Shown: positions 1 to 64,000 of the stretch, piece by piece
How positions within the stretch are numbered: position 1 is the first letter of the stretch
Layout: the number at the start of each line of letters is the position of its first letter
Virus record (IMG/VR): IMGVR_UViG_3300043436_003324
DNA: 64,000 nucleotides
Direction: 5' to 3' (one strand)
Source: a virus
Notes under the pieces: model-generated
Database searches by the model: none
Told to the model about the DNA's origin: nothing
Seen by the model: the letters and a program-made list of their open reading frames with translations, nothing else
Made by a program: the position numbers and the translations under genes

Positions 1-287
1 ATGTGTGACCTATTTCTGATGGTTTACCATATATTTTTAATAATTGACTTTCCCTAGCCGGTTTCTCAAAATTACATTTATCTATTGATACTGTTACCAT
101 TCTTGGGGTGTCACATAATTGCATTGCGTATCCTGCGGCAGATGCGTCAATCCAAGCTAATAATTTACCACCAAAAAGATTACCATGAAATCCTAAGTCA
201 GATTTTTTTATTGGGTGTGAGTTTAATAGTTCCATTAATTTACCTTTTTTAAAAAAATACGTATTATTAAAAATACAATCAACACTA

Positions 288-295
288 ATATTTAT
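288..295 (+). promoter_or_regulatory. recurrent (A/G)TATTTAT motif, putative phage late promoter
   Basis: sense-oriented TATTTAT shortly upstream of most structural genes (e.g. near 2683, 8534, 30042, 48020, 51873, 53346, 54404, 56203, 58256, 60595). Confidence 0.65.
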
Positions 296-299
296 TAAT

Positions 300-896
300 A
301 TGAAATATAATGATCTGTTACTTGAGAACAATAGACGTAGGGAAGTCATAAGAGTTATTGTAAAAGATATCATCTCAGTATTTAAACAAGAGGAAGATGG
401 GGAATTTTATTTACCCAACTACATAAATGATGATAAAGATTTTTATAATTTCACTAATTTTGAAAATAACCTGTCTGTTGAAGTGATTATAAACCCTAAC
501 TTTGATGTTGATGATTTTATCGTTGATGGAAATTACTGGGGTAGTGATGATATAATAGAAATTATAATAGATTATAATCCTGATGTAAAAAATAAAATAC
601 TATATGATTTAGTTGGTGAGTTAAACCAAGTGGTTGCTCATGAAATAAGACATATTGATCAAAGAAATAAAGAAACTTTTGATTTAGATGGTCCTGAAGA
701 AGAGGATCCTTACGAATATTACACACAACCACATGAAATTGACGCTCAAGTATTTGGGTTCAAGAGATTATCAAAAATTGCAAAAAAACCATATGAAATA
801 GTGGTTAAAAACTGGTTTGATAAACACAAAGATATTCATAGATTAAGTAATAAAGAAATGGAAGATGTTATAAATATATTAATAAAGAATAAATAA
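300..896 (+). CDS. HExxH zinc-metallopeptidase-like protein
   Basis: VAHEIRH motif followed by YYTQPHEIDA (third-ligand Glu); TATTTAT motif upstream. Confidence 0.55.
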   Translation: MKYNDLLLENNRRREVIRVIVKDIISVFKQEEDGEFYLPNYINDDKDFYNFTNFENNLSVEVIINPNFDVDDFIVDGNYWGSDDIIEIIIDYNPDVKNKILYDLVGELNQVVAHEIRHIDQRNKETFDLDGPEEEDPYEYYTQPHEIDAQVFGFKRLSKIAKKPYEIVVKNWFDKHKDIHRLSNKEMEDVINILIKNK

Positions 897-897
897 A

Positions 898-1308
898 ATG
901 GCAAGAATATTCCCACAAAAATACATACAAAAAATAGAAGACATTAAAAGATTAGTATTAATAAGATCTAAATTATTATCTGAATTTGGGAATGAGGGAG
1001 TTAAAATGGAATTAGATGATTATTCTTATGATCAAAAACTTGATATTTTTCATGAACTAATATTTACCATAGACCTAAAATATATTGATTGTGATGATTG
1101 TGATATTGAAATAGATTCTCTTGCTGACACCATTAAAAACTATAACGATAAAATTATAAATGGGTCAAGATTTGAAGTAACCTCAAAATTGGACATAGTA
1201 AATGGGAATACTACAAGAGGGGTTTTATTATCGGAAATAACTTATAAATTTTCAGAGATCCAAAAGTTATCTTTTGGTCTATTTATTGACCCCAATAATA
1301 ATTTTTAA
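898..1308 (+). CDS. hypothetical protein
   Basis: 136-aa ORF tightly packed after the previous gene. Confidence 0.5.
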   Translation: MARIFPQKYIQKIEDIKRLVLIRSKLLSEFGNEGVKMELDDYSYDQKLDIFHELIFTIDLKYIDCDDCDIEIDSLADTIKNYNDKIINGSRFEVTSKLDIVNGNTTRGVLLSEITYKFSEIQKLSFGLFIDPNNNF

Positions 1309-1309
1309 A

Positions 1310-1930
1310 TTAAGATTTAAATCTATTTATTATTTTTTTAATTAATTCTCTTACAACCACACCAGAAATTGTTATCCCACCAAATGAAAGTAATCTTTTT
1401 GTTAATTCATTAATTTCTGATTCACCCATATTTGTAAGAGACATTTCATATAATTGTGGTAATAAAGGTATTAGAAATGCATAAGCAATCATATTACTTA
1501 TTTTATGTGTTGTAATACCTAAACTATCAATAAATGATAAAAATACTTTTTCTAAATTTTGAGCTTTAGATAAAGTTTTATCAAATAAGTTAACTAACCC
1601 ACGATCTTTTATCGCCAATAAAACCCTATTTAACTTGTGTTTATTTGATGAAAAATAAGTTAATATAATACCACTTAATATTAAAAAAAGATCCGTATCA
1701 TTAATATTTACAGACTCGTTTTTAACAAAATCAGAAATAGGACCAATAAATCCACCAATTGTTGACCCCCAAGTTATTAAAAATTCAAGATCAAGGCCAA
1801 TTTGTTTTTCAGAGGTTTTAAGTACTTTAGATGTGAATGATTTTAAACCATTTAAAGTTTTTATAATACCGTTGCTTGACTCCTCTAGTAAAATATATTT
1901 ATATTGAGATTCTGTAATTATTATATTCAT
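1310..1930 (-). CDS. hypothetical membrane protein with IITESQ N-terminal motif
   Basis: hydrophobic segments; N-terminus MNIIITESQYKYILLEE; TATTTAT upstream on the minus strand. Confidence 0.55.
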   Translation of the reverse strand: MNIIITESQYKYILLEESSNGIIKTLNGLKSFTSKVLKTSEKQIGLDLEFLITWGSTIGGFIGPISDFVKNESVNINDTDLFLILSGIILTYFSSNKHKLNRVLLAIKDRGLVNLFDKTLSKAQNLEKVFLSFIDSLGITTHKISNMIAYAFLIPLLPQLYEMSLTNMGESEINELTKRLLSFGGITISGVVVRELIKKIINRFKS

Positions 1931-1965
1931 GGTTAATTAATAAATATATCGTAATATTTATTTAT

Positions 1966-2676
1966 ATGGGAAAGAAAAAATTGTTAAATGCTGACTTGGA
2001 AGTTGGCGACTCGGTTCAGTTAATAAGCATGACCGATCCTTATAAAATACCTCCATCAATGATGGGTAAGGTTAAATTTGTTAGTAACGTACAAGGAAGT
2101 AAAATTTATGGCGTTGAGTGGAAAACACCTAATGGAACTGTTATTGGTTCATTATCATTAATTGATGATATTAATCCTGAAACAGGTAAAAGGTTGGATA
2201 ATTGGTTTAGAATCGTTGACGAAGAGTATGACGAGTCTTCAAATGAAGATCGAATAGAGGAAAATTTTATAACGTTAACAAAAGGTCAGATTCTAAAAGA
2301 GTCAAAAAAAAAAATACCTGAAGAGTTTGTAAGGTTATCTGAGTTATATAATATTGCCGAAATATACAAATATTTAGAGGCTCTTAGAATCTCTAGTATC
2401 GTAAATATGAATGGGTCTTCACCATACCTATATATGGGTAGAGATAGAATTTATCACCAACACTACTTTGAAGAGTTTGATAGTGAGGAAAGACAAGAAA
2501 ATTATGATTATGTTCTTGAAAATTCAGATAAGATCAAGAACATGATTATTAGAGGTGCCTATTCCGTAACTGGTGCAGATAATATGAGAGGTTTGGAAAG
2601 AAAAGTTCAGCAAGATGCGACTGACCTATTTCAACTATATGCCAAAATGAAAGGTGGTAGTAAATTTATGCGTTAA
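1966..2676 (+). CDS. DUF4314-like N-terminal domain protein
   Basis: GDSVQLISMTDPYKIPP..GKV...VEW pattern; C-terminal YLEALRISSIVNMNGSSPYL pattern recurrent in phage proteins. Confidence 0.45.
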   Translation: MGKKKLLNADLEVGDSVQLISMTDPYKIPPSMMGKVKFVSNVQGSKIYGVEWKTPNGTVIGSLSLIDDINPETGKRLDNWFRIVDEEYDESSNEDRIEENFITLTKGQILKESKKKIPEEFVRLSELYNIAEIYKYLEALRISSIVNMNGSSPYLYMGRDRIYHQHYFEEFDSEERQENYDYVLENSDKIKNMIIRGAYSVTGADNMRGLERKVQQDATDLFQLYAKMKGGSKFMR

Positions 2677-2702
2677 TAAAGTATTTATAATAAAATTAAA
2701 TT

Positions 2703-3152
2703 ATGGGAAATTACTTTTTAAATATTAACAAACAAGAAAAACAAAACATTTTAGATAAACATAAGACAGTTTATGATGGTTTTGTTACCAAGTACGGTCA
2801 ATCAATAAATAATCAACCACTATATGTCCAAGATTTTGCAAATGACAAAAATGGAATTACAGTATCAAACAAAGGTGTTGTTAAAAACTACACTAACGTT
2901 AATATTAACGAAACTAATATACCTATTGACAATGTAGGGTTAAAACGTAATATTGGTTTAGATTTTAACGAGTATAAAGATGAGGATGATACTGATTGGG
3001 TTAACCAATTAATGTCTTCAGAAGATGAATTAGGTGAAGAAATTAATGAGTTTGATTTATATACTGAAATTGATGAGGACGAACAAGAGCCTTTAAAAGA
3101 TAATGTTCATGAATCTTTAAATATGTTTAAAAGGTTTAAAAAATATAATTAA
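2703..3152 (+). CDS. hypothetical (probable virion/head) protein
   Basis: acidic 149-aa ORF with a TATTTAT motif upstream. Confidence 0.5.
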   Translation: MGNYFLNINKQEKQNILDKHKTVYDGFVTKYGQSINNQPLYVQDFANDKNGITVSNKGVVKNYTNVNINETNIPIDNVGLKRNIGLDFNEYKDEDDTDWVNQLMSSEDELGEEINEFDLYTEIDEDEQEPLKDNVHESLNMFKRFKKYN

Positions 3153-3457
3153 TGGAAATAAAAGAAATCTCATCATATTATTTTGATCAAGACACAAAAA
3201 GACTTGATGTTTCATTTAGATTAACGATAGATTCTGAAGATGAGATAAGACATGATGTTCTAAAATTAGAAGAAGCAAAAGAATTTGGTTATGACATTAT
3301 AACCGAAGATTCTAATTTTTTTGATTTAGATGAAGATGAAGATTTTGATGAAGATTTTGATGATTTTGCTACGGTAGATGAAGAAATGTTATTGGCCTAT
3401 TTAAATGAGTATTACATTGTTTATCCCAATAAATTACCTAAATCTGATTTATTTTGA
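3152..3457 (+). CDS. acidic hypothetical protein
   Basis: translationally coupled ORF. Confidence 0.5.
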   Translation: MEIKEISSYYFDQDTKRLDVSFRLTIDSEDEIRHDVLKLEEAKEFGYDIITEDSNFFDLDEDEDFDEDFDDFATVDEEMLLAYLNEYYIVYPNKLPKSDLF

Positions 3458-3699
3458 CCGACTTAAATCAAATAATGAGATTAATGTCTGATTATACTTT
3501 TGATTCTTCTGAGAATGGAGAATTAGGAGAACAAGATGAAGCCGGAGGTGGAGGTGGAGGTGGATCCTCAGCACCATACCCTACTGTAACTAAATGGGAG
3601 ACAGGATTGGCAAGAAGTGTGGCCAACCAAATAGACAGTAAGTCTAAATGGAAAGACCTTTATAAAATAACAAGAGGAAAGGCGAATACATTATTATGA
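3454..3699 (+). CDS. hypothetical protein with poly-Gly linker
   Basis: overlapping ORF; start codon uncertain. Confidence 0.45.
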   Translation: MTDLNQIMRLMSDYTFDSSENGELGEQDEAGGGGGGGSSAPYPTVTKWETGLARSVANQIDSKSKWKDLYKITRGKANTLL

Positions 3700-5969
3700 A
3701 AAATATTGACAACATAATATTAAATTCTTTAAGACTAATAAATTACGATAGGTCTAAACATGTGACAGAGCAGATTGCTCCGCCTAGACCACCAATGGAA
3801 AAAATAACTATAGATCCTTCTATGTTTAAAAAATACGTACCAGGAAAAGAAAGTTCAGATACGGAAAAAAATTACCCATACTCAACATATAAAAGTGTGG
3901 TAACAAATAAAAATATTTATCTACCACTAAAGAAAGTAATTCCTGAAGTAGAAAAAGATATTAAACAAGATATCTTTAAAGATATCTTTAATAAAGATAG
4001 TAAACAAGTTAACTTTAAAGATATATTTGACGTATCTAAAAGAAGAGATTCTTTATCTGGAAAAGTAAAAGGAGTAAAACCAATCACAAAAAATACTAAC
4101 GTTGTTTTAAAAACTATATCATCTTCAGAACCTTTTAATCAGGAAATAGCCGAAAGGTATTTTGGGTCTCAATGTCTTAAATTATCGGGAAAACACCCTA
4201 AATATGATGTTGGTTATTATAAACAAATTGATTATTATGTTGATGGTAGTGGAAATCAATGTACTCCCATACCACATAAAGTAATATCACAACAAGCGGT
4301 TAAAAAGCCGGATAAGACAACAAGTACTATAGAGATTGATGTTTGGCAATTAGATTTACCAAAACCCGTTAAATTAAAAAACGGAAATACAATACAAAAA
4401 AGTAAATACAAATACCCAAAAGGATGTGCCCCAATAGAATATAATTTTTGTTTGAGATTTTCATGGGAAAACTTACATAAAATAGGTTCTAATGATCAAG
4501 GAGTTTTAGAATTTGAAAAGGGGTCGTCAAGTCTTTTAAAAGATCAAAAATCATCTCTTAACACATATGTTGGTTGTATAACGGATGAGTGGTATCCTTG
4601 GTTTAATACCTTTATTGGTTATATAGATAAAAAAACAATTAAAGAATCAACAGATTCATCTGGTGTTAAACAAATGACTAAATGTATAAGAAATGGATAC
4701 CAAACCACAGGAGTTGATGTGATAGAAAACCATTTATCCACATTTAATTTGGAATCGGATATTAAAACTTTATATACTGTACCTTTTAATAATGTTTTAC
4801 AATTTACTTTACCTGAGGCCATAAAAGAATCCACAGGTGATGATTATGAAATAAAAGGTAAACTAGTTGATTATACGGTTGACTTAAAACAATGGTTTGT
4901 TTTTGGAAAAAACGATTACAAAACATTTAAAACAGATATTAATACCAATTTTCAAGATTATATTAATAACTCTGGCAAGGATAAAGATGAATATGAGGAC
5001 TTTTTAAAAGACTTTTATGGTTCTGGATTTGTGGGTAATATTCTTTCTCGTAATAACCGCCCTGAATTCAGACTTGGGGTTGGTGTTGAGGGTTTAGAGG
5101 AAATGATTAATGACGAAAAAACTTTAAGTGCATTAACAACTAAATATGAGGACGTAAAAACTAAATTTTTAGACAATAATGATTTTTTAGGTTATTTAAT
5201 AAAATTATCTGACGATTATAATAAAGAAAAAATAAAATCTAGACCTAATAAAATTGTTATTTCTTATTTGGAAAATCAATGGAATTATACCTTAGATATA
5301 GTGAGAGGATCCGCATATAAGATATTCAAAACTACTGGTATGTCAATCCCTTCTGTTGTTACTTTGGAGGAATTTACTCTTTTATATTTATATAAAATGT
5401 TTGGGGTATTCGATAAAAATAATAAAAGCGTTTCTAATTTAATGACTAGTAAATTTTCCACGATTGTTAATGTTGAGACTGGTGATGAACTCTATAAACA
5501 ATTTATGGGAAAACCTACTTCAGTTGATGGAGGAATCTCAACATGGAAGACAAAAGGATCATCCCCTATTAAAACTGTTAGTGCCATAGACCCTAAAATT
5601 TGGGCCGAAATTTCAAAGTTTCCACTATTAATCCCAACAGATTATAATCAAGGTGGTATAAACACAAAAAATGTAAAACCCGTTACAATAGAAGACGCAA
5701 TAAGTAGAGGAAAATCTGACGGATCATCAAATGGATTTTTATATAAATCGCAAAGTTTTGATTATTCTGTTGGTGGTGAAGATAAAAAAATTGATATTAA
5801 TAAATATAGTTATAAAAATTTAACTTCTGGTTTGAGTAATCAAAAAATTGATGAAACAAAAGTCGATTTAACCGAAGATGATTTACAAACACAATTAGAC
5901 CAATTTAAGGCTTACGAAGAAAATATAAAAAATATAATAAGTAAAACAATTGTTTTAATAGGTAAATAA
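3696..5969 (+). CDS. large hypothetical protein (putative virion-internal)
   Basis: 757-aa ORF, first of four consecutive large genes. Confidence 0.55.
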   Translation: MKNIDNIILNSLRLINYDRSKHVTEQIAPPRPPMEKITIDPSMFKKYVPGKESSDTEKNYPYSTYKSVVTNKNIYLPLKKVIPEVEKDIKQDIFKDIFNKDSKQVNFKDIFDVSKRRDSLSGKVKGVKPITKNTNVVLKTISSSEPFNQEIAERYFGSQCLKLSGKHPKYDVGYYKQIDYYVDGSGNQCTPIPHKVISQQAVKKPDKTTSTIEIDVWQLDLPKPVKLKNGNTIQKSKYKYPKGCAPIEYNFCLRFSWENLHKIGSNDQGVLEFEKGSSSLLKDQKSSLNTYVGCITDEWYPWFNTFIGYIDKKTIKESTDSSGVKQMTKCIRNGYQTTGVDVIENHLSTFNLESDIKTLYTVPFNNVLQFTLPEAIKESTGDDYEIKGKLVDYTVDLKQWFVFGKNDYKTFKTDINTNFQDYINNSGKDKDEYEDFLKDFYGSGFVGNILSRNNRPEFRLGVGVEGLEEMINDEKTLSALTTKYEDVKTKFLDNNDFLGYLIKLSDDYNKEKIKSRPNKIVISYLENQWNYTLDIVRGSAYKIFKTTGMSIPSVVTLEEFTLLYLYKMFGVFDKNNKSVSNLMTSKFSTIVNVETGDELYKQFMGKPTSVDGGISTWKTKGSSPIKTVSAIDPKIWAEISKFPLLIPTDYNQGGINTKNVKPVTIEDAISRGKSDGSSNGFLYKSQSFDYSVGGEDKKIDINKYSYKNLTSGLSNQKIDETKVDLTEDDLQTQLDQFKAYEENIKNIISKTIVLIGK

Positions 5970-5970
5970 T

Positions 5971-8526
5971 ATGGGGAATAATTTAAAATTTGAATTAATA
6001 AAAGAGGACAAACAACAATTAAATGAAGTTGTACCTTTGGTGATTTGGGGAGCAGTCGCCGTTACAGGTATTTTATCCGCAGCTCTTGGGTATAATGCAC
6101 TTACAAAAAGTCACGAAGACCAAAAAATGGTGTCAACAGACAAAGGATATTTCAATGACGAAATGTGGATAGGAGAAAAATTTAAAATAACTTATTTTGA
6201 TGGTAGTGGTGAACCATATGAATTAATGGACATTGGACTGTTAGAAAAAAAAACAGGGTGGAAGTGCTATAGTGATGAAAATGGATATTACCTAAAAATA
6301 AAAAATAGTTCTATTGATAGTGGTACAGATTTAAGGGTTTATCTACCAAAAAAAGAGTGGTTTGATCAATTTAAAGGTTCCATAAGATCAATAACTGATT
6401 ATGAAGGGACAGGTGGTTCTAAAGAAAAAAATACGTATGGTTTATGTTTTTATTTGAAGTCTCCACAAAATGCAATAAAAACCAGATTTGAAAGACCTGA
6501 TGGAACAGTGTTTTTTGGTCCACCACAAAATATTTTAGATCCTGTAACAAAACAATATACTGACGATCCTAGTAGGGGTTGGTCAGTTTTAGACACATAC
6601 AAAATGAGTGGTTATTTTACCACCGAAGGAAACGTTTATGGTAATTTAGTTGAGTCTTCAGATAAAAATAATGTTATTAATGAAGTTGGTTTAGCTGATG
6701 AGTATGGTTATGACGATTATTATGGTAGTGAACAATATATTAAAAATGCTCAAGTAGATAGTGTGGAATCAAGAAAAGATAAATTAAATGGTGAGATAAT
6801 GTCAATTATGAACAATCCGCCAAGCGGTTTGCAAGAATATGAATGGGCGACATATGGTGAAAAATATGGGAGAAGTGAATTTGATAGATGGTATGATGGT
6901 TCTTCAGGAACATGGATTGTGATTGGACTACAAATTGCCGGGTCAATAGCGTTTGCCCCATTGGCTGAGGGGTGGGCAGCCTACGCTGCATCAAGTGCCG
7001 CTTATTCCGCAAGAAAATTCGCAGTTTATGTTGGTAGTGAATTAATATTAGGTGCTTGGGAAGCGTCTTATCTATATAACAGAGGTTTAACCTCACAAGC
7101 GGGTTTAGTACTTTTTTGTTGTTTTTTACCTTTACTAACTGAAAGTACCGCTTTTGGGAGATTAATAGGTAGGCCTCCAGGATTTGATCAGGCAATTAAC
7201 AATCTTGTTTATGATGTTGGTAGTAGGTCTTTAAGGGGATCTTTTATTACTCCGGCAGAATTTAAAAAATGGTTTAAAGGATTGGAACCTGGTTTAAGAC
7301 AAGAAATACAAAATATGATGGAGATAAGTGCCGACTACTATAGTAAAGTTGGTACAAAAAGTCTTCAAAATAAAATCGTAAAGGCAATGTCCGATTCTTT
7401 AATTGCTATTAAAGAAAGTGGTATTAAAGGTGCAGATGACATTACGGCACTAAAAAAGTGGAATAATTTAAGTAGAGTTGAAAAATTGGTAACCCAACTT
7501 AAAATAAGAGATTTTTATGGAGGTAAAAACGGTCTTAAAAATCTTGAAGCAAAATATGGAGTACCTTTAGGATCTGCAATAACCCAAGGTAAATATCAGT
7601 TTTTAAAAACTATAGGTATAACTATATTTGCGGTTGGGGGGGTTTTAATGCCAATATGTGTATTCGCCATTGGGGATAACGAAGAAATGGTTAAGGACCC
7701 ACAAGGAATTTTAAATGGAAGTGAAAACACTATAAAATCTTTTATGGAAATTGATATTTTTAATGCGGAAAAATTATCTAAAAAAATTAAAGACCTCGCG
7801 TTTAAAGCTGACGTACTAATAGAAAAAGGAGATAAGGAAGGAGCTTTTATTCTTACGAAAGAATATATAAAAATTTTAGTAGACCTAAACTATATTGACA
7901 AAACACCACAATGGGGGGACCAAAAAAGAGAATACCATAAATATATTGAATCTTTTAAATTTAATGTTTTAACAAAATTAAAAGATGACTACAATAAGGC
8001 ACAAAGTGATGCCAATGTTAAAAAAATGGTAGAAACCGCAGAAAAAATAAATAAAATAACCGCTCTTGGTAGTGGGTTTGACTCAATTGACGGAACGCCA
8101 AAAAATTATAGTTTAGTACAAAATGGTTTTACAGATGAATACGGTAAAATTACGCAAATTACTAATGAAGAATTAATTAAATTTATTGAGTGGTTTAGTG
8201 GATATAACGTAATTAATAAAACTATCACAAACTCTAACCCGTATCAAAAAGAAAACAATATAAATATTGGTTGTTATTATAATGGTATAATAGCACCAAA
8301 TAAAACAAAAGAATACAGTATAACAGATAATAACGAAAGGTTAACTAACAGGATGATGAAGTTATTTTACCCAATACCTGAGATTCCCGGATATCAGGGG
8401 ATGAATTTATATGATATGAATAATTCTAAGTACTGGGGTAATGTATATTTTATACGTTATATTTTTACACAATATTTTGACGATTATATTTTACATAAAA
8501 ACAAAATCACTACAGATAAACAATGA
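5971..8526 (+). CDS. large hypothetical protein with hydrophobic helices (putative virion-internal/ejection)
   Basis: 851 aa; several Ala/Gly-rich hydrophobic segments. Confidence 0.55.
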   Translation: MGNNLKFELIKEDKQQLNEVVPLVIWGAVAVTGILSAALGYNALTKSHEDQKMVSTDKGYFNDEMWIGEKFKITYFDGSGEPYELMDIGLLEKKTGWKCYSDENGYYLKIKNSSIDSGTDLRVYLPKKEWFDQFKGSIRSITDYEGTGGSKEKNTYGLCFYLKSPQNAIKTRFERPDGTVFFGPPQNILDPVTKQYTDDPSRGWSVLDTYKMSGYFTTEGNVYGNLVESSDKNNVINEVGLADEYGYDDYYGSEQYIKNAQVDSVESRKDKLNGEIMSIMNNPPSGLQEYEWATYGEKYGRSEFDRWYDGSSGTWIVIGLQIAGSIAFAPLAEGWAAYAASSAAYSARKFAVYVGSELILGAWEASYLYNRGLTSQAGLVLFCCFLPLLTESTAFGRLIGRPPGFDQAINNLVYDVGSRSLRGSFITPAEFKKWFKGLEPGLRQEIQNMMEISADYYSKVGTKSLQNKIVKAMSDSLIAIKESGIKGADDITALKKWNNLSRVEKLVTQLKIRDFYGGKNGLKNLEAKYGVPLGSAITQGKYQFLKTIGITIFAVGGVLMPICVFAIGDNEEMVKDPQGILNGSENTIKSFMEIDIFNAEKLSKKIKDLAFKADVLIEKGDKEGAFILTKEYIKILVDLNYIDKTPQWGDQKREYHKYIESFKFNVLTKLKDDYNKAQSDANVKKMVETAEKINKITALGSGFDSIDGTPKNYSLVQNGFTDEYGKITQITNEELIKFIEWFSGYNVINKTITNSNPYQKENNINIGCYYNGIIAPNKTKEYSITDNNERLTNRMMKLFYPIPEIPGYQGMNLYDMNNSKYWGNVYFIRYIFTQYFDDYILHKNKITTDKQ

Positions 8527-8560
8527 TATTAATATATTTATAATATAAAATAATAATAAT

Positions 8561-10696
8561 ATGGGAAATAACGCTTTAGAAGTATTAAGAATAAAAAAGT
8601 TAATGGGATTAAAACCAACATTAAAAGAAGGTTTTTACGGTTTAAACAAATTATTACTTAACGAAGAAACCGGTTATGGTGAGGCAATGCAAATAATCAA
8701 GTCTTTGGTTAAGAAAACCACACAAAATCTTACAGATCTTGAAAAAAAGTATCTTAAACAGATGATTGAGGAATTTAATCAAAAATATGGAGATGAGTAT
8801 GGTGATTTACTAGATGAGGGAAAAATGACAGATCTTATTAGAACAAATTTAACAAAAATGTTAAATGAAGTTTCAGATGATGAAACCATTAATTTTTTTA
8901 GTGGTGTTATACAAAGAATAACGAGAGATGACCTTGCAACTACAGGTTTAAAATCTATTACTACTATGGATGATGCCTTTAAACAACTCATGGATGGAAG
9001 TATGTCTAATTTTAGTAGAACTAATCCAGATGGTTCTGTTGTTGATGCAAGTTTTTTAGATTCATTAAGATATATCTATAGACAAGGTAGTTTAAGAAAT
9101 GCGGATTTACCTGAAGAATTAATTAACGAACTTGAGGGTAAAGTTTTAGGTGCTATTGATGAAATACCTGCAGATGAGCCTATGGCTAAATACTTGTTGG
9201 ATCTTAAAGATCAAATAGATGAAATAAGAAGTGGGGAAGGTAAGTTACCAACCACAGAAGAAATTACAGATATAACAAATAATGTAAGTTCAATTAAAAC
9301 TAATTTGGAAAACCCTGTAACTCCTCGTGTAATTTCAGATCCAGATGTTGAGATTGAAATTGGTAATGGGTCTAGTATAATAGATGATGCGGAACAAACG
9401 CTTGGGGGTCAAACTGCCGAGGAAATGGATAAAAACATGAGAAAGGCCTTTGTAGAAGGTATGAGAAAAAGTTGTAAATCTAGATTTTGTAGTACCATGA
9501 CGGCCTATTATTACGGAGCACCTGAGAAGTTCAACTCAATGTGGGAGGAGTTATTAATACAAATTAATGATAGGCTTAAGGTAAAAATCTCAGGAGATGT
9601 AGATCCTCTTTTAGATAAGGAACTTTTAGCACTATCAGAAAGACTTAAAATGTTACAATCAGGAAAAAAGGTATTTACAAGAGATGATTATATTAAAATT
9701 GGTGAGGCTGTTTGGAAAAAATGGAGTTCTGGAAGTTTCTTGGAGAAATTTAGTTTAGGAGGATTATTTGGTACTAAAGAACAAGGGTTTTATACTATAG
9801 CAAGAACATTTTTAGGTCAAGATATTTATAGTGGTAAATTTTTAACTCGTAATGAGTTAATAAAAAGATGGGCATTAATTAATGGTCTTGTATTAACTTA
9901 TCATGTTGGGACAACACTTTATGAAGTTAGTTTTGGAAGTGATGATCCTAATAAAAGTGATGAGGAGATTATAAAGGATGGTATAGCCGATATAGTAGAA
10001 GATGGTCTGTCTCTTCTTGGTGGCCCTCCTGTATGGAGATTGGCGATTGAAGCAATAGGTAAAACAGTGGAACTTTTTATGCCAAGCTCAACTTACGTTA
10101 ATGAAGAGGATTTGGTTGAGTGGATAAAAGAAGATTCTAAAACAAAACATGCACCTGGATATACAGATCTTGAGGTTTATGATAATGTAATTAATAATAC
10201 GGGAGTAACAATAACCTATGATTCAGAATCTAAAACACCATCAACCGTAATTAAAGGTATAACAGATCCTGATTTTATTTCCTATAATGGAACATACACT
10301 CAAGATAAAACAGGTCAATACACATACAAGTTAAATTTTAGACCTGAAGGTTCTAAAAAGGCAACAAAACAACTTAAAAGTAAGGGTGTTGATAAAGCAA
10401 TAATTGATCAACTTGAGTCAACAATTGCAACTAATTCGGCAATATCTTCTTATATTAAAGATAGGTTAACAGGAGTTATAAAATCCCATAAAAAATGGAT
10501 TGACTATGAAAAACAATTTACTCAAACCACAGATAAAGGAACTGAAGAATTATTAGTATTTTCATGGAAAGATAATGTAACTGGTGCGGAGTCTAAATTT
10601 ATCTTTAACTATACAACATGGAAAAATGATGGTGCTTTGGATTTAAAGGATGCCGTAAATTGGAATAAATATGTGGGCGAATATAAAGGAAACTAA
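8561..10696 (+). CDS. large hypothetical protein (putative virion-internal)
   Basis: 711 aa; N-terminus EVLRIKKLMGL..LKE; hydrophobic segment mid-protein. Confidence 0.55.
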   Translation: MGNNALEVLRIKKLMGLKPTLKEGFYGLNKLLLNEETGYGEAMQIIKSLVKKTTQNLTDLEKKYLKQMIEEFNQKYGDEYGDLLDEGKMTDLIRTNLTKMLNEVSDDETINFFSGVIQRITRDDLATTGLKSITTMDDAFKQLMDGSMSNFSRTNPDGSVVDASFLDSLRYIYRQGSLRNADLPEELINELEGKVLGAIDEIPADEPMAKYLLDLKDQIDEIRSGEGKLPTTEEITDITNNVSSIKTNLENPVTPRVISDPDVEIEIGNGSSIIDDAEQTLGGQTAEEMDKNMRKAFVEGMRKSCKSRFCSTMTAYYYGAPEKFNSMWEELLIQINDRLKVKISGDVDPLLDKELLALSERLKMLQSGKKVFTRDDYIKIGEAVWKKWSSGSFLEKFSLGGLFGTKEQGFYTIARTFLGQDIYSGKFLTRNELIKRWALINGLVLTYHVGTTLYEVSFGSDDPNKSDEEIIKDGIADIVEDGLSLLGGPPVWRLAIEAIGKTVELFMPSSTYVNEEDLVEWIKEDSKTKHAPGYTDLEVYDNVINNTGVTITYDSESKTPSTVIKGITDPDFISYNGTYTQDKTGQYTYKLNFRPEGSKKATKQLKSKGVDKAIIDQLESTIATNSAISSYIKDRLTGVIKSHKKWIDYEKQFTQTTDKGTEELLVFSWKDNVTGAESKFIFNYTTWKNDGALDLKDAVNWNKYVGEYKGN

Positions 10697-10697
10697 A

Positions 10698-12122
10698 ATG
10701 AAACTACTTGATCTATTATTAGAAGAATCTTCATGTGATGCAACCAAATGTGACGGAGCATTCCAAGTAATTCCGAATGGGGTAAATGGTGATACGTATA
10801 AAACTTCTTCAGAATATTTGTACTGTGAGACTCTTGTTTCAAGTAATATAGTAAGAAAATACTGTAAAAAAAAGAAATCAGCTCCTGTTGACCCAAAACC
10901 TGTCGTGGCAGGTACATGTCCTAGCGATGAGGGATATGTAAATAAAGAGTTTCAAGAGTGGGTTTGGAAAACTCATCTTGGTAAAGCAGAGACCGATACG
11001 GTAACAACTAAATTATGTGGCATAAAAACAAATGGTAGTGCAAAAACTTGTGCATATTCAGCGGCAGTAGGAACCGGATGTGGTGATGGAACAAAGGCGG
11101 TATGGAAAGAATTAAGAGATAAATTTATTGAGTTTAAAAAAGGCAACCAAAACCCTGTTGTGGATCCTGAAGCAAAAAAGAAAGAATGTGAGTCTCAAGG
11201 AATGAACTATGATGAGACAACAAAAAATTGCGTGGCAAAAAAACAAGAGGTTGATCCTGATGCTCAACAACTTGTTAATTCTATGGAACAATATAGAACT
11301 ATATTAAATAGTTTTTACGACCCGACAGGTTGGATTAACGTAAACACCCTATCTCCATCGGAGTATGTTCCAAATTTCTTGTCTTTAAAAATGTTAACAC
11401 AAGTAACTAAACAAATTGTGGAACTAATAAATCAAAAAGTTAGTTCTTCTGATTTTGGTTCATTTGTGGAAATGATGGAGACATTAAAAATATCGTATAA
11501 CGTAGAAAAATACAAAGATTTTTTCCAAAAAAAGGTAGATCCTACAGGGACCGATGTTTTTGGAAGTATTGACACATTAATCAATGAAATAAAAACATCC
11601 GCAAATGAAAGTAAAACGGCTTACGGTTATGACCCATTAACATCACCAACGGAAAAACAAATTAGAGATTTTGTGTTTAGAGGTCAATTAAGGTCTGTAT
11701 ATAAATCAGGTAGACTTAATCTTATGATGATGGTTTATACGTATACTGATACTCAGCCTTTAAAAACAAATAATAAAGAGTCAGTTTCGGAAATAACAAG
11801 TTTTTATAACGAGGTAAGTAAAAATAGAAATTTTGACAATTGTAAAAATATTCTAGGTGTTTATAGAGAAACATACCAAGAGGATGGAGTTTACTCACCA
11901 ACTTTATTGGTTAATGTAAAGACCGAAATACAAAAATGTTGGTGTGATAAACAATACGAAGATTTAGGTAAATTAGGTACTAAAAACATGTTCGATAAAG
12001 AAATGAGAAAAGGTAGAAAAGAATTAATTAGTTTTTTAAATCAATTACCAAGTGCTACCATGGGAGATTTTGCGGTTAGACTTAATAGTGGAGTTTGTAC
12101 TAAAAATAAAAGTTATAGGTGA
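10698..12122 (+). CDS. Cys-rich hypothetical protein
   Basis: likely start MKLLDLLLEE at 10698, right after the previous stop; many Cys pairs. Confidence 0.5.
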   Translation: MKLLDLLLEESSCDATKCDGAFQVIPNGVNGDTYKTSSEYLYCETLVSSNIVRKYCKKKKSAPVDPKPVVAGTCPSDEGYVNKEFQEWVWKTHLGKAETDTVTTKLCGIKTNGSAKTCAYSAAVGTGCGDGTKAVWKELRDKFIEFKKGNQNPVVDPEAKKKECESQGMNYDETTKNCVAKKQEVDPDAQQLVNSMEQYRTILNSFYDPTGWINVNTLSPSEYVPNFLSLKMLTQVTKQIVELINQKVSSSDFGSFVEMMETLKISYNVEKYKDFFQKKVDPTGTDVFGSIDTLINEIKTSANESKTAYGYDPLTSPTEKQIRDFVFRGQLRSVYKSGRLNLMMMVYTYTDTQPLKTNNKESVSEITSFYNEVSKNRNFDNCKNILGVYRETYQEDGVYSPTLLVNVKTEIQKCWCDKQYEDLGKLGTKNMFDKEMRKGRKELISFLNQLPSATMGDFAVRLNSGVCTKNKSYR

Positions 12123-12198
12123 TACTGAAAACACTTATCGATCGTAGTTGATTGGTAAGGATAAACCATCAAAGAAAGGGGAGGTGTTCATTATCTAG

Positions 12199-12232
12199 CA
12201 AAATGGGAACTTAGGTTCCCATTTTGTTTTAT
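12199..12232 (+). terminator. intrinsic terminator
   Basis: CAAAATGGGAAC-TTAG-GTTCCCATTTTG followed by a T run. Confidence 0.75.
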
Positions 12233-12271
12233 ACTTTAAAAATATTTTTTTTTTCATAATATATATATTAT

Positions 12272-12976
12272 ATGGAGGAAGTTTTAGATTTTTGTATTGT
12301 TATTACAACATATAATAGACCAATAAAATTGTACAGTCTTATGACTTCTATTTATCAATCTAAAAAAGATTATAATATAAAAATATTTGTTTTTGATGAT
12401 AATAGTACTGAGGTTTACGAAAGAAATAAAATAGACGCAACATTTATTAAAATGTACCCAAATAGAGGAAAATTTAAATTTTGGGAAATAATAGATACGA
12501 CATTCAAAACAATAAAAAATATAAATTCAAAATATTTTGTTTTTATTCAGGATGATTTAAAATTAACTGATAATTTTTTAGAAAATATTAAAAACAAGTA
12601 TGAATCATTAATAGATGAAAAAAAAATTTGTTTAGAATTTAGAACAGATAATAGGGTTTTATCCCCAAATTGGACTAGCGTCAATCCGCAAAATCAAGGT
12701 GAATATATAAAAACACAATGGACCGAATTAGATTTTATTTGTGAAAAAAAATTTTTTGAGGTTCTTGATCATAAAATTAATCCAATACCGATGAGTAGAT
12801 GGGAAAAAGATAAAAATTTAAGTTCAGGTGTTGGATCTCAATTAAGTGAGAGGTTATTATCTTTGGGTTATAATATGTATCACACAAGTAAAAGCCTTGT
12901 TATACATGACGGAGAAGAATCCAAAATGAATATAGAAGAGAGAATTTTAAATAAATTAAAGACTAACATCAAATAA
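12272..12976 (+). CDS. glycosyltransferase, GT2/GT-A fold
   Basis: IVITTYNR, VFDDNS, FIQDD motifs. Confidence 0.8.
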   Translation: MEEVLDFCIVITTYNRPIKLYSLMTSIYQSKKDYNIKIFVFDDNSTEVYERNKIDATFIKMYPNRGKFKFWEIIDTTFKTIKNINSKYFVFIQDDLKLTDNFLENIKNKYESLIDEKKICLEFRTDNRVLSPNWTSVNPQNQGEYIKTQWTELDFICEKKFFEVLDHKINPIPMSRWEKDKNLSSGVGSQLSERLLSLGYNMYHTSKSLVIHDGEESKMNIEERILNKLKTNIK

Positions 12977-12981
12977 GATTT

Positions 12982-13599
12982 ATGAATATTATTACATTTT
13001 ACAATGACAAAATAAATAAAGAATTCCCAATTTTACAAAAAAAGGTTTTTCAAAAATATAAACAAGACATAAAACAATTTTTAATAAAAGATTGGGTGTC
13101 ACACGGAAAACATATAGATGATTATTTAAAGACAATATCGGATGAAAATGAAATAATTGTTCTATTTGATATAGATTGTATTCCTTTAAACGATGAAATT
13201 ATAATTAAGGCGGTAAAATGGGCAAAGGAAAATATTGGAATATACTCAATGTCTCAAACTGCAAAATATTTGAATTACCCTATAATACACTCCGCACCAG
13301 CCTTTATGGTTTTTTCAATAAAGACATTTAATAAATTAGGGAGACCATCATTTTTACCTAATGAAAGATCAGATTGTGGTGCCGAAATGACATGGTCTGC
13401 AAGGGAAAAAGGTATTGATGTATTTTTACTTTACCCTAGTCATTGTGAATCACCACATACTAAATTAGAAAACGGACAAGGAAGTATAATGTTTGGGCAT
13501 GGAACAACATACGGAAACTCAATTTATCATGCGTTTGAATCAAGATTTTCTAAACTTGATGGTTTTTTTATTAATAAATGTAAAAAAGTATTATCTTAA
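12982..13599 (+). CDS. GT-A fold glycosyltransferase-like protein
   Basis: HGKHID..LFDIDCIPL (DxD); lies between two GT2 genes. Confidence 0.6.
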   Translation: MNIITFYNDKINKEFPILQKKVFQKYKQDIKQFLIKDWVSHGKHIDDYLKTISDENEIIVLFDIDCIPLNDEIIIKAVKWAKENIGIYSMSQTAKYLNYPIIHSAPAFMVFSIKTFNKLGRPSFLPNERSDCGAEMTWSAREKGIDVFLLYPSHCESPHTKLENGQGSIMFGHGTTYGNSIYHAFESRFSKLDGFFINKCKKVLS

Positions 13600-13601
13600 A
13601 T

Positions 13602-15287
13602 ATGGAAAAAATTGTTGTAAATATATCATCATATAACAGAATTAATTCATTGTTAAACACATTAACATCCATATATAATCAATGTGATGAGATTAATGTT
13701 TGTTTAAATGACTATAATGGAGAAATACCAAAGTTTTTATTATCACCTAAAATAAATTTAACATTTACTGACAACTCAAAGGGAGACGCATTTAAATTCC
13801 TTCACTTGGGAAAAGAGAATTGTTATTACTTAACAATAGATGATGATATTGTATACCCACCTAATTATGTTGAGTATATGGTGTCAAAATGTAAATTTTA
13901 CAAAAATAAATCAATAATTACTCTACATGGTAGGAATTTTAAAACGTTCCCAATTAAAAGTTATTATAATAGTGCAAACGAAAGATTTTATTTTTTCCAA
14001 GATTTAAATAAAGATGTTGGGGTACAATTCGGGGGTACTGGTGTTATGTGTTTTCATTCTTCCATACTTAAAAAAAATATTGATGATTTTTTATACCCTA
14101 ATATGGCAGATGTTTGGATTGGGAAATTTGCTAATGAAAATAATATAAAAATAATATGTGTTGAGCATAGTGGTAATTATTTAAAATCTATAGAACAAAA
14201 AGAAACTATATTTGACAATTATAAAAAAAATGACTCAATTCAGACAACTATTGTAAATCAAACTTTTTTAAATAAAAAAGATATAGAACTTTCAGTTGTA
14301 ATGCCAACTTTTAATAATGTTAATTTTATTGACGAAACTATTAACTCCGTAATCAAATCTAGTATTGACAAAAAAATAGAAATTTTAATTGGTATTGATG
14401 ATTGCGAAAAAACTTTAACACATATAAAAACAAAAAATTACCCTGAGTTTGTTAATTTTTATTTTTTTAGTAAAAATAATGGACCGTATATAATAAAAAA
14501 TTCATTATCCAAAATTGCCAAGTCAGACAAATTACTTTTTTTTGATACTGATGACATAATGAATGATAGTATGATTAATGTGATAATTGATGAATTATCA
14601 AAAAATATTTGTGTAAAACCTAAATATATAGATTTTGGAGGTTCATCATTAGGTGGATCTAAATATGGTGAAGGTGTTTTTGGTATAAAAAAAGATGTCT
14701 TTTTAACAATGAATGGTTTTGAAAACTGGAGGGTTGCTGCGGATTCTGATTTTATGGGAAGATTATATAAAATGAAACCAAAAATTTTACACACCAAAGA
14801 TGTTATGTTTAAAAGACGTGTTCACCCAGAAAGTTTAACTAACAGAAAAGATACTGGTATGTCATCCGCCTTAAGGGCAAATTATGCAAGAATAAGTAAA
14901 CAAAAAAAAGGTCATGGTAACCCAAATGAATTAAGTGTTTTTCCGTTTTCTAAAATTGATTTAGTTTTTTTCAAAACAGAAAGAAAAAAAGAAGAAGAAG
15001 TTATTTCACATAGTATCAAAAACCAAAAATTAATAAGTGATGTCTTTAATAAAATTCCAAAAAAAATAAATACCGAACCTGAAAATATAAAAAAACAAAG
15101 AGTAGTGTCGGACAATCCTTTATTTAATCTTCTTAAAAATAAAGAAAAAGTAACTGAAGTTAATAGAGTAACAGAACAAAGAAAAAATATTGAACAAATA
15201 AAACAAAAAACAAAGAGACAAATTAACGAGGAGTTTAACCCACCAAAACCAAATAGAAGACTTGATCTACCAAAATTAAGATTTTAA
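13602..15287 (+). CDS. two-domain GT2 glycosyltransferase with basic C-terminal tail
   Basis: ISSYNR...TIDDDIVYP (domain 1); VVMPTFN...FFDTDD...AADSDF (domain 2). Confidence 0.8.
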   Translation: MEKIVVNISSYNRINSLLNTLTSIYNQCDEINVCLNDYNGEIPKFLLSPKINLTFTDNSKGDAFKFLHLGKENCYYLTIDDDIVYPPNYVEYMVSKCKFYKNKSIITLHGRNFKTFPIKSYYNSANERFYFFQDLNKDVGVQFGGTGVMCFHSSILKKNIDDFLYPNMADVWIGKFANENNIKIICVEHSGNYLKSIEQKETIFDNYKKNDSIQTTIVNQTFLNKKDIELSVVMPTFNNVNFIDETINSVIKSSIDKKIEILIGIDDCEKTLTHIKTKNYPEFVNFYFFSKNNGPYIIKNSLSKIAKSDKLLFFDTDDIMNDSMINVIIDELSKNICVKPKYIDFGGSSLGGSKYGEGVFGIKKDVFLTMNGFENWRVAADSDFMGRLYKMKPKILHTKDVMFKRRVHPESLTNRKDTGMSSALRANYARISKQKKGHGNPNELSVFPFSKIDLVFFKTERKKEEEVISHSIKNQKLISDVFNKIPKKINTEPENIKKQRVVSDNPLFNLLKNKEKVTEVNRVTEQRKNIEQIKQKTKRQINEEFNPPKPNRRLDLPKLRF

Positions 15288-15331
15288 CTTGATATTGTTT
15301 TAAGTATTAAGTATTTTTAAATAAAAAACTT

Positions 15332-15520
15332 ATGTTCATTATAATTAAACACGTAAAAACAAATAATAAAGGAATTTCAGGTAAAAGACTTCCTGTAATA
15401 TTATTAAATACCGAAACTGAAGTGTGGGAATTTAACACCATCGAAGAGGCCGAAAAAATGAAAGAGATCTTCCAAACTAATTCTGATTCAGGTCACATAT
15501 ACGAAGTAAAAAAAATATAA
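15332..15520 (+). CDS. small hypothetical protein
   Basis: 62-aa ORF. Confidence 0.45.
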   Translation: MFIIIKHVKTNNKGISGKRLPVILLNTETEVWEFNTIEEAEKMKEIFQTNSDSGHIYEVKKI

Positions 15521-15649
15521 TATGGAAGAAATTTTAGAATTAATTCATAACGAATTTATAGAATCGGAAGATTACTACGTGTTCTTACGTAGATTGGATG
15601 AAGAACAGGAAAATATTGAAAAAACACTTGTCAATTAAAAAAAATCACA

Positions 15650-15657
15650 TATATTTG
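15650..15657 (+). promoter_or_regulatory. Bacteroidota-type -7 promoter (TAnnTTTG)
   Basis: TATATTTG; the same motif occurs at 16579, 19744, 20224, 21857, 22808, 33912, 33997, 37699 and on the minus strand at 36550 and 61722, often with TTTG about 20 nt upstream. Confidence 0.7.
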
Positions 15658-15702
15658 TACAAGAATTAAAATTTTTAGAAAAAACAATATATTTATAACA
15701 AG

Positions 15703-15813
15703 ATGAAAACAACTAATAGACATATGAACATTTGTAACCCGAGCATTCAGTGGTCGTTTAACGTGTATCGTACGCTTAAGTCGCATAATAGGGCATTTTC
15801 ATTTATAAGTTGA
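15703..15813 (+). CDS. putative attenuator leader peptide 1 (36 aa)
   Basis: MKTTNRHMNICNPSIQWSFNVYRTLKSHNRAFSFIS, double stop TGA TAA, terminator about 30 nt later, then the tRNA array. Confidence 0.65.
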   Translation: MKTTNRHMNICNPSIQWSFNVYRTLKSHNRAFSFIS

Positions 15814-15844
15814 TAAAGATTAACTAAACATATAAGAAATATAA

Positions 15845-15876
15845 GACCCTAACTCAAAACAGTTAGGGTTTTTTTA
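15845..15876 (+). terminator. intrinsic terminator (attenuator) before tRNA block 1
   Basis: ACCCTAACT-CAAAAC-AGTTAGGGT followed by a T run. Confidence 0.8.
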
Positions 15877-15889
15877 TACCCAAAAATTT

Positions 15890-15962
15890 GGTTCCTTAGT
15901 ATAGTTTGGTAATATCCCGGCTTTGTAACCCGGAGTCATCAGTTCGACCCTGATAGGAACCT
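15890..15962 (+). tRNA. tRNA-Thr(UGU)
   Basis: cloverleaf; loop TT-TGT-AA; GTTCGA T-loop; some anticodon-stem mismatches. Confidence 0.8.
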
Positions 15963-16004
15963 CAAACAAAAAGAAAAAGTTCTTTGACATATTGGCTTCA
16001 TAAT

Positions 16005-16076
16005 TCTCCCCTCGTCTAATTGGCAGGACATCTGGTTTTGGGCCAGAGAATCAAGGTTCGAGACCTTGGGGGAGAT
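16005..16076 (+). tRNA. tRNA-Gln(UUG)
   Basis: TCTGG-TTTTGGG-CCAGA anticodon arm. Confidence 0.85.
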
Positions 16077-16080
16077 CAAT

Positions 16081-16166
16081 GGAAGGGTAATCACAACGGC
16101 TTGTGACACCGTCTTGAAAACGGTAGGTACTGAAACATGTATGGGGATCGACACCTCACTCTTCCT
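16081..16166 (+). tRNA. tRNA-Ser(UGA)
   Basis: ACCGT-CTTGAAA-ACGGT; long variable arm. Confidence 0.85.
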
Positions 16167-16175
16167 CTAAAATAA

Positions 16176-16250
16176 CGGGATGTGGACTAATTGGTAAGTC
16201 GCCACTTTTGGGAAGTGGACATCGTCCAGGTTCGAGTCCTGGTATCCCGA
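16176..16250 (+). tRNA. tRNA-Pro(UGG)
   Basis: CGGGA 5' end; CCACT-TTTGGGA-AGTGG. Confidence 0.9.
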
Positions 16251-16265
16251 CTAATAAATAAACAA

Positions 16266-16454
16266 ATGGTAACAAACAAAGAATGTGAGATAATCTCAAT
16301 TAAAGGAAAATTTGAAGGTTTAAATAATTATTACCTAAGTTTATCCAAAATTAGTAAAGACCCAACCTACCGTGGGGATTTAACAGAAGAATTAAAAAGA
16401 GTAGAAACAGAAATAAACCTAAACAATCAAAAACTAATGTCCTATGGAAAGTGA
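16266..16454 (+). CDS. small hypothetical protein
   Basis: likely start ATG 16266 (MVTNKECE...), downstream of tRNA-Pro. Confidence 0.4.
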   Translation: MVTNKECEIISIKGKFEGLNNYYLSLSKISKDPTYRGDLTEELKRVETEINLNNQKLMSYGK

Positions 16455-16472
16455 CAAGTATGACAAACAGAA

Positions 16473-16547
16473 GATCTCGTAGCTCAGTTGGTTTAGAGCA
16501 CTCCACTTTTAATGGAGGGGTCGTGAGTTCGAGCCTCACCGGGATCA
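16473..16547 (+). tRNA. tRNA-Lys(UUU)
   Basis: CTCCA-CTTTTAA-TGGAG. Confidence 0.9.
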
Positions 16548-16590
16548 CAAAAAAATTTGGTAGATTAAAAAAAACCATTAACTTTGTACT

Positions 16591-16806
16591 ATGAATAAAG
16601 TAGAGAAAATTAAAAAAGGACTTCCAAACGGAATGGTTAAGGTTGGGGAAGAATGTGAGAGAGCAATCGTAAGATTGGTTAAACAAGGTAAATCCGAAAA
16701 CGAGGCAACAGAAATTGTTTTGAAACTATTAAAAGATAGTAAACCTTATATTGAACAAGGAATGTACTCTACCACAATTGAAAGTATTAAAATGATAACA
16801 TCATAA
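16591..16806 (+). CDS. small hypothetical protein
   Basis: 71 aa, directly after a TAACTTTG promoter. Confidence 0.5.
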   Translation: MNKVEKIKKGLPNGMVKVGEECERAIVRLVKQGKSENEATEIVLKLLKDSKPYIEQGMYSTTIESIKMITS

Positions 16807-16808
16807 AC

Positions 16809-16882
16809 GCACCTTTAGCTCAGATGGTAGTAGCGGTTGTTTTACATACAACAGGTCACAGGTTCGATCCCTGTAGGGTGTA
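16809..16882 (+). tRNA. tRNA-Val(UAC)
   Basis: GTTGT-TTTACAT-ACAAC. Confidence 0.9.
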
Positions 16883-16886
16883 CAAA

Positions 16887-17006
16887 GGTTGATTGGGGAA
16901 TGATATAACGTTAACGTGTCAGTAGTTCGTAGTTATGTCGGAGTTTTAACTGTCATAGTAACGCCAATCATAAAAGGGGATGTCCACGGAACCATCTTCC
17001 CCTTTC
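16887..17006 (+). ncRNA. unassigned structured RNA
   Basis: TGATTGG/CCAATCA closing stem, then an AAAGGGGA..TCCCCTTT hairpin; GC-richer non-coding stretch between tRNAs. Confidence 0.45.
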
Positions 17007-17013
17007 CTGAATC

Positions 17014-17094
17014 GGGAACTGAAAGTCGTTCGGATACGGCAGCGAAACTGTAAATTTCGTCCTCACGGGAGTGGTTCGAGTCCACCAGGTCCCA
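17014..17094 (+). tRNA. tRNA-Tyr(GUA)
   Basis: CGAAA-CTGTAAA-TTTCG; variable arm. Confidence 0.8.
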
Positions 17095-17102
17095 CAACAA
17101 AT

Positions 17103-17175
17103 GGACAAGTAGCTCAATTGGGAGAGCATCGTACTGTTAATACGAGGGTTGTAGGATCGTACCCTACCTTGTCCG
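17103..17175 (+). tRNA. tRNA-Asn(GUU)
   Basis: TCGTA-CTGTTAA-TACGA. Confidence 0.9.
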
Positions 17176-17181
17176 CAACAA

Positions 17182-17254
17182 GTTCACGTAGCTCAATTGG
17201 TAGAGCGCCGATCTGATACGTCGGAGGTAATGGGATCGTAACCCGTCGTGAACA
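17182..17254 (+). tRNA. tRNA-Ile(GAU)
   Basis: CCGAT-CTGATAC-GTCGG. Confidence 0.9.
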
Positions 17255-17312
17255 CAAAAAGGGGAATAACTTGTGTGGGTGCCTCAACTACTGCAGGAGT
17301 ACCACACTCTAT

Positions 17313-17399
17313 GGAAGATAAACCTTGATGGCGATAGGGTCCGCCTGCTAAGCGAGATGTACCCGTAAGGGGTATTTGGTTCGATTCCAATGTCTTCCT
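17313..17399 (+). tRNA. tRNA-Ser(GCU)
   Basis: CGC-CTGCTAA-GCG; long variable arm. Confidence 0.85.
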
Positions 17400-17403
17400 C
17401 AAC

Positions 17404-17473
17404 TCCCGTATGATCAGGGATCAAAGTTGGCTCATATCCGACTTTAGAGTGGTTCGATACCACTATACGGGAC
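17404..17473 (+). tRNA. tRNA with CAU anticodon (Met or Ile2), shrunken D-loop
   Basis: TCCCGTA/TACGGGA acceptor; TTGG-CTCATAT-CCGA; D-loop of only about 3 nt. Confidence 0.65.
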
Positions 17474-17478
17474 AACAT

Positions 17479-17552
17479 GGTGTTTGTAGCTCAATCGGGA
17501 GAGCGTCGGTTTGTGGAACCGAAGGTAGTGGGATCGAAACCCACCATTCACC
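17479..17552 (+). tRNA. tRNA-His(GUG)
   Basis: TCGGT-TTGTGGA-ACCGA; G-1:C73. Confidence 0.85.
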
Positions 17553-17687
17553 CAAAAGAATTTACAACGGACAAGGCTTAGGCAAGTGAGTTGAGAATGA
17601 GTAGTAGGAGATTTAATCGTTTGGACTACAGAAAGTTTGATACAAGAGATTGGTGGGATGCGAGTGGTTGACCAAAATTCTTTAATT

Positions 17688-17760
17688 GCCCACATAGTTC
17701 AACTGAACAGAATACCCAATTACGGATCGGGAGATAGGAGTTTGAATCTCTTTGAGGGTA
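17688..17760 (+). tRNA. tRNA-Arg(ACG)
   Basis: CCCAA-TTACGGA-TCGGG. Confidence 0.8.
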
Positions 17761-17765
17761 CAACT

Positions 17766-17838
17766 GCCCCCATCGTCCAACTGAACAGGACGTTCCCCTT
17801 CTAAGGGAAAGATCGGAGTTTGAATCTCTGTGGGGGTA
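17766..17838 (+). tRNA. tRNA-Arg(UCU)
   Basis: TTCCC-CTTCTAA-GGGAA. Confidence 0.9.
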
Positions 17839-17845
17839 CAAAACA

Positions 17846-17918
17846 CACATGGTACAGACAAGGTGTCGGTCAGGTCTCCAAAACCTCGACGGGTTAGTTC
17901 GATTCTAACACCATGTGC
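17846..17918 (+). tRNA. tRNA-Trp(CCA)
   Basis: AGGT-CTCCAAA-ACCT. Confidence 0.85.
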
Positions 17919-17963
17919 AAAAATTAATTTTGCCAGTTAAAAAAAATTTTGTATCTTTACAGT

Positions 17964-18458
17964 ATGAAAGACACACTACCATATTGTACTACAGTAAAAG
18001 CAATCAAAGGTTATGAAGAATCCGTAATTGCGAAAAATGAAACCAACGATTGTGTTGTAAGAGCATTTGCATCTTGTTTTGATGTGTCTTACGATTACGC
18101 TCACAAATACGTTAGAGAAAATTTTGGTCGTAGAGATCGTAACGGTACTTATGGTACTGTAGATAAAATGACTAAACTTGCAGAAAATAGAAGTCAAGTA
18201 AACTACAAAAAAGTTAAGTGTGTTGGTAAATTAAACAATTACCGTAGACACACTTTGGAGTACGATGTTAAAGTAAATGGTGAGAGAGTTAAACGTAAAA
18301 TGACTGTGGGTACATTTACAAAACAAAACCCTATTGGGACATTCTTTATGTTGGTTAGCCGTCACGCTTTCACAATCAAAGATGGTGTGGTAATTGGTAA
18401 CCACGAGGATTCAACCAAGAAAAAACGTGTATTACTTCATGCGTTTGAAGTTAAATAA
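17964..18458 (+). CDS. conserved phage protein with NDCVVRA...H motif (possible papain-like fold)
   Basis: start ATG 17964 after a TATCTTTAC promoter variant; Cys...His...Asp pattern. Confidence 0.5.
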   Translation: MKDTLPYCTTVKAIKGYEESVIAKNETNDCVVRAFASCFDVSYDYAHKYVRENFGRRDRNGTYGTVDKMTKLAENRSQVNYKKVKCVGKLNNYRRHTLEYDVKVNGERVKRKMTVGTFTKQNPIGTFFMLVSRHAFTIKDGVVIGNHEDSTKKKRVLLHAFEVK

Positions 18459-18521
18459 GACGGGAGGCGAGAGTTGAGGGTAGAACCGTTAGGATACCTC
18501 AACCAAGTCCTCCCTGAAGAA

Positions 18522-18594
18522 GGACAGGTAGCTCAGTTGGTAGAGCTCAGGATTGAAGATCCTGGAGTCGGGGGTTCGAAACCCTCTCTGTCCA
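18522..18594 (+). tRNA. tRNA-Phe(GAA)
   Basis: CAGGA-TTGAAGA-TCCTG. Confidence 0.9.
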
Positions 18595-18610
18595 CAAATA
18601 AAAAGAAATA

Positions 18611-19066
18611 ATGAACAGAGTATTTAGGACAATTAATGGTGAAGCGATACCTGATGTGGTTAAACACACCTTAGATGTTTTAAAGGAATGTCCTTGGGTT
18701 GAAATACATATCGGTACAGATTCACAAAACCACAGAAGAAGTACCGTATACGTTACGGTAATTGCTTACAGGTATGGTAACAGAGGTGTTCACTACATCC
18801 TTCATAAACAAAAGGTTAAGAAGATTAAAGATAAGTGGACACGTCTTTGGAATGAAGCCGATTATTCAATTGAGGTGGCTGAATGGTTAACTCAAAAAGT
18901 AAAAGTTAAGGTTGAAATAGATTTGGATTATAACTGTGAAGAAAAACACTACAGTTCAAAACTAGTTCCTCCCGTTGTTGGGTGGGCAACGTCGTTAGGT
19001 TATAAATCAAATATTAAACCTGACAATCAAATTGCAACAAGAGCGGCAGATCACCACTGCCGTTAA
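18611..19066 (+). CDS. RNase H-like YkuK family protein
   Basis: IHIGTDSQ...RLWNEADYSIEVA...IDLDYN pattern. Confidence 0.75.
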   Translation: MNRVFRTINGEAIPDVVKHTLDVLKECPWVEIHIGTDSQNHRRSTVYVTVIAYRYGNRGVHYILHKQKVKKIKDKWTRLWNEADYSIEVAEWLTQKVKVKVEIDLDYNCEEKHYSSKLVPPVVGWATSLGYKSNIKPDNQIATRAADHHCR

Positions 19067-19067
19067 T

Positions 19068-19138
19068 GGTCCTGTGTCCGAGTGGTTAGGAGGCGGTCTG
19101 CAAAACCGTTTACGTTGGTTCAAATCCAATCGGGACCT
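19068..19138 (+). tRNA. tRNA-Cys(GCA)
   Basis: GCGGT-CTGCAAA-ACCGT; U73. Confidence 0.9.
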
Positions 19139-19147
19139 CAATAAAAT

Positions 19148-19228
19148 GCCCCTGTGATGGAATGGTAGACATGTCAGATTTAGGGTCTGATGCCGTAAGG
19201 TGTGAGAGTTCGAGTCTCTCCGAGGGTA
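19148..19228 (+). tRNA. tRNA-Leu(UAG)
   Basis: TCAGA-TTTAGGG-TCTGA; variable arm. Confidence 0.9.
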
Positions 19229-19247
19229 CAAACAAAAAAAAGTGAAG

Positions 19248-19490
19248 ATGGAAAAGTTGATGAAAAATAAAGAAGGAGAATACCTATACGTTTTTGATAT
19301 AATTCAAAACGGTAAAGTTGCAGGGTCAAATATTTTGTGGAGTAAGAACTTCATCCAAGTAATGGCGAGTGCAAAAAAAAGATTTGGTAATGTGGATAAT
19401 GAGTCTTTTAAAAGATTAACCAAAGATGAGTACGCAACTATGATCGAGGATCAAAAAACAAAAAAACTTGATAAAAAAAGAAAGTGGTGA
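19248..19490 (+). CDS. small hypothetical protein
   Basis: basic ORF of about 80 aa after tRNA-Leu. Confidence 0.45.
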   Translation: MEKLMKNKEGEYLYVFDIIQNGKVAGSNILWSKNFIQVMASAKKRFGNVDNESFKRLTKDEYATMIEDQKTKKLDKKRKW

Positions 19491-19577
19491 TTTAAATCGT
19501 ATATTGAATATTTATTAATAAAACTTGACACTTTTAAAAAGTATCATATATTTATAACAAAACAAATAAAAACGCAA

Positions 19578-19652
19578 ATGAAAAATTTACATATCATATT
19601 ATTAGGCGGATTGGCGATAGCTGAGGATACTACCTATAAGGAGATGGTATGA
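19578..19652 (+). CDS. putative attenuator leader peptide 2 (24 aa)
   Basis: MKNLHIILLGGLAIAEDTTYKEMV, double stop TGA TAA; GGAGATGG (19640-19647) is complementary to the terminator arm CCATCTCC (19682-19689). Confidence 0.75.
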   Translation: MKNLHIILLGGLAIAEDTTYKEMV

Positions 19653-19676
19653 TAATTTAACACATAATAAATTTTG

Positions 19677-19710
19677 AAAACCCATCTCCAAAAGAGGTGG
19701 GTTTTTTTGT
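19677..19710 (+). terminator. intrinsic terminator (attenuator) before tRNA block 2
   Basis: AAAACCCATCTC-CAAAA-GAGGTGGGTTTT followed by a T run. Confidence 0.85.
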
Positions 19711-19755
19711 TCTTTGAAATTTTGGAAATTAAAAAATAAACAGTATCTTTGTTTT

Positions 19756-20046
19756 ATGATAACATTTGATGATATAGAGTTTAAACCACATGGTATTGGT
19801 AATGGGGTTCACGGATTACTGTTTTTTCCTGGAGGATACGGAATCTCGGTTGTAAGATTTAAATCTCCTTTTGGTGGGGGTGGATCATATACTTCAGATG
19901 ATGATGATTATGAGGTCGCCGTTATTAAAGGAACAAAAGATGATTGGGAAATTTCTTATGACACAAAAATAACTAATGATGTTTTGGGTTATCAAACTAA
20001 AGAGGATATAAATAAATTAATTACTCAAATTTTAAGATACTGTTAA
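19756..20046 (+). CDS. conserved hypothetical phage protein
   Basis: start ATG 19756 after a TATCTTTG promoter; F..GYGISVV...YEVAVI pattern. Confidence 0.55.
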   Translation: MITFDDIEFKPHGIGNGVHGLLFFPGGYGISVVRFKSPFGGGGSYTSDDDDYEVAVIKGTKDDWEISYDTKITNDVLGYQTKEDINKLITQILRYC

Positions 20047-20047
20047 A

Positions 20048-20212
20048 ATGAAAACAAAGGAAAAAAATATCGTACATAAGATGATCTTGGGTAGTCAAAG
20101 AGTTGCTCAAAAAGAACAAGGTTTTTTTGATGGTAGATTTGTTACTAGATCTATGGATTTAAAAAATAATTACACAAGGAAAGAAAAACACAAAAAAAGT
20201 TTGGTAGATTAG
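20048..20212 (+). CDS. 54-aa basic peptide, ArfA-like
   Basis: ...GRFVTRSMDLKNNYTRKEKHKK resembles the ArfA FRQR...SYxRKxKH motif; absent from the ORF track. Confidence 0.4.
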   Translation: MKTKEKNIVHKMILGSQRVAQKEQGFFDGRFVTRSMDLKNNYTRKEKHKKSLVD

Positions 20213-20313
20213 AAAAAACCTTGTATATTTGTAAGACAAACAACGGGGGTAGGAAGTGAGAGGTTGGTGTCCTACTCCCGTGAAGACAGAAGAAGTTCAT
20301 TGAGATAAAAATA

Positions 20314-20398
20314 TAGTGGTTGTAAGAAACGGGAAACTTGTAAAGTACATTAACCTGTTGGCTCAAGATGGTGAAACAAGAGTGTGAGTCAACTACTA
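20314..20398 (+). ncRNA. unassigned structured RNA
   Basis: TAGTGGTTG/CAACTACTA closing stem; follows a promoter, a hairpin and a boxA-like site. Confidence 0.35.
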
Positions 20399-20411
20399 AC
20401 TACATAAATTT

Positions 20412-20484
20412 GTTAGGTGGGCGTAATGAGGGACGGTGCCCGAATCCTATAGGTTGCTTATCCGGTTCGAGTCCGGCCCTGACA
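20412..20484 (+). ncRNA. tRNA-like RNA without a canonical anticodon arm
   Basis: acceptor-like stem and T-arm CCGG-TTCGAGT-CCGG; GAATCC..GGTTGCT core shared with 22463-22545. Confidence 0.55.
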
Positions 20485-20497
20485 AAAAAATTTTAAA

Positions 20498-20621
20498 TAG
20501 GTAAGTGGCGGAATTGGTAGACGCTTAGGTTTATTCCCCGTAAGAAGTCACCGAGATATAGCTGGGGATGTCTCTTGAAAAGGGAACTATATCGTACAGG
20601 TTCGAATCCTGTTTTACCTAC
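20498..20621 (+). ncRNA. Leu-type tRNA-like RNA with about 70 nt between the D- and T-arms
   Basis: TAGGTAA/TTACCTA acceptor, GTGGCGGAATTGGTAGACGC D-arm, ACAGG-TTCGAAT-CCTGT T-arm; no normal anticodon arm. Confidence 0.55.
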
Positions 20622-20703
20622 ATATCGCGGGAGATAAAGTTGATTTCTCTAAAAAAAGTTTGTAGTGATAGGTATTTTTGAGTTTTAATATATATTTATA
20701 TAT

Positions 20704-21297
20704 ATGGAAAAACTTAACAAATATCAGAAAGGGGCACAAACAACAAAGAAAATTTTACAAGAGCGTTCTTTGAAAAATTATTATGATAACCCAAAGATTT
20801 GTAAAAATTGTGGTAAAATAATTGAGGTTAAAGAAAGTGAAAAACCAAGACACGTAAGAAAAAAAACTTTTTGTAATAGTTCTTGTTCTGCGACTTATAA
20901 CAATAAAGTTAGAGAACTGAAAAGAGAAAAAAAAGTAGTTGAAGGTATTAAAAAAGAAAAAAAAGAAAAGTTTGAATTTTTGTTAGATATGACAAAAAAA
21001 GAACTATATGAAAAACACGGAGTTTATTATAAATTTAGGGCTGTAGTTAGAAAACACGCACATTATGTTTTTAATAAACACACAACAAAAAAAGAATGTT
21101 TAATATGTGGATATTCTAATCATGTTGAGGTTTGTCATATAAACTCAGTTTCGTCTTTTGGTGGTGATGAATTAATAAGAAACATAAACTCAATTGATAA
21201 TTTAATCGGTTTATGTCCTAATCATCATTGGGAGTTTGATAACGGAAAAATAGATATATCGCGTGAAGGTGTAATTGGTTGCATGGGACGCTCATAA
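20704..21297 (+). CDS. HNH homing endonuclease with N-terminal Zn-finger
   Basis: CKNCGK...FCNSSC; CLICGY..HVEVCHI...NLIGLCPNHHWEFD; 3' end runs into a tRNA. Confidence 0.85.
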   Translation: MEKLNKYQKGAQTTKKILQERSLKNYYDNPKICKNCGKIIEVKESEKPRHVRKKTFCNSSCSATYNNKVRELKREKKVVEGIKKEKKEKFEFLLDMTKKELYEKHGVYYKFRAVVRKHAHYVFNKHTTKKECLICGYSNHVEVCHINSVSSFGGDELIRNINSIDNLIGLCPNHHWEFDNGKIDISREGVIGCMGRS

Positions 21298-21331
21298 CGT
21301 CTACGGGGTGGTTCAAATCCACGACACGCTA
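21260..21331 (+). tRNA. tRNA-Met(CAU), initiator-like acceptor (C1.U72)
   Basis: GGACG-CTCATAA-CGTCT; CGCG 5' end; lacks the three G-C anticodon-stem pairs of a typical fMet. Confidence 0.7.
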
Positions 21332-21409
21332 CTATAGCAAACCAAGCTTTACTACGATACGGGTAATACCTGTGGGTTAGGGGTGACGGTCAGGAGAGAC
21401 TGACGATTA

Positions 21410-21492
21410 TGCTGACGTACCAGTGGACGCTTATATCGTCTATGACTGTAGTGGTAAGTTTAAAACGTTGGTTCGAATCCAACCGTCAGTAC
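21410..21492 (+). ncRNA. tRNA-like RNA, non-canonical topology
   Basis: 8-bp TGCTGACG/CGTCAGTA stem, GTTGG-TTCGAAT-CCAAC T-arm, nested hairpin GGACG-CTTATAT-CGTCT. Confidence 0.5.
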
Positions 21493-21497
21493 AATAA

Positions 21498-21569
21498 GCG
21501 GGTATCGTATAATGGTTATTACTCCACACTTCCAATGTGGAGATGAGTGTTCGATTCATTCTACCCGCA
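21498..21569 (+). tRNA. tRNA-Gly(UCC)
   Basis: GCGGG 5' end; CCACA-CTTCCAA-TGTGG. Confidence 0.9.
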
Positions 21570-21574
21570 CAAAT

Positions 21575-21647
21575 GGGCCTGATGCCGACGGCAGGTCGAC
21601 TGATTTGCAATCAGATCGTATGGGTTCGATTCCCACAGTGTCCACCA
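21575..21647 (+). tRNA. tRNA-Ala(UGC)
   Basis: CTGA-TTTGCAA-TCAG; G3.U70; encoded CCA. Confidence 0.8.
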
Positions 21648-21878
21648 AATAAACAATTAATACAAATGAATGATGAGAGAAGTTTTATCAGGAACCTCAG
21701 AGTCATCGAAAGTTAAAATGGGTAAAATTAACACGAATACTGACTGGTTGAAGAAACTGAAAAAAACGCTTAATAGAACGAAGTACAAGTTTAGAGTGGG
21801 GAGCGGGTCCCACAAAAAAATTTAAAAAAAGATTTGGTAGATTGAAACAGTTTACATATCTTTGTAATAAAACAAAAT

Positions 21879-21950
21879 GGTCCCATCGACTATCGGTTAG
21901 GTCGCCAGGTTTTCATCCTGGAAAGTCGGGTTCGACTCCCGGTGGGACTA
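21879..21950 (+). tRNA. tRNA-Glu(UUC)
   Basis: CCAGG-TTTTCAT-CCTGG. Confidence 0.9.
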
Positions 21951-22010
21951 CAATGAAATGAACAACATAGCACACAAGTTGTACCTCTACGGTTTTAAAG
22001 TGTGTTTATT

Positions 22011-22086
22011 GGAGATTAGGTCAAATGGTTAAGATGTCGCCCTGTCACGGCGTTCGGAGCGGGTTCGACTCCCGTAATCTCCGCCA
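22011..22086 (+). tRNA. tRNA-Asp(GUC)
   Basis: CGCC-CTGTCAC-GGCG; G73; encoded CCA. Confidence 0.9.
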
Positions 22087-22094
22087 AAAAAAAT

Positions 22095-22181
22095 AGTCAG
22101 GTGGCGGAATTGGATAGACGTAGCCCCATCAGTGGGTAGTGGTGAAAGAAACACATACAGGTTCAAATCCTGTCCTGACTA
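22095..22181 (+). ncRNA. Leu-type tRNA-like RNA with an aberrant anticodon arm
   Basis: AGTCAGG/CCTGACT acceptor, Leu-like D-arm and T-arm; anticodon arm GCCC-CATCAGT-GGGT lacks U33. Confidence 0.55.
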
Positions 22182-22271
22182 CTAAAAAATAAAAATTATG
22201 ACACCAATATTATTTGTATTATTTGTTTTGTTTATCTTTATGGTAAGAAAGAGAAAATAACTCTTTAAAAT

Positions 22272-22358
22272 GCTCGGATGGTGGAATTGGTAGACACGAC
22301 AGGTTTAAGCTCTGTTGACCAGTGGGTTGTGAGGGTTCGAGTCCCTCTTCGAGTACCA
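22272..22358 (+). tRNA. tRNA-Leu(UAA)
   Basis: ACAGG-TTTAAGC-TCTGT; variable arm; encoded CCA. Confidence 0.9.
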
Positions 22359-22366
22359 ACGATAAA

Positions 22367-22453
22367 CTTCAGTACCCGTACCGCCAACGTAGGGTTAAAT
22401 TAGATACAATTTCGTGTTACATTTATGTATGTGCGGGGAGTAGAATGCTGAAG
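22367..22453 (+). ncRNA. unassigned structured RNA
   Basis: CTTCAGTA/TGCTGAAG and CCCGTAC/GTGCGGG stems separated by a GAGTAGAA bulge. Confidence 0.5.
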
Positions 22454-22462
22454 AGTCGGGTT

Positions 22463-22545
22463 TGTCAGGAGTGTAAAGAAGTGTGGTACTGAATCCATCT
22501 GTTAAAGATGGTTGCTCATTGTGGGTTCGAATCCCACCCTGACAT
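22463..22545 (+). ncRNA. tRNA-like RNA, same family as 20412-20484
   Basis: TGTCAGG/CCTGACA, GTGGG-TTCGAAT-CCCAC, GAATCC-hairpin-GGTTGCT core. Confidence 0.55.
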
Positions 22546-22549
22546 CAAA

Positions 22550-22624
22550 GGTCCTATAGCTCAGTTGGTTAGTAGCACTTGACTCATAATCAAGGGGTCG
22601 CAGGTTCGAGTCCTGCTGGGACCA
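22550..22624 (+). tRNA. tRNA-Ile2(CAU, lysidine type) or Met
   Basis: GGTCCT 5' end, CTTGA-CTCATAA-TCAAG, A73; resembles bacterial Ile2. Confidence 0.8.
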
Positions 22625-22694
22625 CAAAAACACTATTTTCTTTTTAAAATAGTATTAATATATTTTTAAAAAAGGGGAGGAATACCCCAAAATT

Positions 22695-22766
22695 GGCTCC
22701 ATAGTTAAATGGATATAACGAATCTCTTCTAAAGATTAGTTCCTAGTTCGATTCTAGGTGGGGCTA
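22695..22766 (+). tRNA. tRNA-Arg(UCU), second copy
   Basis: AATCT-CTTCTAA-AGATT. Confidence 0.85.
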
Positions 22767-22839
22767 CATTTTTTTTAAAAAAATTTTGTACATCTCAGAA
22801 ATTCCCTTATCTTTGTTTAAACCAAAAAACATTAAGGAT

Positions 22840-23589
22840 ATGACGACAGACATCACAACTCAGGTAAAAAACTACAACGGTAAAAATTCTTTCATCTTGA
22901 AAATGAAGGACGCAGTCTCTAAATACGGTTCTTTGACAGTTAACCAAAGATCTGCGGTTGAGAAGATTTTCAACAATCCTGTTGAGGCAAAATCAGTTGA
23001 GATGACTGACGATATGAAAAAAATCGCATCTTACGAAGGTCCTAACTCTTTCGTTATTGACCTTAAAAACAAACTTAACCAATACGGTAAACTTTCTGAA
23101 AAACAGATCTCTACTGGTTTGAAACAAATCGATAAAGAGGAGAACAAAACTGTTATCCGTAAAGTTAACGTTCCTGCGATTGGAGACACAATCAAAGTTG
23201 GTCGAAAAATCGGACAACAACTTAAAGAACAATACGGACTTAACTTTAACCCAATCCTTTTGGATATCACTAAAGTTTTGTCTTTCACATCAAAGGCGGT
23301 TAAATTCTCAGGTAAAATGACCGTAAAACGTGGGGATGTTTGTGTGTGTTGTGCTAAGACTCTTACAGACGAGTTCTCAATGTTGACTAAAATGGGTAAG
23401 ACATGTGCTAAACACATGGGGGTTACATACATTACGGATGTGAATCAAGTTGACAAATTCCGTGAAGAATACCTTAAGAAGGTTGAGGAGATCGGTGAGA
23501 TGGAGTTTTGGGTTCCAAATTCACAAATCAAGTCTTGGGAAGGTGACACAAAAGTTCTTCAAAAAATGTCGCACCTTTGGTTTAAATAA
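22840..23589 (+). CDS. DUF6011-like Zn-binding domain protein
   Basis: CVCCAKTLTDEFS...MGKTCAKH; start ATG 22840 after a TATCTTTG promoter; codon usage suggests high expression (AAC, TTC, ATC, CGT). Confidence 0.6.
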   Translation: MTTDITTQVKNYNGKNSFILKMKDAVSKYGSLTVNQRSAVEKIFNNPVEAKSVEMTDDMKKIASYEGPNSFVIDLKNKLNQYGKLSEKQISTGLKQIDKEENKTVIRKVNVPAIGDTIKVGRKIGQQLKEQYGLNFNPILLDITKVLSFTSKAVKFSGKMTVKRGDVCVCCAKTLTDEFSMLTKMGKTCAKHMGVTYITDVNQVDKFREEYLKKVEEIGEMEFWVPNSQIKSWEGDTKVLQKMSHLWFK

Positions 23590-23788
23590 AAAGAACGTGG
23601 GGTTTGTTCATTATGGGACAGACCCCGCTCATTTGGTATAGTTTTGGGTATTTTATTTATTATTTATTAAAAAAACGTTATGGAAATTATTATTGGAATT
23701 TCAATCCCTTTTATTTTAGCAGGAATTGTTTTATTGTCTTATATGATATATAACAAAAAATAAAAAAGGGACCTAAGTCCCTTCAATT

Positions 23789-24382
23789 TTATTTAATATC
23801 TGTTGATTTAATTAATGTGTAACTAAATGAGTTACCATGTATTTCTTTGGCTTTTCTACAAATCTTCATGAACTCCTCAAAATCCGCAGATTTTTTAAAT
23901 ACTTGACAACCTTCAGACCAATTCTCAACATATGTTGAATCGGCACCTGCTTTATGAATGTTAATACCATAAACACCTTCAGTAATTTTCTTCTCATCAT
24001 AAATTAGATCTTTATTAGCATCACGATAAACCTTAACGTTTTTCGCTTGACCTAAAGCTTCATATTTACCTTGATGTAGTCTAATTGTGTGAGACCCTCT
24101 GTACTGACCTTCAACCAATCTCGCAACACCATCTTTATTATGGTATTCCATAACACCTTTTTTACCTGGATCTGTAGTTGCTGGCCAAATATGGAATTTC
24201 CATTGACCGTCTACTTTATAGGATAATGTTAAATAATCATCAAAAACATTAGTAACTTTTTGTCCTGTACTCGCATTTCTGATACCAATGATATTCACGT
24301 CATAACCTTTATTGTTTGTGTCCTCAAACCAAACGTAACCTTTGGATTTTACGGCTCCTTCAACCTGTTCTTTTGTGTACAT
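23789..24382 (-). CDS. L,D-transpeptidase (YkuD)-like peptidoglycan enzyme, putative lysin
   Basis: GINIHKAG...NWSEGCQV (His...S-x-G-C catalytic pattern). Confidence 0.7.
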   Translation of the reverse strand: MYTKEQVEGAVKSKGYVWFEDTNNKGYDVNIIGIRNASTGQKVTNVFDDYLTLSYKVDGQWKFHIWPATTDPGKKGVMEYHNKDGVARLVEGQYRGSHTIRLHQGKYEALGQAKNVKVYRDANKDLIYDEKKITEGVYGINIHKAGADSTYVENWSEGCQVFKKSADFEEFMKICRKAKEIHGNSFSYTLIKSTDIK

Positions 24383-24450
24383 AATTTATAATTTTATTTA
24401 TAAATATTATTATTTTTAGAAAGTAAAGAGTTTGTTGATATTTATTTGAT

Positions 24451-26049
24451 ATGACAAACTCACGTAAAATACTTTTATATTCATCAATATCTTTGATGAT
24501 TATATTCCTTTTAACTAAAACATTAATTTTATTAAATTTGGTTATCCCTAGTGACATTACAAGGATTATCGAAATGTTTTGTTTTTTAACATTTTCACCT
24601 GTATTTTATTTTTTAATGAAATCTCAAACTGTTGACTTAAAAGGTAATCTAATAAAACAAATTAAAGATAGTGAGGAATTTATTAATGCTGCGGCTATTG
24701 TTTCCGTTGCTGATAAGTACGGTAAGATTACGTACGTTAATAAAAAATTTGAGGGGGTTTCAGGATGGTCTTTAGAGGAGGTTAAAGGTAAGGACCATAT
24801 TGTTGTTAACTCTGGATTACAACCTGATGGATATTGGGGTAAGATGTATGAAACCGTAATGAAAGGTGAGATATGGAATGACGTTGTAACCAATAAAGGA
24901 AAGTCAGGAGAGTTATACTATGTTGATACATACATCAAAGCGAATTTTGATAAGTATGGTAAATTAGAAGGGTTTTCATCAATTAGACAAGATGTCACAG
25001 AACTTAAAAGAAAAGAAGTTGAGATCCGTAATAGAATGAATGCGATAAATAAATCTAATGCGGTTATTGAGTTTGATTTACAAGGGAACATTATTTTTGT
25101 TAATGAATTGTTTTTAAATACTATGGGTTATTCTTCACCGGATGAAATAATTGGAAAACACCACAGAATTTTTATAGATGAAGATCATTTAAAAAGTGAG
25201 GAGTATTCTCTTTTTTGGAAAAAATTAAACGATGGGGTGTTATTTACAGGTGAAATTACTAGAGTTAAAAAAGATGGTTCTTTAGTATATCTACAAGCAA
25301 CATACAATCCAGTTATTGGTTTAGATGGTAAGGTTTATCGTGTTATGAAAATTGCAACAGATGTTACCAATTCCTATGAACAAAAGAAAGAGATTGAAAA
25401 GAAAAATACCTATTTAGAACACGCAGCAAAGATATTAAGACACGATATGCATTCAGGTATTAATACATATATGCCAAGAGGATTAAGTTCTTTAGAACGA
25501 AGATTAAGTCCTGAAGACATTAAATCATTAAAAATTGAATCCCCCATTAAAATGATTAAAGAAGGGTTAAAACATACACAAAAAGTATATAAAGGTGTTT
25601 ATGAGTTTACCAACTTAGTTAAAAAAGACGTTGTTTTAAATAAAGATGAATGTAATCTAAAAAGTATACTTGAAGATTATCTATCATCTACCGCATATAT
25701 TAGTCAAGTTATTATTGACGAGTTACCAACTATTAAAGTAAATGAAGCACTATTTTGTACTGCGGTTGACAATTTAATTAGAAATGGGTTGAAGTATAAT
25801 GATTCTGATACCAAATTCGTTAAAATAACTTCAGATGAAAAATATGTATACATACAAGATAATGGTAGAGGAATCACACAAGAAGATTTTGATCACCTAT
25901 CAAAACCTTATATAAGAAAAGAAGGACAAAAAGAATCTGGTACAGGGTTAGGATTAAATATTTGTGTTGCAATATTAGAAGAACACGGATTTGATATAAC
26001 CTGTGAAAAAAATGAAATAGGAACTAAAATGAAAATTAAATTTAAATGA
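24451..26049 (+). CDS. membrane-anchored PAS-PAS sensor histidine kinase
   Basis: 2 N-terminal TMs; PAS1 ITYVNKKF..VSGWSLEEVKG; PAS2 VIEFDLQG..YLQATYNPV; H-box RHDMHSG; N-box LIRNGLKYN; G1 DNGRG; G2 GTGLGL. Confidence 0.9.
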   Translation: MTNSRKILLYSSISLMIIFLLTKTLILLNLVIPSDITRIIEMFCFLTFSPVFYFLMKSQTVDLKGNLIKQIKDSEEFINAAAIVSVADKYGKITYVNKKFEGVSGWSLEEVKGKDHIVVNSGLQPDGYWGKMYETVMKGEIWNDVVTNKGKSGELYYVDTYIKANFDKYGKLEGFSSIRQDVTELKRKEVEIRNRMNAINKSNAVIEFDLQGNIIFVNELFLNTMGYSSPDEIIGKHHRIFIDEDHLKSEEYSLFWKKLNDGVLFTGEITRVKKDGSLVYLQATYNPVIGLDGKVYRVMKIATDVTNSYEQKKEIEKKNTYLEHAAKILRHDMHSGINTYMPRGLSSLERRLSPEDIKSLKIESPIKMIKEGLKHTQKVYKGVYEFTNLVKKDVVLNKDECNLKSILEDYLSSTAYISQVIIDELPTIKVNEALFCTAVDNLIRNGLKYNDSDTKFVKITSDEKYVYIQDNGRGITQEDFDHLSKPYIRKEGQKESGTGLGLNICVAILEEHGFDITCEKNEIGTKMKIKFK

Positions 26050-26642
26050 GAAAAGTTATAACATTATTATTTACAATTATATCATTTTTAAGTTTATCAC
26101 AAAACTATCCAGTACAGACAAAACTTAAAGGTGATTCTGTGGTTATAATGACTACAGAACAATATAGAGATATTGAATTAATACTAAGTAATCAAAGGTA
26201 TAGAGTTAATGGGTATAAGGAAGATATCTCTATTCAGGAAAAAATAATTGATAGTTTAACTAAGGTTTGTAACAGAAGAGTTTATGCGATTGATAGTTTA
26301 GATACCGTAATTAAACATAAGTTTTACACTTATGATAGTTTACAAAGTAAAATAAATGTTATTGAACGTTGGTTATATACCTCATCAATAAATAATACAT
26401 ATTTATACTATTCATATTCAGATACAACAGTGATGTCAATTAATTTAAGTAGTTACTTTTTTATAGGTAATAGACGTACAGGTAATTTTTCCTTGGTAAG
26501 GAGAGGTCCGGTGTCTCAGGACAATGAATGGAAAAAATACAATATACAATATCCCCAAGAACCTGGATTAAATTGGGAATTAAACTATAAAGAAAAATGG
26601 AGACCTGTTGTTGTTAGATATCCATATAAAATCAAACTATAA
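26046..26642 (+). CDS. secreted/periplasmic coiled-coil protein
   Basis: signal peptide ending LSLSQ; coupled to both kinase genes. Confidence 0.6.
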   Translation: MRKVITLLFTIISFLSLSQNYPVQTKLKGDSVVIMTTEQYRDIELILSNQRYRVNGYKEDISIQEKIIDSLTKVCNRRVYAIDSLDTVIKHKFYTYDSLQSKINVIERWLYTSSINNTYLYYSYSDTTVMSINLSSYFFIGNRRTGNFSLVRRGPVSQDNEWKKYNIQYPQEPGLNWELNYKEKWRPVVVRYPYKIKL

Positions 26643-26644
26643 TT

Positions 26645-28081
26645 ATGAAAAATACTATATTATTAATTTTATTATTTTTAATTAGTTTCGCTAATCTAAA
26701 TTCCCAAACAATAAAAAAACAATCAAATGAAATTGTTTTGAATCAGGGAGTACCTACGTGTCCTAATGATCCTAAAATCACAGAACTAATCGATAAGGTG
26801 GGAATTAATAATTTATTAAAACCTAAAAAAAACATTACCAAACCCGAAGCAAATATATGTAGAGAGATTGGTGTTTTACTAAATAAAAGGGGGTCGTATG
26901 ATGCTGCTGACTGGTACCTTGAAAGAGTTAAAGGGTATGTTGATGTTGTAGAGTTGGCACCTGAAGTCGTATTTGAGAACCCAAAAGATGATGTGACTGA
27001 AGTCTCTGCGGATGTCGCAGCAAGTTTGGCTAAGGATAAAGAATTTTTAAGTAGTTTACCGAAATCTTATGATAACGTTTCCCCTTCAGATATGAAAAAA
27101 CTTGCAAATGAGATTGAAGGTAAGTTACAAAAACTAATTGAAGAAAAAGAAGAACTTCTTAAAAATGGTGAAAGTAAGGATGTTATTGACACCAAAGATG
27201 AGACAATAAAAACACTAGGTAAAGAGAAAAACATTATTGGATTAAACCTTAAAAATGGAGAACTAAAAGGAGAAACCAAAGATTTAAAGGTTGAAAGAAA
27301 TAAATTAAAGACGTATTTAATTTGGGTATCTATAATACTTTTTATATTAGTCCTGACGGTAGTTGTATTAACACAAAGAAAAACTATTAAAGTACAAGAT
27401 GTTGAAATTGAAAGTCAGATAAGAGATATCAATAAGAAAAATACTTACTTAGAGTACGCTGCTAGAATCATAAGACACGACATGCATTCAGGAATCAACA
27501 CATATATCCCAAGAGGGTTATCATCATTAGAAAAAAGAATTTCAGTAGACGAGATGAACAACCTAAAGATAACATCCCCAATTAAAATGATAAAAGATGG
27601 GTTGGCACACACACAAAAGGTATATAAAAGTGTTTATGAATTTACAAACCTTGTAAAGAATACTGTAGTGTTAGATAGAGATATGGTTGACATAAAAGAA
27701 TCATTATTAAAATATTTAACAAATACTTCATATAAAAATCAAGTAGAACTTGATGATTTAGTAACATTAAATGTCAATGAAACTTTATTTTGGAATGCTA
27801 TTGATAACTTAATTAAAAATGGGCTAAGATATAATAATAGTGATACTAAAATTGTTAAAATTTATATGGAAAACAATGATTTGATTGTTGAGGATAATGG
27901 TATTGGTTTTACACAAAAAGAATTTGAAAATGTTACTGGTGGAAAAATAAAAAAAGATGCGGATTCTGAAAGTGGTTTAGGGTTAGGAATCACTAAAACA
28001 ATATTAGAAGAACACGGATTTAATATGGAGTTTGAAAAACTAGAAACAGGAACAAAAATTAAAATTAAAATAAACAAATAA
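26645..28081 (+). CDS. periplasmic-sensor histidine kinase
   Basis: signal peptide, extracytoplasmic domain, one TM, H-box RHDMHSG, N-box LIKNGLRYN, DNGIG, GLGLG. Confidence 0.88.
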   Translation: MKNTILLILLFLISFANLNSQTIKKQSNEIVLNQGVPTCPNDPKITELIDKVGINNLLKPKKNITKPEANICREIGVLLNKRGSYDAADWYLERVKGYVDVVELAPEVVFENPKDDVTEVSADVAASLAKDKEFLSSLPKSYDNVSPSDMKKLANEIEGKLQKLIEEKEELLKNGESKDVIDTKDETIKTLGKEKNIIGLNLKNGELKGETKDLKVERNKLKTYLIWVSIILFILVLTVVVLTQRKTIKVQDVEIESQIRDINKKNTYLEYAARIIRHDMHSGINTYIPRGLSSLEKRISVDEMNNLKITSPIKMIKDGLAHTQKVYKSVYEFTNLVKNTVVLDRDMVDIKESLLKYLTNTSYKNQVELDDLVTLNVNETLFWNAIDNLIKNGLRYNNSDTKIVKIYMENNDLIVEDNGIGFTQKEFENVTGGKIKKDADSESGLGLGITKTILEEHGFNMEFEKLETGTKIKIKINK

Positions 28082-28096
28082 AAACAAAAAACAAAA

Positions 28097-28534
28097 ATGA
28101 TTGATTCAATATTATTAGTTGATGATGAGGATTTATTCCACTTAGTATTTGAAGATGCGTGTTCTTTATTGGACATAAGTTTGTCTCTTAAATCTTTAAA
28201 CAGTTCGGATGAGGCGGCGAAACTATTCCAAAAATGGTTTCAGGATAAAAATAACGAAGATAAACCAGAATGTGTGTTTGTTGATTTAAACATTATAGGT
28301 AGTTCTTTTGATGGTATAGAATTAATTAGAAAAATTAATTTTGAGTATGGTAATCACGTAGTTGTTGGTATAATATCATCATCAAACGAACCTGAAGAAC
28401 AATCAAAAGCGATACAAGCAGGGGCTCAATTTTGGATTATTAAATCTGATGATATTGAACCACGTTTAGAAGAGTTTAGAAAAGATTATGAAGGATATAA
28501 AAATAGAACGTTACCGTTTAAAGTATATAAATGA
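28097..28534 (+). CDS. single-domain response regulator (CheY-like receiver)
   Basis: ILLVDDED, VFVDLN (phospho-Asp), IISSS, IIKS; no output domain. Confidence 0.9.
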   Translation: MIDSILLVDDEDLFHLVFEDACSLLDISLSLKSLNSSDEAAKLFQKWFQDKNNEDKPECVFVDLNIIGSSFDGIELIRKINFEYGNHVVVGIISSSNEPEEQSKAIQAGAQFWIIKSDDIEPRLEEFRKDYEGYKNRTLPFKVYK

Positions 28535-29205
28535 TAAAGTTAGACAAAAATAGTGAAGAAAATTTAATTAAACTCTTTGAGTCCAAGAACATTGGAATTG
28601 AGGGGAACATTATTAAGTTGTTTGAAACGGATAATGAGGAATTTAAATCATACTTAACTAAGTGTTCTGAAAAAGATAAAGATTCAAGACGTAAAAGATT
28701 AGAGATAACAAAAAAAATACAATTACAAAACAATGAATTATCTAATCTAAACGAACAGAACCAAAAGATGATGGATGATCTTCAGTTAACATTAAAAGAA
28801 GCTGAGGAACAAAAAGAACAAATAGAAAAACAGAACGAGGAATTGATGGATTGGAGAGTGGGGAATGAAAAAATCCAACAGGAACTTCAAAAAGAAATGA
28901 TTAAATCTGAACAGGCTAGAATTCAGTCAGAAACGGCAAAAACAAACGCATTAAACGACTTGGACATACTCCAAAAAAGAAACCAAACAGAATTAATATC
29001 CAATATAGTAAAAGTTGCTCTTTATATTATTATTGGTGTTGGTATTGTTACCACAGGAGTGTATGTTTTTACTCTTATAATGGGTAAAGATACTCAAGTA
29101 ATAAGTGCTACTTGGTCTAATATATTTGGGATACTTCTAACAAACGCCTTTTCAATAGTGGGAACTATTATGGGTATTAAATACGCAACAGAAAATAAAC
29201 AATAA
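28531..29205 (+). CDS. coiled-coil protein with two C-terminal TM helices
   Basis: long heptad Q/E/K region followed by two hydrophobic helices; overlaps the receiver gene. Confidence 0.6.
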   Translation: MIKLDKNSEENLIKLFESKNIGIEGNIIKLFETDNEEFKSYLTKCSEKDKDSRRKRLEITKKIQLQNNELSNLNEQNQKMMDDLQLTLKEAEEQKEQIEKQNEELMDWRVGNEKIQQELQKEMIKSEQARIQSETAKTNALNDLDILQKRNQTELISNIVKVALYIIIGVGIVTTGVYVFTLIMGKDTQVISATWSNIFGILLTNAFSIVGTIMGIKYATENKQ

Positions 29206-29215
29206 AATAAAAACT

Positions 29216-30040
29216 ATGTTATTAAAAGTAGGATCGAAAGGGGACGATGTAAAAAAACTTCAAGAAAAATTAGGATTAACGGCTGATGGTTCTTTTGGAC
29301 CTAAAACTGAAACGGTAGTAAAAGAATGGCAAACTAAAAACGGATTAACCGCTGATGGTATTGTTGGTGATGGTACTTGGGCTAAAATGTTTGGGACAAC
29401 TCAAGTGGTTAAAGAAGATGTTGTAATCACACCGGTAACAGGATTGAACATTGAAAAACTAAAAGGACATATTCCTGATGTTGTTATTGCACAGATATCG
29501 GAAACCGCAAAGAAATTTAATATCACAACCAATCTTAGACTTGCTCACTTTTTATCACAGTGTGGACACGAGTCAGGAGGATTTAAAGCGGTATCAGAAA
29601 ATTTAAATTATTCTGCTGACGGATTAAAAAGAACGTTTGGTAAATACTTTCCTGGTAACTTGGCTGAATCATATGCTAAACAACCTGAAAAGATCGCATC
29701 AAGGGTATATGCTAACCGTATGAGTAACGGAGATGAGACATCAAAAGAAGGTTATAAATTTAGAGGTAGAGGTTACATACAATTAACAGGAAAAGGAAAT
29801 TATACAAGTTTTACAAAATTTATTGGTGAGGATTGTGTGTCAAATCCTGATCTTGTTGCAACCAAATATCCATTGGCTTCGGCAGCGTTCTTTTTTGACT
29901 CAAACAAACTTTGGTCAATATGTGATAAGGGGGCGGATGATGTCACAGTTACCGCAGTTACAAAACGAGTTAATGGTGGAACTATTGGATTACCTGATAG
30001 AATAAAACACTTCAAAGAGTACTATAACTTATTAAAGTGA
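29216..30040 (+). CDS. endolysin: peptidoglycan-binding domain plus glycoside hydrolase family 19
   Basis: LKVGSKGDDVKKLQ..LTADGIVG (PGBD); AHFLSQCGHESGGF, FRGRGYIQLTG..NY, VTKRVNGG (GH19). Confidence 0.9.
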   Translation: MLLKVGSKGDDVKKLQEKLGLTADGSFGPKTETVVKEWQTKNGLTADGIVGDGTWAKMFGTTQVVKEDVVITPVTGLNIEKLKGHIPDVVIAQISETAKKFNITTNLRLAHFLSQCGHESGGFKAVSENLNYSADGLKRTFGKYFPGNLAESYAKQPEKIASRVYANRMSNGDETSKEGYKFRGRGYIQLTGKGNYTSFTKFIGEDCVSNPDLVATKYPLASAAFFFDSNKLWSICDKGADDVTVTAVTKRVNGGTIGLPDRIKHFKEYYNLLK

Positions 30041-30077
30041 TATTTATAATAAAATAAACTATAAAAAAATAAATTTT

Positions 30078-30245
30078 ATGAAATTATCTAAAGAACAAAT
30101 TATGGGGATTATCAGACACGGATTAACATTCGTTGGTGGTATCTTTATAATGAAAGGACTTGCTAGTGAGTCAGTAGTTACGGAAATTATCGGTGGTGCA
30201 ATGACATTAACAGGTGCCATTTGGTCTATTGTCGATAAAAAATAA
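30078..30245 (+). CDS. small two-TM holin-like protein (55 aa)
   Basis: MKLSKEQIMGIIRHGLTFVGGIFIMKG...GAIWSIVDKK right after the endolysin; not in the ORF track. Confidence 0.6.
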   Translation: MKLSKEQIMGIIRHGLTFVGGIFIMKGLASESVVTEIIGGAMTLTGAIWSIVDKK

Positions 30246-30262
30246 ATTTAGTGGATAGACGT

Positions 30263-30290
30263 AAAACCCTCAAATTTTTTGGGGGTTTTT
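30263..30290 (+). terminator. intrinsic terminator
   Basis: AAAACCCTC..GGGGGTTTTT. Confidence 0.6.
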
Positions 30291-30327
30291 AATTTAACGT
30301 AATATTTATCATATAAATCAAATTAAT

Positions 30328-30981
30328 ATGAAGAAATTAATTTCAGAATCGGAAAAAACCAGAATTAGAAAAATGAATTCTATTGAGGAAGGTTGGTTTT
30401 CTGATGTTCTTGATACCATAAAAAAATCAGATACGATAAAAGATATTAAGAAAAAATTTAAAGAATTAACTGGAGTTGATTTTGAAGAAAAAGAAAAGAC
30501 AGGAGAAGTAACAAAAGAATATAAAAGTTACAAAATTGAAGATCCTTCAGACGAAGACATAAAATTCTACGAAAAAGTTTTAGAAAAAATAGACGCACCT
30601 ATAACAAAGGAAAATATGGTGTTTTTTTATTCTTGGAGACAAGCCGAAGGGGCAAAATCTTCATACAATCCATTTAACACAACACAATCTATGCCTGAAT
30701 CTACGTTTTGGAATTGTTTAAGTAAAAAAGAGGGTAAATGTCTTAGTGGCGTTAGAAATTATAAAAACGAAAAGGACGGTATTGAAGCAACCGTAAAAAC
30801 ATTGACAAATGGTAGATATGATTGTATTGTTAATGGATTGAAAAAAAATAAAGGAGCAAAAGAGATTGCTCAATGTTCTAGTTTAGATACTTGGGGAACA
30901 AAAGACGGAATTAGTAAAGTTTTAAGTGTAGGAAAAATAACTCCACCTGAAATCTCAAGATCATTAGTTAAAAAAGTTTAA
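30328..30981 (+). CDS. lysozyme-like (putative virion muralytic) protein
   Basis: WRQAEG..YNPFNTT..GVRNY..GIEATVKTLTNGRY pattern. Confidence 0.5.
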   Translation: MKKLISESEKTRIRKMNSIEEGWFSDVLDTIKKSDTIKDIKKKFKELTGVDFEEKEKTGEVTKEYKSYKIEDPSDEDIKFYEKVLEKIDAPITKENMVFFYSWRQAEGAKSSYNPFNTTQSMPESTFWNCLSKKEGKCLSGVRNYKNEKDGIEATVKTLTNGRYDCIVNGLKKNKGAKEIAQCSSLDTWGTKDGISKVLSVGKITPPEISRSLVKKV

Positions 30982-30986
30982 TAAAT

Positions 30987-31595
30987 ATGGAAAGTTATGT
31001 AGGAATTATAATAGCATTTATAACAGGAGTTGTTGGTCCCATATTACTTCTTTATATTAAAAAGAAATTAGAGAATAAAGAAAAACCGGATATGGTTAAA
31101 GACACATTGAGGGTTGCGGAGTTGGTAACAAACAAAATAGAACATATTAAAGATGAGTTTAATGCCGATAGGGTTTGGATAACTCAATTTCACAATGGAG
31201 GTAACTTCTACCCAACAGGTAAATCAATGGCTAAGTTTTCAATAATGTACGAAACAGTACATCCAGGAGTTCAATCCGTACAAACTAATTTTCATAATAT
31301 TCCCGTAAATTTATTTTCAAAATCAATAAATCAATTATTAAGTAATGATGTAATTGAGGTGTCCGACTTCAAAGATGAAACAATTGCAACATACGGATTA
31401 AAATACATTGCCGAAGACACGGGATGTAAATCAAGTTACTTATTTGCAATTAAAACAATTGATGATAGATTTATAGGCACTTTAGGTCTTGATTATACAA
31501 AAAGAAAAACAAAACTTGACATTGAATCAATAAATCATTTATTGGTTCATGCAACTTCTTTAGGTGGAGTTTTAATGACGCACTTACAACAATAA
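30987..31595 (+). CDS. single-TM plus GAF-domain protein (T4 T-holin-like architecture)
   Basis: N-terminal TM; FNADRVWITQFHNG...KSSYLFAI...FIGTLGLDY GAF pattern. Confidence 0.6.
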   Translation: MESYVGIIIAFITGVVGPILLLYIKKKLENKEKPDMVKDTLRVAELVTNKIEHIKDEFNADRVWITQFHNGGNFYPTGKSMAKFSIMYETVHPGVQSVQTNFHNIPVNLFSKSINQLLSNDVIEVSDFKDETIATYGLKYIAEDTGCKSSYLFAIKTIDDRFIGTLGLDYTKRKTKLDIESINHLLVHATSLGGVLMTHLQQ

Positions 31596-31631
31596 TTTTG
31601 TAAATACAATTAAAGTTCATATCTTTACGGT

Positions 31632-32114
31632 ATGAATATTTTCTTTTTAGATTTTGATACAAAAAAATGCGCTCAATATCATTGTGATAAACACGTTGTC
31701 AAGATGATATTAGAAACCGCACAACTTTTATGTGGGACTCACTGGGTAATTGGAAATGAGGCCCCATATAAATTATCCCACAAAAATCACCCATGTTCAA
31801 TATGGGTTAGAGAGTCCCTCTCAAATTATCTTTATTTATGTGATCTTGGTTTGGAGTTATGTAAAGAATACACTTATCGATATGGTAAAAGACACAAATC
31901 TCAGGATGTAATAGAATGGTGTTTAATAAATAAACCAAATATCCACGATGTTGATTTTACATCCCCACCATTAGCGATGGGTGATGAATTTAAAATAGGA
32001 AACGATGTGATCGAATCATATAGAAATTATTACCGAGAAGGAAAAAAACTTATCGTTAGTTGGAAAAACAGGGTTATTCCAAGTTGGTTTCAACCCGACG
32101 AAGTATTTATATGA
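31632..32114 (+). CDS. pyrimidine-dimer DNA glycosylase / endonuclease V family
   Basis: MNIFFLD...HCDKHVVKMILETAQLL...HKNHPC signature. Confidence 0.8.
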   Translation: MNIFFLDFDTKKCAQYHCDKHVVKMILETAQLLCGTHWVIGNEAPYKLSHKNHPCSIWVRESLSNYLYLCDLGLELCKEYTYRYGKRHKSQDVIEWCLINKPNIHDVDFTSPPLAMGDEFKIGNDVIESYRNYYREGKKLIVSWKNRVIPSWFQPDEVFI

Positions 32115-33649
32115 TAAAATCATATATGAAACATTTTTTATCTGAAGAAATAAGAAGAATAAAAACATTAATGTCAATTAATGAATCAATAGATACTACG
32201 GCACCTAAATTTTCAACTAAAATATTTGATAAAGTGGATCCTACTTGGGGAGGGGGACCTAATTCACATGCCGCAAGACATCCAGACCCAACAGGAAAGG
32301 ATTGGTGGAGTAATAACGCCTACGATATAATGGCACCTGAAGGTACACCTGTTTATTCAATATCCGATGGATATGTTGATAAAATTACAGATAACCCTCC
32401 CGGATTAAAATCTAGTGGAGGTAAAAGAATTTATGGTGACAGTATTACCGTTAGGGGTAGTGGTGGTAATCCTGACGTTTTTTATACCCATATTACAAAT
32501 ATTGTTATTGAGGATGGGGATCCTATTAAAAAAGGTCAATTACTTGCATATATTGTAAAGGGTGAGTTAGGAATTCCTGATCATGCACACGTTTCAGTTA
32601 AAGTTGGTGATGTTAAAGATTTCGTTGACGTAAACGGTAATATTGAGGGTGTGGATAATAGTTTATTAGGTAATTTATCAATCACAACAAGTAAAGGTGA
32701 AGAAACCCCTATTGATACTAAAACAATAATGGGTACGGCAGCCGGATTAACCGCAGCCGCTCTAAGTTCTTTAGATATTAAAAGACCTGAATCAGATATA
32801 AGTGGTATTGCTTCAAGATTTGGTATTACAGACGTTGATGTTAATACTGATTCCGTATCTGGCGTCTTAAATAAAATAATACTATCTTCAGAAGGTCTCG
32901 GTACCGATGAAACTTCAATACATGATGCAATTAAAAAATTAAGTAGTTGTTATGAACTTGATGAACTAAATAAAATGGTTGAAAGAAAGGAAATTGATGG
33001 GAGAAAATATAAAGACGTATTTGATTACATTAATAGTGAAATGAATTATGGAGATGAACTATTTGTTAAAAGTTTAGTTAAAACAATAAATAATATTTGC
33101 CCAAATACTGTAACAGATAAAGGGAACCAAATTTTACGTGTTAATAAAAGTATTTACGTAGGTGGAGGAATTGATAAAGTAGTTCCAATAAAACTTCTTA
33201 ATGATTTAAAATCTTATGGTCTTTCAGATAATGCAGCCAAAGGAGTTGTTGCAAACGCTTTTGGTGAAAGTGTTTTTAACGTTAAGGCTAAAGGGGATTC
33301 AGGAAGTTACGGGGAAAGTTCAAATAGATCAATAAACATTGATGGTAAAAAATACTGTTCTTTTGGTTTATGGCAATATAATATTTGTGGTGGAATGGGA
33401 GTTTCATTCTTGAAGAACTATAACGTAAATGTTGATACTTCTTCAGATGAAGAAAAATTAAGAATTTTATTTGATTATAATAAACAAGTTGAGTTTATGT
33501 CAAAAAGAATAAAAGAAGAACAAATTAACAGTGAGAAGGACGTAAGAACTTGGATAGATTGGATTGTTGATAATGTTGAGAGACCTTCAGATAGGACTTC
33601 CGCAAAAATAAAAAGGCAAGAATTTGCAAAACAACAAGGATGGTCTTAA
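32111..33649 (+). CDS. M23 peptidase + annexin-like repeat + phage-tail lysozyme fusion
   Basis: YDIMAPEGTPVYS..YTHI..HAH (M23); EGLGTDETSIHDAI (annexin-like); AAKGVVANAFGES..FGLWQY (tail lysozyme). Confidence 0.7.
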   Translation: MIKSYMKHFLSEEIRRIKTLMSINESIDTTAPKFSTKIFDKVDPTWGGGPNSHAARHPDPTGKDWWSNNAYDIMAPEGTPVYSISDGYVDKITDNPPGLKSSGGKRIYGDSITVRGSGGNPDVFYTHITNIVIEDGDPIKKGQLLAYIVKGELGIPDHAHVSVKVGDVKDFVDVNGNIEGVDNSLLGNLSITTSKGEETPIDTKTIMGTAAGLTAAALSSLDIKRPESDISGIASRFGITDVDVNTDSVSGVLNKIILSSEGLGTDETSIHDAIKKLSSCYELDELNKMVERKEIDGRKYKDVFDYINSEMNYGDELFVKSLVKTINNICPNTVTDKGNQILRVNKSIYVGGGIDKVVPIKLLNDLKSYGLSDNAAKGVVANAFGESVFNVKAKGDSGSYGESSNRSINIDGKKYCSFGLWQYNICGGMGVSFLKNYNVNVDTSSDEEKLRILFDYNKQVEFMSKRIKEEQINSEKDVRTWIDWIVDNVERPSDRTSAKIKRQEFAKQQGWS

Positions 33650-33720
33650 TTTTTTTAATGACTTTGTTGACTGTTTAAAATATATGGTTTATAATTGTTG
33701 TATATTTAAAAACAAGAAAA

Positions 33721-33870
33721 ATGACAGAATTAGAAACACAAGTAATCGAGATCGAACTTTTTAGTTACCTTAACGATAAAGGTCAAAGACTTTTTACTCC
33801 AAATTTTGAATTTGCCGATGTTATGGCAAGAAAATACGGTACGTTTAAAGTTTACGTAGAAAAATATTAA
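33721..33870 (+). CDS. small hypothetical protein (49 aa)
   Basis: MTELETQVIEIELFSYLNDKG...; not in the ORF track. Confidence 0.45.
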   Translation: MTELETQVIEIELFSYLNDKGQRLFTPNFEFADVMARKYGTFKVYVEKY

Positions 33871-33884
33871 AAAAAGTTCACAAA

Positions 33885-34042
33885 GTACTTGACAAAACAA
33901 AACAAATGTCGTAACTTTGTAAAACAAATTTGGAAAACGTCCAAATAAGAAATAAAAAAAGTTTAGAAAAAATTTGGAAAATTCAAAAAGTATTCTTATC
34001 TTTGTAAAACAAATCGGAAAAGTCCGATAACGTTCTTTGAAA
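33885..34042 (+). promoter_or_regulatory. tandem host-type promoters plus hairpin plus boxA-like element
   Basis: TAACTTTG (33912) and TATCTTTG (33997), each followed by TAAAACAAAT; TCGGA-AAAG-TCCGA; GTTCTTTGAAA (34032). Confidence 0.65.
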
Positions 34043-34044
34043 AG

Positions 34045-34918
34045 TTAGATATTATCCGTTCAGGATTAAGTTAAGAACCTTCGGGTTTAAGAATGAAACT
34101 GATAAAGATATTGGGCCGTGTATAGTCCATAAAATAAACTACGAAAGTAGGATAAAGTGAACCCCCAAGTGTAACGGGTTTGCGTCTTAATGGTCTTCGG
34201 ATCATTGAGGTCGAGTACACAGGCGAGATACCATAAAATCTTTAGTACCGAGGCCAACGGTGTAGGGAAAGTGATTTTATGATGAGGTGATGTGGGTCAT
34301 CTTGTTGAGGAGGGAACTCTAATAGGAATAACTCGTAGGGATGATGCAAGAATCAATATTTCCAATGTTGTTATTGCGGGTCTCAGTACGATAGGGTACT
34401 TAAAACCGAAAGGTATGACAACAAACAGGTGGTGCTGACATTGTCCTTGATGAATCTCTACCAAGGGACTTATCTCGAAGTAATCTTGAAATATTGAAAT
34501 GGGGACATTTCACGAGGCAGTTTGGTATTTTGTTATTCAAAAGATAATGAAGCTTAAGACGGACCACTGCTTTGACCAATCCACGACACAAAAACTTTTA
34601 TGTTAATGAAGTAACATTTATAAACTATAAAGCAAAAGTGTCCGTCACGATATAACGGAAGTTACCCACCTATTCACTGGCAGTCAGTGGAACGTGATAA
34701 CCGCAAGTTTGACCGTATTTTTATGAAAAATCTCTAGGTCGTCGAAGACCGAATCAGGACGCAATCTTGAGGAGACAGGATTAGTAAGAGAGTAGTTATG
34801 TCGTCAAGGAGTGATTGGTCTAACCAATCGGTAATGAGTGTTACAGGACAAAATCCTGTGGATAAGAGTAGAACCAATAATGACTCGAAAGACACTTACA
34901 AAAACTGTAATCTCAGGT
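34045..34918 (+). ncRNA. large ornate structured RNA (GOLLD-like)
   Basis: about 870 nt with no credible ORF, GC-enriched, many UUCG/GNRA-capped hairpins, own promoters and terminator; ends approximate. Confidence 0.7.
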
Positions 34919-34956
34919 TTTTATTTTTAGGTTAAATCTTATAAGAAAAAAATTAA

Positions 34957-34988
34957 TAGGGACGATGTGAATCGATCCCTTTTTTTTT
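34957..34988 (+). terminator. intrinsic terminator closing the large ncRNA unit
   Basis: AGGGACGAT-GTGA-ATCGATCCCT followed by a T run. Confidence 0.75.
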
Positions 34989-35045
34989 GTTTTTTTTTAT
35001 ATACTGATGTATTTATATTTAAAGATAAATAAATAATTTTACATT

Positions 35046-35543
35046 ATGAAAAGAATAATTAGACTAACAGAATCAGATCTTGCAAGAATAGTAAGAAGAG
35101 TAATTAGTGAAGGATTTGCTGAAAATACTGTTTTAGCGTTTGATTCGGTAACTGGATATAAAAGTGCATTGTTCCCGCAATTACAATATAAAAAAAATGG
35201 AACGGCATGGGACGTAAATTTTGCGGGTAGTAAAACTTTAGGAAATTTAATGAATATGAGAGATGGGAGTTTTCAAGTAGTTAACACAGAGTCCGATCCA
35301 ACAAGTTTAGATCAAAGGACGGCATTTGGTGTTTTCCTTAATACAACCCCTAAAACAAGAGCTGAGGTAGAAACTGCGGTTAAGGCCGTGGTCCAAGGAG
35401 GATATAAAGACCCGTTCACAATCAAGGCCGGTGGTAAAACTAAAAACGCAAAAGGTGTATTAGTTACTTGGGGTCGACCTGGATTTACGGCTGGAAGCGA
35501 AATGACTGATGCAATTTGTAAATTGTATAACGTTACCGCATAA
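35046..35543 (+). CDS. hypothetical protein with LTESDL N-terminal motif
   Basis: MKRIIRLTESDLARIVRRVISE. Confidence 0.6.
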   Translation: MKRIIRLTESDLARIVRRVISEGFAENTVLAFDSVTGYKSALFPQLQYKKNGTAWDVNFAGSKTLGNLMNMRDGSFQVVNTESDPTSLDQRTAFGVFLNTTPKTRAEVETAVKAVVQGGYKDPFTIKAGGKTKNAKGVLVTWGRPGFTAGSEMTDAICKLYNVTA

Positions 35544-35579
35544 TAAAGACATTTTTATGGAGATAAAAAAAACGTAAGT

Positions 35580-36026
35580 CTACAATAGACTTACGTTTTT
35601 TGATATGTACCCAATCGCGTAATTACCCTCAATATGGTAAGTAACCAATCTAAATGGTTGATTATTTTTATAAACTACAACCATTCGTGATTTACTATTA
35701 GAGTCAGAAATACTTAAAAAAATATTTTTATTATTTAAAATATTTTTAGATGTAATTTGATAATTTTTTAACGTATCTCCTTCATCAACACTTGATATTA
35801 CATTATTTTCTTTAAAGTTGATATTAAAAACCATAAAATAATCTGACTCATAACTTTCCATATATGACCATCTATTCATTGTTGAGTCTGTACTCATAAA
35901 ATACATTAACTCATCTATAGTCATGGTAAAATCATAAAAGTCTGTGGCAAAAATATTTACATTTTTTTGGGAAAATGACAAAAAACTTGACAATGTCATG
36001 ATTAAAGAAAAAAATAATGTTTTCAT
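35580..36026 (-). CDS. secreted hypothetical protein
   Basis: signal peptide ending LSFSQ; similar N-terminus to 39626-40048. Confidence 0.55.
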   Translation of the reverse strand: MKTLFFSLIMTLSSFLSFSQKNVNIFATDFYDFTMTIDELMYFMSTDSTMNRWSYMESYESDYFMVFNINFKENNVISSVDEGDTLKNYQITSKNILNNKNIFLSISDSNSKSRMVVVYKNNQPFRLVTYHIEGNYAIGYISKNVSLL

Positions 36027-36071
36027 TTTTATTAAAGGTTTAAATTAATAATTTTTTTATAAAGATAGTTA

Positions 36072-36104
36072 TTTTTTTTATCCCCATCCTAAGATGGGGA
36101 TTTT
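36072..36104. terminator. terminator downstream of tmRNA
   Basis: TCCCCATC-CTAA-GATGGGGA flanked by T runs on the + strand. Confidence 0.6.
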
Positions 36105-36107
36105 AAT

Positions 36108-36518
36108 TGGTGGAGGTGCGGAGGCTCGAACTCCGGTCCATAATATCCTGTCAAACAAGGACTACACGTTTAGGTTAACATTTTCTAACGTTCCAAAATA
36201 TTCGATTTTTAACTTGATCAAAAACAAGGTTAGTTTGTTCTTCATTATCGTAAACTAACAACCAATAAACGACTCGATTTCGGGTTCAGTCGTATTCCAC
36301 CTTAAAGGACTTCTGTTGCTAGGTTATGTGTCCACCGACCCCCGTTTCCGTTAACTAATTAAGCTACAGTAACTTCAGAACCTCTTAGTAAACCAAGAGT
36401 TTCCATTTTCGATAAAACGTCGCCGATTGTTTTTGTGAATCAGTTTTTAAAGAGATTAATTCAGTCTCTACGTGCCCTTTATTCTCAGCCAATACCTGTC
36501 AAATCCAAAAACACCCCC
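36108..36518 (-). ncRNA. ssrA: tmRNA
   Basis: 5' GGGGGTG...GATTTGACAG, G3.U70, 3' GTTCGAGCCTCCGCACCTCCACCA; internal tag ORF (A)GDVLSKMETLGLLRGSEVTVA. Confidence 0.92.
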
Positions 36519-36601
36519 ATATGTCAAATAACTTTTGTTTATATAAATACAAATATAATGGGTAAATTACAATAATCAAAATATTTTGATATTTATTTTA
36601 T

Positions 36602-37681
36602 ATGTCAGAAATTGGGGAAACATACGAATATTTAAAAAAATTATCAAAAAAGGATTTAACGGATGTTAGATTTAGTAAATACCAGTATCCTGATATAATC
36701 GATGATATTAAATACAATTATGATTCCCCGTCATCAAGTGTTATTTATTTTGAATTTGAAAATACTGAAGAATATTTTAAAATTTTGGGTATTGATAATG
36801 AGGAAGATATCTATGTGTGGAATAAATTTATGGATAATTACTATTACGATTATGATTATGATTATTACAGATATGAAGAAGATTGGAAAGAGGGGTACAT
36901 ATTAAAAGAATTTAGTCCAGAAAATCTTAACTTGGTTAAACAAATTCTAAGATTAGTTAACCCATCAATGGTTTTACGAGATGACGATACGGATACCAAT
37001 ATGGGTATTATTGCGACTTATTTAGACAAAAGGTTTGGTGATATTGAATATATTGTTAGTGAATATGGTTCTTTGAACCAAGACTGTACTAGAAGGGCGG
37101 TTAGTAATGTTTTAAAAAATGAAACTAAAAATCCATTTAAAAAACTTGGGATTAGTGAGACTTATGGGAATTACAGATTTAAAACCACTTTAGGTGTATT
37201 AATACATTGGTACGAGACTTTAGAGGCCAAAAATTTTGATATACCAGAATTATTAAAGTTAATGTTAACAAAATACGATAGAGAATCTAGAGGTAACTGG
37301 TATGAATTGGAATATAATGTTTGGTGTGATGATTTTGAATGGGACTCTTTTCACAAAGAAACTACCCGTCAGTTAAATGATATTTTAGAAAAAGTAGAGG
37401 AAGATTTATCTGAAGATGTGAATTTTGAAAGGTACAACGAATTGTTTAATATTGTGGAAAAATTAGGAGGTTTTAGAAGATGGATTAATATCCCCTCAAA
37501 AAAAATTGAAGTGTACTTTTCAGATCTAGATATAAAAACAGGAAAACTTAATTTTACCTCTAGAAAACCAAACCATCCTTCAGAAGATAGATCTGTGGAT
37601 AATGTTGAGGATTTAAATTTATCACTTTACCATCCTGAATTATTTGAACAACTTAAAAAAATAAAAGGTATTATTTTGTAA
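36602..37681 (+). CDS. acidic Tyr-rich hypothetical protein
   Basis: 359-aa ORF with TATTTAT upstream. Confidence 0.55.
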   Translation: MSEIGETYEYLKKLSKKDLTDVRFSKYQYPDIIDDIKYNYDSPSSSVIYFEFENTEEYFKILGIDNEEDIYVWNKFMDNYYYDYDYDYYRYEEDWKEGYILKEFSPENLNLVKQILRLVNPSMVLRDDDTDTNMGIIATYLDKRFGDIEYIVSEYGSLNQDCTRRAVSNVLKNETKNPFKKLGISETYGNYRFKTTLGVLIHWYETLEAKNFDIPELLKLMLTKYDRESRGNWYELEYNVWCDDFEWDSFHKETTRQLNDILEKVEEDLSEDVNFERYNELFNIVEKLGGFRRWINIPSKKIEVYFSDLDIKTGKLNFTSRKPNHPSEDRSVDNVEDLNLSLYHPELFEQLKKIKGIIL

Positions 37682-37710
37682 ACTCCATTTATTTTTCGTA
37701 AGTTTGTAAA

Positions 37711-38496
37711 ATGGAAAGAAATTACGAATTACTAAAAGAGGTGTTATCGGTACCCTCAAAAACATATCAAGAAGATTTATTGATACAATTTATCTGTGAT
37801 TGGTTAGATAAAAATAACATCACATATTATGTTGATGACTTATACAACATATATGCAACAAAACAAACTGATCAGGATATTGAATACTTTCCTTGTGTGG
37901 TCGCACATACTGATACTGTACATAATATTGACACAATAAATGTTAAAGAAGAGATGTTACCTGATGCTCAAGGTAATGTTAAACTATCTTTAAAGGCGTA
38001 TAATAATAACGGAGACCCAACAGGAATTGGCGGTGATGATAAATGTGGGGTTTATGGGTGTTTAGAACTACTAAAAGAATTACCTAACTTAAAAGCTGCT
38101 TTCTTTGTTTCTGAGGAAACAGGATGTAAGGGATCATTTAATGCGGATCCTAATTTTTTCACTAATGTTGGTTACGTTATACAATTTGATGCCCCCGAAA
38201 ATAATATGATTTCAGAATTTTTAATGAACAAACCAATGTTTAATAGAGACAGTGAATTCTTTAATGTTGGGGGTAGACTAATAACAGAACATTTTCCTGG
38301 GGATACAGAATACCATAGACACCCATACACGGATATATACCCATTAAATAAGAACTTTGGATTGTCCTGTTTCAATATCTCTATTGGGTACTACAATTAC
38401 CACACAAGAAACGAATACGTGGTTGTTGACGACACATACAATGGTATTAAGGTGGGTAAATTAATGATAGAGGAGTTAGGTAATAATAAACATTAA
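37711..38496 (+). CDS. M20/M28-family zinc peptidase
   Basis: VAHTDTVH, GGDDKCG, VSEETG, QFD, YHTRNE metal-ligand motifs. Confidence 0.8.
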   Translation: MERNYELLKEVLSVPSKTYQEDLLIQFICDWLDKNNITYYVDDLYNIYATKQTDQDIEYFPCVVAHTDTVHNIDTINVKEEMLPDAQGNVKLSLKAYNNNGDPTGIGGDDKCGVYGCLELLKELPNLKAAFFVSEETGCKGSFNADPNFFTNVGYVIQFDAPENNMISEFLMNKPMFNRDSEFFNVGGRLITEHFPGDTEYHRHPYTDIYPLNKNFGLSCFNISIGYYNYHTRNEYVVVDDTYNGIKVGKLMIEELGNNKH

Positions 38497-38585
38497 TAAA
38501 AAAATTTATTCATATCCTTTAATTTCTTTAAAATTCATATATTTATTTGTAAATAACAAATGACAAAAATTAAAACACAAAGATT

Positions 38586-39065
38586 ATGAAGTTTTTAATC
38601 TCAGACCAAGAAAGATCAAGAATTTTGGAAATGCATCAAAACGCTACATCAAAACAATATTTAACTGAACAAACAATTGCTAATACTCAAGCCGCATCAT
38701 TTGTTAATGAATTTAACAGAGTTATGACGGCATATAAATTACCTGGATATGTTGCAAAATTTGTCAAAGGTGCCGACGATTACCACGGTAATATTGTCAT
38801 TTATAAAGATGGTAAAGAACTTGTCAAATCACCACAAGATTTTGGAATTGCGGTGACTGCGAATTTATCACCAGGAGTTCAACAAACTAAAGATCCATTA
38901 GATAATTATGGAACACAATTAGTCGATGGTAAAGTCACACAATTTGGACAAAGTTTAGAGAAAGTTTTGGGAACTGCTGACGCAGCGGCAAAAAATCAAC
39001 TATCAACAGCTGTAAGGAGTGCGGTTGATGCGGTTAAAAAACAATTATCACCAACTCAAAAATAA
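38586..39065 (+). CDS. hypothetical protein with ISDQERSRILEMH N-terminal motif
   Basis: motif shared with other late genes; ends ..PTQK like the next gene. Confidence 0.55.
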   Translation: MKFLISDQERSRILEMHQNATSKQYLTEQTIANTQAASFVNEFNRVMTAYKLPGYVAKFVKGADDYHGNIVIYKDGKELVKSPQDFGIAVTANLSPGVQQTKDPLDNYGTQLVDGKVTQFGQSLEKVLGTADAAAKNQLSTAVRSAVDAVKKQLSPTQK

Positions 39066-39080
39066 AAAAAAATAAATATT

Positions 39081-39578
39081 ATGAAAAAAATTATCAAACT
39101 AACTGAAAGTGACTTAACCAGAATAGTTAAAAGAGTTATAAATGAAAGAAATTTGTTGATGGAAAAACATAGTTCCGAGTCTATTAATGTTAATATACCG
39201 TGGACGATAAATAAAGAAGGGAAAGAAATTGTCGCTAAATCACAATTTAATGTTGGGGAATACTATCCATCATTCTCTTATTTAGAAGGAGACCCTGATA
39301 TAGTAAAACAACTTGATAAAGATACAAAAACAAACCCATACACAATTAAAAGTGTTAGTCTTCCTGATGTAACCGCAACACCAATCGGACCACAAAAATT
39401 TGTTAAAGGTAGTGACGGAAATTATTATTTAACGGGTAAATTACAATTACCACAAGACATTAAAGTAACATGGGGTGTTGTTCCTAATACTACGATTGTA
39501 TTTAGTGACGGACAATCAGTCAGTGGAGGTGTTGTTTATAAAAAAGGAAAACAATATACACCACCAACTCAAAAATAA
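39081..39578 (+). CDS. hypothetical protein with LTESDL N-terminal motif
   Basis: MKKIIKLTESDLTRIVKRVINE; the ATG appears to be at 39101 region of the listed ORF. Confidence 0.55.
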   Translation: MKKIIKLTESDLTRIVKRVINERNLLMEKHSSESINVNIPWTINKEGKEIVAKSQFNVGEYYPSFSYLEGDPDIVKQLDKDTKTNPYTIKSVSLPDVTATPIGPQKFVKGSDGNYYLTGKLQLPQDIKVTWGVVPNTTIVFSDGQSVSGGVVYKKGKQYTPPTQK

Positions 39579-39594
39579 AAAACAATTAAAAACT

Positions 39595-39627
39595 AAAATC
39601 CCCACCTGAAAAGATGGGGATTTTTTT
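39595..39627. terminator. bidirectional terminator
   Basis: AAAATCCCCA..TGGGGATTTTTTT between convergent genes. Confidence 0.65.
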
Positions 39628-40048
39628 ATGATGGTTTTTCTATATTAAACTTTGTAATATTTTTTACTGTGGTTGAGTTATCTGTAAACCAAAACCAAAT
39701 AACATTTTCACTCCCATAATTGGTATTAACAATCAAACCATAATCAAAACTTTTTTCCAATATATTAATCTTAAGTGACCCATTACCAAGATTTACAAAT
39801 TTAATTGGTAATGAACTAATTTCAACATCATCAATAAAATATGTGGAGGTTTCATTACCAAGGTCTATAATATATTTGGTGTAATTACTATTAACATCAT
39901 ATATTAAATCCGGTTTCATTAACACAGAATCCACCGATGTTCTATGAAATGAAATCATTTCTTGTTTTTCAAATACGTGAATTATTAATTTTTGACTAAA
40001 TGATAAAAAATTAAAGAAAAAAAATAGGGTTAAAAAAATTGTTTTCAT
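39626..40048 (-). CDS. secreted hypothetical protein
   Basis: signal peptide ending LSFSQ. Confidence 0.55.
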   Translation of the reverse strand: MKTIFLTLFFFFNFLSFSQKLIIHVFEKQEMISFHRTSVDSVLMKPDLIYDVNSNYTKYIIDLGNETSTYFIDDVEISSLPIKFVNLGNGSLKINILEKSFDYGLIVNTNYGSENVIWFWFTDNSTTVKNITKFNIEKPS

Positions 40049-40095
40049 ATTCTGTTATTAAAACAAATTTATAAAAAAAAACTTATTTAAAAAAA

Positions 40096-42159
40096 TTATT
40101 CTCCCTTTTTCTTTCTACCTTTTTTCTTTGGTTCTGGTTTTGACCTATCCTCAATTTCTATTGTTTGATCATCACCTTCTCCTTTAACAAATAACATATA
40201 TTCGCCCCCTTCTATAACCTCATTGTTTAATATCTTTTCTGAAATTAAATCTTCGATTTTATCTTGGATTGCTCTTTTAATTGGTCTTGCTCCGTATTGA
40301 TCATCAAAACCAACTTTTGATATAAAATCAGTCACAGAACCTTCATAAGAAACGTTATATTTCATAGATGTTAATCTGTCAATTAGTTTATCAATTTCAA
40401 GTTTTACAATTTTATCAATATGTTCTTTTACTAAAGAATTAAATATTACAACATCATCAATTCTATTTAAAAATTCAGGTGCAAAAAATTTGCGTAATTC
40501 TTTTTTCAATACGTCTCTTTTATACTCCTCTTGGACAACTTCACTATTATTATTTGTTTTAAATCCAACACCATTACCAAAGTCCTGTAATTTTCTAACA
40601 CCAATATTTGATGTCATAATAATTAAACAGTTTTTAAAGTTGATCTTTCTACCTAACCCATCAGTTAAATGACCATCATCTAACATCTGTAGTAAAGTTG
40701 CGAATATGTCTTTATTCGCCTTCTCAATCTCATCAAAAAGTATAACAGAATATGGTTTATTTTTAACTTGTTCTGTTAATTGACCCCCTTCTTCATGTCC
40801 CACATATCCTGGAGGGGATCCAATAAGTCTTGAGATGGTATGTTTCTCTTGGTACTCAGACATGTCAACTCTTATTAAACTATCTTCACTACCAAATATT
40901 TCTTTTGCTAATTTTTTTGCTAAAAACGTCTTACCAACACCTGTTGATCCTAAAAATATAAACGAACCGATTGGTCTATTAGGGTCTTTAATCCCAACTC
41001 TATTTCTTCTTATAGATTTTGATATTTTTCCAACCGCCTCTTCTTGACCAATAACGTATTTATTTAAAGTTAATTCAAGATTAACTAATGAATTTTTCTC
41101 ATCTACATTTATTTTACTAACAGGAATTTTAGTCATGTTTGAAACTACCTCATAAATGATTTCATCAGGAATACCTCGTTTACTATTTTTAAGATGATCC
41201 TCAAATTTCTTTTTCTCCTCTTCTAATTTAATTAAAACGTTTCTTTCTCTATCTCTTAATTCGGCCGCTTGTTCGTAGTTTTGTTTTTTAATAACGGTCG
41301 CCTTCTCTTTCTTTATTTCTTGGGCCTCAACTTTTAATAACTCAATTTCTTCAGGTAATTTTATATCTATTTGCATTCTTGACCCAACCTCATCTAAAAT
41401 ATCAAAAGCCTTATCAGGAAACTCTCTATCCGTAATATATCTATCGGCCAACTCAACACATAACCGAAGTGATTCATCGGTATAATTAACCTTATGATGT
41501 TCTTCATATTTACCCTTACTTTGTTGTAGTATTTGAAACGTTTCTTCTTTGGTTGATGGATCCACAATAATCTTTTGGAATCTTCTTTCTAATGCTCCAT
41601 CTTTCTCAAAATGTCTTCTATACTCATCAAGGGTTGTTGCTCCAATACACTGAATTTCACCTCTTGATAACGCAGGTTTAAATATGTTTGATGCGTCTAA
41701 AGAACCTGAACTATTACCCGCACCAACCATAGTATGAATTTCATCTATAAATAAAATAATATTAGGGGTGTTCTGAAGTTCTTCAATAATCACCTTCATT
41801 CTTTCTTCAAATTGACCTCTATACTTTGTGCCGGCAACAATTGAGTTAATGTCTAAAGACACAATTCTTTTATCTACCAAATTTTTTGGGCACTCTCCAC
41901 CATAAATCATCATTGCAAGACCCTCGACGATTGCAGTTTTACCTGCTCCTGGTTCACCAATAATAATAGGGTTATTTTTTTTCCTCCTTGATAAAACTTG
42001 GGCAATTCTAAAGATTTCTTTTTCTCTACCAATTACTGGGTCTAATTTACCTTGTTCGGCAAGTTTTATTAGATCTTTACTAAAATTATCTAATACAGGT
42101 GTTCCGGCCTCACTCTTTTTTTTATTTTTATCATTACTATCGTCTACAAAATCTAACAT
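40096..42159 (-). CDS. clpC: ClpC-like AAA+ chaperone lacking the N-domain
   Basis: GEPGAGKT and GSTGVGKT Walker A motifs, FIDEIH, LFDEIEK, UVR middle domain, GVGF ClpP-docking-like loop, GARPIKR. Confidence 0.85.
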   Translation of the reverse strand: MLDFVDDSNDKNKKKSEAGTPVLDNFSKDLIKLAEQGKLDPVIGREKEIFRIAQVLSRRKKNNPIIIGEPGAGKTAIVEGLAMMIYGGECPKNLVDKRIVSLDINSIVAGTKYRGQFEERMKVIIEELQNTPNIILFIDEIHTMVGAGNSSGSLDASNIFKPALSRGEIQCIGATTLDEYRRHFEKDGALERRFQKIIVDPSTKEETFQILQQSKGKYEEHHKVNYTDESLRLCVELADRYITDREFPDKAFDILDEVGSRMQIDIKLPEEIELLKVEAQEIKKEKATVIKKQNYEQAAELRDRERNVLIKLEEEKKKFEDHLKNSKRGIPDEIIYEVVSNMTKIPVSKINVDEKNSLVNLELTLNKYVIGQEEAVGKISKSIRRNRVGIKDPNRPIGSFIFLGSTGVGKTFLAKKLAKEIFGSEDSLIRVDMSEYQEKHTISRLIGSPPGYVGHEEGGQLTEQVKNKPYSVILFDEIEKANKDIFATLLQMLDDGHLTDGLGRKINFKNCLIIMTSNIGVRKLQDFGNGVGFKTNNNSEVVQEEYKRDVLKKELRKFFAPEFLNRIDDVVIFNSLVKEHIDKIVKLEIDKLIDRLTSMKYNVSYEGSVTDFISKVGFDDQYGARPIKRAIQDKIEDLISEKILNNEVIEGGEYMLFVKGEGDDQTIEIEDRSKPEPKKKGRKKKGE

Positions 42160-42320
42160 AATTAAAAGTTTTATCTAAATCTAAATATATTCATATTGTT
42201 AGTCAATACTTGTCTTTTTGTCAGGTGTGGGTATAATTATATGACAAAATGTCATGTTTTAATAAATGGCATATTTTTTATAAATTTTTATTACAAAATA
42301 AACCTAAAAAATAAAATAAA

Positions 42321-42695
42321 ATGTTTAATTGGAGTGATTTCGATAAAATTTTTAATGAGATGTTTTCTAACAGAACCGGATTTAATTTTGGTGATAACAA
42401 TTGGGATAAGAGAACTTACAAGTCTCCCGACGGTTCTTTTTCCATGACTTATATTACTAAAAAAAATAATAGTAATCCTAATTTAGACGAGGTTGATATT
42501 TTAAAACATAAATTAGAAATTGCGGTTGAGGAACAAAATTTTGAGTTGGCGGTAGAACTTAGAGATAAAATAAAAAATTTAGAGAAAAATTTGGAGAAAA
42601 TTTCCGAGTTGCAATCTAAATTAGAAGAGTGTATTAAAAATCAAGATTTTGAGAAGGCTATTGATTATAGGGATCAAATAAAATCTTTAAAATAA
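42321..42695 (+). CDS. double UVR-domain protein (McsA-like adaptor candidate)
   Basis: AVEEQNFELAVELRDKIK and CIKNQDFEKAIDYRDQIK; divergent from the Clp gene. Confidence 0.7.
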   Translation: MFNWSDFDKIFNEMFSNRTGFNFGDNNWDKRTYKSPDGSFSMTYITKKNNSNPNLDEVDILKHKLEIAVEEQNFELAVELRDKIKNLEKNLEKISELQSKLEECIKNQDFEKAIDYRDQIKSLK

Positions 42696-42723
42696 AAAAG
42701 TCCACCTAAAGGTGGATTTTTTT
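42696..42723 (+). terminator. intrinsic terminator
   Basis: AGTCCACC-TAAA-GGTGGATT followed by a T run. Confidence 0.7.
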
Positions 42724-42755
42724 ATTTGTGTTATTTATTTTAATAATAAAAAATT

Positions 42756-43001
42756 ATGGCAATTACAAGAGAAGAATTTAAAGGAACAAAGATTATTAAC
42801 GAAATACAATCGTCAAACATAGTTAAAACAGAATATGACACTGAAACAAAAAAAATGATAACGGAATTTAAAAACGGTATTAGATATGAATATGAGGATG
42901 TACCTCACCAAAAATACACCGAATTTAGAACCGCACAATCCCAAGGAACTTATTTTAACAAAAACATTTCAAAAGTTTATAAATATAAAAAATTAAGTTA
43001 A
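42756..43001 (+). CDS. KTSC domain protein
   Basis: SSNI...YD..TKKM..EFKNG..YEYEDVP......A.SQGTYFNKNI. Confidence 0.85.
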   Translation: MAITREEFKGTKIINEIQSSNIVKTEYDTETKKMITEFKNGIRYEYEDVPHQKYTEFRTAQSQGTYFNKNISKVYKYKKLS

Positions 43002-43023
43002 TCAAAAAACTTAATATTTATAT

Positions 43024-43758
43024 TTGATGGACAATGAATTAATAAAAAGTTTTAATCCCCAAGAAACTTTAAACCCTAAAATATGGGAAAAAGATGGGGA
43101 TGAACCAAAATTAAAACCCGAAATAAGAGAAGGGTTACTTAATATTGCCAATGAATTTATAGAATTTCTTGATGTGGATATTATTGTTACAGATATAATT
43201 TTAACAGGATCACTATCAAATTTTAATTGGTCAAAATATTCTGATTTTGATTTACATATTGTTGTAAATTTAGAACAGTACGATGAAAACCAAATAGAAC
43301 TTTATGAAAAAATTTTTAATTTAAAAAAATTAATTTTTAATCAAAACCATGATATAAAAATAAAAGGATATGAGGTTGAACTTTATGTTCAAAATGAAAA
43401 CGAGTCTCATTTTTCAAGTGGAGTGTATTCAATATTATTTAATGAATGGTCAAATGTCCCTAAAAAAGAAAAAGTATCAATAGATAAGGATCTAATTAAG
43501 CAAAAATCCAAACAGTGGATGAATATGATTGATAATCTTTTGGACTCAATAAAAGACAATGATGCGGATACTGCCAAAGAAATGGTTCAAAAATACAAGG
43601 ATAAATTAAAAAAATATAGGACTTGTGGGTTGCAAAAAAAAGGAGAGTATTCTACTGAGAATTTAGTGTTTAAAATTTTAAGACGTAACGGTTATATTGA
43701 AAAACTTCACAATAATACGTCAAAAATAATTGATAATAAATTATCAATGAATCAATAA
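43024..43758 (+). CDS. Pol-beta superfamily nucleotidyltransferase
   Basis: DIILTGSL....SDFDLH...VELYVQ motif. Confidence 0.75.
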   Translation: MMDNELIKSFNPQETLNPKIWEKDGDEPKLKPEIREGLLNIANEFIEFLDVDIIVTDIILTGSLSNFNWSKYSDFDLHIVVNLEQYDENQIELYEKIFNLKKLIFNQNHDIKIKGYEVELYVQNENESHFSSGVYSILFNEWSNVPKKEKVSIDKDLIKQKSKQWMNMIDNLLDSIKDNDADTAKEMVQKYKDKLKKYRTCGLQKKGEYSTENLVFKILRRNGYIEKLHNNTSKIIDNKLSMNQ

Positions 43759-43833
43759 ATAGATTAAAAATAAAACAATATCGATTATTGATATATTTAT
43801 TTAATAAAAATAATTTAATCAAAAAAATATACT

Positions 43834-45150
43834 ATGGGAGGACTAAAACCTATTGGGAGTGAGAAATTAGTTGGTATGGATAAAATCCGTAGAATTATGG
43901 AAATTGCTAACTATAACCACGAATTATCTAATAAAGATATTGAATTAAAATCTACAGAGTATAGACTTGGTTTATCAGATGGAAATTCATATGACATTGT
44001 AAAGGAAAGACAAGGATATATAATTAAAAGAAATATTACTGAATCTTACTCTGATTATATCGAACCTATGAAAAATAGAAGATATTACAGATCTTACTCT
44101 GAAGCATTAAAAAAATTAAATTTAATGGCTAAAGATTTTAACTCATTATATAATAACGATGGGGGTACAAATCTTTTTACCGAACAAAAAAAGTTTAAAC
44201 TTAAAGTTCCAACACCAAAGTCAGATGTTGCCCCTGAACAGGCACCAACATTACCTGAACCATCTCCGGCTCCCGCACCTGCGGCAGAACCATCTCCGGC
44301 TCCCGCAACAGGAGCAGAAGAAGATCCAATGGCAGGACTTATGGGAGGTACCGAAACAACAGGACCAGAAGAAGATCCAATGGCAGACCTTGGTGGGGAT
44401 GAAGATCCAATGGCAGACCTTGGTGGGGATGACGAATCTACCGACGATGAAGAGGAAAATACAGGCAAAGAAAATGGAGTATCATTTAAGTTGATTCAAA
44501 AATTAACAGGAAAACTATCCCAAAAAATTAGAAAATATCTTAACAGTGAAGAAATGGATTCTGACGATGTTAAGTATATTTTAAATTCTGTGTTATCTTC
44601 ATTAGATTTATCTGTGTTGGATGACGAAGACGTTGAGGAAATTATAGATCGTTTGGAAGGTGATGAAGAAGATAAAGAAGAGGGCGACGAAGAGGGTAAT
44701 GAAGAAGGTGATGAAAATTTAACCTCGGATGAAGACCCTGATGTTGATTCTCCTGAACCACCGTCAGATGAAGGTGAGGTTACAGAATACGGATATAGAA
44801 ACAGAAATAGAATGACAGTAGGTCCTTTAGGGACAAGAACAGATAATATGTTCTCAGAATCTAAAGTTGATAAAATCATTGGAAGATATTTTTCAATTAA
44901 TGAAGATGAAAAAAAGGTTAATAATAGAAAAAAAATTATTAATAAGGGACTTTTAAAAGAAAATATGGTTGTAAACGAAATGGAGATCAAAAGACTTTCA
45001 AAATCAATTCAACAAGAAAGATCGGCATTAAAATTCTTAGAAAAAAATCCAAACGCGGTTTTAATAGGATCGACAAATAAAAGTAATTTACTATTTAAAG
45101 TCGGTATTAATGAACACAAAATATCAACAGACGGAAGAAGAGTACTATGA
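43834..45150 (+). CDS. acidic low-complexity probable head/core protein
   Basis: EPSPAPA and EEDPMADLGGD repeats; TATTTAT upstream. Confidence 0.55.
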   Translation: MGGLKPIGSEKLVGMDKIRRIMEIANYNHELSNKDIELKSTEYRLGLSDGNSYDIVKERQGYIIKRNITESYSDYIEPMKNRRYYRSYSEALKKLNLMAKDFNSLYNNDGGTNLFTEQKKFKLKVPTPKSDVAPEQAPTLPEPSPAPAPAAEPSPAPATGAEEDPMAGLMGGTETTGPEEDPMADLGGDEDPMADLGGDDESTDDEEENTGKENGVSFKLIQKLTGKLSQKIRKYLNSEEMDSDDVKYILNSVLSSLDLSVLDDEDVEEIIDRLEGDEEDKEEGDEEGNEEGDENLTSDEDPDVDSPEPPSDEGEVTEYGYRNRNRMTVGPLGTRTDNMFSESKVDKIIGRYFSINEDEKKVNNRKKIINKGLLKENMVVNEMEIKRLSKSIQQERSALKFLEKNPNAVLIGSTNKSNLLFKVGINEHKISTDGRRVL

Positions 45151-45554
45151 ATTATTTAATTTACATAAATGGTATGGGACCCAATTATAAGGGAGACAAC
45201 ATTTATGAATTTATTTTTTCAGAAACTTTAGATGTTTGGGGTGAGAATTGGGAATCAAAACCATCTAATGGTTACCCATCACCACCTGACTTTGAATATA
45301 TAAAAAAGGTTGGATCATTAATTAATGGGGAAATCTTATTAGAATTGGTTCAAAACTCAGACGTATTTTCAATGATGGATTCAATGGATGGGGTACTGTC
45401 CATAGGTTGGGAAAAAGAAACAAATGAAATTGATTTCTCAATCACAAAAAGATTAGTATTTAAGTTTGGGGAAACTGAACAAGACGTAAAAGATAAACTA
45501 TATGAACGAGATATCGTTCTTGAATTTGATAAAAAAGCAGTATATGAATCCTAA
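45147..45554 (+). CDS. hypothetical protein
   Basis: coupled 135-aa ORF. Confidence 0.55.
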   Translation: MNYLIYINGMGPNYKGDNIYEFIFSETLDVWGENWESKPSNGYPSPPDFEYIKKVGSLINGEILLELVQNSDVFSMMDSMDGVLSIGWEKETNEIDFSITKRLVFKFGETEQDVKDKLYERDIVLEFDKKAVYES

Positions 45555-46596
45555 AAATCATATTTTAACTTTGTTAGAACACGGATTGTCATTTAACACT
45601 ATTAGTAATTTAAATGACTTACAAATTAAGGTATTATCCGAAAAATTTTCTAAAAAGGAAGAAAATAAAGAGGCTCAAGATATACAAACTAAAATAAGAA
45701 GATTTAGTTCTTCTGAAGTTTCTAACGCCAAAACAAAAGGAGAGTCATTACCAGGAGGAAGGGCGTTCAAATTAAATGCTGATGGTAGTGTTGATGTTAC
45801 GTTAGAAGGTGAAATGAGTGAGGATGATACGGTAGATTTTGTAAATGATCCTGACGCAACTGAAGATGGAATGGGGATGTTTGAATCTGAAATGAAAGAA
45901 AAGTTTGAGTCCAAATCACAACAAGGTTTATTTTGGTCGAAATGTAAAAATAGTACAGGAAAAACAAAAGAAAAATGGTGTAAAATGGCAAAAGAATTTT
46001 CAGACAGTACATCTAAAAAAGATTATAAAAAAATGCCAGATAAAAAACAACCCAAAAAAACGGTTAAAAAAACTAATGAAAATTTAGAAAGATTTTTAGA
46101 AGATAGAATTGTTAACATGTTGGATGAATATGTGAACCCAACGTTTACAAAAGGTCAAATGATTAATACAATATCTGAAAAAACAGAAAAATTTAATTCT
46201 ATGTTTTTGAAAACCCCAAAAAAAATGTCTATGTTTTCAAACGAATCTGGAATTGAAATGAAAAGTATGAAAAGGCCTATTGGTAGAATCTCTTCTTTAG
46301 GGGAAGACACAAAAGAAAAAGAAAGAACTAAGGAAAAAGAAAGAACTAAGGAAAAAGAAAGAAGAAAGGGTAACCCTTTTAAAGACCCTAATCCTGACGT
46401 AGAAGAAAAACCTAAAGCAAATACAAAAGAAAAAGAAAGAACTAAAGAAAAACCTGGTACAAAAACACCAACAAGAAGAAAAGGTAATCCGTTTAAGGAT
46501 CCTAATCCTGATGTTAAGGAAAATCCAAAAGCAAAAATGGAAAAACAACAAAGTGGTTTCATTGATGCAATAATGAACATATTAAATTTTAACTAA
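45544..46596 (+). CDS. hypothetical protein with KEKERT / KGNPFKDPNPDV repeats
   Basis: likely start ATG 45544; internal repeats. Confidence 0.55.
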   Translation: MNPKNHILTLLEHGLSFNTISNLNDLQIKVLSEKFSKKEENKEAQDIQTKIRRFSSSEVSNAKTKGESLPGGRAFKLNADGSVDVTLEGEMSEDDTVDFVNDPDATEDGMGMFESEMKEKFESKSQQGLFWSKCKNSTGKTKEKWCKMAKEFSDSTSKKDYKKMPDKKQPKKTVKKTNENLERFLEDRIVNMLDEYVNPTFTKGQMINTISEKTEKFNSMFLKTPKKMSMFSNESGIEMKSMKRPIGRISSLGEDTKEKERTKEKERTKEKERRKGNPFKDPNPDVEEKPKANTKEKERTKEKPGTKTPTRRKGNPFKDPNPDVKENPKAKMEKQQSGFIDAIMNILNFN

Positions 46597-47960
46597 TGGG
46601 ACATAAATATATTGAGAGTTTAGTGAGGAAAATCATAAACGAGGCTCCTGTTGATTATGGGGATTATCCAGAAAGAATGGACCCTAGAGTACAACAAAAG
46701 ATTGAGGATCCCGAAAGTATCTATGCAAAAAATAGAGGGTTTCAAGGAGGAGTATCTGATGTTGAGAGGTTATCAGGAGACAGATTCAAAGAGATTGTTG
46801 ATTACGTAAAAAGATATTATACCACTGAAAGAAATATAACAGATCCTTCGGTAATGGCCGCGATTCAAATGGAACAAATGTTGGCGGTTAGAGAAGTAAT
46901 GTCCAAAGAGCCAAGACATAGAGAAAAACTTAGGGACCTTGCGGTTGAAATTAAGGCAAAAGAGAGTGGGTGGATGCCTAATAACCTTACAATGGAAAAA
47001 GCATTAAGAGAAGGTCTTGTGAAAAAAAGAAAATCTAAGGATGGGGGAACCATTTATGAATTTGAATTGATGAATCTTTTAACTTTCCTTGGGGAACAAT
47101 CGATAGACCCAAAAATATTTCAAATGAAACCTAAAAAAAATGAAAAACTACCAATACCCGCAAACTTTTCATTTGACATTGATGAATTAACTCCAGAAGA
47201 AGAAAAACAATTGGAGATTGAAAAACGACACGTTATAAATGCATATGTGATGGGTAAGGCAAAAAGAGGTCAATACGCTTATCAGGCATATAAAGATAGA
47301 TTAGATGCTATAGACCCATCTTTATACGAATTGTATAATAAAATTATGGGAGCAAATGATTTAATGTATTTTACCAACCAACAACTAATTGAAATGTTAG
47401 GGGGGAATGCGGCAGGATCAGCAGGTAAAGCCAAACCAGAACAAAGCGATGAAGATGAGGATGATGACCAAAGTGGAGAAGAAATGGATAAAGATACTTG
47501 GTTTGCAAATGGATTAATCTTCCCAATTTTATTACATGAGGTTGATAAGGCTTTTAGTATGGTTACCACAAGACAACAGTGGAAAGGAATGGATCCTGAA
47601 ATGGCACAACAAGTTATTAGTCAAACTGACACAATGGAACATGAACCAATGAACTTCAGAATTGGTGCTGAATTAGCAAGAAAAATTAGAACAATGTTAC
47701 CTGAAGAATTAGTTTTAGATCCTGATGGTCGTATTTATATGCCGTTCTTTGAAAAGAACCTTTATGAGGTACCGGCGGAAAGATTCCTAAAACAAATAAT
47801 TGCAAATGTTGTTTCAAATAGAAAAGAAGATAACGCAAAAGCGGTTAAAGAATTTAAGGACATTTTTGAAAAGGCTAAAAAGGAATATCAGAGATTTAAA
47901 GGTGAAGATGATGAGGATGATGAATATAATTATGATAATGATGATGATTTAGCCTACTAA
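46596..47960 (+). CDS. hypothetical protein
   Basis: 454 aa; N-terminus IESLVRKIINE. Confidence 0.55.
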   Translation: MGHKYIESLVRKIINEAPVDYGDYPERMDPRVQQKIEDPESIYAKNRGFQGGVSDVERLSGDRFKEIVDYVKRYYTTERNITDPSVMAAIQMEQMLAVREVMSKEPRHREKLRDLAVEIKAKESGWMPNNLTMEKALREGLVKKRKSKDGGTIYEFELMNLLTFLGEQSIDPKIFQMKPKKNEKLPIPANFSFDIDELTPEEEKQLEIEKRHVINAYVMGKAKRGQYAYQAYKDRLDAIDPSLYELYNKIMGANDLMYFTNQQLIEMLGGNAAGSAGKAKPEQSDEDEDDDQSGEEMDKDTWFANGLIFPILLHEVDKAFSMVTTRQQWKGMDPEMAQQVISQTDTMEHEPMNFRIGAELARKIRTMLPEELVLDPDGRIYMPFFEKNLYEVPAERFLKQIIANVVSNRKEDNAKAVKEFKDIFEKAKKEYQRFKGEDDEDDEYNYDNDDDLAY

Positions 47961-47974
47961 AAATTAAAAATAGT

Positions 47975-48000
47975 AAACCCACCCAAAAGGTGGGTTTTTT
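47975..48000 (+). terminator. intrinsic terminator
   Basis: AAACCCACC-CAAAA-GGTGGGTTT followed by a T run. Confidence 0.75.
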
Positions 48001-48041
48001 ATTAAATAAACTATTTAAAGTATTTATAATAAAAAAACTTT

Positions 48042-49814
48042 ATGAGTTTAACAAAAGAACAAGTGATGTTAGAATATGTTAGGTGTATGAAAGATACGGA
48101 ATACGCCTTAAAAACATATCTACAAACATACGATAATACAGTATCTAAATACGTACCATTACAACTATTTCCTGATCAAGTTTCTTTATTGAAAGATTAC
48201 GAGGACTACGAAGAGAACATTGCATTAAAATATAGACAGGCAGGAGTTTCTACCGTTACTGCGGCTTGGGTATCAAAAAGGTTAGTTTTTGCAAAAAAGA
48301 CCCAACCTGAAAAAATTCTAATAATTGCCAACAAACTTGATACCTCAATGGAAATGGCTAATAAAATAAGAGCGTTTGTTGATCAATGGCCTTCGTGGGT
48401 TGGTGCTGGATTTTCCATAGATAAAAACTCACAAAAACATTATAAATTAAATAATGGTAGTGAAGTAAAGGCGGTAGCAACATCAAAAGATGCGTTACGT
48501 GGATTTACCCCAACCATTCTTGTGTTTGATGAGGCGGCATTTATCGAGGCCGATAGTGATTTTTGGCCGGCTTGTATGGCCTCGTTATCTACTGGAGGTA
48601 AAGTAATTGTAGTATCAACACCAAATGGTTATGACCCAATATATTACGAAATATATGATCAAACATTAAAAGGTTTTAATAACTTTAAAATTTCTGAAAT
48701 GTTTTGGTGGAGAGATCCAAGATACGCCAAAGATTTGTTTTTAGTTCCTACAGATGATCTTGTACATTATCTTTTAAATAAAGATGAACAGGATGAGTCT
48801 AAACATGTCTCCTTTGCACATATTGACCCGTATGTTAGGGATCATACGGAAATATCTAAATACTTTAAAGAGGGATACAAACCGTGTTCAAATTGGTACG
48901 AAAAAATGGTTAAAAAATTAAAGTACGATAAGAGGAAGATCAATCAAGAGTTAAATTGTGAGTTCTTAGGTTCAGGGGATAATGTATTTGATAATAAACA
49001 ATTAGAGGAAATAAAAAATAACACCCTTTTAGAACCTGAAGGTAAATTAATGGGTAACTCATTATGGATGTGGAAAGAACCAATATTGGGCAATAAATAC
49101 ATAATGGGGGTTGACGTATCAAGAGGGGATAGTGAGGATTTTAGTTCAATACAAATTATTGATTTTGATGCGAGAGAACAAGTTTTTGAATACGTTGGTA
49201 AAATTCCACCTGATTCTCTTGCTGAGATCGCATATAAATGGGGGATTATGTATAATGCGTTTATTGTTGTCGATATCACCGGAGGTATGGGAATAACAAC
49301 AGTTAGAAAATTACAAGAATTAGGATACAAAAGTTTATACGTTGAGGGTATTGATACCACAAGTATATGGTCTAATGCAAGTAAGGCGGTGGATAAAATC
49401 CCCGGAATTAACTTTAATAATAAAAGAGTACAAATAATTGCGGCATTTGAGGAGGCAGTTAGACACAAATTTAAAATAAAAAGTGTTAGATTATATAATG
49501 AAATGAACACTTTTATATATGTAAATGGTAGACCAGATCACCAAAGAGGACAACATGATGACCTTATCATGGGGATATCAATGGCAATTTATGTTGGGGA
49601 ATCTTCCTTTACAAAATTAGAAAAGGTCGCCCAACAAGCTAAGGTTATGTTGGAGTCTTGGACCGTAGCGTCAAATGATTCTGTTGCAAAAGAGGCTCAC
49701 TTTAATCCATTGTTACCTAACATGAATGTTAAAAGAGATAATTTTGGTAGGGAAATTAATGCCGCAACAAAAGATGATTACATTAAATACGGGTGGTTAT
49801 TTGGTGGTAGGTAA
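48042..49814 (+). CDS. terminase large subunit (T4 gp17-like)
   Basis: LKYRQAGVST, VFDEAAFI, STPNG, MGVDVSRG, HDDLIM. Confidence 0.92.
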   Translation: MSLTKEQVMLEYVRCMKDTEYALKTYLQTYDNTVSKYVPLQLFPDQVSLLKDYEDYEENIALKYRQAGVSTVTAAWVSKRLVFAKKTQPEKILIIANKLDTSMEMANKIRAFVDQWPSWVGAGFSIDKNSQKHYKLNNGSEVKAVATSKDALRGFTPTILVFDEAAFIEADSDFWPACMASLSTGGKVIVVSTPNGYDPIYYEIYDQTLKGFNNFKISEMFWWRDPRYAKDLFLVPTDDLVHYLLNKDEQDESKHVSFAHIDPYVRDHTEISKYFKEGYKPCSNWYEKMVKKLKYDKRKINQELNCEFLGSGDNVFDNKQLEEIKNNTLLEPEGKLMGNSLWMWKEPILGNKYIMGVDVSRGDSEDFSSIQIIDFDAREQVFEYVGKIPPDSLAEIAYKWGIMYNAFIVVDITGGMGITTVRKLQELGYKSLYVEGIDTTSIWSNASKAVDKIPGINFNNKRVQIIAAFEEAVRHKFKIKSVRLYNEMNTFIYVNGRPDHQRGQHDDLIMGISMAIYVGESSFTKLEKVAQQAKVMLESWTVASNDSVAKEAHFNPLLPNMNVKRDNFGREINAATKDDYIKYGWLFGGR

Positions 49815-49825
49815 TATTTATAATT

Positions 49826-49993
49826 ATGGGTAGTGTTCAGAGAAAAAAAAGTGGTAAAATATTTGCGGGTTCAGACTTAATTATAACAGGTCAAGGCATC
49901 TATAGTGTTAAAGTTATTAAACCAACTTTTAACAAGAAAAGTCAGTATAATATGATTGAAGAAATAACCACAACAACCACCACAACAAAATAA
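49826..49993 (+). CDS. small hypothetical protein (55 aa)
   Basis: MGSVQRKKSGKIFAG...TTTTTTTK; TATTTAT upstream. Confidence 0.45.
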   Translation: MGSVQRKKSGKIFAGSDLIITGQGIYSVKVIKPTFNKKSQYNMIEEITTTTTTTK

Positions 49994-50058
49994 TGGAATA
50001 TATTTATAATATAAGACAATAAACTTTATAAAAAAAAATTATAAGTTAAATTTTAATT

Positions 50059-51873
50059 ATGGAACAAAACGAAAAAAATTTAACGATTTGGCAAAGATTA
50101 TCCAAAACGTTCGGACCTAATTCATTATTAGGGATGGATGATCCTACCTATAGGTTTGATAAAAAAGAAATATTAAAGACTACCGATAAGTCTAAATTTG
50201 AAAAAGAGAAATTAGAAATCCAACAAACTTTATTTTTAAGTGATAATTGGAAAAAGATTGAAAATAACTTATACAGTCAAGCGGTATATTACGAACCAAA
50301 CAGAATGTCCGCATTCTACGATTATGAATCTATGGAATATACACCAGAAATCTCAACGGCCTTGGATATATATGCTGAGGAGTCAACAACATCAAACCAT
50401 GATGGGTTTATATTACAAGTTTATTCTGAATCACAAAGAATTAAAAGTATCTTAGTAGATTTATTTAATAATAATTTAGATATTAATACAAACTTACAAA
50501 TGTGGGTAAGAAACATGTGTAAGTATGGTGATAACTTTGTTTACTTAAAACTTGACCCTGAAAAAGGTATTGTAAGTTGTATGCAATTACCTAATATTGA
50601 AATCGAAAGATTAGAAAGAGGTATGGAATCCAGGACTATAAACACCACCCCATCAACAAAAAACGAGAAAAACTTAAGGTTTACTTGGAAAAATAAGGAT
50701 ATGGAGTTTAACACTTGGGAAATGGCCCATTTTAGATTGCTAGGTGATGATAGAAAATTACCATATGGTACATCGATGTTAGAAAAGGCTCGTAGAATAT
50801 GGAAACAACTTGTATTGGCGGAAGATGCTATGTTAATTTATAGAACATCAAGAGCTCCCGAAAGAAGAGTATTTAAAGTCTTTGTTGGTAATATGGACGA
50901 TAAAGATGTTGAGGCTTACGTACAAAGAGTGGCAAATAAATTTAAACGAGATCAAATTGTTGATTCTAAAACAGGTAATGTTGATTTACGTTTCAACCAA
51001 ATGGCGGTAGATCAAGATTACTTTATTCCTGTTAGGGACGCAACACAGACAATGCCTATTGAGACATTGGCAGGGGCAGCAAATCTTTCTGAGATTGCCG
51101 ATATTGAATACATCCAAAAGAAATTATTAACCGCATTAAGAATACCAAAAGCGTATATAGGTTTTGAAGAAGCGGTGGGTGATGGTAAAAATTTATCTTT
51201 ATTAGATATTAGATTTGCAAGAACTATTCATAAAATACAAAAAAGTATAATTTCGGAATTAAATAAAATTGCGATTATACATTTATTTTTACTTGGGTTT
51301 GAGGATGAATTAAATAACTTTACTTTAGGTTTAACTAACCCATCTAAACAGGCCGATCTATTAATGGTTGAGGTATGGAAAGAAAAGGTTTTATTGTATA
51401 AGGATATGGTTACAGAAATTCCAAATTCACTACAACCTACATCCGCAACTTGGGCTAAAAAACATATTTTTGGTTTTTCTGATGAAGAAATTAAATTAGA
51501 ATTACAACAAATAAGATTAGAAAGGGCGGTGTCAGCCGAATTGGCAAATACACCAACAATAATTACTCACACAGGATTCTTTGATACTGTAGATAAACTT
51601 TATAAAACTCAAACAGGAAGTACCCAAACTGCGGGTGCCGATCCAGCAGCAGGAGGGTCAACACCTCCACCAATGGGAGGAGGACCACCTCCACCACCTG
51701 GAGGAGCAGAGTCGGCAGGAGGACCACCAATCCCTGAAAGTATTAAGAAAAATAATTTAAACTTACTTTTAGAAAGTGATGACATATTTGGGGATGAATA
51801 TATTGATTTATCAAAGGCATCAAATTCTTTAGGGGATATAGAACAAGAACTTGATAAATTACTAAACAGTTAA
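50059..51873 (+). CDS. portal protein (T4 gp20-like)
   Basis: YRTSRAPERRVF, QDYFIPVR, LAGAANLSEIADIEYIQKKL, RFARTI. Confidence 0.92.
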   Translation: MEQNEKNLTIWQRLSKTFGPNSLLGMDDPTYRFDKKEILKTTDKSKFEKEKLEIQQTLFLSDNWKKIENNLYSQAVYYEPNRMSAFYDYESMEYTPEISTALDIYAEESTTSNHDGFILQVYSESQRIKSILVDLFNNNLDINTNLQMWVRNMCKYGDNFVYLKLDPEKGIVSCMQLPNIEIERLERGMESRTINTTPSTKNEKNLRFTWKNKDMEFNTWEMAHFRLLGDDRKLPYGTSMLEKARRIWKQLVLAEDAMLIYRTSRAPERRVFKVFVGNMDDKDVEAYVQRVANKFKRDQIVDSKTGNVDLRFNQMAVDQDYFIPVRDATQTMPIETLAGAANLSEIADIEYIQKKLLTALRIPKAYIGFEEAVGDGKNLSLLDIRFARTIHKIQKSIISELNKIAIIHLFLLGFEDELNNFTLGLTNPSKQADLLMVEVWKEKVLLYKDMVTEIPNSLQPTSATWAKKHIFGFSDEEIKLELQQIRLERAVSAELANTPTIITHTGFFDTVDKLYKTQTGSTQTAGADPAAGGSTPPPMGGGPPPPPGGAESAGGPPIPESIKKNNLNLLLESDDIFGDEYIDLSKASNSLGDIEQELDKLLNS

Positions 51874-51893
51874 TATTTATAATAAAAAAAAAT

Positions 51894-52613
51894 ATGAAAT
51901 TTGGTGTTTTAAAATCTAAAATAGAAAAGTGTTTAATTGAGTCATACAATAAAAACACGTTAAAAGATAATATTTTTATCTTTAATGAATTGGTTAAAAA
52001 GAACAAAAATATAAGTAAAATTTATTATTTATATGATGAACTTTCATCTAATAAAGGTTTGTCCGAATCAGTGGCGAATGATTTTATTAATGGGTCAATA
52101 ACAATATATGAGAACGCATTAAACAAAATTAATAAAAAGGACATCCAAGAAATTAGTTTATGGTTAAATAACGTTAACACAAAAAACGAATACGAAAAAA
52201 TAGATAACCTATTTTCAAGTAATGTTGTTATGTTGGAAAGTAAAATCCAAAGTAGAAAACTTGTTGTTGAGGGTCTTAAGTCATCCAAACCATTTTCTAA
52301 TAACGAGGTTGTTTCACTTCCTTTAGAAAGTATGGTTAAAGTTGCTAATGATACAATTACAAATTATTTATCTAATGTTAGTGAGTCAGAAAAAAAAGAA
52401 ATACTTAGTTTATTAAAAGAAGATAACGATAAGTTAGAAATTAAATTTGACTTCATTAAAGAAAACACAATAAAAAGACTTGAGAATATATTATCTTCTG
52501 ACTCAGATCCTGATACTGTTGGGGCAATTAAGGAAACTATTGAAAAGGTTAAAAATGAATCTTTTGATAAAATCTCCTATATAAAATTAAAAAATCTAAA
52601 TGAAAGTCTTTAA
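51894..52613 (+). CDS. hypothetical head-module protein
   Basis: 239 aa after the portal gene. Confidence 0.55.
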   Translation: MKFGVLKSKIEKCLIESYNKNTLKDNIFIFNELVKKNKNISKIYYLYDELSSNKGLSESVANDFINGSITIYENALNKINKKDIQEISLWLNNVNTKNEYEKIDNLFSSNVVMLESKIQSRKLVVEGLKSSKPFSNNEVVSLPLESMVKVANDTITNYLSNVSESEKKEILSLLKEDNDKLEIKFDFIKENTIKRLENILSSDSDPDTVGAIKETIEKVKNESFDKISYIKLKNLNESL

Positions 52614-52789
52614 TTAAAATTCTTTTGTTTATATTTTGAATTATTTAAAATCTGTCTATTAATGACAGATTTTTTTTTATATTCTTTTAAATCATTTAAG
52701 ATACTATTCTGTCTTGTTTTGATAACTTTACTTTTTAATTCTTTTAGAGATCGTTCGATATCTCCTTTTTTCACCTTTACTATTAACAT
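52610..52789 (-). CDS. rpsU: ribosomal protein bS21
   Basis: 59 aa MLIVKVKKGDIERSLKELKSKVIKTRQNSILNDLKEYKKKSVINRQ...; fits the bS21 pattern; lies between portal and prohead protease; missed by the ORF track. Confidence 0.8.
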   Translation of the reverse strand: MLIVKVKKGDIERSLKELKSKVIKTRQNSILNDLKEYKKKSVINRQILNNSKYKQKNFN

Positions 52790-52878
52790 AAATTTATATT
52801 GATTTTGTTTACCTTGATATATATAACAAATTTAAGTAAACTTATTCAAAATAAACAATTTTACTATGAAAAAAAAAT

Positions 52879-53346
52879 ATGAAAAAAGGAAAAACCTCAA
52901 AAATCAACGGGTTCAGAACGTCAAAAATAACTTACGGAACTGTTGATTCGAAAGAATTTAAATCACTCTATTTAAATTTACAAACTTGGGTAGAACCTAA
53001 AAAAGACTCTGAAAATTGGACAAGGGTTGTCTTAAATATGAATAGGGCAATTAAACACTCCTTATACCAAAACATGGATAAAAATATATTTGATGAAAAA
53101 TTTATTGTTGATTTGGATCTTAGAACAAGTGGATTACAATTAAAGAAAAAATCATTTATGAATTTGGAGGTTAACTTATATCTAATTAAAGAAATTGACT
53201 TTAAATCACTAGCATTAAAAAAATCATTAAAATTATTAGTAAAAAACATATACGATGATGTCTTAAATAAGAACGAATATTTTAAATGTTATTTAACTAA
53301 AAATGGAAATTCTAAGGTAATAAAAGTAAAAACCGAAAAAGTTTAA
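52879..53346 (+). CDS. conserved hypothetical protein
   Basis: 155 aa between bS21 and the prohead protease. Confidence 0.55.
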   Translation: MKKGKTSKINGFRTSKITYGTVDSKEFKSLYLNLQTWVEPKKDSENWTRVVLNMNRAIKHSLYQNMDKNIFDEKFIVDLDLRTSGLQLKKKSFMNLEVNLYLIKEIDFKSLALKKSLKLLVKNIYDDVLNKNEYFKCYLTKNGNSKVIKVKTEKV

Positions 53347-53367
53347 TATTTATTAAAAAACTTTAAA

Positions 53368-54087
53368 ATGAAAATATTAGGACCTAATGAAATTGGAAAG
53401 GGCATTCTTATAGAATATGATGCGGGATACATTAATCCAAGAACTGTAAACAATCAATATATACTTGAGTCTAATAATAATAATTTAGACCATTCAAAAC
53501 CATTTGAATTTTATGCGGTATTACAAAAATACGATACCCCAAATAGAAACGGTAGAATTTACCCTGAAAAAATTCTAAAAAGAGAATCTGAGAATTATAA
53601 AAAAATGATCGATAAAGGAACCTCTCTTTCTGAATTAAATCACCCTGAATCATCATTAATTGATTTAGATAGAGTTTCACACATTATCACAGAAGTTTGG
53701 TGGGATGGTCCGGTTCTTTTAGGTAAATTGAGATTACTTACAAGTCCAGGATTTCATGAAAGTGGTATATGTTCAACAAAAGGTGACTTAGCGGCAAATT
53801 ACCTAAGACAAGGAGTTACTTTAGGTATATCCTCTCGTGGTGTAGGATCATTAAAAAAGGTTGGAGAACAAAACGAAGTACAGGATGATTTTGAACTTAT
53901 ATGTTTTGATTTAGTGTCTTCACCATCAACTCCTGGTGCTTATTTATTCTTAGATAAAAATGACAGATCAAAATTTGATGAGAATTTAGAAGAAAATAAA
54001 AAAATGTCAGTAGAAAGAAATGTTGGTGAATCCGGAAATAAATCTCTTGACTTAATGAAAAGATTAACCGATTATTTGGGTAAATAA
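53368..54087 (+). CDS. prohead core protease (T4 gp21-like)
   Basis: NRNGRIYP, SELNHP, RVSH, GISSRGVGS, FDLVSSPSTPGA. Confidence 0.92.
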   Translation: MKILGPNEIGKGILIEYDAGYINPRTVNNQYILESNNNNLDHSKPFEFYAVLQKYDTPNRNGRIYPEKILKRESENYKKMIDKGTSLSELNHPESSLIDLDRVSHIITEVWWDGPVLLGKLRLLTSPGFHESGICSTKGDLAANYLRQGVTLGISSRGVGSLKKVGEQNEVQDDFELICFDLVSSPSTPGAYLFLDKNDRSKFDENLEENKKMSVERNVGESGNKSLDLMKRLTDYLGK

Positions 54088-54095
54088 AAAAAATT

Positions 54096-54311
54096 ATGGA
54101 ACAAGGAGAAAAATATTTTGTAGCAAAAATTGCTTCTGATTTATTAGATAGTGAATCAGGAAAAGTAAAAAAAGTAAAAGAAGAAAAATTAGTTTTAGGG
54201 TATACCCCAACGGATGTTGAGGCAAAAGTAACCAAAGTTTACGAACACTACACAATGGATTGGAGAATTACTTCAATTACAGAAAGTAAGATTGATGAGG
54301 TTATTGAATAA
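54096..54311 (+). CDS. small hypothetical protein
   Basis: 71 aa. Confidence 0.55.
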   Translation: MEQGEKYFVAKIASDLLDSESGKVKKVKEEKLVLGYTPTDVEAKVTKVYEHYTMDWRITSITESKIDEVIE

Positions 54312-54331
54312 ATAAAAAACTTAAAATTTTG

Positions 54332-54364
54332 AAAAGGAGGTACTAATAATACCTCCTTTTTTTA
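54332..54364 (+). terminator. intrinsic terminator
   Basis: AAAGGAGGTA-CTAATAA-TACCTCCTTT followed by a T run. Confidence 0.75.
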
Positions 54365-54429
54365 TTTATATTAATAAAAACTGAATTTTTTACAAACTCA
54401 TAATATTTATTTGATAAAACAAACTATAA

Positions 54430-56178
54430 ATGAGTAGAAAAACAGTAGTAGAAGAGGCAGTTATCCAAATGAAAAATTTAGAAGACGCTCTTAAAGAAAA
54501 CGCAAAAGGAATACTTGCTTCGACAATGAGACAAGAAATCAAATCACTAGTAAAAGAATCTCTGAAAGAACAAGATGAGGTTGACACTGATGACGAAGAA
54601 GAGGTTGATATTGTATCGCCTGATGACGAAGAAGACGTTAATGTTGACGATGAGGAAACTTTTGACGTAGAAGACGATGACATGGATCTAGAAGACGATG
54701 ACATTGACGACGAAGACGATGACATTGACGACGAAGATGAAGACATGGGAGTTAATATGGGTCTTGACGTGGATGACGAAGAAGAAACTATCGACATGAG
54801 AGGTGCTAGCGACGAAGATGTTGCGGTTGTATTCTCTAAGATGGGTAAAAATGATAAAGTTTCTATCGAAAAAATTGGTGACTATTATGATCTTAAAGAC
54901 ACTGAAAATGACACTGAATATATTATAAAATTAAATGAATCTGATGAGGATGAGTTTGGTTCTATGAGAGGTCGTTATTTTGGTGACGAAGAAGAGGAAG
55001 ATGAGTTTGGTCCTATAATGGGTTCTACCTTTGATGATGAAGAAGATGATGAAGATCGTTTTGGATCTATGATGGGTTCTACCTTTGATGATGAAGATCG
55101 TTTTGGATCTATGATGGGTTCTACCTTTGATGATGAAGATCGTTTTGGATCTATGAAAGGCGGACGTTTTGATGATGAAGATCGTTTTGGATCTATGAAA
55201 GGCGGACGTTTTGATGATGAAGATCGTTTTGGATCTATGAAAGGCGGACGTTTTGGTAGAGAACCAGAAGAAACTATTTATGAGTTAGAAATCGGTGAGG
55301 AAATGGAAGGAGACGTTGGTTTAGGTGAAGACCTTGATGAAATGTACATGGATGAAGATATGTCTTATGAAGATCTTGGTGAAATGTATGTGGATGAAGA
55401 TATGACCTATGAAGACCTTGACGAAATGTTTGTTGAAGAAGAATCTGAAGTAGATTTTGAAAGTCTACCTAAAATGAATTTAAACAAATATAAAGTACAC
55501 GAATCTAAACAAAAAACAGGAAGTGCATCAAAATTTAAATATAGTAAAAAACCAAACCAAGAAGGTGGGTTTGACACAAAAATGAAAGAAGGTTCTAAAC
55601 GTTATGGAAAATCAGGTAAAGCTAATTTTGATTACGATAACGAAGACCCAAATTCAGAAATTGTGATGAAAATTGTGAACAAAATTACTAAAGGTAAAAA
55701 AATTGAAACTAAAGAGGCTTCAAGAACATTGGCGAACAACAGAAAGGTAAAAAGAAACTTAATGGCGTCACCAAGTCAATTGAAAGAAGAAGTTGAAGTA
55801 CTAAGAGAAAAGAATGACGAATACAGAAAAGCCCTTGATTTGTTTAGAACAAAATTAAATGAGGTGGCGGTATTCAATTCTAACTTGGCATACGCAACAA
55901 GATTGTTCACAGAACATTCAACAACTAAACCAGAAAAAATAAATATTTTGAGAAGATTCGATAATGTTGAATCTTTAAAAGAATCCAAAAATCTTTATCA
56001 AATTCTTAAAGGTGAATTATCTAACAATAATTTATCTGATAATAGTATTAACGAATCATTTAATAGAACCGTAACAAAATCTCCGTCTACGGGATCTTCG
56101 GTTAATTTAATTGAATCAAAAACATACGAAAATCCACAATTCTTAAGAATGAAAGACTTAATGGGTAAAATAAAATAA
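54430..56178 (+). CDS. prohead core scaffold protein (gp22-like, very acidic)
   Basis: position between protease and capsid; acidic low-complexity middle; C-terminal coiled coil LNEVAVFNSNLAYATRLF. Confidence 0.7.
   Translation: MSRKTVVEEAVIQMKNLEDALKENAKGILASTMRQEIKSLVKESLKEQDEVDTDDEEEVDIVSPDDEEDVNVDDEETFDVEDDDMDLEDDDIDDEDDDIDDEDEDMGVNMGLDVDDEEETIDMRGASDEDVAVVFSKMGKNDKVSIEKIGDYYDLKDTENDTEYIIKLNESDEDEFGSMRGRYFGDEEEEDEFGPIMGSTFDDEEDDEDRFGSMMGSTFDDEDRFGSMMGSTFDDEDRFGSMKGGRFDDEDRFGSMKGGRFDDEDRFGSMKGGRFGREPEETIYELEIGEEMEGDVGLGEDLDEMYMDEDMSYEDLGEMYVDEDMTYEDLDEMFVEEESEVDFESLPKMNLNKYKVHESKQKTGSASKFKYSKKPNQEGGFDTKMKEGSKRYGKSGKANFDYDNEDPNSEIVMKIVNKITKGKKIETKEASRTLANNRKVKRNLMASPSQLKEEVEVLREKNDEYRKALDLFRTKLNEVAVFNSNLAYATRLFTEHSTTKPEKINILRRFDNVESLKESKNLYQILKGELSNNNLSDNSINESFNRTVTKSPSTGSSVNLIESKTYENPQFLRMKDLMGKIK
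55027..55257 (+). repeat. coding tandem repeat, 42-nt unit (FDDEDRFGSM[M/K]G[ST/GR])
   Basis: about five near-identical in-frame copies. Confidence 0.85.
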
Positions 56179-56251
56179 AATAAACTTTTTAAAACAAACG
56201 TATATTTATAATATACATAAATAAAAAATAAAGCAAAAAAAACAAATAAAA

Positions 56252-58132
56252 ATGGGAGCATTATTAGAATCAGGTCTTGTTGGTAATATTGGGTTAAAAC
56301 ACCTTAAAGTTATCAAAGAAGACACAATTAACAAATGGGATAGATTAGGATTCCTTGAAGGCCTTAAAGGTCACCTAAAAGAAAACGTAGCACAGTTATA
56401 TGAAAACCAAGCTTCTTTCTTGATTAACGAATCAACTTCTGAAACTTCTAACGGAGCGTTCGAAACTGTTGTTTTCCCTATCGTAAGAAGAGTTTTCTCT
56501 AAATTGTTAGCGAATGATATCGTATCAGTACAAGCAATGAACTTACCAATCGGTAAATTGTTCTTCTTTGTACCTCGTATACAAGGATATAACACAGAAG
56601 CTGGAGCTACCAATCCAGGAGGACAACACTACTCTCCAATTGGTTCTCCACAAGCAATTGATGACGGAACTAATAATCCTAACCAAGGATATCCAGGTGG
56701 ACCAGGAACATCATACACTAAAAATCTTTATGATTTATTTTATGAAGGTAATGAGGCAGGATTAGATCCTCCAGGATTGTTTGATTACTCAAAAGGTCAA
56801 TGGACTGCGGTAACTCAACCGGCTATTGCTATGGTATGGTCAGGTTCAAACTTAGTTTCGGCAAGTACCCAATTTGATAATGTAAATACAAGAAAAATGA
56901 TTATTAAACTTTGTGGATTTAATAACGCAGGTGTTGGTAAATTAATCGGACCTGATGGTAACGAAATCGATACTGAAACTTTCCTTTCAGATCTTAAAAT
57001 AACTGCCGATTTAGATGTATTAACAGGAACTACAGGTTGTCCTAATTTAGATCCTGCCGTTGCAGGTTCAACTTTATCCGCACCATTATTATTTAGAGTT
57101 GTTACTCAAATTTATGGTAAAGGTATTGTACAACCTACATCAACTAACGCACCTACAACATTCCCAGGAACTGGTAATGGTGGAAATTACAATGACATCT
57201 GTTCACAAGATGGTTGTATATTTTTAGAAGTTGACCTTTCTTGTCCAGCATGTGTTGAATGTTCAGAGATTACATTAGATGGTTACACAGGAACTACAAT
57301 TGGAGGATTTTCGGCTAATACTGCGGTTTTAGGATCATCTCCATTCGTAGCGGTTTATAAAAGATATAAAAGTTTAGAATTTGAAGATCAAATTGGTGAA
57401 GTTTCTTTTGACCTTGAGTCAGTTACAGTATCTGTTACAGAAAGAAAACTAAGAGCACAATGGTCTCCTGAATTAGCACAAGACGTTGCTGCATTCCATA
57501 ACATCGACGCTGAGGCTGAATTGACGGCATTGTTGTCAGAACAAGTTGCGGCTGAGATCGACCGTGAAATTTTACGTGACTTACGTAAAGGAGCGGCTTG
57601 GAACCTACGTTGGGATTACAACGGATGGAGAAGATTGAGTTTAACAACTTCTTATACTCAAAAAGATTGGAACCAAACTTTGATCACTGCGATCAATCAG
57701 TTGTCAGCACAAATCCACAAATCTACTTTAAGAGGTGGAGCTAACTGGATCGTTGTTTCTTCTGAGGTTTCTGCAATCTTTGATGACTTAGAATACTTCC
57801 ACGTATCTAACGCATCTCCTGAGCAAGATCAGTATAACATGGGTATTGAGAGAGTTGGTACTTTGTCAGGACGTTACCAAGTTTACCGTGATCCTTACTT
57901 CCCACCAAACACAATTTTGATTGGACACAAAGGAACATCATTGTTAGACACAGGTTACATCTACGCACCGTACGTACCTCTACAATTAACACCTACAATG
58001 TACAATCCATTCAACTTTACACCTATCAAAGGTATTATGACAAGATACGCTAAGAAAATGGTTAACAACCGTTTCTACGCAAGAGTCACAGTTGATGGAG
58101 TTAGAACATTTGACTTAAGAGAATTGAGATAA
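56252..58132 (+). CDS. major capsid protein (T4 gp23-like)
   Basis: VQAMNLPIGKLF, RKLRAQWSPELAQD..AFHNIDAEAEL, YAPYVPL, GIMTRYA. Confidence 0.95.
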   Translation: MGALLESGLVGNIGLKHLKVIKEDTINKWDRLGFLEGLKGHLKENVAQLYENQASFLINESTSETSNGAFETVVFPIVRRVFSKLLANDIVSVQAMNLPIGKLFFFVPRIQGYNTEAGATNPGGQHYSPIGSPQAIDDGTNNPNQGYPGGPGTSYTKNLYDLFYEGNEAGLDPPGLFDYSKGQWTAVTQPAIAMVWSGSNLVSASTQFDNVNTRKMIIKLCGFNNAGVGKLIGPDGNEIDTETFLSDLKITADLDVLTGTTGCPNLDPAVAGSTLSAPLLFRVVTQIYGKGIVQPTSTNAPTTFPGTGNGGNYNDICSQDGCIFLEVDLSCPACVECSEITLDGYTGTTIGGFSANTAVLGSSPFVAVYKRYKSLEFEDQIGEVSFDLESVTVSVTERKLRAQWSPELAQDVAAFHNIDAEAELTALLSEQVAAEIDREILRDLRKGAAWNLRWDYNGWRRLSLTTSYTQKDWNQTLITAINQLSAQIHKSTLRGGANWIVVSSEVSAIFDDLEYFHVSNASPEQDQYNMGIERVGTLSGRYQVYRDPYFPPNTILIGHKGTSLLDTGYIYAPYVPLQLTPTMYNPFNFTPIKGIMTRYAKKMVNNRFYARVTVDGVRTFDLRELR

Positions 58133-58152
58133 TCAATTAAACTGAATAAGAG

Positions 58153-58182
58153 AAAAGGAGATAAGAAATTATCTCCTTTTTT
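58153..58182 (+). terminator. intrinsic terminator after the capsid gene
   Basis: AAAAGGAGATAA-GAAA-TTATCTCCTTTT. Confidence 0.8.
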
Positions 58183-58278
58183 GTTATGGGCTAATTTATA
58201 ACACCATTATGCTCGACCGATCAAATTAATATCTAACACTAAATAATTTCATAAGTATTTATTAGTAAATGATATCTT

Positions 58279-60348
58279 ATGAAAAATTCTCTACTTATTT
58301 TTTTTCTTATACTAACAAGTTTTTTTGTTAGATCACAAGTAAGTTCTTACACATTTGGAACATCAACAGGGACATACACACCAATAGTTGGGGGTAGTAA
58401 TTATGATAATTTTACAAGTTGGTCAAATACAAACTTTTTAGATGATAATAGTTCATCAGTATTAGAATCAATCGGATTTAACTTTGTTTATAATGGAACA
58501 ACGTATACCCAATTTGGGGTTAACACTAATGGATTTATAACATTAGGGTCATTACCAACTAGTAGTTATTCTCCATTATCAACAGGAACTTCAAATAATG
58601 TTATATCTGCAATGGGTAATGACATAATAGGTCGTGGGTCGTTATTGGCGAATAGAACTTCAGGTGGTGCGGTTATTACAATAACTGGTGGCGATATAAG
58701 TCAAATATTGGTTGGGGATAAAGTTAGTGGTACGGGTATTCCTGCAGGTGCCACAGTATTATCTAAAACCGCAACAACTGTCACAATTTCTGCAAATGCA
58801 ACAAGTGCGGGTACTGGGTTTCATTTTAGATTTAGTAGGTCAACATTTGGTATCAGATTTCAAACAATAGGAACATCCCCTAATAGGACGTTAGTTGTAC
58901 AATGGACAGGTTGGCAAAGATACACCACATCGGGTGGTTTTGGGGAGTTATATAACTTTCAGATAAGATTAAATGAGACGACTAACACAATTAATACTGT
59001 CTATAATATACAAGGACCAACAAGTGCCACCGCAAGGACGTTTGAGGTAGGTTTAAGAGGGTCCTCAAACACTGATTTTAATAATAGAACAACCACAACA
59101 AATTGGGCATCAACAACCGCAGGTACTTTAAATAGTTCAAGTGTAACACTTTCAAGTACAGTTAAACCAACTTCAGGATTAATATATACGTGGACACCAC
59201 CCGTTATTCCCGTTTGTTCAGGAACACCAAACCCAGGAAACACACTTTCTTCTTCATTAACAACGTCACCAAACGGAACCGTAAATCTCTCACTACAAAA
59301 CACTACAACAGGTACGGGAGTAACTTATCAGTGGCAGAGTAGTCCAGATAATTCAACATGGACAAACTTTGGAACGTCATCCTCTACCCAAACATCACCA
59401 CCAATCACTTCACCTACTTGGTTTAGATCTACCGTCACTTGTTCAGGAAATAGTGGAATATCAACACCTATTCAAATAACATTATCATATTGTACATATA
59501 ACATAACTAATAATGACCCTACAGGTATTACTTCTGTAACGTTTGGTACAATATCAAATACAAGTATTGGTGGTCCGGCCTACAGTGATTTTACCTCACA
59601 ATCAACTACCGTAGAACAGGGTGGTATTTATCAATTAAATGTTAATGTAAACACAGATGGTAATTGGACAGTAAATACAAAGGTTTGGATAGATTGGAAC
59701 CAAAATTACATATTTGAAGTAGGAGAAGAGTATTCTTTGGGTAGTGCAATAAACACCGCTAATGGAATTACATCATTATCCCCTTTAAATATAACAGTAC
59801 CAAGCGGAGCAACTTTAGGAGAAACTAGAATGAGAATAGTATCAGTTGAAGCAAGTAATCCTGCACCATTATCGTGCGGTACACAACTTTATGGTGAGGC
59901 TGAGGATTATAAACTATTAATAACACCACCAACAAGTCTTCCTGTAGAGTTAATATATTTTGAAGGTTTTGGTTATCAATATTATAACACTTTAAAGTGG
60001 TCAACTGCGTCGGAATATAACTCAGATTACTTTTCACTTGAAAGAAGTGTGAATGGTGAACAATGGGATTATGTTGGAGCCACAAAAGCAACGGGAAATA
60101 GTACACAAGTGGTTAATTACCTATATGTGGATAATTTTAGATTTAATGGGTTTATTTATTACAAATTAAATCAGTTTGATTTTGATGGTAATTTTAAAGT
60201 GTACGGTCCAATATCAATTAATAATACACACACAAATAAAAAGGTAGTTAAGTATATTAATATATTGGGTCAAGAAGTAAGTTCAGAAACAAACGGGTTT
60301 ATTTTTGAGGTCTATGAAGACGGTACAACTAAAAGAATAATTAGATAA
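58279..60348 (+). CDS. secreted beta-rich protein with GEVED domain and T9SS-like C-terminal domain
   Basis: signal peptide ending VRSQ; VWIDWNQN..YGEAEDY (GEVED); LPVELIYF; KYINILGQEV..YEDGTTKRII. Confidence 0.75.
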   Translation: MKNSLLIFFLILTSFFVRSQVSSYTFGTSTGTYTPIVGGSNYDNFTSWSNTNFLDDNSSSVLESIGFNFVYNGTTYTQFGVNTNGFITLGSLPTSSYSPLSTGTSNNVISAMGNDIIGRGSLLANRTSGGAVITITGGDISQILVGDKVSGTGIPAGATVLSKTATTVTISANATSAGTGFHFRFSRSTFGIRFQTIGTSPNRTLVVQWTGWQRYTTSGGFGELYNFQIRLNETTNTINTVYNIQGPTSATARTFEVGLRGSSNTDFNNRTTTTNWASTTAGTLNSSSVTLSSTVKPTSGLIYTWTPPVIPVCSGTPNPGNTLSSSLTTSPNGTVNLSLQNTTTGTGVTYQWQSSPDNSTWTNFGTSSSTQTSPPITSPTWFRSTVTCSGNSGISTPIQITLSYCTYNITNNDPTGITSVTFGTISNTSIGGPAYSDFTSQSTTVEQGGIYQLNVNVNTDGNWTVNTKVWIDWNQNYIFEVGEEYSLGSAINTANGITSLSPLNITVPSGATLGETRMRIVSVEASNPAPLSCGTQLYGEAEDYKLLITPPTSLPVELIYFEGFGYQYYNTLKWSTASEYNSDYFSLERSVNGEQWDYVGATKATGNSTQVVNYLYVDNFRFNGFIYYKLNQFDFDGNFKVYGPISINNTHTNKKVVKYINILGQEVSSETNGFIFEVYEDGTTKRIIR

Positions 60349-60351
60349 AAA

Positions 60352-60579
60352 TTATTCTTCGGGGGAATTGTTTTTAGATAGTATTCTGATAGCTTTAGAT
60401 AATACTTCTGTTTCTCCAATAGAGAAAGATCCTCTATTATAGGATGATTTTACCGACTCAATTAAGTAGTATAATGCGTATTCTTTATCCATTGTAGATA
60501 ACATTACTTCTAAATGTTCTTCAGACAAAAGAGTTATATTATCAAAAAGTACCCCAAAGTTTTTATTTTCTTGTTCCAT
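60352..60579 (-). CDS. small hypothetical protein
   Basis: 75 aa. Confidence 0.55.
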   Translation of the reverse strand: MEQENKNFGVLFDNITLLSEEHLEVMLSTMDKEYALYYLIESVKSSYNRGSFSIGETEVLSKAIRILSKNNSPEE

Positions 60580-60607
60580 AATTATTAAATGTGATATTTA
60601 TATAATA

Positions 60608-61297
60608 ATGAATATAAAAGACATTGTAAATAAAATTATTAAAGAGGCTTTATCAGAGAGTGATTATAGTAATACTATAAATCAAACTTCAGGTAGAGGT
60701 AAAAAAATTGTTCCAATAAAGGAGTCAGATACCACAATTACTGCGGGTCAGTATAATGGACCAATTGAAATTGGGTTAAGGAAGTGGAAAACTCACCATT
60801 TAGCTCCGTTTACATATGAATTAGATCACGAGGTAAATCACCTTAGCAAACAAAAAACACTTAAAAATAACATTAAACGTGTTGTTGGTATGTGGGACAA
60901 AAATAAAGATAATTCTTATGAATATGAAGTATATGATGCCCACACAATTTCTGAAGATCTTGCCGTTTGGTTTGGTAAAAAGAAAAAACCAAAAGGATCA
61001 AAACAACCAAAAGGACCGTGGGTTGATATTTGTCGTAAGGTTGATGGTAAACACCCACCTTGTGGTAGACCTGACACAAATAAAGGATCTTACCCTAAAT
61101 GTAGAGCGGCTGGAGTTGCTGGTAAAATGAGTGATTCACAAAAAAGATCCGCATGTCAACAAAAAAGAACCGCCGAGAAAAAAGACACACAAACAGGAAA
61201 AGGACAAAAACCTATTATGACATCATACAAAACTAAAAAAGAATCCGTAGATTCTTTGGTTGATAACATTTTAATCGAAATTAGAAACTCGTTCTAA
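60608..61297 (+). CDS. protein with Cys/basic C-terminal domain (DUF5872-like)
   Basis: WVDICRK....PPCGR.....YPKCRA. Confidence 0.5.
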   Translation: MNIKDIVNKIIKEALSESDYSNTINQTSGRGKKIVPIKESDTTITAGQYNGPIEIGLRKWKTHHLAPFTYELDHEVNHLSKQKTLKNNIKRVVGMWDKNKDNSYEYEVYDAHTISEDLAVWFGKKKKPKGSKQPKGPWVDICRKVDGKHPPCGRPDTNKGSYPKCRAAGVAGKMSDSQKRSACQQKRTAEKKDTQTGKGQKPIMTSYKTKKESVDSLVDNILIEIRNSF

Positions 61298-61699
61298 GAT
61301 ATTATGTAGAGAGTTAGTAATCTGTGAATTAACGTCAATTTCATACTTAAGTCTTCTCTTATCTGCCTCAAGATCAAAAATATATGTTAATCTTTCCCAA
61401 TCCCTTTCATGTAATTTAACATTATAATTATAAACGTGATTAGTGATTTCAACTCTACGATCTGTCATTGTTACAAAAATTTTCATATCGTCATTTTTAA
61501 GATAACGTTTATCAGACATTGGGGCTATCATAAATTCTGTATCGCTATGTTGTATTATTTTAAGACATATTTTAAAACAAGTCTTTTCATATGATAGGGT
61601 TTCATCTTGATAAGTTGGTATAATACTTGAAGATTTTTTTGACCAAATGTAAAATTTAATTTTTAATCTATTGAAGAATCTTTTTATTCTGGTTTTCAT
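61271..61699 (-). CDS. hypothetical protein
   Basis: likely start MKTRIKRFF downstream of a TATATTTG promoter. Confidence 0.5.
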   Translation of the reverse strand: MKTRIKRFFNRLKIKFYIWSKKSSSIIPTYQDETLSYEKTCFKICLKIIQHSDTEFMIAPMSDKRYLKNDDMKIFVTMTDRRVEITNHVYNYNVKLHERDWERLTYIFDLEADKRRLKYEIDVNSQITNSLHNILERVSNFD

Positions 61700-61767
61700 A
61701 TCTATATAATGTTTGTATCTACAAATATACATAAATTATTTGAATAAAAAATATTTTTAAAAAATTT

Positions 61768-62229
61768 TTAACAGTAAGCTCCTGAACAATGTCTTTTACC
61801 ATCAAGACCTTTAATCTTACCTTTACATACTTGAACAGCGTGTCCGTTCGAATATGCGGAGGGATACACGTCATATTTTGCCTTTGCTGATGCCTTACCT
61901 CTTGCACAAAGAGGCGTTCCTGTTTTTTTTCTACCTTCCGCCATAACCATATCTTTATCATTCATAGACATTCCCATACCGTCTCTTTCCGTCTCATTCA
62001 TTAAAAAATCAAAAACTTGATCCATATTGTTTTTTGCTTCAGAAATATGATCTTGAGCCCAATCGTGACCGTTTTCTAAAATAGATTCAACCATTTCTTC
62101 GTCTAAATCAAGTAACAAATCACATTGTCTTCTCATTTGTTCTAAGTTAGAAAAAAACATATATCTTCCAGACCTATGTTCCTCTTCTTCTCTTAAAACT
62201 TTTTTTATAATTCTGTCTAAATTTCTCAT
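61768..62229 (-). CDS. protein with DUF5872-like C-terminal domain
   Basis: AKAKYDVYPSAYSNGHAVQVCKG. Confidence 0.55.
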   Translation of the reverse strand: MRNLDRIIKKVLREEEEHRSGRYMFFSNLEQMRRQCDLLLDLDEEMVESILENGHDWAQDHISEAKNNMDQVFDFLMNETERDGMGMSMNDKDMVMAEGRKKTGTPLCARGKASAKAKYDVYPSAYSNGHAVQVCKGKIKGLDGKRHCSGAYC

Positions 62230-62233
62230 AAAT

Positions 62234-62617
62234 TTAATTATTTAATCCGTTTTGACCACCTAAAGTGATTGCATTTAATTGTGTGACTTCTGTACCGTAA
62301 TTGTCAGTCCAAACTGGATGAGGGGATGGAACGCTTGTCACGGTGTTTCCTGATGGACCACAAATCTCAATACAAATATTCTCTTCTGTGTTTGCACTTC
62401 TTGGTATATCAATAATACATTCATGACAATTATCATATAGGGTCATTGCCGAATATGTTGTTGGTGAAGCGGTACCAGATATTACGGTACCACAAATAGT
62501 TTCTCCTGTTAGTCCATCACTAAATGAATATGTTTCTCCTGTTGTGGGTATAACCGCACCAAAATCGACTATAAAAGTATTTAATGATGAACATTGTTCT
62601 AATGTATAATTTGCCAT
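62234..62617 (-). CDS. Cys/Thr-rich hypothetical structural protein
   Basis: 127 aa; TATTTAT upstream on the minus strand. Confidence 0.5.
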   Translation of the reverse strand: MANYTLEQCSSLNTFIVDFGAVIPTTGETYSFSDGLTGETICGTVISGTASPTTYSAMTLYDNCHECIIDIPRSANTEENICIEICGPSGNTVTSVPSPHPVWTDNYGTEVTQLNAITLGGQNGLNN

Positions 62618-62638
62618 ATCTTTATTTAATAAATATCT

Positions 62639-64000
62639 TTATTTTTTATTTACGATCTGAAATTTAATTTGTTTCTTATAAGTATTTATCTCACCAGAAG
62701 AAATTACTTTTAAATCAATAAAATATTCATTTGGTATCTTATCTCTTGTGTCAAAAATAAAGTAGTATTCATTTGGGGTCTTATTTATTTTTGTCCAATC
62801 TTGAACTTGTACCTCAGTTGTTCCTTCTTTTACATAAACTCTATAAAACACATCAACATTTGGTAATTGTTTATTAGTGGTATATGCTTGTTTAACAATA
62901 ACACCAACTTTTCTAATGTCGGTATTTAAGATCATTTCATCTTGTTTAATTCCATAATAATCAAATCCATATAAAGAAGGATTGTTTGTTGACGTTCCTA
63001 TCTGTATTGATTTTTGTAATGGATATATTGTAAAGTCATTATATATGTCAGGTAAAGAAAAACCATTTAATTTAACATTTGACCATGTGTCGTTAAAGGT
63101 ACAAGGGGTTTTATAACCAATTAAAGGTGGTATAATAACTTCATAAACACCTTTTGTTTTTTGACAAGAACTAATATTGATTAACCCCGGAATTGGGGAT
63201 CCGCTTGAGTCACTTATTGTAACTGACGGTGGTTGGTCTAAGTTTTGAAAATCCCCATCCTCAAACACGTAAAGATAAAGTTTATTTATTTTACCAAGAG
63301 TAAAATTATTTCTATCATCATCTATAAGATCGTCATAGTTTGTTTCTAAAAACGGTTCGTAAAAAGTTTGAGTGTGTCTTGAAAAGAATCCAACAGAATA
63401 TGATCCTGTTGTCCCTGTTAAATTTTCAACCTGTGGTAAAAACGCAATACCCCAACCAACAGGATTTAACGTATCTCCTTTAAGAATACCTTCAATTTCT
63501 TCTGTCATATCAAACTCAATATTCTCATCACCAAATTCAAAGTGTTGGATGTCAACAATTGTTATTGCTGAATAGTTAACTCCTGTACCTGTAGATGTAT
63601 TTAAATTATTGTAAATTCCGGAATTTCCCCAAAAATCTATAGTTGTTGTTTGATACCAATTTGATGGTCTATCTGAAAAGTTTTTATCGTTAGGTACTGT
63701 AGATATAATATTAGCGTAGTCGTAACCAACCCCTTCGTCCCAAATTTGAGGTTTATCAGGATCCAAATCAAAATATGGTATCCTAAAAAGAATTAAATCG
63801 AATGATGTTGCTCTTAATCTACCTTCAGAATTCTTTTCATTTAAAAATTCTTTATTAAAGAATGATGTATTTACCATTCTTAACGTATGTTTAATGTTAT
63901 TATTATCACACAAAGGATTTATAATCCCATCGTTATATTTTTCTTTAAGTAGAGTTAAATCCAAATCAAATATAAATCTACTAAACCCCCTTGGGTTTAA
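62639..64000 (-). CDS. hypothetical structural protein, 5' end outside the window
   Basis: frame remains open to the window edge. Confidence 0.55.
   Translation of the reverse strand, partial: LNPRGFSRFIFDLDLTLLKEKYNDGIINPLCDNNNIKHTLRMVNTSFFNKEFLNEKNSEGRLRATSFDLILFRIPYFDLDPDKPQIWDEGVGYDYANIISTVPNDKNFSDRPSNWYQTTTIDFWGNSGIYNNLNTSTGTGVNYSAITIVDIQHFEFGDENIEFDMTEEIEGILKGDTLNPVGWGIAFLPQVENLTGTTGSYSVGFFSRHTQTFYEPFLETNYDDLIDDDRNNFTLGKINKLYLYVFEDGDFQNLDQPPSVTISDSSGSPIPGLINISSCQKTKGVYEVIIPPLIGYKTPCTFNDTWSNVKLNGFSLPDIYNDFTIYPLQKSIQIGTSTNNPSLYGFDYYGIKQDEMILNTDIRKVGVIVKQAYTTNKQLPNVDVFYRVYVKEGTTEVQVQDWTKINKTPNEYYFIFDTRDKIPNEYFIDLKVISSGEINTYKKQIKFQIVNKK

Follow-up and report, generated by a model that had tools for sequence, protein, structure and literature searches.

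A candidate ribosome-mediated attenuator with a codon-diverse leader peptide in front of a phage tRNA array

Directly in front of a block of tRNA genes in a viral genome lies a short open reading frame, leader 1, which is followed by an intrinsic terminator. We tentatively propose that it is the translated leader of a ribosome-mediated attenuator, which gates read-through from a strong promoter into these genes (tRNA block 1). The window, i.e., the whole stretch of 64,000 nucleotides that was analysed (IMG/VR record IMGVR_UViG_3300043436_003324), is AT-rich, with a G+C content of 31%, and appears to be a section of a jumbo-phage genome. Leader-peptide attenuation is textbook material for amino-acid operons, but we know of no description of it for tRNA genes.

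The elements follow each other from 5' to 3' in the order promoter, A-rich untranslated stretch, ORF, TGA TAA, 27-nt spacer, terminator and tRNA-Thr (Table 1), and this order is the same in all of the about 45 relatives with enough flanking sequence. A 36-codon ORF with a double stop and a terminator before tRNA-Thr had been noted in an earlier, sequence-only reading of this DNA, and the coordinates agree when they are read anew from the sequence. The arms of the terminator are 15844-15854 and 15861-15871, its seven T occupy 15869-15875, and tRNA-Thr(UGU) starts at 15890, 14 nt past the T-run. A separate promoter downstream of the terminator can be discarded, since only these 14 nt, without a motif, precede tRNA-Thr. 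In the untranslated leader, the conserved box ends 3 nt upstream of the ATG of leader 1. This leader is highly conserved in alignments of the relatives, where it has indels of 1, 4, 5, 6 and 7 nt, from which follows that the stretch is non-coding.

Table 1. Features of leader 1, tRNA block 1 and leader 2 in the window and, in the last two lines, leaders of other loci.
Feature	Position	Strand	Details
Leader-1 promoter	15628..15657	+	TTG at 15628, 19 nt, then TATATTTG ending at 15657
5' untranslated leader, A-rich	15658..15702	+	conserved box TATATTTATAAC at 15688-15699
Leader-1 ORF	15703..15816	+	36 sense codons (to 15810), TGA 15811-13, TAA 15814-16
Candidate antiterminator, 5' strand	15789..15800	+	TAGGGC and TTTC, codons 29-33
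Stop-codon hairpin (predicted)	15808..15825	+	AGTTGAT, loop AAAG, ATTAACT; apex of the antiterminator stem-loop
Intrinsic terminator	15844..15875	+	11-bp stem, 6-nt loop, seven T
tRNA-Thr(UGU), Gln(UUG), Ser(UGA), Pro(UGG), Lys(UUU)	15890..16548	+	without a promoter of their own after the terminator
Rest of block 1	16809..19229	+	Val, Tyr, Asn, Ile, Ser-GCU, Met, His, Arg (two), Trp, Phe, Cys, Leu-UAG
Leader 2	19525..19710	+	promoter 19525-19554; 24-codon ORF 19578-19649, then TGA TAA; terminator 19679-19710
L075 leader (also L076)	6194-6480		distant homologue of leader 1, 41 codons
L060 leader (also L061, L062)	6146-6300		unrelated leader of 28 codons

The promoter of leader 1 is of the Bacteroidota type (-33/-7), and TTGTCA-16-TATATT also fits. 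The window contains 8 matches to the motif TTG-N19-TAnnTTTG, with 2.3 expected, and none of 100 shuffled sequences reaches 8. With a spacing of 17-21 nt, the motif is found on the + strand at 15628, 16557, 19722, 20201, 21834 and 22786, before genes of the tRNA region. The motif stands before both leaders, the promoter of leader 1 being paralogous to that of leader 2, and in the relatives the letters TA..TTTG at leader 1 are conserved while the two middle letters vary. Because a Bacteroidota-type motif is enriched before the genes of the tRNA region, the host probably belongs to the Bacteroidota; one tRNA of the window resembles a tRNA of a Tenacibaculum phage.

ARAGORN finds 14 tRNAs in 15890-19229 with default settings and 18 at a relaxed threshold, and the four that are gained (Ser-UGA, Ser-GCU, Met and Trp) occur at the same places in the relatives. 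The 18 tRNAs are identical, in set and in order, to those listed for block 1 in the sequence-only reading. The distal part of the block also holds interspersed small ORFs and, between tRNA-Phe and tRNA-Cys, an RNase H-like gene (18611-19066; Pfam PF04308, E 7e-25), which is present there in all relatives. After the terminator of leader 1, the next one on the + strand is at 19679. There are promoter-like sites inside the block at 16557, which is the first past the leader-1 terminator, and at 17930. From this follows that the attenuator alone gates only the tRNAs for Thr, Gln, Ser, Pro and Lys. As candidate promoters, the two sites would feed the distal part of block 1. In block 2, a tRNA-Ala(UGC) lies at about 21575-21650; it is 94% identical to the tRNA-Ala of locus L002, and was missed by cmscan and by ARAGORN at every threshold tried.

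Several other features of the tRNA region were observed. A structured RNA at 20201-20500 has its own promoter and starts with a G-run, as in tmRNA; homologues are found in loci L044, L046, L048, L049, L053 and L065, and its equivalent in L075 (8690-9060) has a tag-like reading frame that ends in ...YAVAA. The predictions of ARAGORN for the window do not include a tmRNA. At 20499-20620, an Rfam tRNA match (35 bits) extends over 122 nt and marks a tRNA-like gene into which about 50 nt are inserted. The ORF at 20704-21297 encodes 197 residues with His/Cys motifs that look HNH-like by eye, and it overlaps the start of a weak call of a tRNA-Met(CAU) at 21258-21332 (Rfam, 26 bits). An 88-nt tRNA at 22095-22182 has the anticodon UCA and would read UGA. 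In spite of this tRNA, wholesale recoding of UGA is unlikely, since TGA ends 8 of the 55 long ORFs in the window. Recoding was also considered as a reason for the double stop of leader 1 and was rejected, TAA standing alone at this place in other clades.

The relatives were retrieved by means of the RNase H-like gene of the array, which gave 67 viral loci, and later scans added more. They are phage contigs of up to about 310 kb from IMG/VR and from lake (freshwater) metagenomes. The leader-1 region can be aligned in about 45 loci, with identities of 73-94%; a metagenome scan returned close relatives only (78-97% identity), and no close relative was found among GenBank phages. The ORF is kept in every relative, with 34-37 codons and a conserved start. 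In this AT-rich sequence, none of the 43 distinct variants has an interrupted frame. Of the six distinct gap runs in the ORF, five measure 3 nt, and the sixth, of 4 nt, lies at the shifting stop codon, while gap runs in the 5' leader and in the spacer have every length from 1 to 9 nt. Comparisons within clades give a dN/dS ratio of 0.2-0.5, and those between clades one of about 1; eleven columns of the alignment do not vary between clades (M, K, T, H, M, P, W, S, Y, T and S). The indel pattern and the conserved start point to translation of leader 1. Because the frame is kept by in-frame indels and dN/dS is about 1 between clades, it appears that the ORF must be translated and that its product is loosely constrained, which fits a regulatory leader.

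Consider now which codons this frame contains. Of the 36 codons, the tRNAs of block 1 can read 34, all but GCA and ATA, and all 18 tRNA classes are represented; Gly, Asp and Glu codons are absent. The list of codons that had been drawn up earlier, with one for each of the 18 tRNAs, proved correct on a re-count, and so did its statement that the missing amino acids and these two codons belong to block 2, where tRNA-Ala(UGC) has now been placed. When 36 codons are drawn with the codon usage of the phage's long genes, all 18 classes occur with a probability of about 1e-5, and 34 readable codons with a probability of 1e-4; for random codons that match leader 1 in base composition, the corresponding values are 0.003 and 0.006. 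The first 25 codons specify exactly the 16 amino acids of block 1 and no others (P 5e-4), and among 194 six-frame ORFs leader 1 itself is the only one with this property. A more lenient null comes from the window itself, whose six frames contain 102 ORFs that start with ATG and have 30-45 codons; two of these, one being the leader-1 ORF, have all 16 amino acids without Asp, Glu or Gly, so that the window alone is suggestive rather than conclusive. The absence of Asp, Glu, Gly and Ala is also an absence of GNN codons except those for Val, and could equally well reflect a basic peptide.

The choice of codons is unusual as well. Ten of the 36 are rare in the genes of this genome (CCG, AGC, CAG, TCG twice, GTG, CGT, ACG, AAG and AGG; P 0.003), which bears out an earlier remark on atypical codons ending in G or C. 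Leu is encoded by CTN in leader 1, in about 9 of 10 alignment columns according to a tally from the codon alignment, and by TTR in leader 2, as had been proposed for the two Leu isoacceptors; TTA makes up 61% of the Leu codons in the phage's genes. Beyond Thr-Thr there are no tandem codons, and the 36 codons specify 17 different amino acids. Between the order of the tRNA genes and the order of the leader-1 codons there is no correspondence.

The composition is largely conserved in the relatives. All 16 amino acids of block 1 are kept in 41 of the 43 distinct variants, in 32 of them within the first 25 codons, and 33 of the 43 lack Asp, Glu and Gly. This set is kept although up to 40% of the nonsynonymous sites differ: residues that are present in a single copy, e.g., His, Cys, Leu and Val, relocate to new positions rather than vanish. 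CCG and ACG, both of them rare codons, hardly vary. With the composition of the family and its fixed columns taken into account, the chance of a full set is 0.2-0.3 per sequence, and since the clades share ancestry, its retention is not made up of independent events.

The terminator is the only consensus structure that RNAalifold finds in the family alignment. Compensatory changes occur in 4 of its 11 pairs among 30 sequences, and in every relative the first tRNA follows 9-16 nt after its T-run. When Rfam was searched with cmscan at E values up to 1 over 14500-24000, the + strand had no match in 15660-15889, and the His_leader, Trp_leader, Thr_leader, Leu_leader and T-box models did not match at leader 1. 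A family-wide antiterminator was not found by RNAalifold, neither with the full leader nor with the RNA cut before the right arm of the terminator. The register of the alternative pairing is not the same in all clades, and the analysis therefore turned to folds of single sequences, to swaps and to chimeras; the nascent RNA without the right arm was folded for 15 representatives. In all 15, the 3' part of the ORF, around codons 29-33, pairs with the spacer and the left arm of the terminator, and in the minimum-energy fold of most relatives the CCC of the terminator is paired with a GGG in these codons. Most of the representatives are predicted to form the stop-codon hairpin, which is short or shifted in a few, and the alignment contains a compensatory change in it between clades, from GTTAAT/ATTAAC to GTTAAA/TTTAAC. 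A search for the best duplex anywhere between the whole ORF and the left arm gave, in most sequences, nothing better than shuffled controls, and a pairing of AACCCGAGC (15736-15744) with the right arm of the terminator was dropped, as it does not covary.

The strength of the alternative pairing differs between clades. In the window, TAGGGC (15789-15794) pairs with G.CCCTA (15845-15851) and TTTC (15797-15800) with GAAA (15836-15839), giving -9.9 kcal/mol with a z score of -1.93 (8 of 200 shuffled sequences are as good), to be compared with about -15 kcal/mol for the terminator. In clades A-C, to which the window belongs, native halves pair no better than chimeras between clades, and there is no co-variation. 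In clades D and E, the antiterminator amounts to -18 to -24 kcal/mol, with z scores from -3.7 to -6.0, and native halves beat chimeras. In L075, the right arm of the terminator is copied perfectly, over 9 bp, by codons 34-36 at the homologous site. The antiterminator TAGGG/CCCTA of the sequence-only reading was thus correctly placed, at a site where pairing is strong in clades D and E and in L075, but in the window it is weak. The folding of the nascent RNA, which had been named as a check, yields an alternative stem-loop in 15 of 15 representatives, which does not exceed chance in the window's own clade. As judged from these predicted folds, TAGGG/CCCTA sits where the family has a real antiterminator, which is degenerate in the window's own clade.

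The proposed mechanism may be described as follows. RNA polymerase would start near 15663, and a ribosome would follow it on leader 1. When the ribosome is fast and arrives at the last codons or at the stop, it would melt the stem-loop 15789-15851, which otherwise holds the left arm of the terminator; the terminator (15844-15875) would then form, and transcription would end 14 nt before tRNA-Thr. When, instead, the ribosome is delayed within about the first 25 codons, the stem-loop would persist, the terminator would be pre-empted and the tRNA genes would be transcribed. Going by the size of a ribosome footprint, a ribosome at the stop codon should cover about 15796-15823, abutting the 5' strand and melting the apical hairpin, while an A site at or before about codon 25 should leave the antiterminator structure free. 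Since the first 25 codons cover 16 amino acids, corresponding to the 18 tRNA classes, with one codon or a few for each and many of these rare and ending in G or C, slow decoding at any one of them would raise the output of tRNA, and the result would be a feedback loop on tRNA supply.

At the level of sequence, this proposal is supported by the anatomy of the locus, its conservation, the signs of translation, the covariation in the terminator, the match in composition and its conservation, and the antiterminators of distant relatives. The direction of the switch and its dependence on tRNA supply we infer, and the weakened antiterminator of the window may still work. That leader 1 senses the tRNA pool is plausible: the idea of a general sensor, put forward in the sequence-only reading, is favoured by the translated leader, the promoter, the terminator and a composition which agrees at the operon level, and disfavoured by the weak antiterminator in the window, by the promoter-like sites within block 1 and by tRNA losses on a fine scale.

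Agreement at the operon level can be judged from other layouts, beginning with leader 2, whose conservation extends over about 45 loci. The final codons of its ORF (GGAGATGG) pair with the left arm of its terminator (CCATCTCC), and this antiterminator, at -11.6 to -18.6 kcal/mol in 24 of 24 distinct versions, covaries, with changes matched in all three strands; it ends at most 2 codons before the stop. In several relatives tRNA-Leu(UAA), the first tRNA of block 2, begins 26-33 nt after the T-run of leader 2, in line with the earlier pairing of leader 1 with a second leader; in the window, leader 2 is followed by an inserted protein ORF, and the tRNAs are not directly next to it. Leu (TTR), Ile (ATA), Gly, Ala and Glu are always present in the peptide of leader 2, and Asp is missing from a single variant. 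Its match in composition is modest, with P 0.1-0.25 for recall and 0.001-0.03 for precision. From its sequence, leader 2 is taken to be a paired second attenuator, which ends transcripts from block 1.

Two further architectures are informative. L075 has a single attenuator (6435-6467), with no other terminator on the + strand until 14139, past both tRNA blocks, and in L075 and L076 block 2 has a plain promoter without a leader. Here the leader specifies all 20 amino acids and contains all 23 codon classes of the locus's tRNAs (P 1e-5 to 0.002). In L060 and L062, an array of 8 tRNAs (Thr, Gly, (Ser), Leu, Leu, Arg, Met and Ile(UAU)) is preceded by a leader whose antiterminator (GGATCCAG) lies within its last codons, and 18 of the 28 codons of the L060 leader belong to the tRNAs of its array (P 0.002-0.004). 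When four leaders are compared with four tRNA sets in a matrix of F1 values, the matching pair is at the top of every row and column (0.97, 0.72, 0.77 and 0.97). In L003, L010 and L017, on the other hand, many tRNAs of block 1 have been lost and the composition of the leader is unchanged. The comparison of leader composition with downstream tRNA content, suggested earlier as a check, therefore comes out in two ways: composition tracks the layout of the operon, as L075 and L060 show, but not the losses on a fine scale, where the refuting observation named in the sequence-only reading is indeed made. The data support that, in three different architectures, leader composition follows the tRNA set at the operon level, recent losses not being mirrored. 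The further suggestion that the codon set has been shaped to sample the controlled tRNAs thus has real comparative support at the operon level and fails at the fine scale.

Other explanations must be weighed against an attenuator that samples the tRNAs. It is very improbable that the region is a conserved non-coding RNA or an untranslated 5' leader, in which the open frame is incidental. Conservation of nucleotides that includes synonymous sites (low dS; fixed CCG, ACG and TAT) and a codon usage unlike that of the phage's genes would suit such an RNA, which cannot account for a frame that stays open in 43 of 43 distinct variants of an AT-rich sequence, nor for gap runs that are exactly 3 nt in 5 of 6 cases inside the ORF, the sixth being at the stop, when flanking indels have every length; moreover, conserved RNA structure is confined to the terminator and absent over the ORF, and no Rfam family matches there on the + strand. 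It is unlikely, too, that leader 1 belongs to the common run of small phage genes, encoding a basic peptide of 36 residues without regulatory coupling, its terminator also ending a long upstream operon (3696-15638), and the tRNAs being transcribed through leaky read-through and from internal promoters. The 11 fixed columns, the dN/dS of 0.2-0.5 within clades and a basic peptide without an acidic residue are what one expects of such a gene, no other + strand terminator lies between 3696 and 15844, and the weak antiterminator in the window's clade and the internal promoter-like sites at 16557 and 17930 point the same way. Against it stand the dN/dS of about 1 between clades, the 10 rare codons out of 36, a conserved promoter of its own immediately upstream, strong antiterminators at the homologous site in clades D and E and in L075, as well as in leader 2, and a terminator which is always 9-16 nt from the first tRNA, so that there is no room for a promoter.

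The remaining alternative accepts translation and termination and denies the specificity: a translated leader with a terminator would report only general translation capacity or the coupling between transcription and translation, shutting, for example, the output of a tRNA promoter once ribosomes are plentiful, and the match with block 1 would be a by-product of a diverse peptide free of acidic residues, together with shared ancestry. All evidence for translation and for the terminator applies equally to this explanation, and it gains from the fine-scale tRNA losses that the leader does not track, from a retention of the 16 amino acids which is only moderately unlikely given the family's composition, and from match statistics that are modest for leader 2 and L060. 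What it leaves unexplained is that a single leader in L075 has 20 amino acids and 23 classes, when the phages with two attenuators split them into 16 and the rest, that Leu is CTN in leader 1 and TTR in leader 2, and that the rare codons CCG and ACG have been fixed. We regard it as rather doubtful.

If leader 1 is indeed an attenuator, it has several known counterparts. As in the attenuators of Proteobacteria (trp, his, leu, thr, pheA and ilv), a short ORF in the 5' leader is followed by an intrinsic terminator, the predicted alternative pairing uses the left arm of the terminator at or near the end of the ORF, and the proposal shares with them the logic that a slow ribosome leads to read-through. 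It differs from these attenuators of amino-acid operons in that the target is tRNA genes rather than biosynthetic enzymes, and in that it belongs to a phage. Furthermore, in place of a run of codons for a single amino acid, each of 16 amino acids (20 in L075) is represented by one codon or a few, the antiterminator in the window is weak, and no Rfam leader family matches. Rare codons in the leu leader may sharpen the response of attenuation. Several amino acids per leader, as here, are found in multivalent attenuation (Leu, Val and Ile for ilvGMEDA and ilvBN; Thr and Ile for thr), but those leaders have clusters for two or three related amino acids, whereas leader 1 is a near-minimal list of the amino acids of every downstream tRNA.

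With T-box riboswitches, leader 1 as proposed has in common a switch in cis between terminator and antiterminator, which reports the state of the tRNA pool. T-boxes control genes for aminoacyl-tRNA synthetases and amino-acid genes; they bind uncharged tRNA through a specifier codon and the T-box motif, without translation, where leader 1 has an ORF instead. In the coupling-sensing attenuators of pyrBI and pyrE, read-through depends, as here, on the distance between polymerase and ribosome on the leader and not on one amino acid; those systems sense the speed of a polymerase limited by nucleotides, whereas leader 1 would sense the speed of a ribosome on a codon-diverse leader. The tRNA clusters of T4, T5 and jumbo phages resemble the present one in having small ORFs and homing endonucleases interspersed, and promoters upstream. 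In the literature searched, no leader-peptide attenuator is described for those clusters, and no paper describing one for a tRNA array was found. In relation to what is known, leader 1 is most likely a case of leader-peptide attenuation whose target is new, as its sensing logic would be.

Still more tentative than the proposal for leader 1 itself is its generalization to 'pangram' leaders, by which some jumbo phages would feedback-regulate their own tRNA arrays. Every gated tRNA class would be represented in such a leader by one codon or more, frequently a rare one, so that the slowest codon sets the transcription of the whole array; a second attenuator would split the codon set, and more phage tRNA would be made when host tRNAs are depleted or are cleaved by defence nucleases. 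If this is true, these leaders would be the first sensors to read many tRNA species with one short ORF, in a compact design that could be reused as a synthetic reporter of stress in translation elongation. The family would offer natural variants of it, with one or two leaders and with strong or weak antiterminators. For the phages, it would mean a direct link between the speed of decoding and the supply of tRNA during infection, and possibly a response to host defences that cleave tRNA.

Follow-up and report, generated by a model that had tools for sequence, protein, structure and literature searches.

A candidate ribosome-mediated attenuator with tRNA-matched leader codons lies between two tRNA gene blocks of an uncultured lake phage

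The window analysed here is the whole of a 64,000-nucleotide stretch of viral DNA (IMG/VR record IMGVR_UViG_3300043436_003324). It has a G+C content of about 30%, its genes lack a Shine-Dalgarno sequence, and TAnnTTTG boxes are present. We assign it to an uncultured giant lake phage of roughly 300 kb with hosts of the Bacteroidota type. One relative recorded in IMG/VR (G001) is 99% identical here, a complete relative (G002) measures 304 kb, and the runs whose DNA contains the stretch are lake and freshwater metagenomes. In the INPHARED phage collection we found no match to the DNA of 19200-20300 nor to the 851-aa protein, and no cultured relative. Further relatives were collected by pattern searches and protein-neighbour searches of IMG/VR, and 32 distinct versions of the locus were placed in an alignment (A1); these variants are mutually related and hence are not independent samples. 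In all 32 versions, a short module sits between the same two blocks of tRNA genes, after Phe, Cys and Leu-UAG at the end of block 1 and before block 2 (Table 1).

No canonical tRNA-Ala was called in the window by ARAGORN or Rfam. The sole candidate is a degenerate tRNA-like element at about 21575-21651, missed by both, with a UGC anticodon loop, a possible G3-U70 pair and a weak acceptor stem; a canonical Ala-UGC is present in block 2 of relatives. Two other RNA genes of the region are unusual. A long-arm tRNA at 22095-22182 has the anticodon UCA, was called as SeC by ARAGORN and could decode UGA; under the standard code, no long ORF of the window is interrupted. Behind a promoter at 20224, the interval 20245-20620 encodes a structured RNA that ends in a tRNA-like T arm and also shows a Leu-type tRNA whose anticodon arm has an insert of some 50-60 nt. 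Contigs from lake RNA libraries cover 20086-20446.

Table 1 Features of the two tRNA blocks and of the modules that precede them, with positions in the window.
Feature	Position	Strand	Description
Leader 1 module	15703-15890		36-codon ORF (MKTTNRHMNICNPSIQWSFNVYRTLKSHNRAFSFIS), TGA then TAA; before block 1
Leader 1 terminator	15846-15869		Followed by tRNA-Thr
tRNA block 1	15890-19229		Thr, Gln, Ser, Pro, Lys, Val, Tyr, Asn, Ile-GAU, Ser, Met, His, Arg, Arg, Trp, Phe, Cys, Leu-UAG
Promoter	19525-19554	+	TTGACA (19525-19530), 16-nt spacer, TATATTTA (TATATT(TA), 19547-19554)
5′ UTR	19559-19577	+	A-rich, unstructured in folds, no Shine-Dalgarno sequence; start inferred from the −10 box
Leader ORF (leader 2)	19578-19655	+	24 codons, then TGA (ORF to 19652) and TAA
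Segment 1	19590-19600	+	Codons 5-8; 5′ strand of the putative protector/pause hairpin, predicted to pair with segment 2 and the stop-codon region
Putative sensing zone, codons 7-17	19596-19628	+	ATA TTA TTA GGC GGA TTG GCG ATA GCT GAG GAT
Segment 2	19640-19647	+	GGAGAUGG; 5′ strand of the putative antiterminator
Intrinsic terminator	19676-19708	+	5′ arm 19680-19688 (segment 3), loop 19689-19693, 3′ arm 19694-19702 (segment 4), T-tract 19702-19708
boxA-like motif	19709-19725	+	GTTCTTTGAAATTTTGG, directly after the T-tract
Next promoter, Bacteroidota type	19722-19751	+	TTG, 19 nt, TATCTTTG; drives the 96-aa gene 19756-20046 and bypasses the putative switch
tRNA block 2	21259-22767	+	Met-CAU, Ile-UAU, Gly-UCC, Ala-like UGC element, Glu-UUC, Asp-GUC, UCA tRNA, Leu-UAA, Met-CAU, Arg-UCU

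The promoter of the module is the best sigma-70-like site between 15 and 24 kb (11 of 12 positions) and is kept in nearly all relatives. An earlier note on this DNA, made from the letters alone, had pointed to a TATTTAT motif, which is present at 19549-19555, inside the −10/−7 box. It had gone on to describe a leader ORF with a double stop; the 24 codons and both stops are found here, and the double stop is not conserved in relatives. The encoded peptide (MKNLHIILLGGLAIAEDTTYKEMV) is free of C, F, P, Q, R, S and W, as claimed. Searches of Pfam and PHROGs gave no family for this peptide or for that of leader 1, and Rfam gave none for the leader RNA. Between the ORF and the terminator runs a 24-nt AU-rich linker. 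A mini-ORF (AUG AUA AUU UAA) that overlaps the stop codon behind a Shine-Dalgarno-like AAGGAG was dropped from consideration, as it is not conserved. Translation of the leader ORF is inferred; there are no ribosome footprints. Four public lake metatranscriptomes queried with 18900-20700 contained no contig over 19510-19631 and are uninformative on expression, and one RNA contig, from a relative, covers the terminator only.

The hairpin at the end of the module is a 13-pair stem (19676-19706) followed by a T-tract, the strongest intrinsic terminator in the region and in line with the earlier proposal; on the + strand we found no terminator between 19706 and 23766. The pairing that had been suggested to compete with it is likewise there: GGAGATGG (19640-19647) and CCATCTCC (19682-19689) are perfect complements over 8 bp, and just 0.6% of shuffled leaders offer 8 bp or more. 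Segment 3 overlaps CCAUCUCC at 19682-19689. The transcript folds better than all 200 shuffled versions (z = −3.5). We calculated −16.5 kcal/mol for the terminator hairpin and −11.4 kcal/mol for the antiterminator, and a full-length minimum free energy of −33.6 kcal/mol as against −31.5 kcal/mol with the antiterminator forced. The full-length fold prefers the terminator by 2.1-3.0 kcal/mol in the window and, averaged over the variants, by 8.6 kcal/mol. The antiterminator helix comprises merely 8 bp, which counts against an attenuator.

Folding of the incomplete transcript predicts a further pairing. Before segment 3 has been transcribed, segment 2 is paired with codons 6-8 in a leader hairpin of −15.8 kcal/mol, and in the predicted folds of 26 of the 32 variants upstream codons hold at least five of its eight nucleotides. 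The 9-bp P1 helix alone is weak (−3.7 kcal/mol). This protector hairpin is paired in 96% of alignment cells, and its changes are one-sided and of the wobble type, with no double-sided covariation. We also masked the footprint of a ribosome on the RNA, with an assumed 3′ edge, and scored formation of the antiterminator. In this model the antiterminator formed as long as the A site had not passed codon 16-18, the exact limit varying with the 3′ edge assumed, and was absent from codon 19 through the stop codon, where segment 2 is buried; the nascent RNA thus folded the helix between segments 2 and 3 (2:3) unless the ribosome stood at codon 18-19 or beyond. According to the model, for which there is no experiment, the position of the ribosome would decide which pairing forms.

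Alignment of related genomes, proposed in the earlier note as a check, bears out the conservation of the leader ORF, of the GGAGATGG/CCATCTCC pairing and of the terminator in the 32 distinct relatives, compensatory changes included. The ATG is invariant, and the frame of the leader is open in 32/32 variants, compared with 0/32 for the other two frames. The ORF ranges from 20 to 24 codons, and every indel is a multiple of three. Substitutions number 15/21/20 at the three codon positions, with 15 synonymous codon changes versus 31 amino-acid changes, and the invariant 5′ codons show no variation even at third positions. That the frame is kept while the peptide drifts freely argues against a functional micropeptide; as far as an alignment can tell, the conserved property is the act of translation and not the peptide.

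Terminator and antiterminator both covary. The terminator is paired in 97.7% of alignment cells, with three pairs changed on both sides. The antiterminator (A1 columns 84-91 with 127-134) is paired in 94.9% of cells and also has three compensatory pairs: a G>A with a C>T in L011 (GAAGAUGG with CCAUCUUC), a U>G with an A>C in L005 (GGAGAGGG with CCCUCUCC) and an A-U end pair in L007. In variant L073 a leader of the L005 type occurs together with the common terminator, which suggests an uncompensated intermediate. The observed values were reached by 1 of 500 shuffles, and slid controls paired at 41-64%. Segment 2 is dispensable for the terminator itself, and its covariation with the terminator 5′ arm therefore supports the alternative pairing. 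Counting against it, the terminator of L007 and L060 is a different one, and its pairing with segment 2 is limited to 5-6 contiguous bp.

These observations bear on whether the module could be a stand-alone small gene lodged in the tRNA region, encoding a trans-acting small RNA and possibly a micropeptide, with the 2:3 pairing internal to that RNA. The unit is self-contained, measures about 150 nt and has a strong promoter and terminator, the next gene in the window has a promoter of its own, and both the fold score and the preference of the full-length fold for the terminated form would suit such an RNA. We nevertheless consider a stand-alone gene improbable. It does not account for a frame that is conserved when the peptide is not, for a pairing between segment 2 and the terminator arm that excludes the terminator hairpin, or for a position that is fixed in front of boxA and tRNAs in all relatives; neither Rfam nor Pfam has a family for it, and the relation between leader codons and tRNA blocks, to which we now turn, would go unexplained.

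All codons from 7 to 17 belong to families read by block-2 tRNAs (Ile-AUA, Leu-UUR, Gly, Ala, Glu and Asp). The earlier note had counted 11 consecutive codons matching the downstream tRNAs; the codons it listed are correct, and the strict count is 9 of 11, since no canonical tRNA-Ala is encoded here. Among the codons of the phage genes, 62% are block-1-only, 29% are block-2-only and 3.6% are Ala codons. Leader 2 has 11 block-2-only and 2 Ala codons among 23, so that its overall block-2 share is marginal (p = 0.067, or 0.034 with Ala). An 11-codon run of block-2(+Ala) codons occurs in fewer than 5e-6 of random windows drawn from the phage's own genes, and the strict block-2 run of 6, without Ala, has p = 0.01. 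Among 237 ATG ORFs of 20-45 codons in all six frames, the run of leader 2 is the longest, at 11 codons, and the next measures 5. The codon match thus exceeds chance in the permutation check that had been called for, and also in this look-elsewhere test.

Codon class is also maintained over time. Of 25 derived codon states in codons 7-17, 20 stay readable by block 2, against an expectation of 0.42 (p = 1.3e-4), and the class is kept through radical replacements (Ile>Gly, Ile>Glu and Gly>Arg). In codons 18-21 the block-2 bias is absent (3/15), and the switch in codon class at codons 17/18 coincides with the boundary of the modelled footprint. The pattern is not without exceptions. Ten 24-codon variants have TCT or ACA at codon 8, and block-1 tRNAs read most of codons 2-6 and 18-24. 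Two further points count against codon matching: each tRNA species is sampled by only one to three leader codons, and the synonymous drift among GGA, GGT and GGC requires that the Gly-UCC tRNA read all four codons. Covariation of leader codons with rearranged tRNA blocks, a further check suggested at the outset, was found in relatives whose downstream block includes Thr-UGU and Leu-UAG and whose zone contains ACN and CUN codons (L020, L047/48/52 and L064). This clade represents one or two evolutionary events and is thus consistent with the model but not proof of it.

Block 1 is preceded by a module of its own, leader 1 (Table 1), and the composition of this leader is complementary to that of leader 2. 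Its codons are almost all block-1, with no Gly, Glu or Asp and one block-2-only codon in 35 (p = 6e-5), and among the 237 small ORFs it has the longest block-1 run (29; next 24). Leader 1 is kept in relatives with a shuffled order of residues. Its antiterminator is weak in the window (UAGGG with CCCUA, 5 bp) and clearer in some relatives only. When the two leaders were compared with the two blocks in six genomes, each scored with its own tRNA blocks, Fisher tests gave p values from 2e-5 to 1.5e-3; the six genomes are related, and the tests are therefore not independent.

The codon data are what distinguishes the tRNA-matched reading from a general translation-coupled attenuator, which would serve as a timing device or capacity gauge and would owe its codon composition to some other cause. 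The evidence for an RNA switch is identical for the two. Single codons per tRNA species, the breaks in the block rule at codons 2-6 and codon 8 and the marginal overall block-2 share would all be at home in a general gauge. Such a gauge gives no reason, however, why the 11-codon run should be unique among 237 small ORFs and end at the footprint boundary, why codon class should survive changes as radical as I>G, I>E and G>R, or why leader 1 should be complementary in composition. We regard it as unlikely, while not setting it aside.

The boxA-like motif that follows the T-tract links the module to host rRNA operons. Its consensus GTTCTTTGACATNTTGG is present in numerous Bacteroidota genomes, within the spacer that separates the 16S and 23S genes of rrn operons: at least 41 among 81 bacterial hits, largely from Bacteroidota, lie 250-860 nt past the 16S 3′ end, and in a Pedobacter rrn contig (L102, 2545-2561) the motif is found between the spacer tRNAs and the 23S gene. 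In relatives of the phage, it stands before tRNA arrays. We take its core, GTTCTTTGA(A/C)A, to resemble the boxA of E. coli rrn operons (GCUCUUUAACA). On the strength of the rrn position and of this presumed likeness we read the motif as a host rrn antitermination signal, and the phage has probably borrowed it as a boxA antitermination site; there are no data on NusB/NusE binding or on antitermination. A full-text search for the motif returned irrelevant matches only. We note that the motif GTTCTTTGA(C/A)AT(A/T)TTGG is also present at 15980-15996 in the window. For its signal to be obeyed, an attenuator must come ahead of a boxA site, which is the order seen here.

Three layouts were seen downstream of the module. 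In the first (six variants), the terminator is followed by boxA and then, after 26-31 nt, by a tRNA, with only the boxA-like motif between. The second has the order terminator, promoter, boxA, tRNA; a promoter separates the hairpin from boxA in 13 variants, and boxA abuts the hairpin in about half of all variants. The third, that of this window, runs from terminator and boxA to a promoter and protein genes (96 aa and 54 aa), followed by more RNA genes, an HNH endonuclease gene and the tRNAs; the next-promoter arrangement recurs in relatives. Protein genes take up 1.55 kb between the module and the first tRNA, an interval that also has three or more internal promoters. The earlier note had cautioned that promoters at 19744, 20224 and 21857 could bypass the module. 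TAnnTTTG boxes are present at all three places and the caveat holds; with these promoters intervening, the switch would merely add to their supply, and its control of the tRNAs is at most partial here. The terminator might in addition be ignored by polymerases that come from block 1, should these have been modified at the boxA-like site of that block.

The close spacing of hairpin and boxA could point to something simpler, namely a plain terminator or insulator of the block-1 operon, or a nut-like boxA stem-loop, in which the ORF and the 8-bp complement are incidental. In E. coli rrn leaders, a boxB hairpin lies just upstream of boxA, and the variants in which hairpin and boxA abut recall that arrangement. 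We give this explanation very little credence, as the hairpin has a full T-tract and a dedicated promoter 150 nt upstream, the ORF and segment 2 are kept with compensatory changes, and a promoter comes between hairpin and boxA in the 13 variants mentioned above. Taken jointly, the codon-class pattern and the covariation of segment 2 are explained by none of the three rivals.

Related architectures occur in other phage lineages. We scanned IMG/VR for the boxA-like motif and scored eight leader families. The leader peptides of these other lineages have 25-36 codons. At loci L219, L223, L239, L248, L253, L282 and L287 the leader ORFs are unrelated, use 14-18 different amino acids in 25-35 residues and are followed by a terminator, the boxA-like motif and a tRNA array. 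The best complement between the leader and its own terminator arm has 6-9 bp and lies within about 20 nt of the stop codon in seven of the eight families (for example, L239, L281 and L282); in L223, a 9-bp antiterminator comes right after the stop codon (AGUUCGGGU with ACCCGAACU). The best pairing in L287 is 4 bp and far from the stop, with no clear antiterminator. Leader codons are readable by the downstream tRNAs above expectation in all eight families (combined p = 1.8e-5).

Taking the evidence together, we favour, with moderate confidence, a ribosome-mediated leader-peptide transcription attenuator that lies before the second tRNA block and provides codon-matched feedback on tRNA supply. 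Its anatomy, conservation, covariation and codon statistics are observed; that the leader is translated, that transcription and translation are coupled, the direction of the response and its trigger are all inferred. Coupling has not been shown in these hosts, which counts against this reading. On the attenuator model, the promoter would give rise to a short RNA whose 24-codon ORF is translated. Before the terminator is made, codons 5-10 would hold segment 2 in a hairpin, which may also pause the polymerase, and a ribosome entering the ORF would melt this protector. A ribosome that reaches codon 19 or later, or the stop, would cover segment 2, so that the terminator forms and transcription ends at about 19708. 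Were the ribosome delayed at any point up to about codon 17, segment 2 would be left free to pair with the terminator 5′ arm, and the polymerase would continue through the boxA-like site in the direction of the tRNA genes. As codons 7-17 are read by block 2, slow decoding of any of them would raise transcription of the corresponding tRNA genes, a negative feedback. Read-through is thus inferred to increase when block-2 tRNAs are short, for example, after attack by an anticodon nuclease.

The proposed switch has parts in common with several known systems. It shares with trpL the 1:2, 2:3 and 3:4 geometry, of which the 1:2 pairing is only predicted here, and, in the footprint model, the covering of segment 2 by a ribosome that has reached the stop codon; it differs from trpL in an antiterminator of 8 bp, in the lack of tandem regulatory codons and in its target genes. 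The leaders of ilvGMEDA (Ile/Leu/Val) and thr (Thr/Ile) similarly combine a short translated leader with protector (only predicted here), antiterminator and terminator pairings, let the position of a stalled ribosome decide read-through, and sense more than one kind of codon. Unlike in those operons, tRNA genes rather than biosynthetic enzymes lie behind the switch, at least six tRNA species are sampled one to three times each and not in runs, and the setting is a phage of a Bacteroidota-type host, without Shine-Dalgarno sequences and with a boxA-like site after the terminator. Classical attenuators use runs of the same codon. No match to Rfam leader families (Trp_leader, His_leader, Thr_leader, Leu_leader and others) was found in 19559-19714 at E values up to 1, and the element shows no relationship in sequence to the classical attenuators. 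The pheST leader (pheM) and T-box riboswitches also tie genes of the translation apparatus to the supply of tRNA or charged tRNA; pheM senses one amino acid and controls a synthetase, whereas here the tRNA genes themselves are the output, and T-boxes, which are not typical of Bacteroidota, recognize uncharged tRNA by direct binding and need no ribosome. With rrn boxA and lambda nut sites, the locus shares the motif core and a full match to the Bacteroidota 16S-23S spacer element; here, by contrast, the motif follows a putative attenuator and precedes phage tRNA arrays.

The statement that no attenuator of this kind had been described for a phage tRNA operon stands, in that our full-text searches found none for phage tRNA genes. 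Phage tRNA genes are usually seen as passive helpers of codon usage or as spares against tRNA-cleaving defences. We suggest, tentatively and with somewhat less than even confidence, that large Bacteroidota phages run a homeostatic circuit on their tRNA arrays, in which each array follows a codon-sampling leader with one codon or a few per encoded tRNA species, an antiterminator/terminator pair and an rRNA-type boxA, and lack of any single tRNA switches on the block able to replace it; this would be the first case of leader-peptide attenuation controlling tRNA genes and a sensor of tRNA-targeting immunity. If so, the phage would measure the host tRNA pool and top it up on demand, and the shortage could stem from host shut-off, tRNA decay or anticodon-nuclease defence. 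Attenuation would gain a new output, tRNA genes, and a new design of many codon kinds in one to three copies each, and would extend to a phylum whose ribosomes use no Shine-Dalgarno sequence. An attenuator placed before a boxA-like site would further show a decision point that precedes the polymerase's resistance to termination.

Two observations concern the DNA around the leader promoter. A palindrome (GACACTTTT-A-AAAAGTATC, 19527-19545) occupies the promoter spacer and part of the −35 box; a distant clade retains it in the altered form GACTTTT...AAAAGTC, and a dimeric DNA-binding protein may use it as an operator. In relative G001 (L001, 580-1268), two extra paralogous genes for acidic proteins of 110 aa are found just upstream of the leader promoter, inserted at a point that corresponds to about 19512-19524 of the window; the leader of G001 differs from that of the window solely by a change of ACT ACC to CGT TCC.

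Follow-up and report, generated by a model that had tools for sequence, protein, structure and literature searches.

In Staphylococcus the two-component system LytSR is coupled to the holin-like and antiholin-like proteins LrgAB and CidAB, which control murein hydrolase activity, and LytR is a DNA-binding regulator of transcription in the bacterial chromosome. Response regulators that consist of a single domain act allosterically on partner proteins, for example CheY on FliM or DivK on DivL, PleC and DivJ. In the lysis inhibition of phage T4 the holin T is combined with the periplasmic antiholin RI and the cytoplasmic antiholin RIII (PMC11413866). The TeaA/ArrA system of ICP1 (PMC7182436) stands with T4 lysis inhibition among the closest known systems. 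A publication describing a phage module like the one reported here was not found in the literature.

Here we describe a locus which we are somewhat inclined to read as a phage phosphorelay with a membrane hairpin as output that belongs to the lysis machinery. The window, i.e., the whole stretch of 64,000 nucleotides that was analyzed (IMG/VR record IMGVR_UViG_3300043436_003324), stems from an uncultured jumbo phage of lake-water metagenomes with low GC content, 22 tRNAs and a T4-like terminase. Between 24451 and 30245 seven tightly packed genes encode the kinase HK1, the protein p198, the kinase HK2, a receiver, the coiled-coil protein cc224, an endolysin and a holin. The genes for HK1 and p198 as well as those for the receiver and cc224 overlap by ATGA, the other gaps between HK1 and the endolysin measure 2-15 nt, and no terminator-like site was found on the plus strand when 24451-30040 was searched. 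An earlier sequence-only reading had listed these genes and proposed a complete two-component module inside a lysis cassette. Pfam and family searches and hydropathy analysis recovered every listed gene in its place. The module is phage-borne and intact, with all domains and catalytic residues kept, and the downstream GH19 endolysin and Pfam-recognized holin make up a true lysis cassette.

Upstream of the operon the same reading had noted a 'late-type' motif, TATTTAT. This promoter-like motif is located at 24439..24445 on the plus strand, 12 nt upstream of the HK1 start codon, and it is truly enriched, with 86 copies versus 54 +/- 6 expected. It is found at most 40 nt upstream of 24 of the 75 genes, including the terminase gene, compared to 2.7% of background windows. 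That it marks late genes would be a conjecture.

HK1 (24451..26049, plus strand) is composed of an anchor of two N-terminal TM helices, the domains PAS1 and PAS2, a putative DHp domain with H331 and an ATPase domain (Pfam PAS_3, E 1.8e-17; PAS_9; HATPase_c, E 9e-16). HK2 (26645..28081, plus strand) has a signal-peptide-like N-terminus, an extracytoplasmic region of about 200 aa, a TM helix at residues 219-240 according to hydropathy, a putative DHp domain with H278 and an ATPase domain (HATPase_c, E 2e-10). The HATPase_c scores of HK1 and HK2, 58.7 and 41.2 bits, both exceed the cutoff of 26.4, the N, G1, F and G2 boxes of both proteins align with those of HK853, and in a phmmer alignment H331 of HK1 falls on the phospho-His of HK853. 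The Pfam HisKA model matches neither kinase; the loop between their DHp helices is unusually long. As noticed before, both kinases have the H-box in common, and over the two DHp helices they are 85% identical, compared to 35-60% in the ATPase domain. Because these helices are nearly identical, both kinases would be expected to phosphorylate D63 of the single receiver; that they form heterodimers is speculation.

The resemblance of the first PAS domain to FAD-type sensors was reproduced as a likeness of sequence: residues 80-200 of HK1 give a partial match to TIGR02938, covering the N-terminal PAS of NifL (E 1e-26), and tblastn yields matches to Aer. Since PAS1 is NifL/Aer-like, a redox or energy signal is our best guess for the cytoplasmic state that HK1 may read via its PAS domains. 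Between near-identical phages the sensor part of HK1 has been swapped. HK2, probably together with p198, would read something in the periplasm. The protein p198 (26046..26642, plus strand) is secreted, 198 aa long, carries a signal peptide lacking a Cys lipobox and has no family match in Pfam, NCBIfam or PHROG. It evolves fast (mean column identity 41%) and was detected solely in loci with HK2 (11 of 14), so it is likely the periplasmic partner of this kinase. HK2 and p198 are present in no more than a quarter to a third of the related phages. Superinfection as the periplasmic cue is speculation.

The stand-alone receiver (28097..28534, plus strand) comprises 145 aa with a conserved C-terminal extension and no output domain, and it scores 36.3 bits against Response_reg (PF00072; curated cutoff 30.2). 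A set of 20 diverse homologues (alignment A2, mean column identity 89%) shows no variation at D9, D10, D63, S94-96 and K116, and the gene is under purifying selection with a dN/dS of 0.054. The closest natural solved receiver structure is 3ilh, a distant match (E 4e-6). Directly 3' of the receiver lies cc224, in all 80 of 80 related phage contigs in IMG/VR and likewise in two additional, distant loci. Because of this synteny, and because domain fusions described below bypass the relay, it is supported at the level of gene arrangement that the receiver acts through the adjoining cc224.

Cc224 (28531..29205, plus strand) consists of an N-terminal domain (1-58), a coiled coil (about 59-152) and a TM hairpin (153-224); the AF2 model shows a long helix and two C-terminal TM helices (pLDDT 84). 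Purifying selection acts on the protein (dN/dS 0.14) and on its hairpin alone (0.08). The family is small, with 264 representatives among 1.84e9 proteins in an exhaustive profile search. No match to curated holin or antiholin families was found in Pfam, NCBIfam or the PHROG lysis families, and structural searches of PDB and BFVD matched nothing beyond its own relatives. Cc224 has two TM helices, and in different phages it adjoins genes for hydrolases, or candidates for such, of varying families. Its length of 224 aa and its large cytoplasmic portion set it apart from typical holins. We propose that it is the output of the relay and that its N-terminal domain is a docking domain for the receiver that has not been described before.

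In other phages coiled coil and hairpin are fused directly to PAS or GAF sensors, which replace the N-terminal domain. A profile search identified fusions to PAS-PAS (P0168), to a single PAS (P0170, P0160) and to GAF (P0138), and the PAS of P0160 resembles PAS1 of HK1, the PAS domains of P0168 resemble PAS2. In none of the 63 loci of the fused forms was a receiver found nearby; the fused forms have no kinase nearby either. The N-terminal domain of cc224 in turn also occurs on soluble kinases (HisKA and HATPase_c) in Bacteroidota chromosomes, always right after a homologous receiver of 143 aa. Three contigs of bacterial gene content (L135, L138, L139) share the order sensor kinase, 143-aa receiver, N-domain kinase. 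L135 is 72% identical to the phage in the receiver, 61% in the kinase core with the same H-box, and 37% in the N-terminal domain; L138 carries a T9SS sorting domain, a SusG-like amylase and MadL/M, and one NCBI homologue is labeled Bacteroidota. The adjacency of cc224 and receiver, the sensor-hairpin fusions beside hydrolases and the N-terminal domain on Bacteroidota kinases are new. The receiver-cc224 adjacency, the fusions and the N-domain kinases behind the homologous receiver make a signal path from sensor to kinase, receiver, N-terminal domain and hairpin well supported as a reading of the genes.

By their cellular homologues, the genes are either derived from bacteria or shared with them, and the module could be a recent passenger, a set of bacterial signaling genes with no function in the phage. 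This is very improbable, and sequence conservation already contradicts it: the receiver occurs at 81-97% identity on more than 560 viral contigs, dN/dS values are 0.05-0.14 and all catalytic residues are invariant. A nearly identical host locus, which the sequence-only reading had named as the sign of such a transfer, was searched for in 185,579 species genomes and not found; what exists is the Bacteroidota cascade at 61-72% identity and with a different output. The search returned two matches, both contigs binned into MAGs. One of them has topoisomerase genes of T4 type and the other matches a baseplate wedge weakly, and judging from these genes both are probably phage. The common gene order on L135 and L138 and the 72% identical receivers would also fit a module that mainly cross-talks with the homologous cascade of a presumed host, either with the phage receiver driving or blocking the host N-domain kinase or with the cc224 N-terminal domain reading or soaking up the host receiver. 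We think this improbable, since all that a closed pathway requires is encoded by the phage, the only known sequences with the hairpin part are viral and the one-component forms need no host partner.

Behind cc224 follows the endolysin (29216..30040, plus strand) with PG_binding_1 (50.5 bits, cutoff 23) and Glyco_hydro_19 (37.3 bits, cutoff 25.5), which also matches phrog_181 (E 1e-66). The 55-aa holin (30078..30245, plus strand) starts 37 nt after the endolysin and belongs to the Phage_holin_10 (Pam3 gp28) family (PF23987, E 6e-15, 55.4 bits, cutoff 27). The next gene (30328..30981, plus strand), present in some relatives, encodes a 217-aa protein that has no family match and that nothing ties to the module. 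The 202-aa protein p202 (30987..31595, plus strand; phrog_38864, E 6e-7) combines a single TM helix at the N-terminus with a globular domain that is conserved, and by synteny it accompanies endolysin and holin. Its likeness to holin_LLH is faint and below cutoff (E 0.025), and its profile (A5) found no match in the PDB, the T4 T chain included. Divergent from the operon lies a candidate cell-wall enzyme of 197 aa (23789..24382, minus strand), for which the label 'L,D-transpeptidase-like' could not be confirmed: no Pfam match was obtained even at E 10, neither the protein nor its profile matched a PDB sequence, and the AF2 model (pLDDT 50) is unusable for judging the fold. What remains for this 'ldt-like' protein are PHROG matches (phrog_3000, E 2e-35; phrog_33083 'endolysin', E 7e-12) and H143, S156, G158 and C159, invariant in 15 homologues, a His...Ser-x-Gly-Cys motif which does not by itself establish family membership.

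The proposed tie between module and lysis recurs in relatives of the relay form, as in 30 of 76 loci a GH19 endolysin gene comes directly after cc224, in 10 it is found downstream at a distance of at most 1.5 kb, and in 12 upstream at about 4 kb. The loci counted here and below are phylogenetically related, so that the counts overstate independent events. Judged from gene order the link is recurrent but not universal. In the other 24 of the 76 close relatives a search for GH19 endolysin homologues, the only lysin family covered, found none within about 9 kb of the gene trio, whose neighbors there encode a phosphoesterase and proteins of no assigned function. Two distant trios, one adjoining topoisomerase II genes and the other LRR protein genes, are likewise devoid of a GH19 endolysin homologue nearby.

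These loci, the position of cc224 outside all holin families and the separate, dedicated holin already present in the window weaken the assignment of the hairpin to lysis. They would fit a relay and hairpin that control another membrane event, be it superinfection exclusion, an adjustment of membrane potential or transport while infection proceeds, or a counter-defense switch, with the proximity to lysis genes reflecting a shared accessory or late region. A periplasmic sensor with the fast-evolving p198 and recombining sensor domains would suit such a conflict system. Nevertheless we consider this unlikely in view of the fused forms. A cell-wall hydrolase or a candidate for one lies within 2.5 kb in 32 of 40 fused loci, and these belong to four families, GH19-type, GH24 (Phage_lysozyme, the T4-type lysozyme), Peptidase_M15_3 and 'ldt-like', the last in 10 of the 40; GH19-like and glucosaminidase genes are found about 1.2 kb away from the GAF form. 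The hairpin gene stands directly before the lysin, or is separated from it by one or two small genes (at most 1.6 kb), in 20 one-component loci. That the hairpin is found beside at least four unrelated candidate hydrolase families, in varied architectures and phage groups, is hard to explain otherwise.

For the phosphorelay acting on lysis, phosphotransfer, binding of the receiver to cc224, the effect on lysis and its sign, and the nature of both signals are what we infer. Once phosphorylated, the receiver would bind cc224 at its small N-terminal domain, and the change would run along the coiled coil of about 95 residues to the near-invariant TM hairpin. The hairpin may then alter hole formation, either by acting on the 55-aa holin as its antiholin or co-holin or by being a gated holin in its own right, and thereby set the moment at which the GH19 endolysin gains access to the wall. 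Going by their gene content, phages with such modules probably adjust the bursting of the host to sensed signals. More tentatively, and with slightly less than even confidence, we suggest that, among abundant freshwater phages, coiled coil and TM hairpin represent a new class of lysis proteins gated by signals, a modular output wired directly to PAS/GAF or, in jumbo phages, via a phosphorelay captured from Bacteroidota. If true, lysis timing would be a regulated decision that reads the redox or energy state of the host and a periplasmic cue, and not a simple holin clock.

The phage module and the Bacteroidota cascade have the same H-box and receivers of 72% identity; in both, the gene that begins with the N-terminal domain directly follows the receiver gene, whose stop codon overlaps its start, and the PAS/GAF sensors on the first kinase vary. 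However, the third protein of that cascade, which is itself uncharacterized, ends in a soluble kinase and not in a TM hairpin, and no lysis genes are found nearby. In difference to LytR, the receiver of this jumbo phage of virulent type has no output domain and should work by contact with another protein. In this it is like CheY and DivK, being stand-alone with a conserved surface, no effector domain and a partner encoded adjacent to it; as for DivK, the partner in the bacterial homologues of the module is a kinase. In contrast to both, the phage partner would dock via the undescribed residues 1-58 of cc224 and its output would be a TM hairpin. As in T4 lysis inhibition, the lysis time of a T4-like phage would be tuned by a sensed signal, and a membrane protein in the lysis cassette would receive both periplasmic and cytoplasmic inputs. 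In Pfam and PDB no match pointed to a sequence relation with T, RI and RIII, and none of the ten ORFs at 23789-32114 has a Pfam match to them. The input of the phage module would be a His-Asp phosphorelay or a fused PAS/GAF sensor rather than a stoichiometric antiholin, and its target a coiled-coil TM hairpin.

The genes that the sequence-only reading had listed were all found, the five of the two-component module at 24451-29205. In the sensor kinase HK1 (24451-26049) two TM helices at the N-terminus precede two PAS domains and an ATPase domain. It is followed by p198 (26046-26642), a secreted protein of 198 aa with a signal peptide, which could be placed in no family (best Atlas score 0.78) and does not resemble the periplasmic region of the second kinase. 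This kinase, HK2 (26645-28081), starts with a signal-peptide-like stretch and exposes ~200 residues outside the cytoplasm; it has a single TM helix and a transmitter core as in HK1. Next comes a receiver of 145 aa (28097-28534) without output domain, whose stop codon is overlapped by the start of cc224 (28531-29205), a coiled-coil protein of 224 aa. In the AlphaFold model of cc224 (pLDDT 84) a small N-terminal domain leads to a helix of ~150 residues that extends into TM1, and another TM helix completes the hairpin. The kinases look active: H331 of HK1 falls on the phospho-His of HK853 in the alignment, and the boxes for ATP binding are in place. The catalytic quintet of the receiver is invariant across 20 diverse homologues. 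The unusual H-box said to be shared by both kinases was borne out, as both DHp helices are 85% identical and the ATPase domain only 35-60%, a pattern that fits two sensors signalling to one receiver. Similarity to NifL and Aer alone suggests a flavin in the first PAS domain of HK1.

An endolysin with PG_binding_1 and GH19 domains starts 10 nt after cc224, and 37 nt past the endolysin lies a 55-aa protein matching Pfam Phage_holin_10 (E 6e-15). Since this holin match stands beside the endolysin, the module is indeed embedded in a real lysis cassette, as had been proposed. The label L,D-transpeptidase-like for the divergent gene (23789-24382, minus strand) could not be confirmed: its PDB matches are spurious with sequence and profile, and its AF2 model is too poor for a fold search. 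A reading of p202, a 202-aa protein (30987-31595), as T4 holin T-like is unsupported at the sequence level because its profile finds no PDB relative. The N-terminus (30328-30400) of a 217-aa protein (30328-30981) resembles an amphipathic leader ending in Ile/Leu-x-Glu; if this resemblance holds, the protein may be capsid-targeted and not a lysis protein. Just past the cassette is a pyrimidine-dimer glycosylase homologue (31632-32114; Pyr_excise, E 1e-5). Beside it, a protein of 529 aa (32060-33649) has PHROG matches to metallo-endopeptidase and lysin-type proteins and is possibly a virion-associated wall hydrolase.

The window has ~30% G+C, 22 tRNA genes (15890-22767) and a T4-type large terminase (48042-49814), whose closest relatives in GenBank, from Flavobacterium phage immuto and an uncultured huge phage, share just 27% identity with it. 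Related contigs in IMG/VR are up to 322 kb long, and 24 DNA metagenome studies contain near-identical sequence, 23 of them lake water by label and the rest unspecified, with no RNA set listed. Therefore, the window is part of the genome of an uncultured freshwater jumbo phage. The tRNA block includes a tRNA-SeC call (anticodon tca, 22095-22182) and an unusually long tRNA-Ile of 94 nt (anticodon tat, 21399-21492), and a Lon-like ATP-dependent protease is encoded on the minus strand (40096-42159; phrog_4871, E 2e-234). The TATTTAT motif, taken before as late-type and at most a candidate for that role, is enriched and found shortly before about one gene in three. As (A)TATTTAT it lies 7-40 nt 5' of the start codon in 24 of 75 window genes on both strands, the terminase gene included (for example at 289, 1955, 20693, 24439, 36590, 48021 and 51874). 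It is probably the main promoter element of this phage, in which case the leaders would be very short.

Relatives of the receiver were found on more than 560 viral contigs in IMG/VR with 81-97% identity, and phages carrying the module are very common in lakes. The synteny holds across relatives, with cc224 directly after the receiver in 80/80 fetched loci. Among the 56 loci with enough upstream sequence, one kinase precedes the receiver in 35, and two or three were scored in 21, although in 7 of these 21 one kinase is perhaps split into several matches. Within the 80 fetched loci p198 was detected solely where HK2 is present. In the nearest record, L001, the flanking proteins are 97-100% identical to those of the window, and both p198 and HK2 are absent. 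Its HK1 orthologue shares 86-96% identity in the transmitter and 23-70% in the TM and PAS parts (window 24451-25380 versus L001 532-1470). We also considered this kinase as a hybrid of HK1 and HK2; the protein alignment shows a plain HK1 orthologue with its sensor part replaced. Between window and L001, dS is 1.7-2.5 in the HK1 sensor part, thus saturated, and 0.64 in the core. The dN/dS is 0.054 for the receiver, 0.14 for cc224 and 0.08 for the cc224 hairpin. By these values sensors are exchanged by recombination with core, receiver and cc224 held constant, and the TM/PAS region of HK1 is a hot spot of this recombination.

That the module is a functionless passenger would have been favoured by nearly identical loci in host chromosomes. 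However, 185,579 species genomes gave just two matches, binned into Verrucomicrobia (L129, contig WBXG01000047.1) and Alphaproteobacteria (L130, contig CBCXTS010000020.1) MAGs. The first contig carries T4-type topoisomerase II genes; the second shows a weak baseplate-wedge match only and many frame breaks. Both are probably mis-binned phage contigs, and we regard the passenger explanation as highly improbable.

An exhaustive profile search with cc224 returned just 264 representatives among 1.84 billion proteins, and the hairpin protein forms 6,668 clusters at 90% identity. Fold searches gave only one uncharacterised homologue in BFVD, nothing in the PDB and only viral clusters in the Atlas. 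As a CheZ-like (DxxxQ) or CheX-like (ExxN) phosphatase cc224 lacks the exact motif; on one face of the helix, conservation is limited to D145, Q148 and Q152. Within the family the parts of cc224 occur separately. In P0168, P0170, P0160 and P0138 the coiled coil and hairpin are fused straight to PAS-PAS, PAS or GAF domains, and the PAS of P0160 resembles PAS1 of HK1 and that of P0168 resembles PAS2. This one-component form is present on at least 253 IMG/VR contigs, and on phage contigs no kinase or receiver was found near the fusions (0/63 loci). In P0247, P0256, P0257, P0264 and P0265 the N-domain of cc224 sits on HisKA and HATPase_c, replacing the hairpin.

All four N-domain kinases with examined context (P0247, P0257, P0276, P0279) come directly after a receiver of 143 aa, whose stop codon overlaps their start, and three of the four contigs carry ordinary bacterial genes. 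On these lies an uncharacterised cascade of sensor kinase, stand-alone 143-aa receiver and soluble kinase (L138:7051-11014; L135:179-2523; L139:8359-10993), the soluble kinase having the small cc224-type N-terminal domain as input domain. The gene content of L138 is of Bacteroidota type (T9SS sorting domain, SusG-like amylase), and one homologue is labelled Bacteroidota at NCBI. An AraC-type regulator follows the L135 cascade. Compared with the phage, L135 is 72% identical in the receiver, 61% in the upstream kinase core, with the same H-box, and 37% in the N-domain. Since the N-domain occurs only downstream of a receiver, and the relay is gone where it is swapped for a sensor, it appears to be the receiving end and the hairpin the output, at which the PAS signal ends. 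Given this homology, the main role of the module could be cross-talk with the host cascade; the sensor-hairpin fusions dispense with kinase and receiver altogether, and we consider such a main role improbable.

The linkage to lysis genes claimed for the module held in relatives only in part. Among 76 relay loci with enough downstream sequence, the GH19 endolysin stands immediately after cc224 in 30 and at most 1.5 kb downstream in 10; in 12 it is encoded on the opposite strand ~4 kb upstream, and in 24 no homologue was found within ~9 kb. At one locus without it, L053, the flanks encode a phosphoesterase and proteins of unknown function, and no lysin was found near two distant loci of the relay form. 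For the one-component form, 40 loci offer 2.5 kb of flank on either side; 30 of them have a GH19-type lysin or the "ldt-like" gene within 2.5 kb, and 2 more have T4-type lysozyme and/or Peptidase_M15_3 directly downstream. By our rough estimate, which is not a computed null, ~4% of the sequence in a 300-kb genome would fall no further than 2.5 kb from either of two lysis enzymes. The sensor-hairpin gene of 20 loci directly precedes the lysin or stands 1-2 small genes upstream of it (at most 1.6 kb), mostly among other small TM proteins. An M15_3 peptidase comes after the short PAS form in one contig, and the GAF form has GH19-like and glucosaminidase genes nearby. Because the loci are related, these counts are not independent events, and the range of architectures and lysin families makes the stronger case for the link. 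Swapped lysin families beside a constant membrane protein classically mark a component of the lysis cassette.

We therefore weigh two roles for the hairpin. A membrane function other than lysis would suit the loci without a GH19 endolysin and sits less easily with the varied lysins beside the hairpin; we hold it to be unlikely. Our somewhat favoured reading is that the phosphorelay controls hole formation through the cc224 hairpin, which would either be a gated holin itself or serve the 55-aa holin as antiholin or co-holin. If true, control of a membrane protein in the lysis cassette by phosphorelay, or directly by a sensor domain, would add a different principle to regulated lysis timing. The module parts are small and suited to expression tests, and they offer an undescribed membrane effector, an undescribed putative receiver-docking domain common to phage and Bacteroidota kinase cascade, and a natural series of exchanged sensor domains as testable objects.

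To our knowledge, experiments have shown regulated lysis timing in very few systems, of which T-even lysis inhibition and ICP1 are the main ones. LytSR-LrgAB and single-domain receivers of the DivK type are analogues in logic. Searches of GenBank phages with the region, the receiver and cc224 matched nothing at nucleotide or protein level, and HK1 had distant PAS or ATPase matches only. Neither a phage two-component lysis module nor a PAS-domain holin was found in the literature searched, and the one receiver mentioned in a survey of jumbo phages is divergent and has no relation to kinase signalling (PMC7824862). The closest functional analogues are T4 lysis inhibition (PMC11413866) and TeaA/ArrA of ICP1 (PMC7182436), with no homology to either. 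Two-component signalling and holin/antiholin control are the known kinds in this system, and what appears to be new is the putative effector together with its putative docking domain.

Follow-up and report, generated by a model that had tools for sequence, protein, structure and literature searches.

The DNA that we analysed, a stretch of 64,000 nucleotides from IMG/VR virus record IMGVR_UViG_3300043436_003324 (the window), very probably carries at 33885-34988 a GOLLD RNA gene that belongs to a large phage of a Bacteroidota host. The RNA is a member of this known class and not of a new one. As the class is already known, the main result is a correct annotation, namely that of a GOLLD gene in a phage with a Bacteroidota host. 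A modest new observation, made by sequence comparison, is that the gene has an apparently rRNA-like leader, which seems to be confined to the GOLLD subgroup of Bacteroidota phages.

Class membership of the RNA

A search of the whole window against Rfam 15 returned a match to RF02032 (GOLLD) at 34513-34919 on the + strand. It scored 287 bits (E 1e-82), where the gathering cut-off is 150, and covered model positions 1-416 of 416, that is, the model from end to end. When 33700-35100 was scanned permissively, with E values up to 1 accepted, GOLLD was the sole family returned and no match to the ROOL, RNase P or intron models appeared. A preliminary description of this DNA, made from its letters alone, had left the choice between a GOLLD-type RNA and a new class, and had proposed scanning for these very families. 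With GOLLD alone matched, and matched so strongly, the first alternative holds and the new class falls away.

RF02032 covers the conserved 3' half of GOLLD only and does not judge the 5' half, so we examined the latter separately, against env-38, a GOLLD RNA of solved structure. The initial 154 nt of its construct align with the window from about 34114, and hairpins and the invariant GGAUAAAGUG block are common to both. This alignment indicates that the window RNA has the same kind of 5' domain as the solved 14-mer cage. Could the RNA belong to a new ornate class that merely resembles GOLLD, or be a ROOL-type RNA? Such a reading can draw on the position of the 5' half beyond the reach of the Rfam model, but it has to face a 3' half whose score over the full model comes close to double the gathering threshold, a 5' half that aligns to env-38, and a ROOL model unmatched at E values up to 1. 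We regard it as exceedingly improbable.

The core, from about 34114 to 34919, is 806 nt long, above the size of about 800 nt expected of GOLLD, and the unit that runs from the proximal promoter as far as the terminator measures about 980 nt. The first estimate, about 870 nt, fits these values. The GC content is 0.37-0.43 over 34000-34900 versus 0.22-0.30 in the flanks, as expected from the GC enrichment described earlier, and the earlier remark that no credible ORF is present was borne out as well. A protein-coding reading was rejected because ORFs on neither strand exceed 63 aa. Searching a phage DNA database gave two weak partial matches only, one to LR745206.1 (5' half) and one to a Streptococcus phage (3' half).

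Structure of the two domains and comparison with known giant RNAs

The capped hairpins that had been listed for the stretch are all present in their places. They comprise CUUCGG at 34078-34085 and 34195-34200, GAAA loops at 34143-34146 and 34408-34411, and GCAA at 34703-34706 and 34761-34764, together with the pairs TTCACTGG/TCAGTGGAA (34674-34692), GATTGG/CCAATC (34814-34829) and CAGGA/TCCTG (34846-34860).

Relatives were gathered by using one conserved 3'-domain hairpin as an exact pattern, which yielded at least 84 IMG/VR contigs and 21 Streptococcus genomes. Comparing both window halves with these loci by blastn gave about 35 distinct full-length relatives, whose 5' halves are 65-99% identical to that of the window. 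We aligned 34 full-length relatives from viral metagenome contigs (alignment A1; A2 is its trimmed version). The RNAalifold consensus of these 34 relatives contains 192 pairs, and compensatory double changes were found in 136 of them. As controls, pairing partners in A2 were slid by 1-3 columns, and 200 shuffles were made. In the 5' domain (34114-34512, +, delimited by its alignment with the env-38 5' end), 97.1% of the cells of 98 pairs are paired and 69 pairs show double changes, compared with 16-25 when partners were slid and with a maximum of 54 in the 200 shuffles. The conserved 3' domain (34513-34919, +, the RF02032 match) has 92 pairs with 98.7% of cells paired and double changes in 67, against 19-27 with slid partners and a maximum of 48 among the shuffles. 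This covariation analysis, which the preliminary description had called for, strongly supports both halves of GOLLD, which are clearly structured RNA under selection, and it excludes an artefactual Rfam match.

The env-38 RNA is a marine metagenome GOLLD that forms, by cryo-EM, a 14-mer cage with D7 symmetry; its caps consist of 5' domains, its ring consists of 3' domains, and the linker, which is disordered, points inwards (PMC12286853; the construct sequence is in Supplementary Table 4). The window RNA resembles it in having a full-length 3' domain, a homologous 5' domain, an A/U-rich linker between them (about 34572-34640, +, within the 3' part), a length above 800 nt, and a phage context with tRNA genes. 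In the hairpin loop at 34737-34750, most relatives have CG as the central dinucleotide and five have GC; in this switch the loop resembles the self-complementary kissing loop L21a described for GOLLD in that paper, to which it was mapped by description only. In contrast to the solved construct, the window gene has a leader of about 105 nt (a hairpin, a boxA-like motif and a variable hairpin); it also differs from env-38 in lying 11 kb from a tRNA array and not inside one, and in having tandem promoters. With both domains, the A/U-rich linker and the L21a-like loop present, the same kind of cage would be expected here, an expectation extrapolated from the homologue.

Two further kinds of giant RNA were compared. 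GOLLD RNAs of Lactobacillales prophages (Streptococcus, Lactobacillus) have the same 3' domain, with an identical anchor hairpin, GGAGTGNTTGGNCTAACCAANCG. They differ from the window RNA in that their 5' halves are unmatched to its 5' half by blastn, and their loci have a GC content of 0.38-0.43 and lack a Bacteroidota promoter or boxA-like motif upstream. According to a review, other stoichiometries occur for the 3' domain of a Streptococcus GOLLD (PMC12990946). ROOL is likewise a large ornate phage-associated RNA that makes an RNA-only cage, but it has no sequence or structure match to the window RNA with the Rfam ROOL model at E values up to 1.

A short complementarity was noticed between the linker and the 3' domain, namely AUCCAC (34579-34584) and GUGGAU (34858-34863). 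ATCCAC occurs in 33 of the 34 relatives; in the remaining one, L002, the segment is ATCTAC, and the pair persists there as a G-U wobble. All 34 have GTGGA, and the next letter is T or A (A1 and A2). The two segments might form a long-range or intermolecular pairing.

Transcription unit and leader

Bacteroidota promoters follow a consensus of TTG at -33 and TAnnTTTG at -7, as described for Bacteroides and Flavobacterium. Two matches to it were located by regular expression on the + strand before the core. The distal promoter, P1, occupies 33889-33919 (TTG at 33889-33891, -7 box TAACTTTG at 33912-33919), and the proximal one, P2, which has an upstream A-tract, occupies 33974-34004 (TTG at 33974-33976, -7 box TATCTTTG at 33997-34004). 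Both are inside a 69-nt direct repeat (33868-33936 and 33953-34021), the copies of which are 71% identical and start 85 nt apart. Each promoter is followed by TAAAACAAAT and then a small hairpin, that after P1 (33928-33946, +; -5.8 kcal/mol, z -3.8) being a paralogue of that after P2. Taken alone, the promoter pattern is not highly specific in AT-rich DNA, with about 5 chance matches per strand in the window by rough estimate rather than computation. P2 is kept in 32 of the 34 aligned homologues; P1 is found in a subset of homologues only, and a few relatives show three promoter matches. The module formed by P2, the hairpin and the boxA-like motif is kept whether a small ORF or a tRNA gene adjoins it upstream. 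As the module stays with GOLLD despite differing neighbours, the promoter appears to belong to GOLLD.

At the other end of the unit, an intrinsic terminator is predicted at 34959-34988 on the + strand, with a stem at 34959-34979 (-11.9 kcal/mol, z -2.9) and a run of nine U at 34980-34988. Most relatives have a hairpin of other sequence and a T-run in its place. These data support an independent unit, in which GOLLD is framed by two host-type promoters and the predicted terminator.

For a comparison with rRNA leaders, we sampled Bacteroidota-type 16S genes in metagenome loci (L108-L227), recognised by a signature of 29 nt from the 5' end of Bacteroidota 16S, and took the 600 nt upstream, which gave 102 distinct regions. 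The TTG...TAnnTTTG pattern is present in 96 of these. The consensus matches, the conservation of P2 and the likeness to Bacteroidota 16S leaders together sustain the two tandem host promoters of the preliminary description, and the stem with its U-run, matched by a hairpin and T-run in most relatives, does the same for the downstream terminator.

Just upstream of the promoters, an ORF of 49 aa occupies 33721-33870 (+); it has no family match, and recognisable counterparts occupy the corresponding position in relatives L010, L011, L026, L079, L027 and L081. On another reading, the RNA would lack promoters of its own and would be the untranslated end of a longer transcript begun before this ORF. 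A search between the ORF and P1 found no terminator, and a sigma-70-like TTGACT/TATAAT site is present at 33667-33695, both of which suit a longer transcript. That reading is nevertheless improbable, given that the P2 module keeps with GOLLD when a tRNA gene replaces the ORF upstream, and that P1 and P2 fit the host-phylum consensus found before nearly all of the sampled 16S genes. An independent unit is thus the preferred reading.

Within this unit, the -7 box of P2 ends at 34004 and is followed on the + strand by a leader hairpin in a boxB-like position, ATCGGAAAAGTCCGAT (34013-34028; -6.8 kcal/mol), and by the boxA-like motif CGTTCTTTGAAA (34031-34042). Over roughly its initial 35 nt, the predicted transcript consists of a small hairpin and then CGUUCUUUGAAA. 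The hairpin covaries, with compensatory changes from G-C to A-U and from A-U to G-C across homologues. By contrast with its surroundings, which have diverged by up to 35%, CGTTCTTTGAAA is near-invariant in the 34 relatives, and RNAalifold predicted no pairing partner for it within the RNA. A variable leader extension (34044-34113, +) comes next, with a UUCG-capped hairpin at about 34071-34093 and a conserved ATTATCC; its length and sequence vary among homologues while its hairpin covaries, and it lies outside the solved env-38 construct.

We surveyed the upstream regions of 60 distinct IMG/VR GOLLD loci with enough sequence. GTTCTT[T/A][G/A]A was found at -737 to -799 from the anchor in 36 of them, all with a GC content of 0.29-0.38, and the motif or a close variant is thus present in every one of the 36 low-GC loci, in most of which a promoter match precedes it by about 55 nt. 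The other 24 loci, with a GC content of 0.38-0.43, showed neither the boxA-like motif nor a promoter match. Likewise, strict and relaxed patterns found the motif in none of 41 distinct high-GC Lactobacillales-type loci, Streptococcus genomes included, indicating that the leader is not a family-wide trait of GOLLD. Since the env-38 construct assembles without the leader and the leader is not general, it would concern the making of the RNA and not the role of the RNA.

The rRNA leaders of the phylum contain the same motif. The exact 9-mer GTTCTTTGA occurs in 51 of the 102 sampled 16S leaders (55 in relaxed form) and is absent from about half of them. Its distance to the 16S anchor downstream is 78-293 nt, and a -7 box usually precedes it by 40-70 nt; it typically follows tandem TAnnTTTG promoters and often a hairpin, so that promoter, hairpin and motif come in the order seen at GOLLD. 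Only 7 copies were counted in the remaining 837,058 bases (both strands); at that rate the leaders should contain about 0.5 copies, versus the 51 observed, an enrichment of roughly 100-fold over background. In E. coli, boxA is UGCUCUUUAACA, and the rrn leader of B. subtilis has a small 5' hairpin directly followed by AUGAUCUUUGAAA, which binds NusB (PMC13753749, 2026). The boxA-like motif has the core CUUUGAAA in common with the B. subtilis element, and the motif shares its core with E. coli boxA as well. In its layout and its core motif, the GOLLD leader thus repeats the rRNA leaders of the host phylum, and the rRNA-operon-like layout and upstream boxA-like site that had been proposed for this locus are in keeping with these results. 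We consider GUUCUUUGA a candidate boxA of Bacteroidota rRNA operons. In the literature searched, we found no statement of GUUCUUUGA as a Bacteroidota boxA and no link between GOLLD and boxA or antitermination; searching by the leader sequence string gave primer coincidences only.

Like the boxA-containing rrn leaders of E. coli and B. subtilis, the GOLLD leader combines tandem promoters, a small 5' hairpin and then a U-rich boxA. Unlike them, it drives a phage RNA, is followed by no second boxA before a downstream gene, and has a factor binding that is predicted only.

Seven copies of GTTCTTTGA occur in the window versus 1.1 expected, all on the + strand, and three of them (15979, 19709 and 34032) are in non-coding RNA contexts. 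Besides the GOLLD leader, these are the spacer between tRNA-Thr and tRNA-Gln (15979-15987, +) and a site between a terminator, which it adjoins, and a promoter match that begins shortly after it at 19722 (19709-19717, +). Judged by sequence context, the other copies apparently lie within coding sequence. We do not claim boxA as a general mark of the tRNA array of the window, as few of the seven sites are in RNA contexts. Where a tRNA gene (Met, Pro) adjoins GOLLD upstream in relatives, it has a Bacteroidota-type promoter to itself and, after that, the boxA-like GTTCTTTGA or GTTCTTAAA (L055:1217-1312, L019:1287-1396, L065:2746-2946 and L071:39-238), indicating that the leader module serves phage tRNA genes too. 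Separately, in the ROOL alignment of the PMC12286853 supplement, several rows from human gut metagenomes start with UGUUCUUUGAUAUGAAAAUG, which puts a boxA-like string at the 5' boundary of a second giant RNA of phages, and some ROOL rows there start with UGUUCUUUGA.

Might GTTCTTTGAAA be something other than a loading site for Nus factors, for instance a processing signal by which the leader is trimmed, a piece of the initially transcribed region with a tuning effect on promoter escape, or half of a helix closing the 5' end of GOLLD? Near-invariant adjacent segments, ATTATCC and a GATAAT-like one, could make such a closing helix; the leader is outside the cage-forming construct, as would be expected of a processed segment; and the 9-mer, found inside coding sequence in the window too, is not exclusive to RNA leaders. 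The boxA reading, for its part, rests on sequence comparison. Against these points stand the position of the 9-mer, in promoter-hairpin-motif order and strongly enriched, in half of the sampled Bacteroidota 16S leaders, the core in common with the NusB-binding element of B. subtilis, and the RNAalifold consensus, which left GTTCTTTGAAA unpaired. We therefore think a role unrelated to Nus factors possible but rather unlikely, and keep to the boxA reading.

Phage context and proposed role

The genes around GOLLD are those of a phage. Upstream are a gene for an M23 peptidase/tail lysozyme (32060-33649) and a DenV-like gene (31632-32114), whose product has its best cultured-phage match in a Chryseobacterium phage. 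The window contains 22 tRNA genes at 15890-22767, and a phage location near tRNA genes fits GOLLD; in relatives, tRNA genes are found directly upstream of it. A tmRNA gene is present at 36108-36518 on the - strand (Rfam, 105 bits over the full model; not called by ARAGORN). Its 5' end is preceded, at a distance of about 28 nt, by a promoter of Bacteroidota type (TTG...TATATTTG), but by no boxA-like motif.

Three tRNA genes or matches were noted in addition. The tRNA at 22095-22182 (+, 88 nt) has the anticodon UCA, which reads UGA, and is labelled SeC by ARAGORN; a suppressor function is conceivable, although long ORFs in the window are open under table 11. A tRNA-Ile(UAU) at 21399-21492 (+, 94 nt) and an Rfam tRNA match at 20499-20620 (+, 122 nt; not called by ARAGORN) are unusually long and may contain insertions or introns.

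Among the records searched, those closest to the window are an IMG/VR fragment of 36 kb, whose rating as 12% complete implies a genome size of some hundreds of kb, and uncultured phages of 634 and 642 kb. The genome is jumbo-phage-like. About 5 kb downstream of GOLLD, a 687-aa protein (40096-42159, -) shows 58% identity to genes of the 634- and 642-kb phages and about 50% to those of many others. One of these two, LR745206.1, has its homologue at 423341-425251, about 2 kb away from a GOLLD gene of its own, and the gene order may therefore be conserved. From the promoter and leader motifs, together with weak protein similarities, we infer Bacteroidota as the host phylum.

The synthesis of the RNA can be pictured as follows. 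Host RNA polymerase would start at P1 or P2, and the nascent boxA would recruit NusB-S10 and other Nus factors, by analogy with the rrn operons of E. coli and B. subtilis. The leader, on this analogy, would load NusB-S10 and build an elongation complex that would render transcription of the long untranslated RNA Rho-resistant and aid its folding during synthesis. The leader may be trimmed off afterwards, and the core of about 800 nt would self-assemble into an RNA-only cage like the env-38 14-mer, with the A/U-rich linker inside.

Expression is a trait of the GOLLD class, whose levels rise during phage lysis. As our best guess, weakly held, GOLLD may have a role in the takeover of translation by the phage, as hinted at by the 22 tRNAs, the tmRNA and published ribosome pull-downs. 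Suggested cargo or partners of GOLLD include tRNAs and ribosomes (PMC12286853).

Cumulatively, we put forward, with belief and doubt in equal measure, the following: Bacteroidota phages copied the complete rRNA leader of their hosts (tandem promoters, 5' hairpin and boxA) onto GOLLD and onto neighbouring tRNA genes, and thereby borrowed the Nus antitermination and RNA-chaperone complex for a folded, untranslated RNA of 0.8 kb made under active Rho. Should this hold, boxA leaders would be the mark of one route by which phages make giant RNAs, and the 'lake-derived' subgroup of GOLLD would be assigned to Bacteroidota hosts. The presence of Bacteroidota promoters and of the leader in the env-38 subgroup suggests a host phylum for many GOLLD phages that are uncultured, and it offers a concrete hypothesis, open to testing, on the safe transcription of a non-coding RNA of this length.
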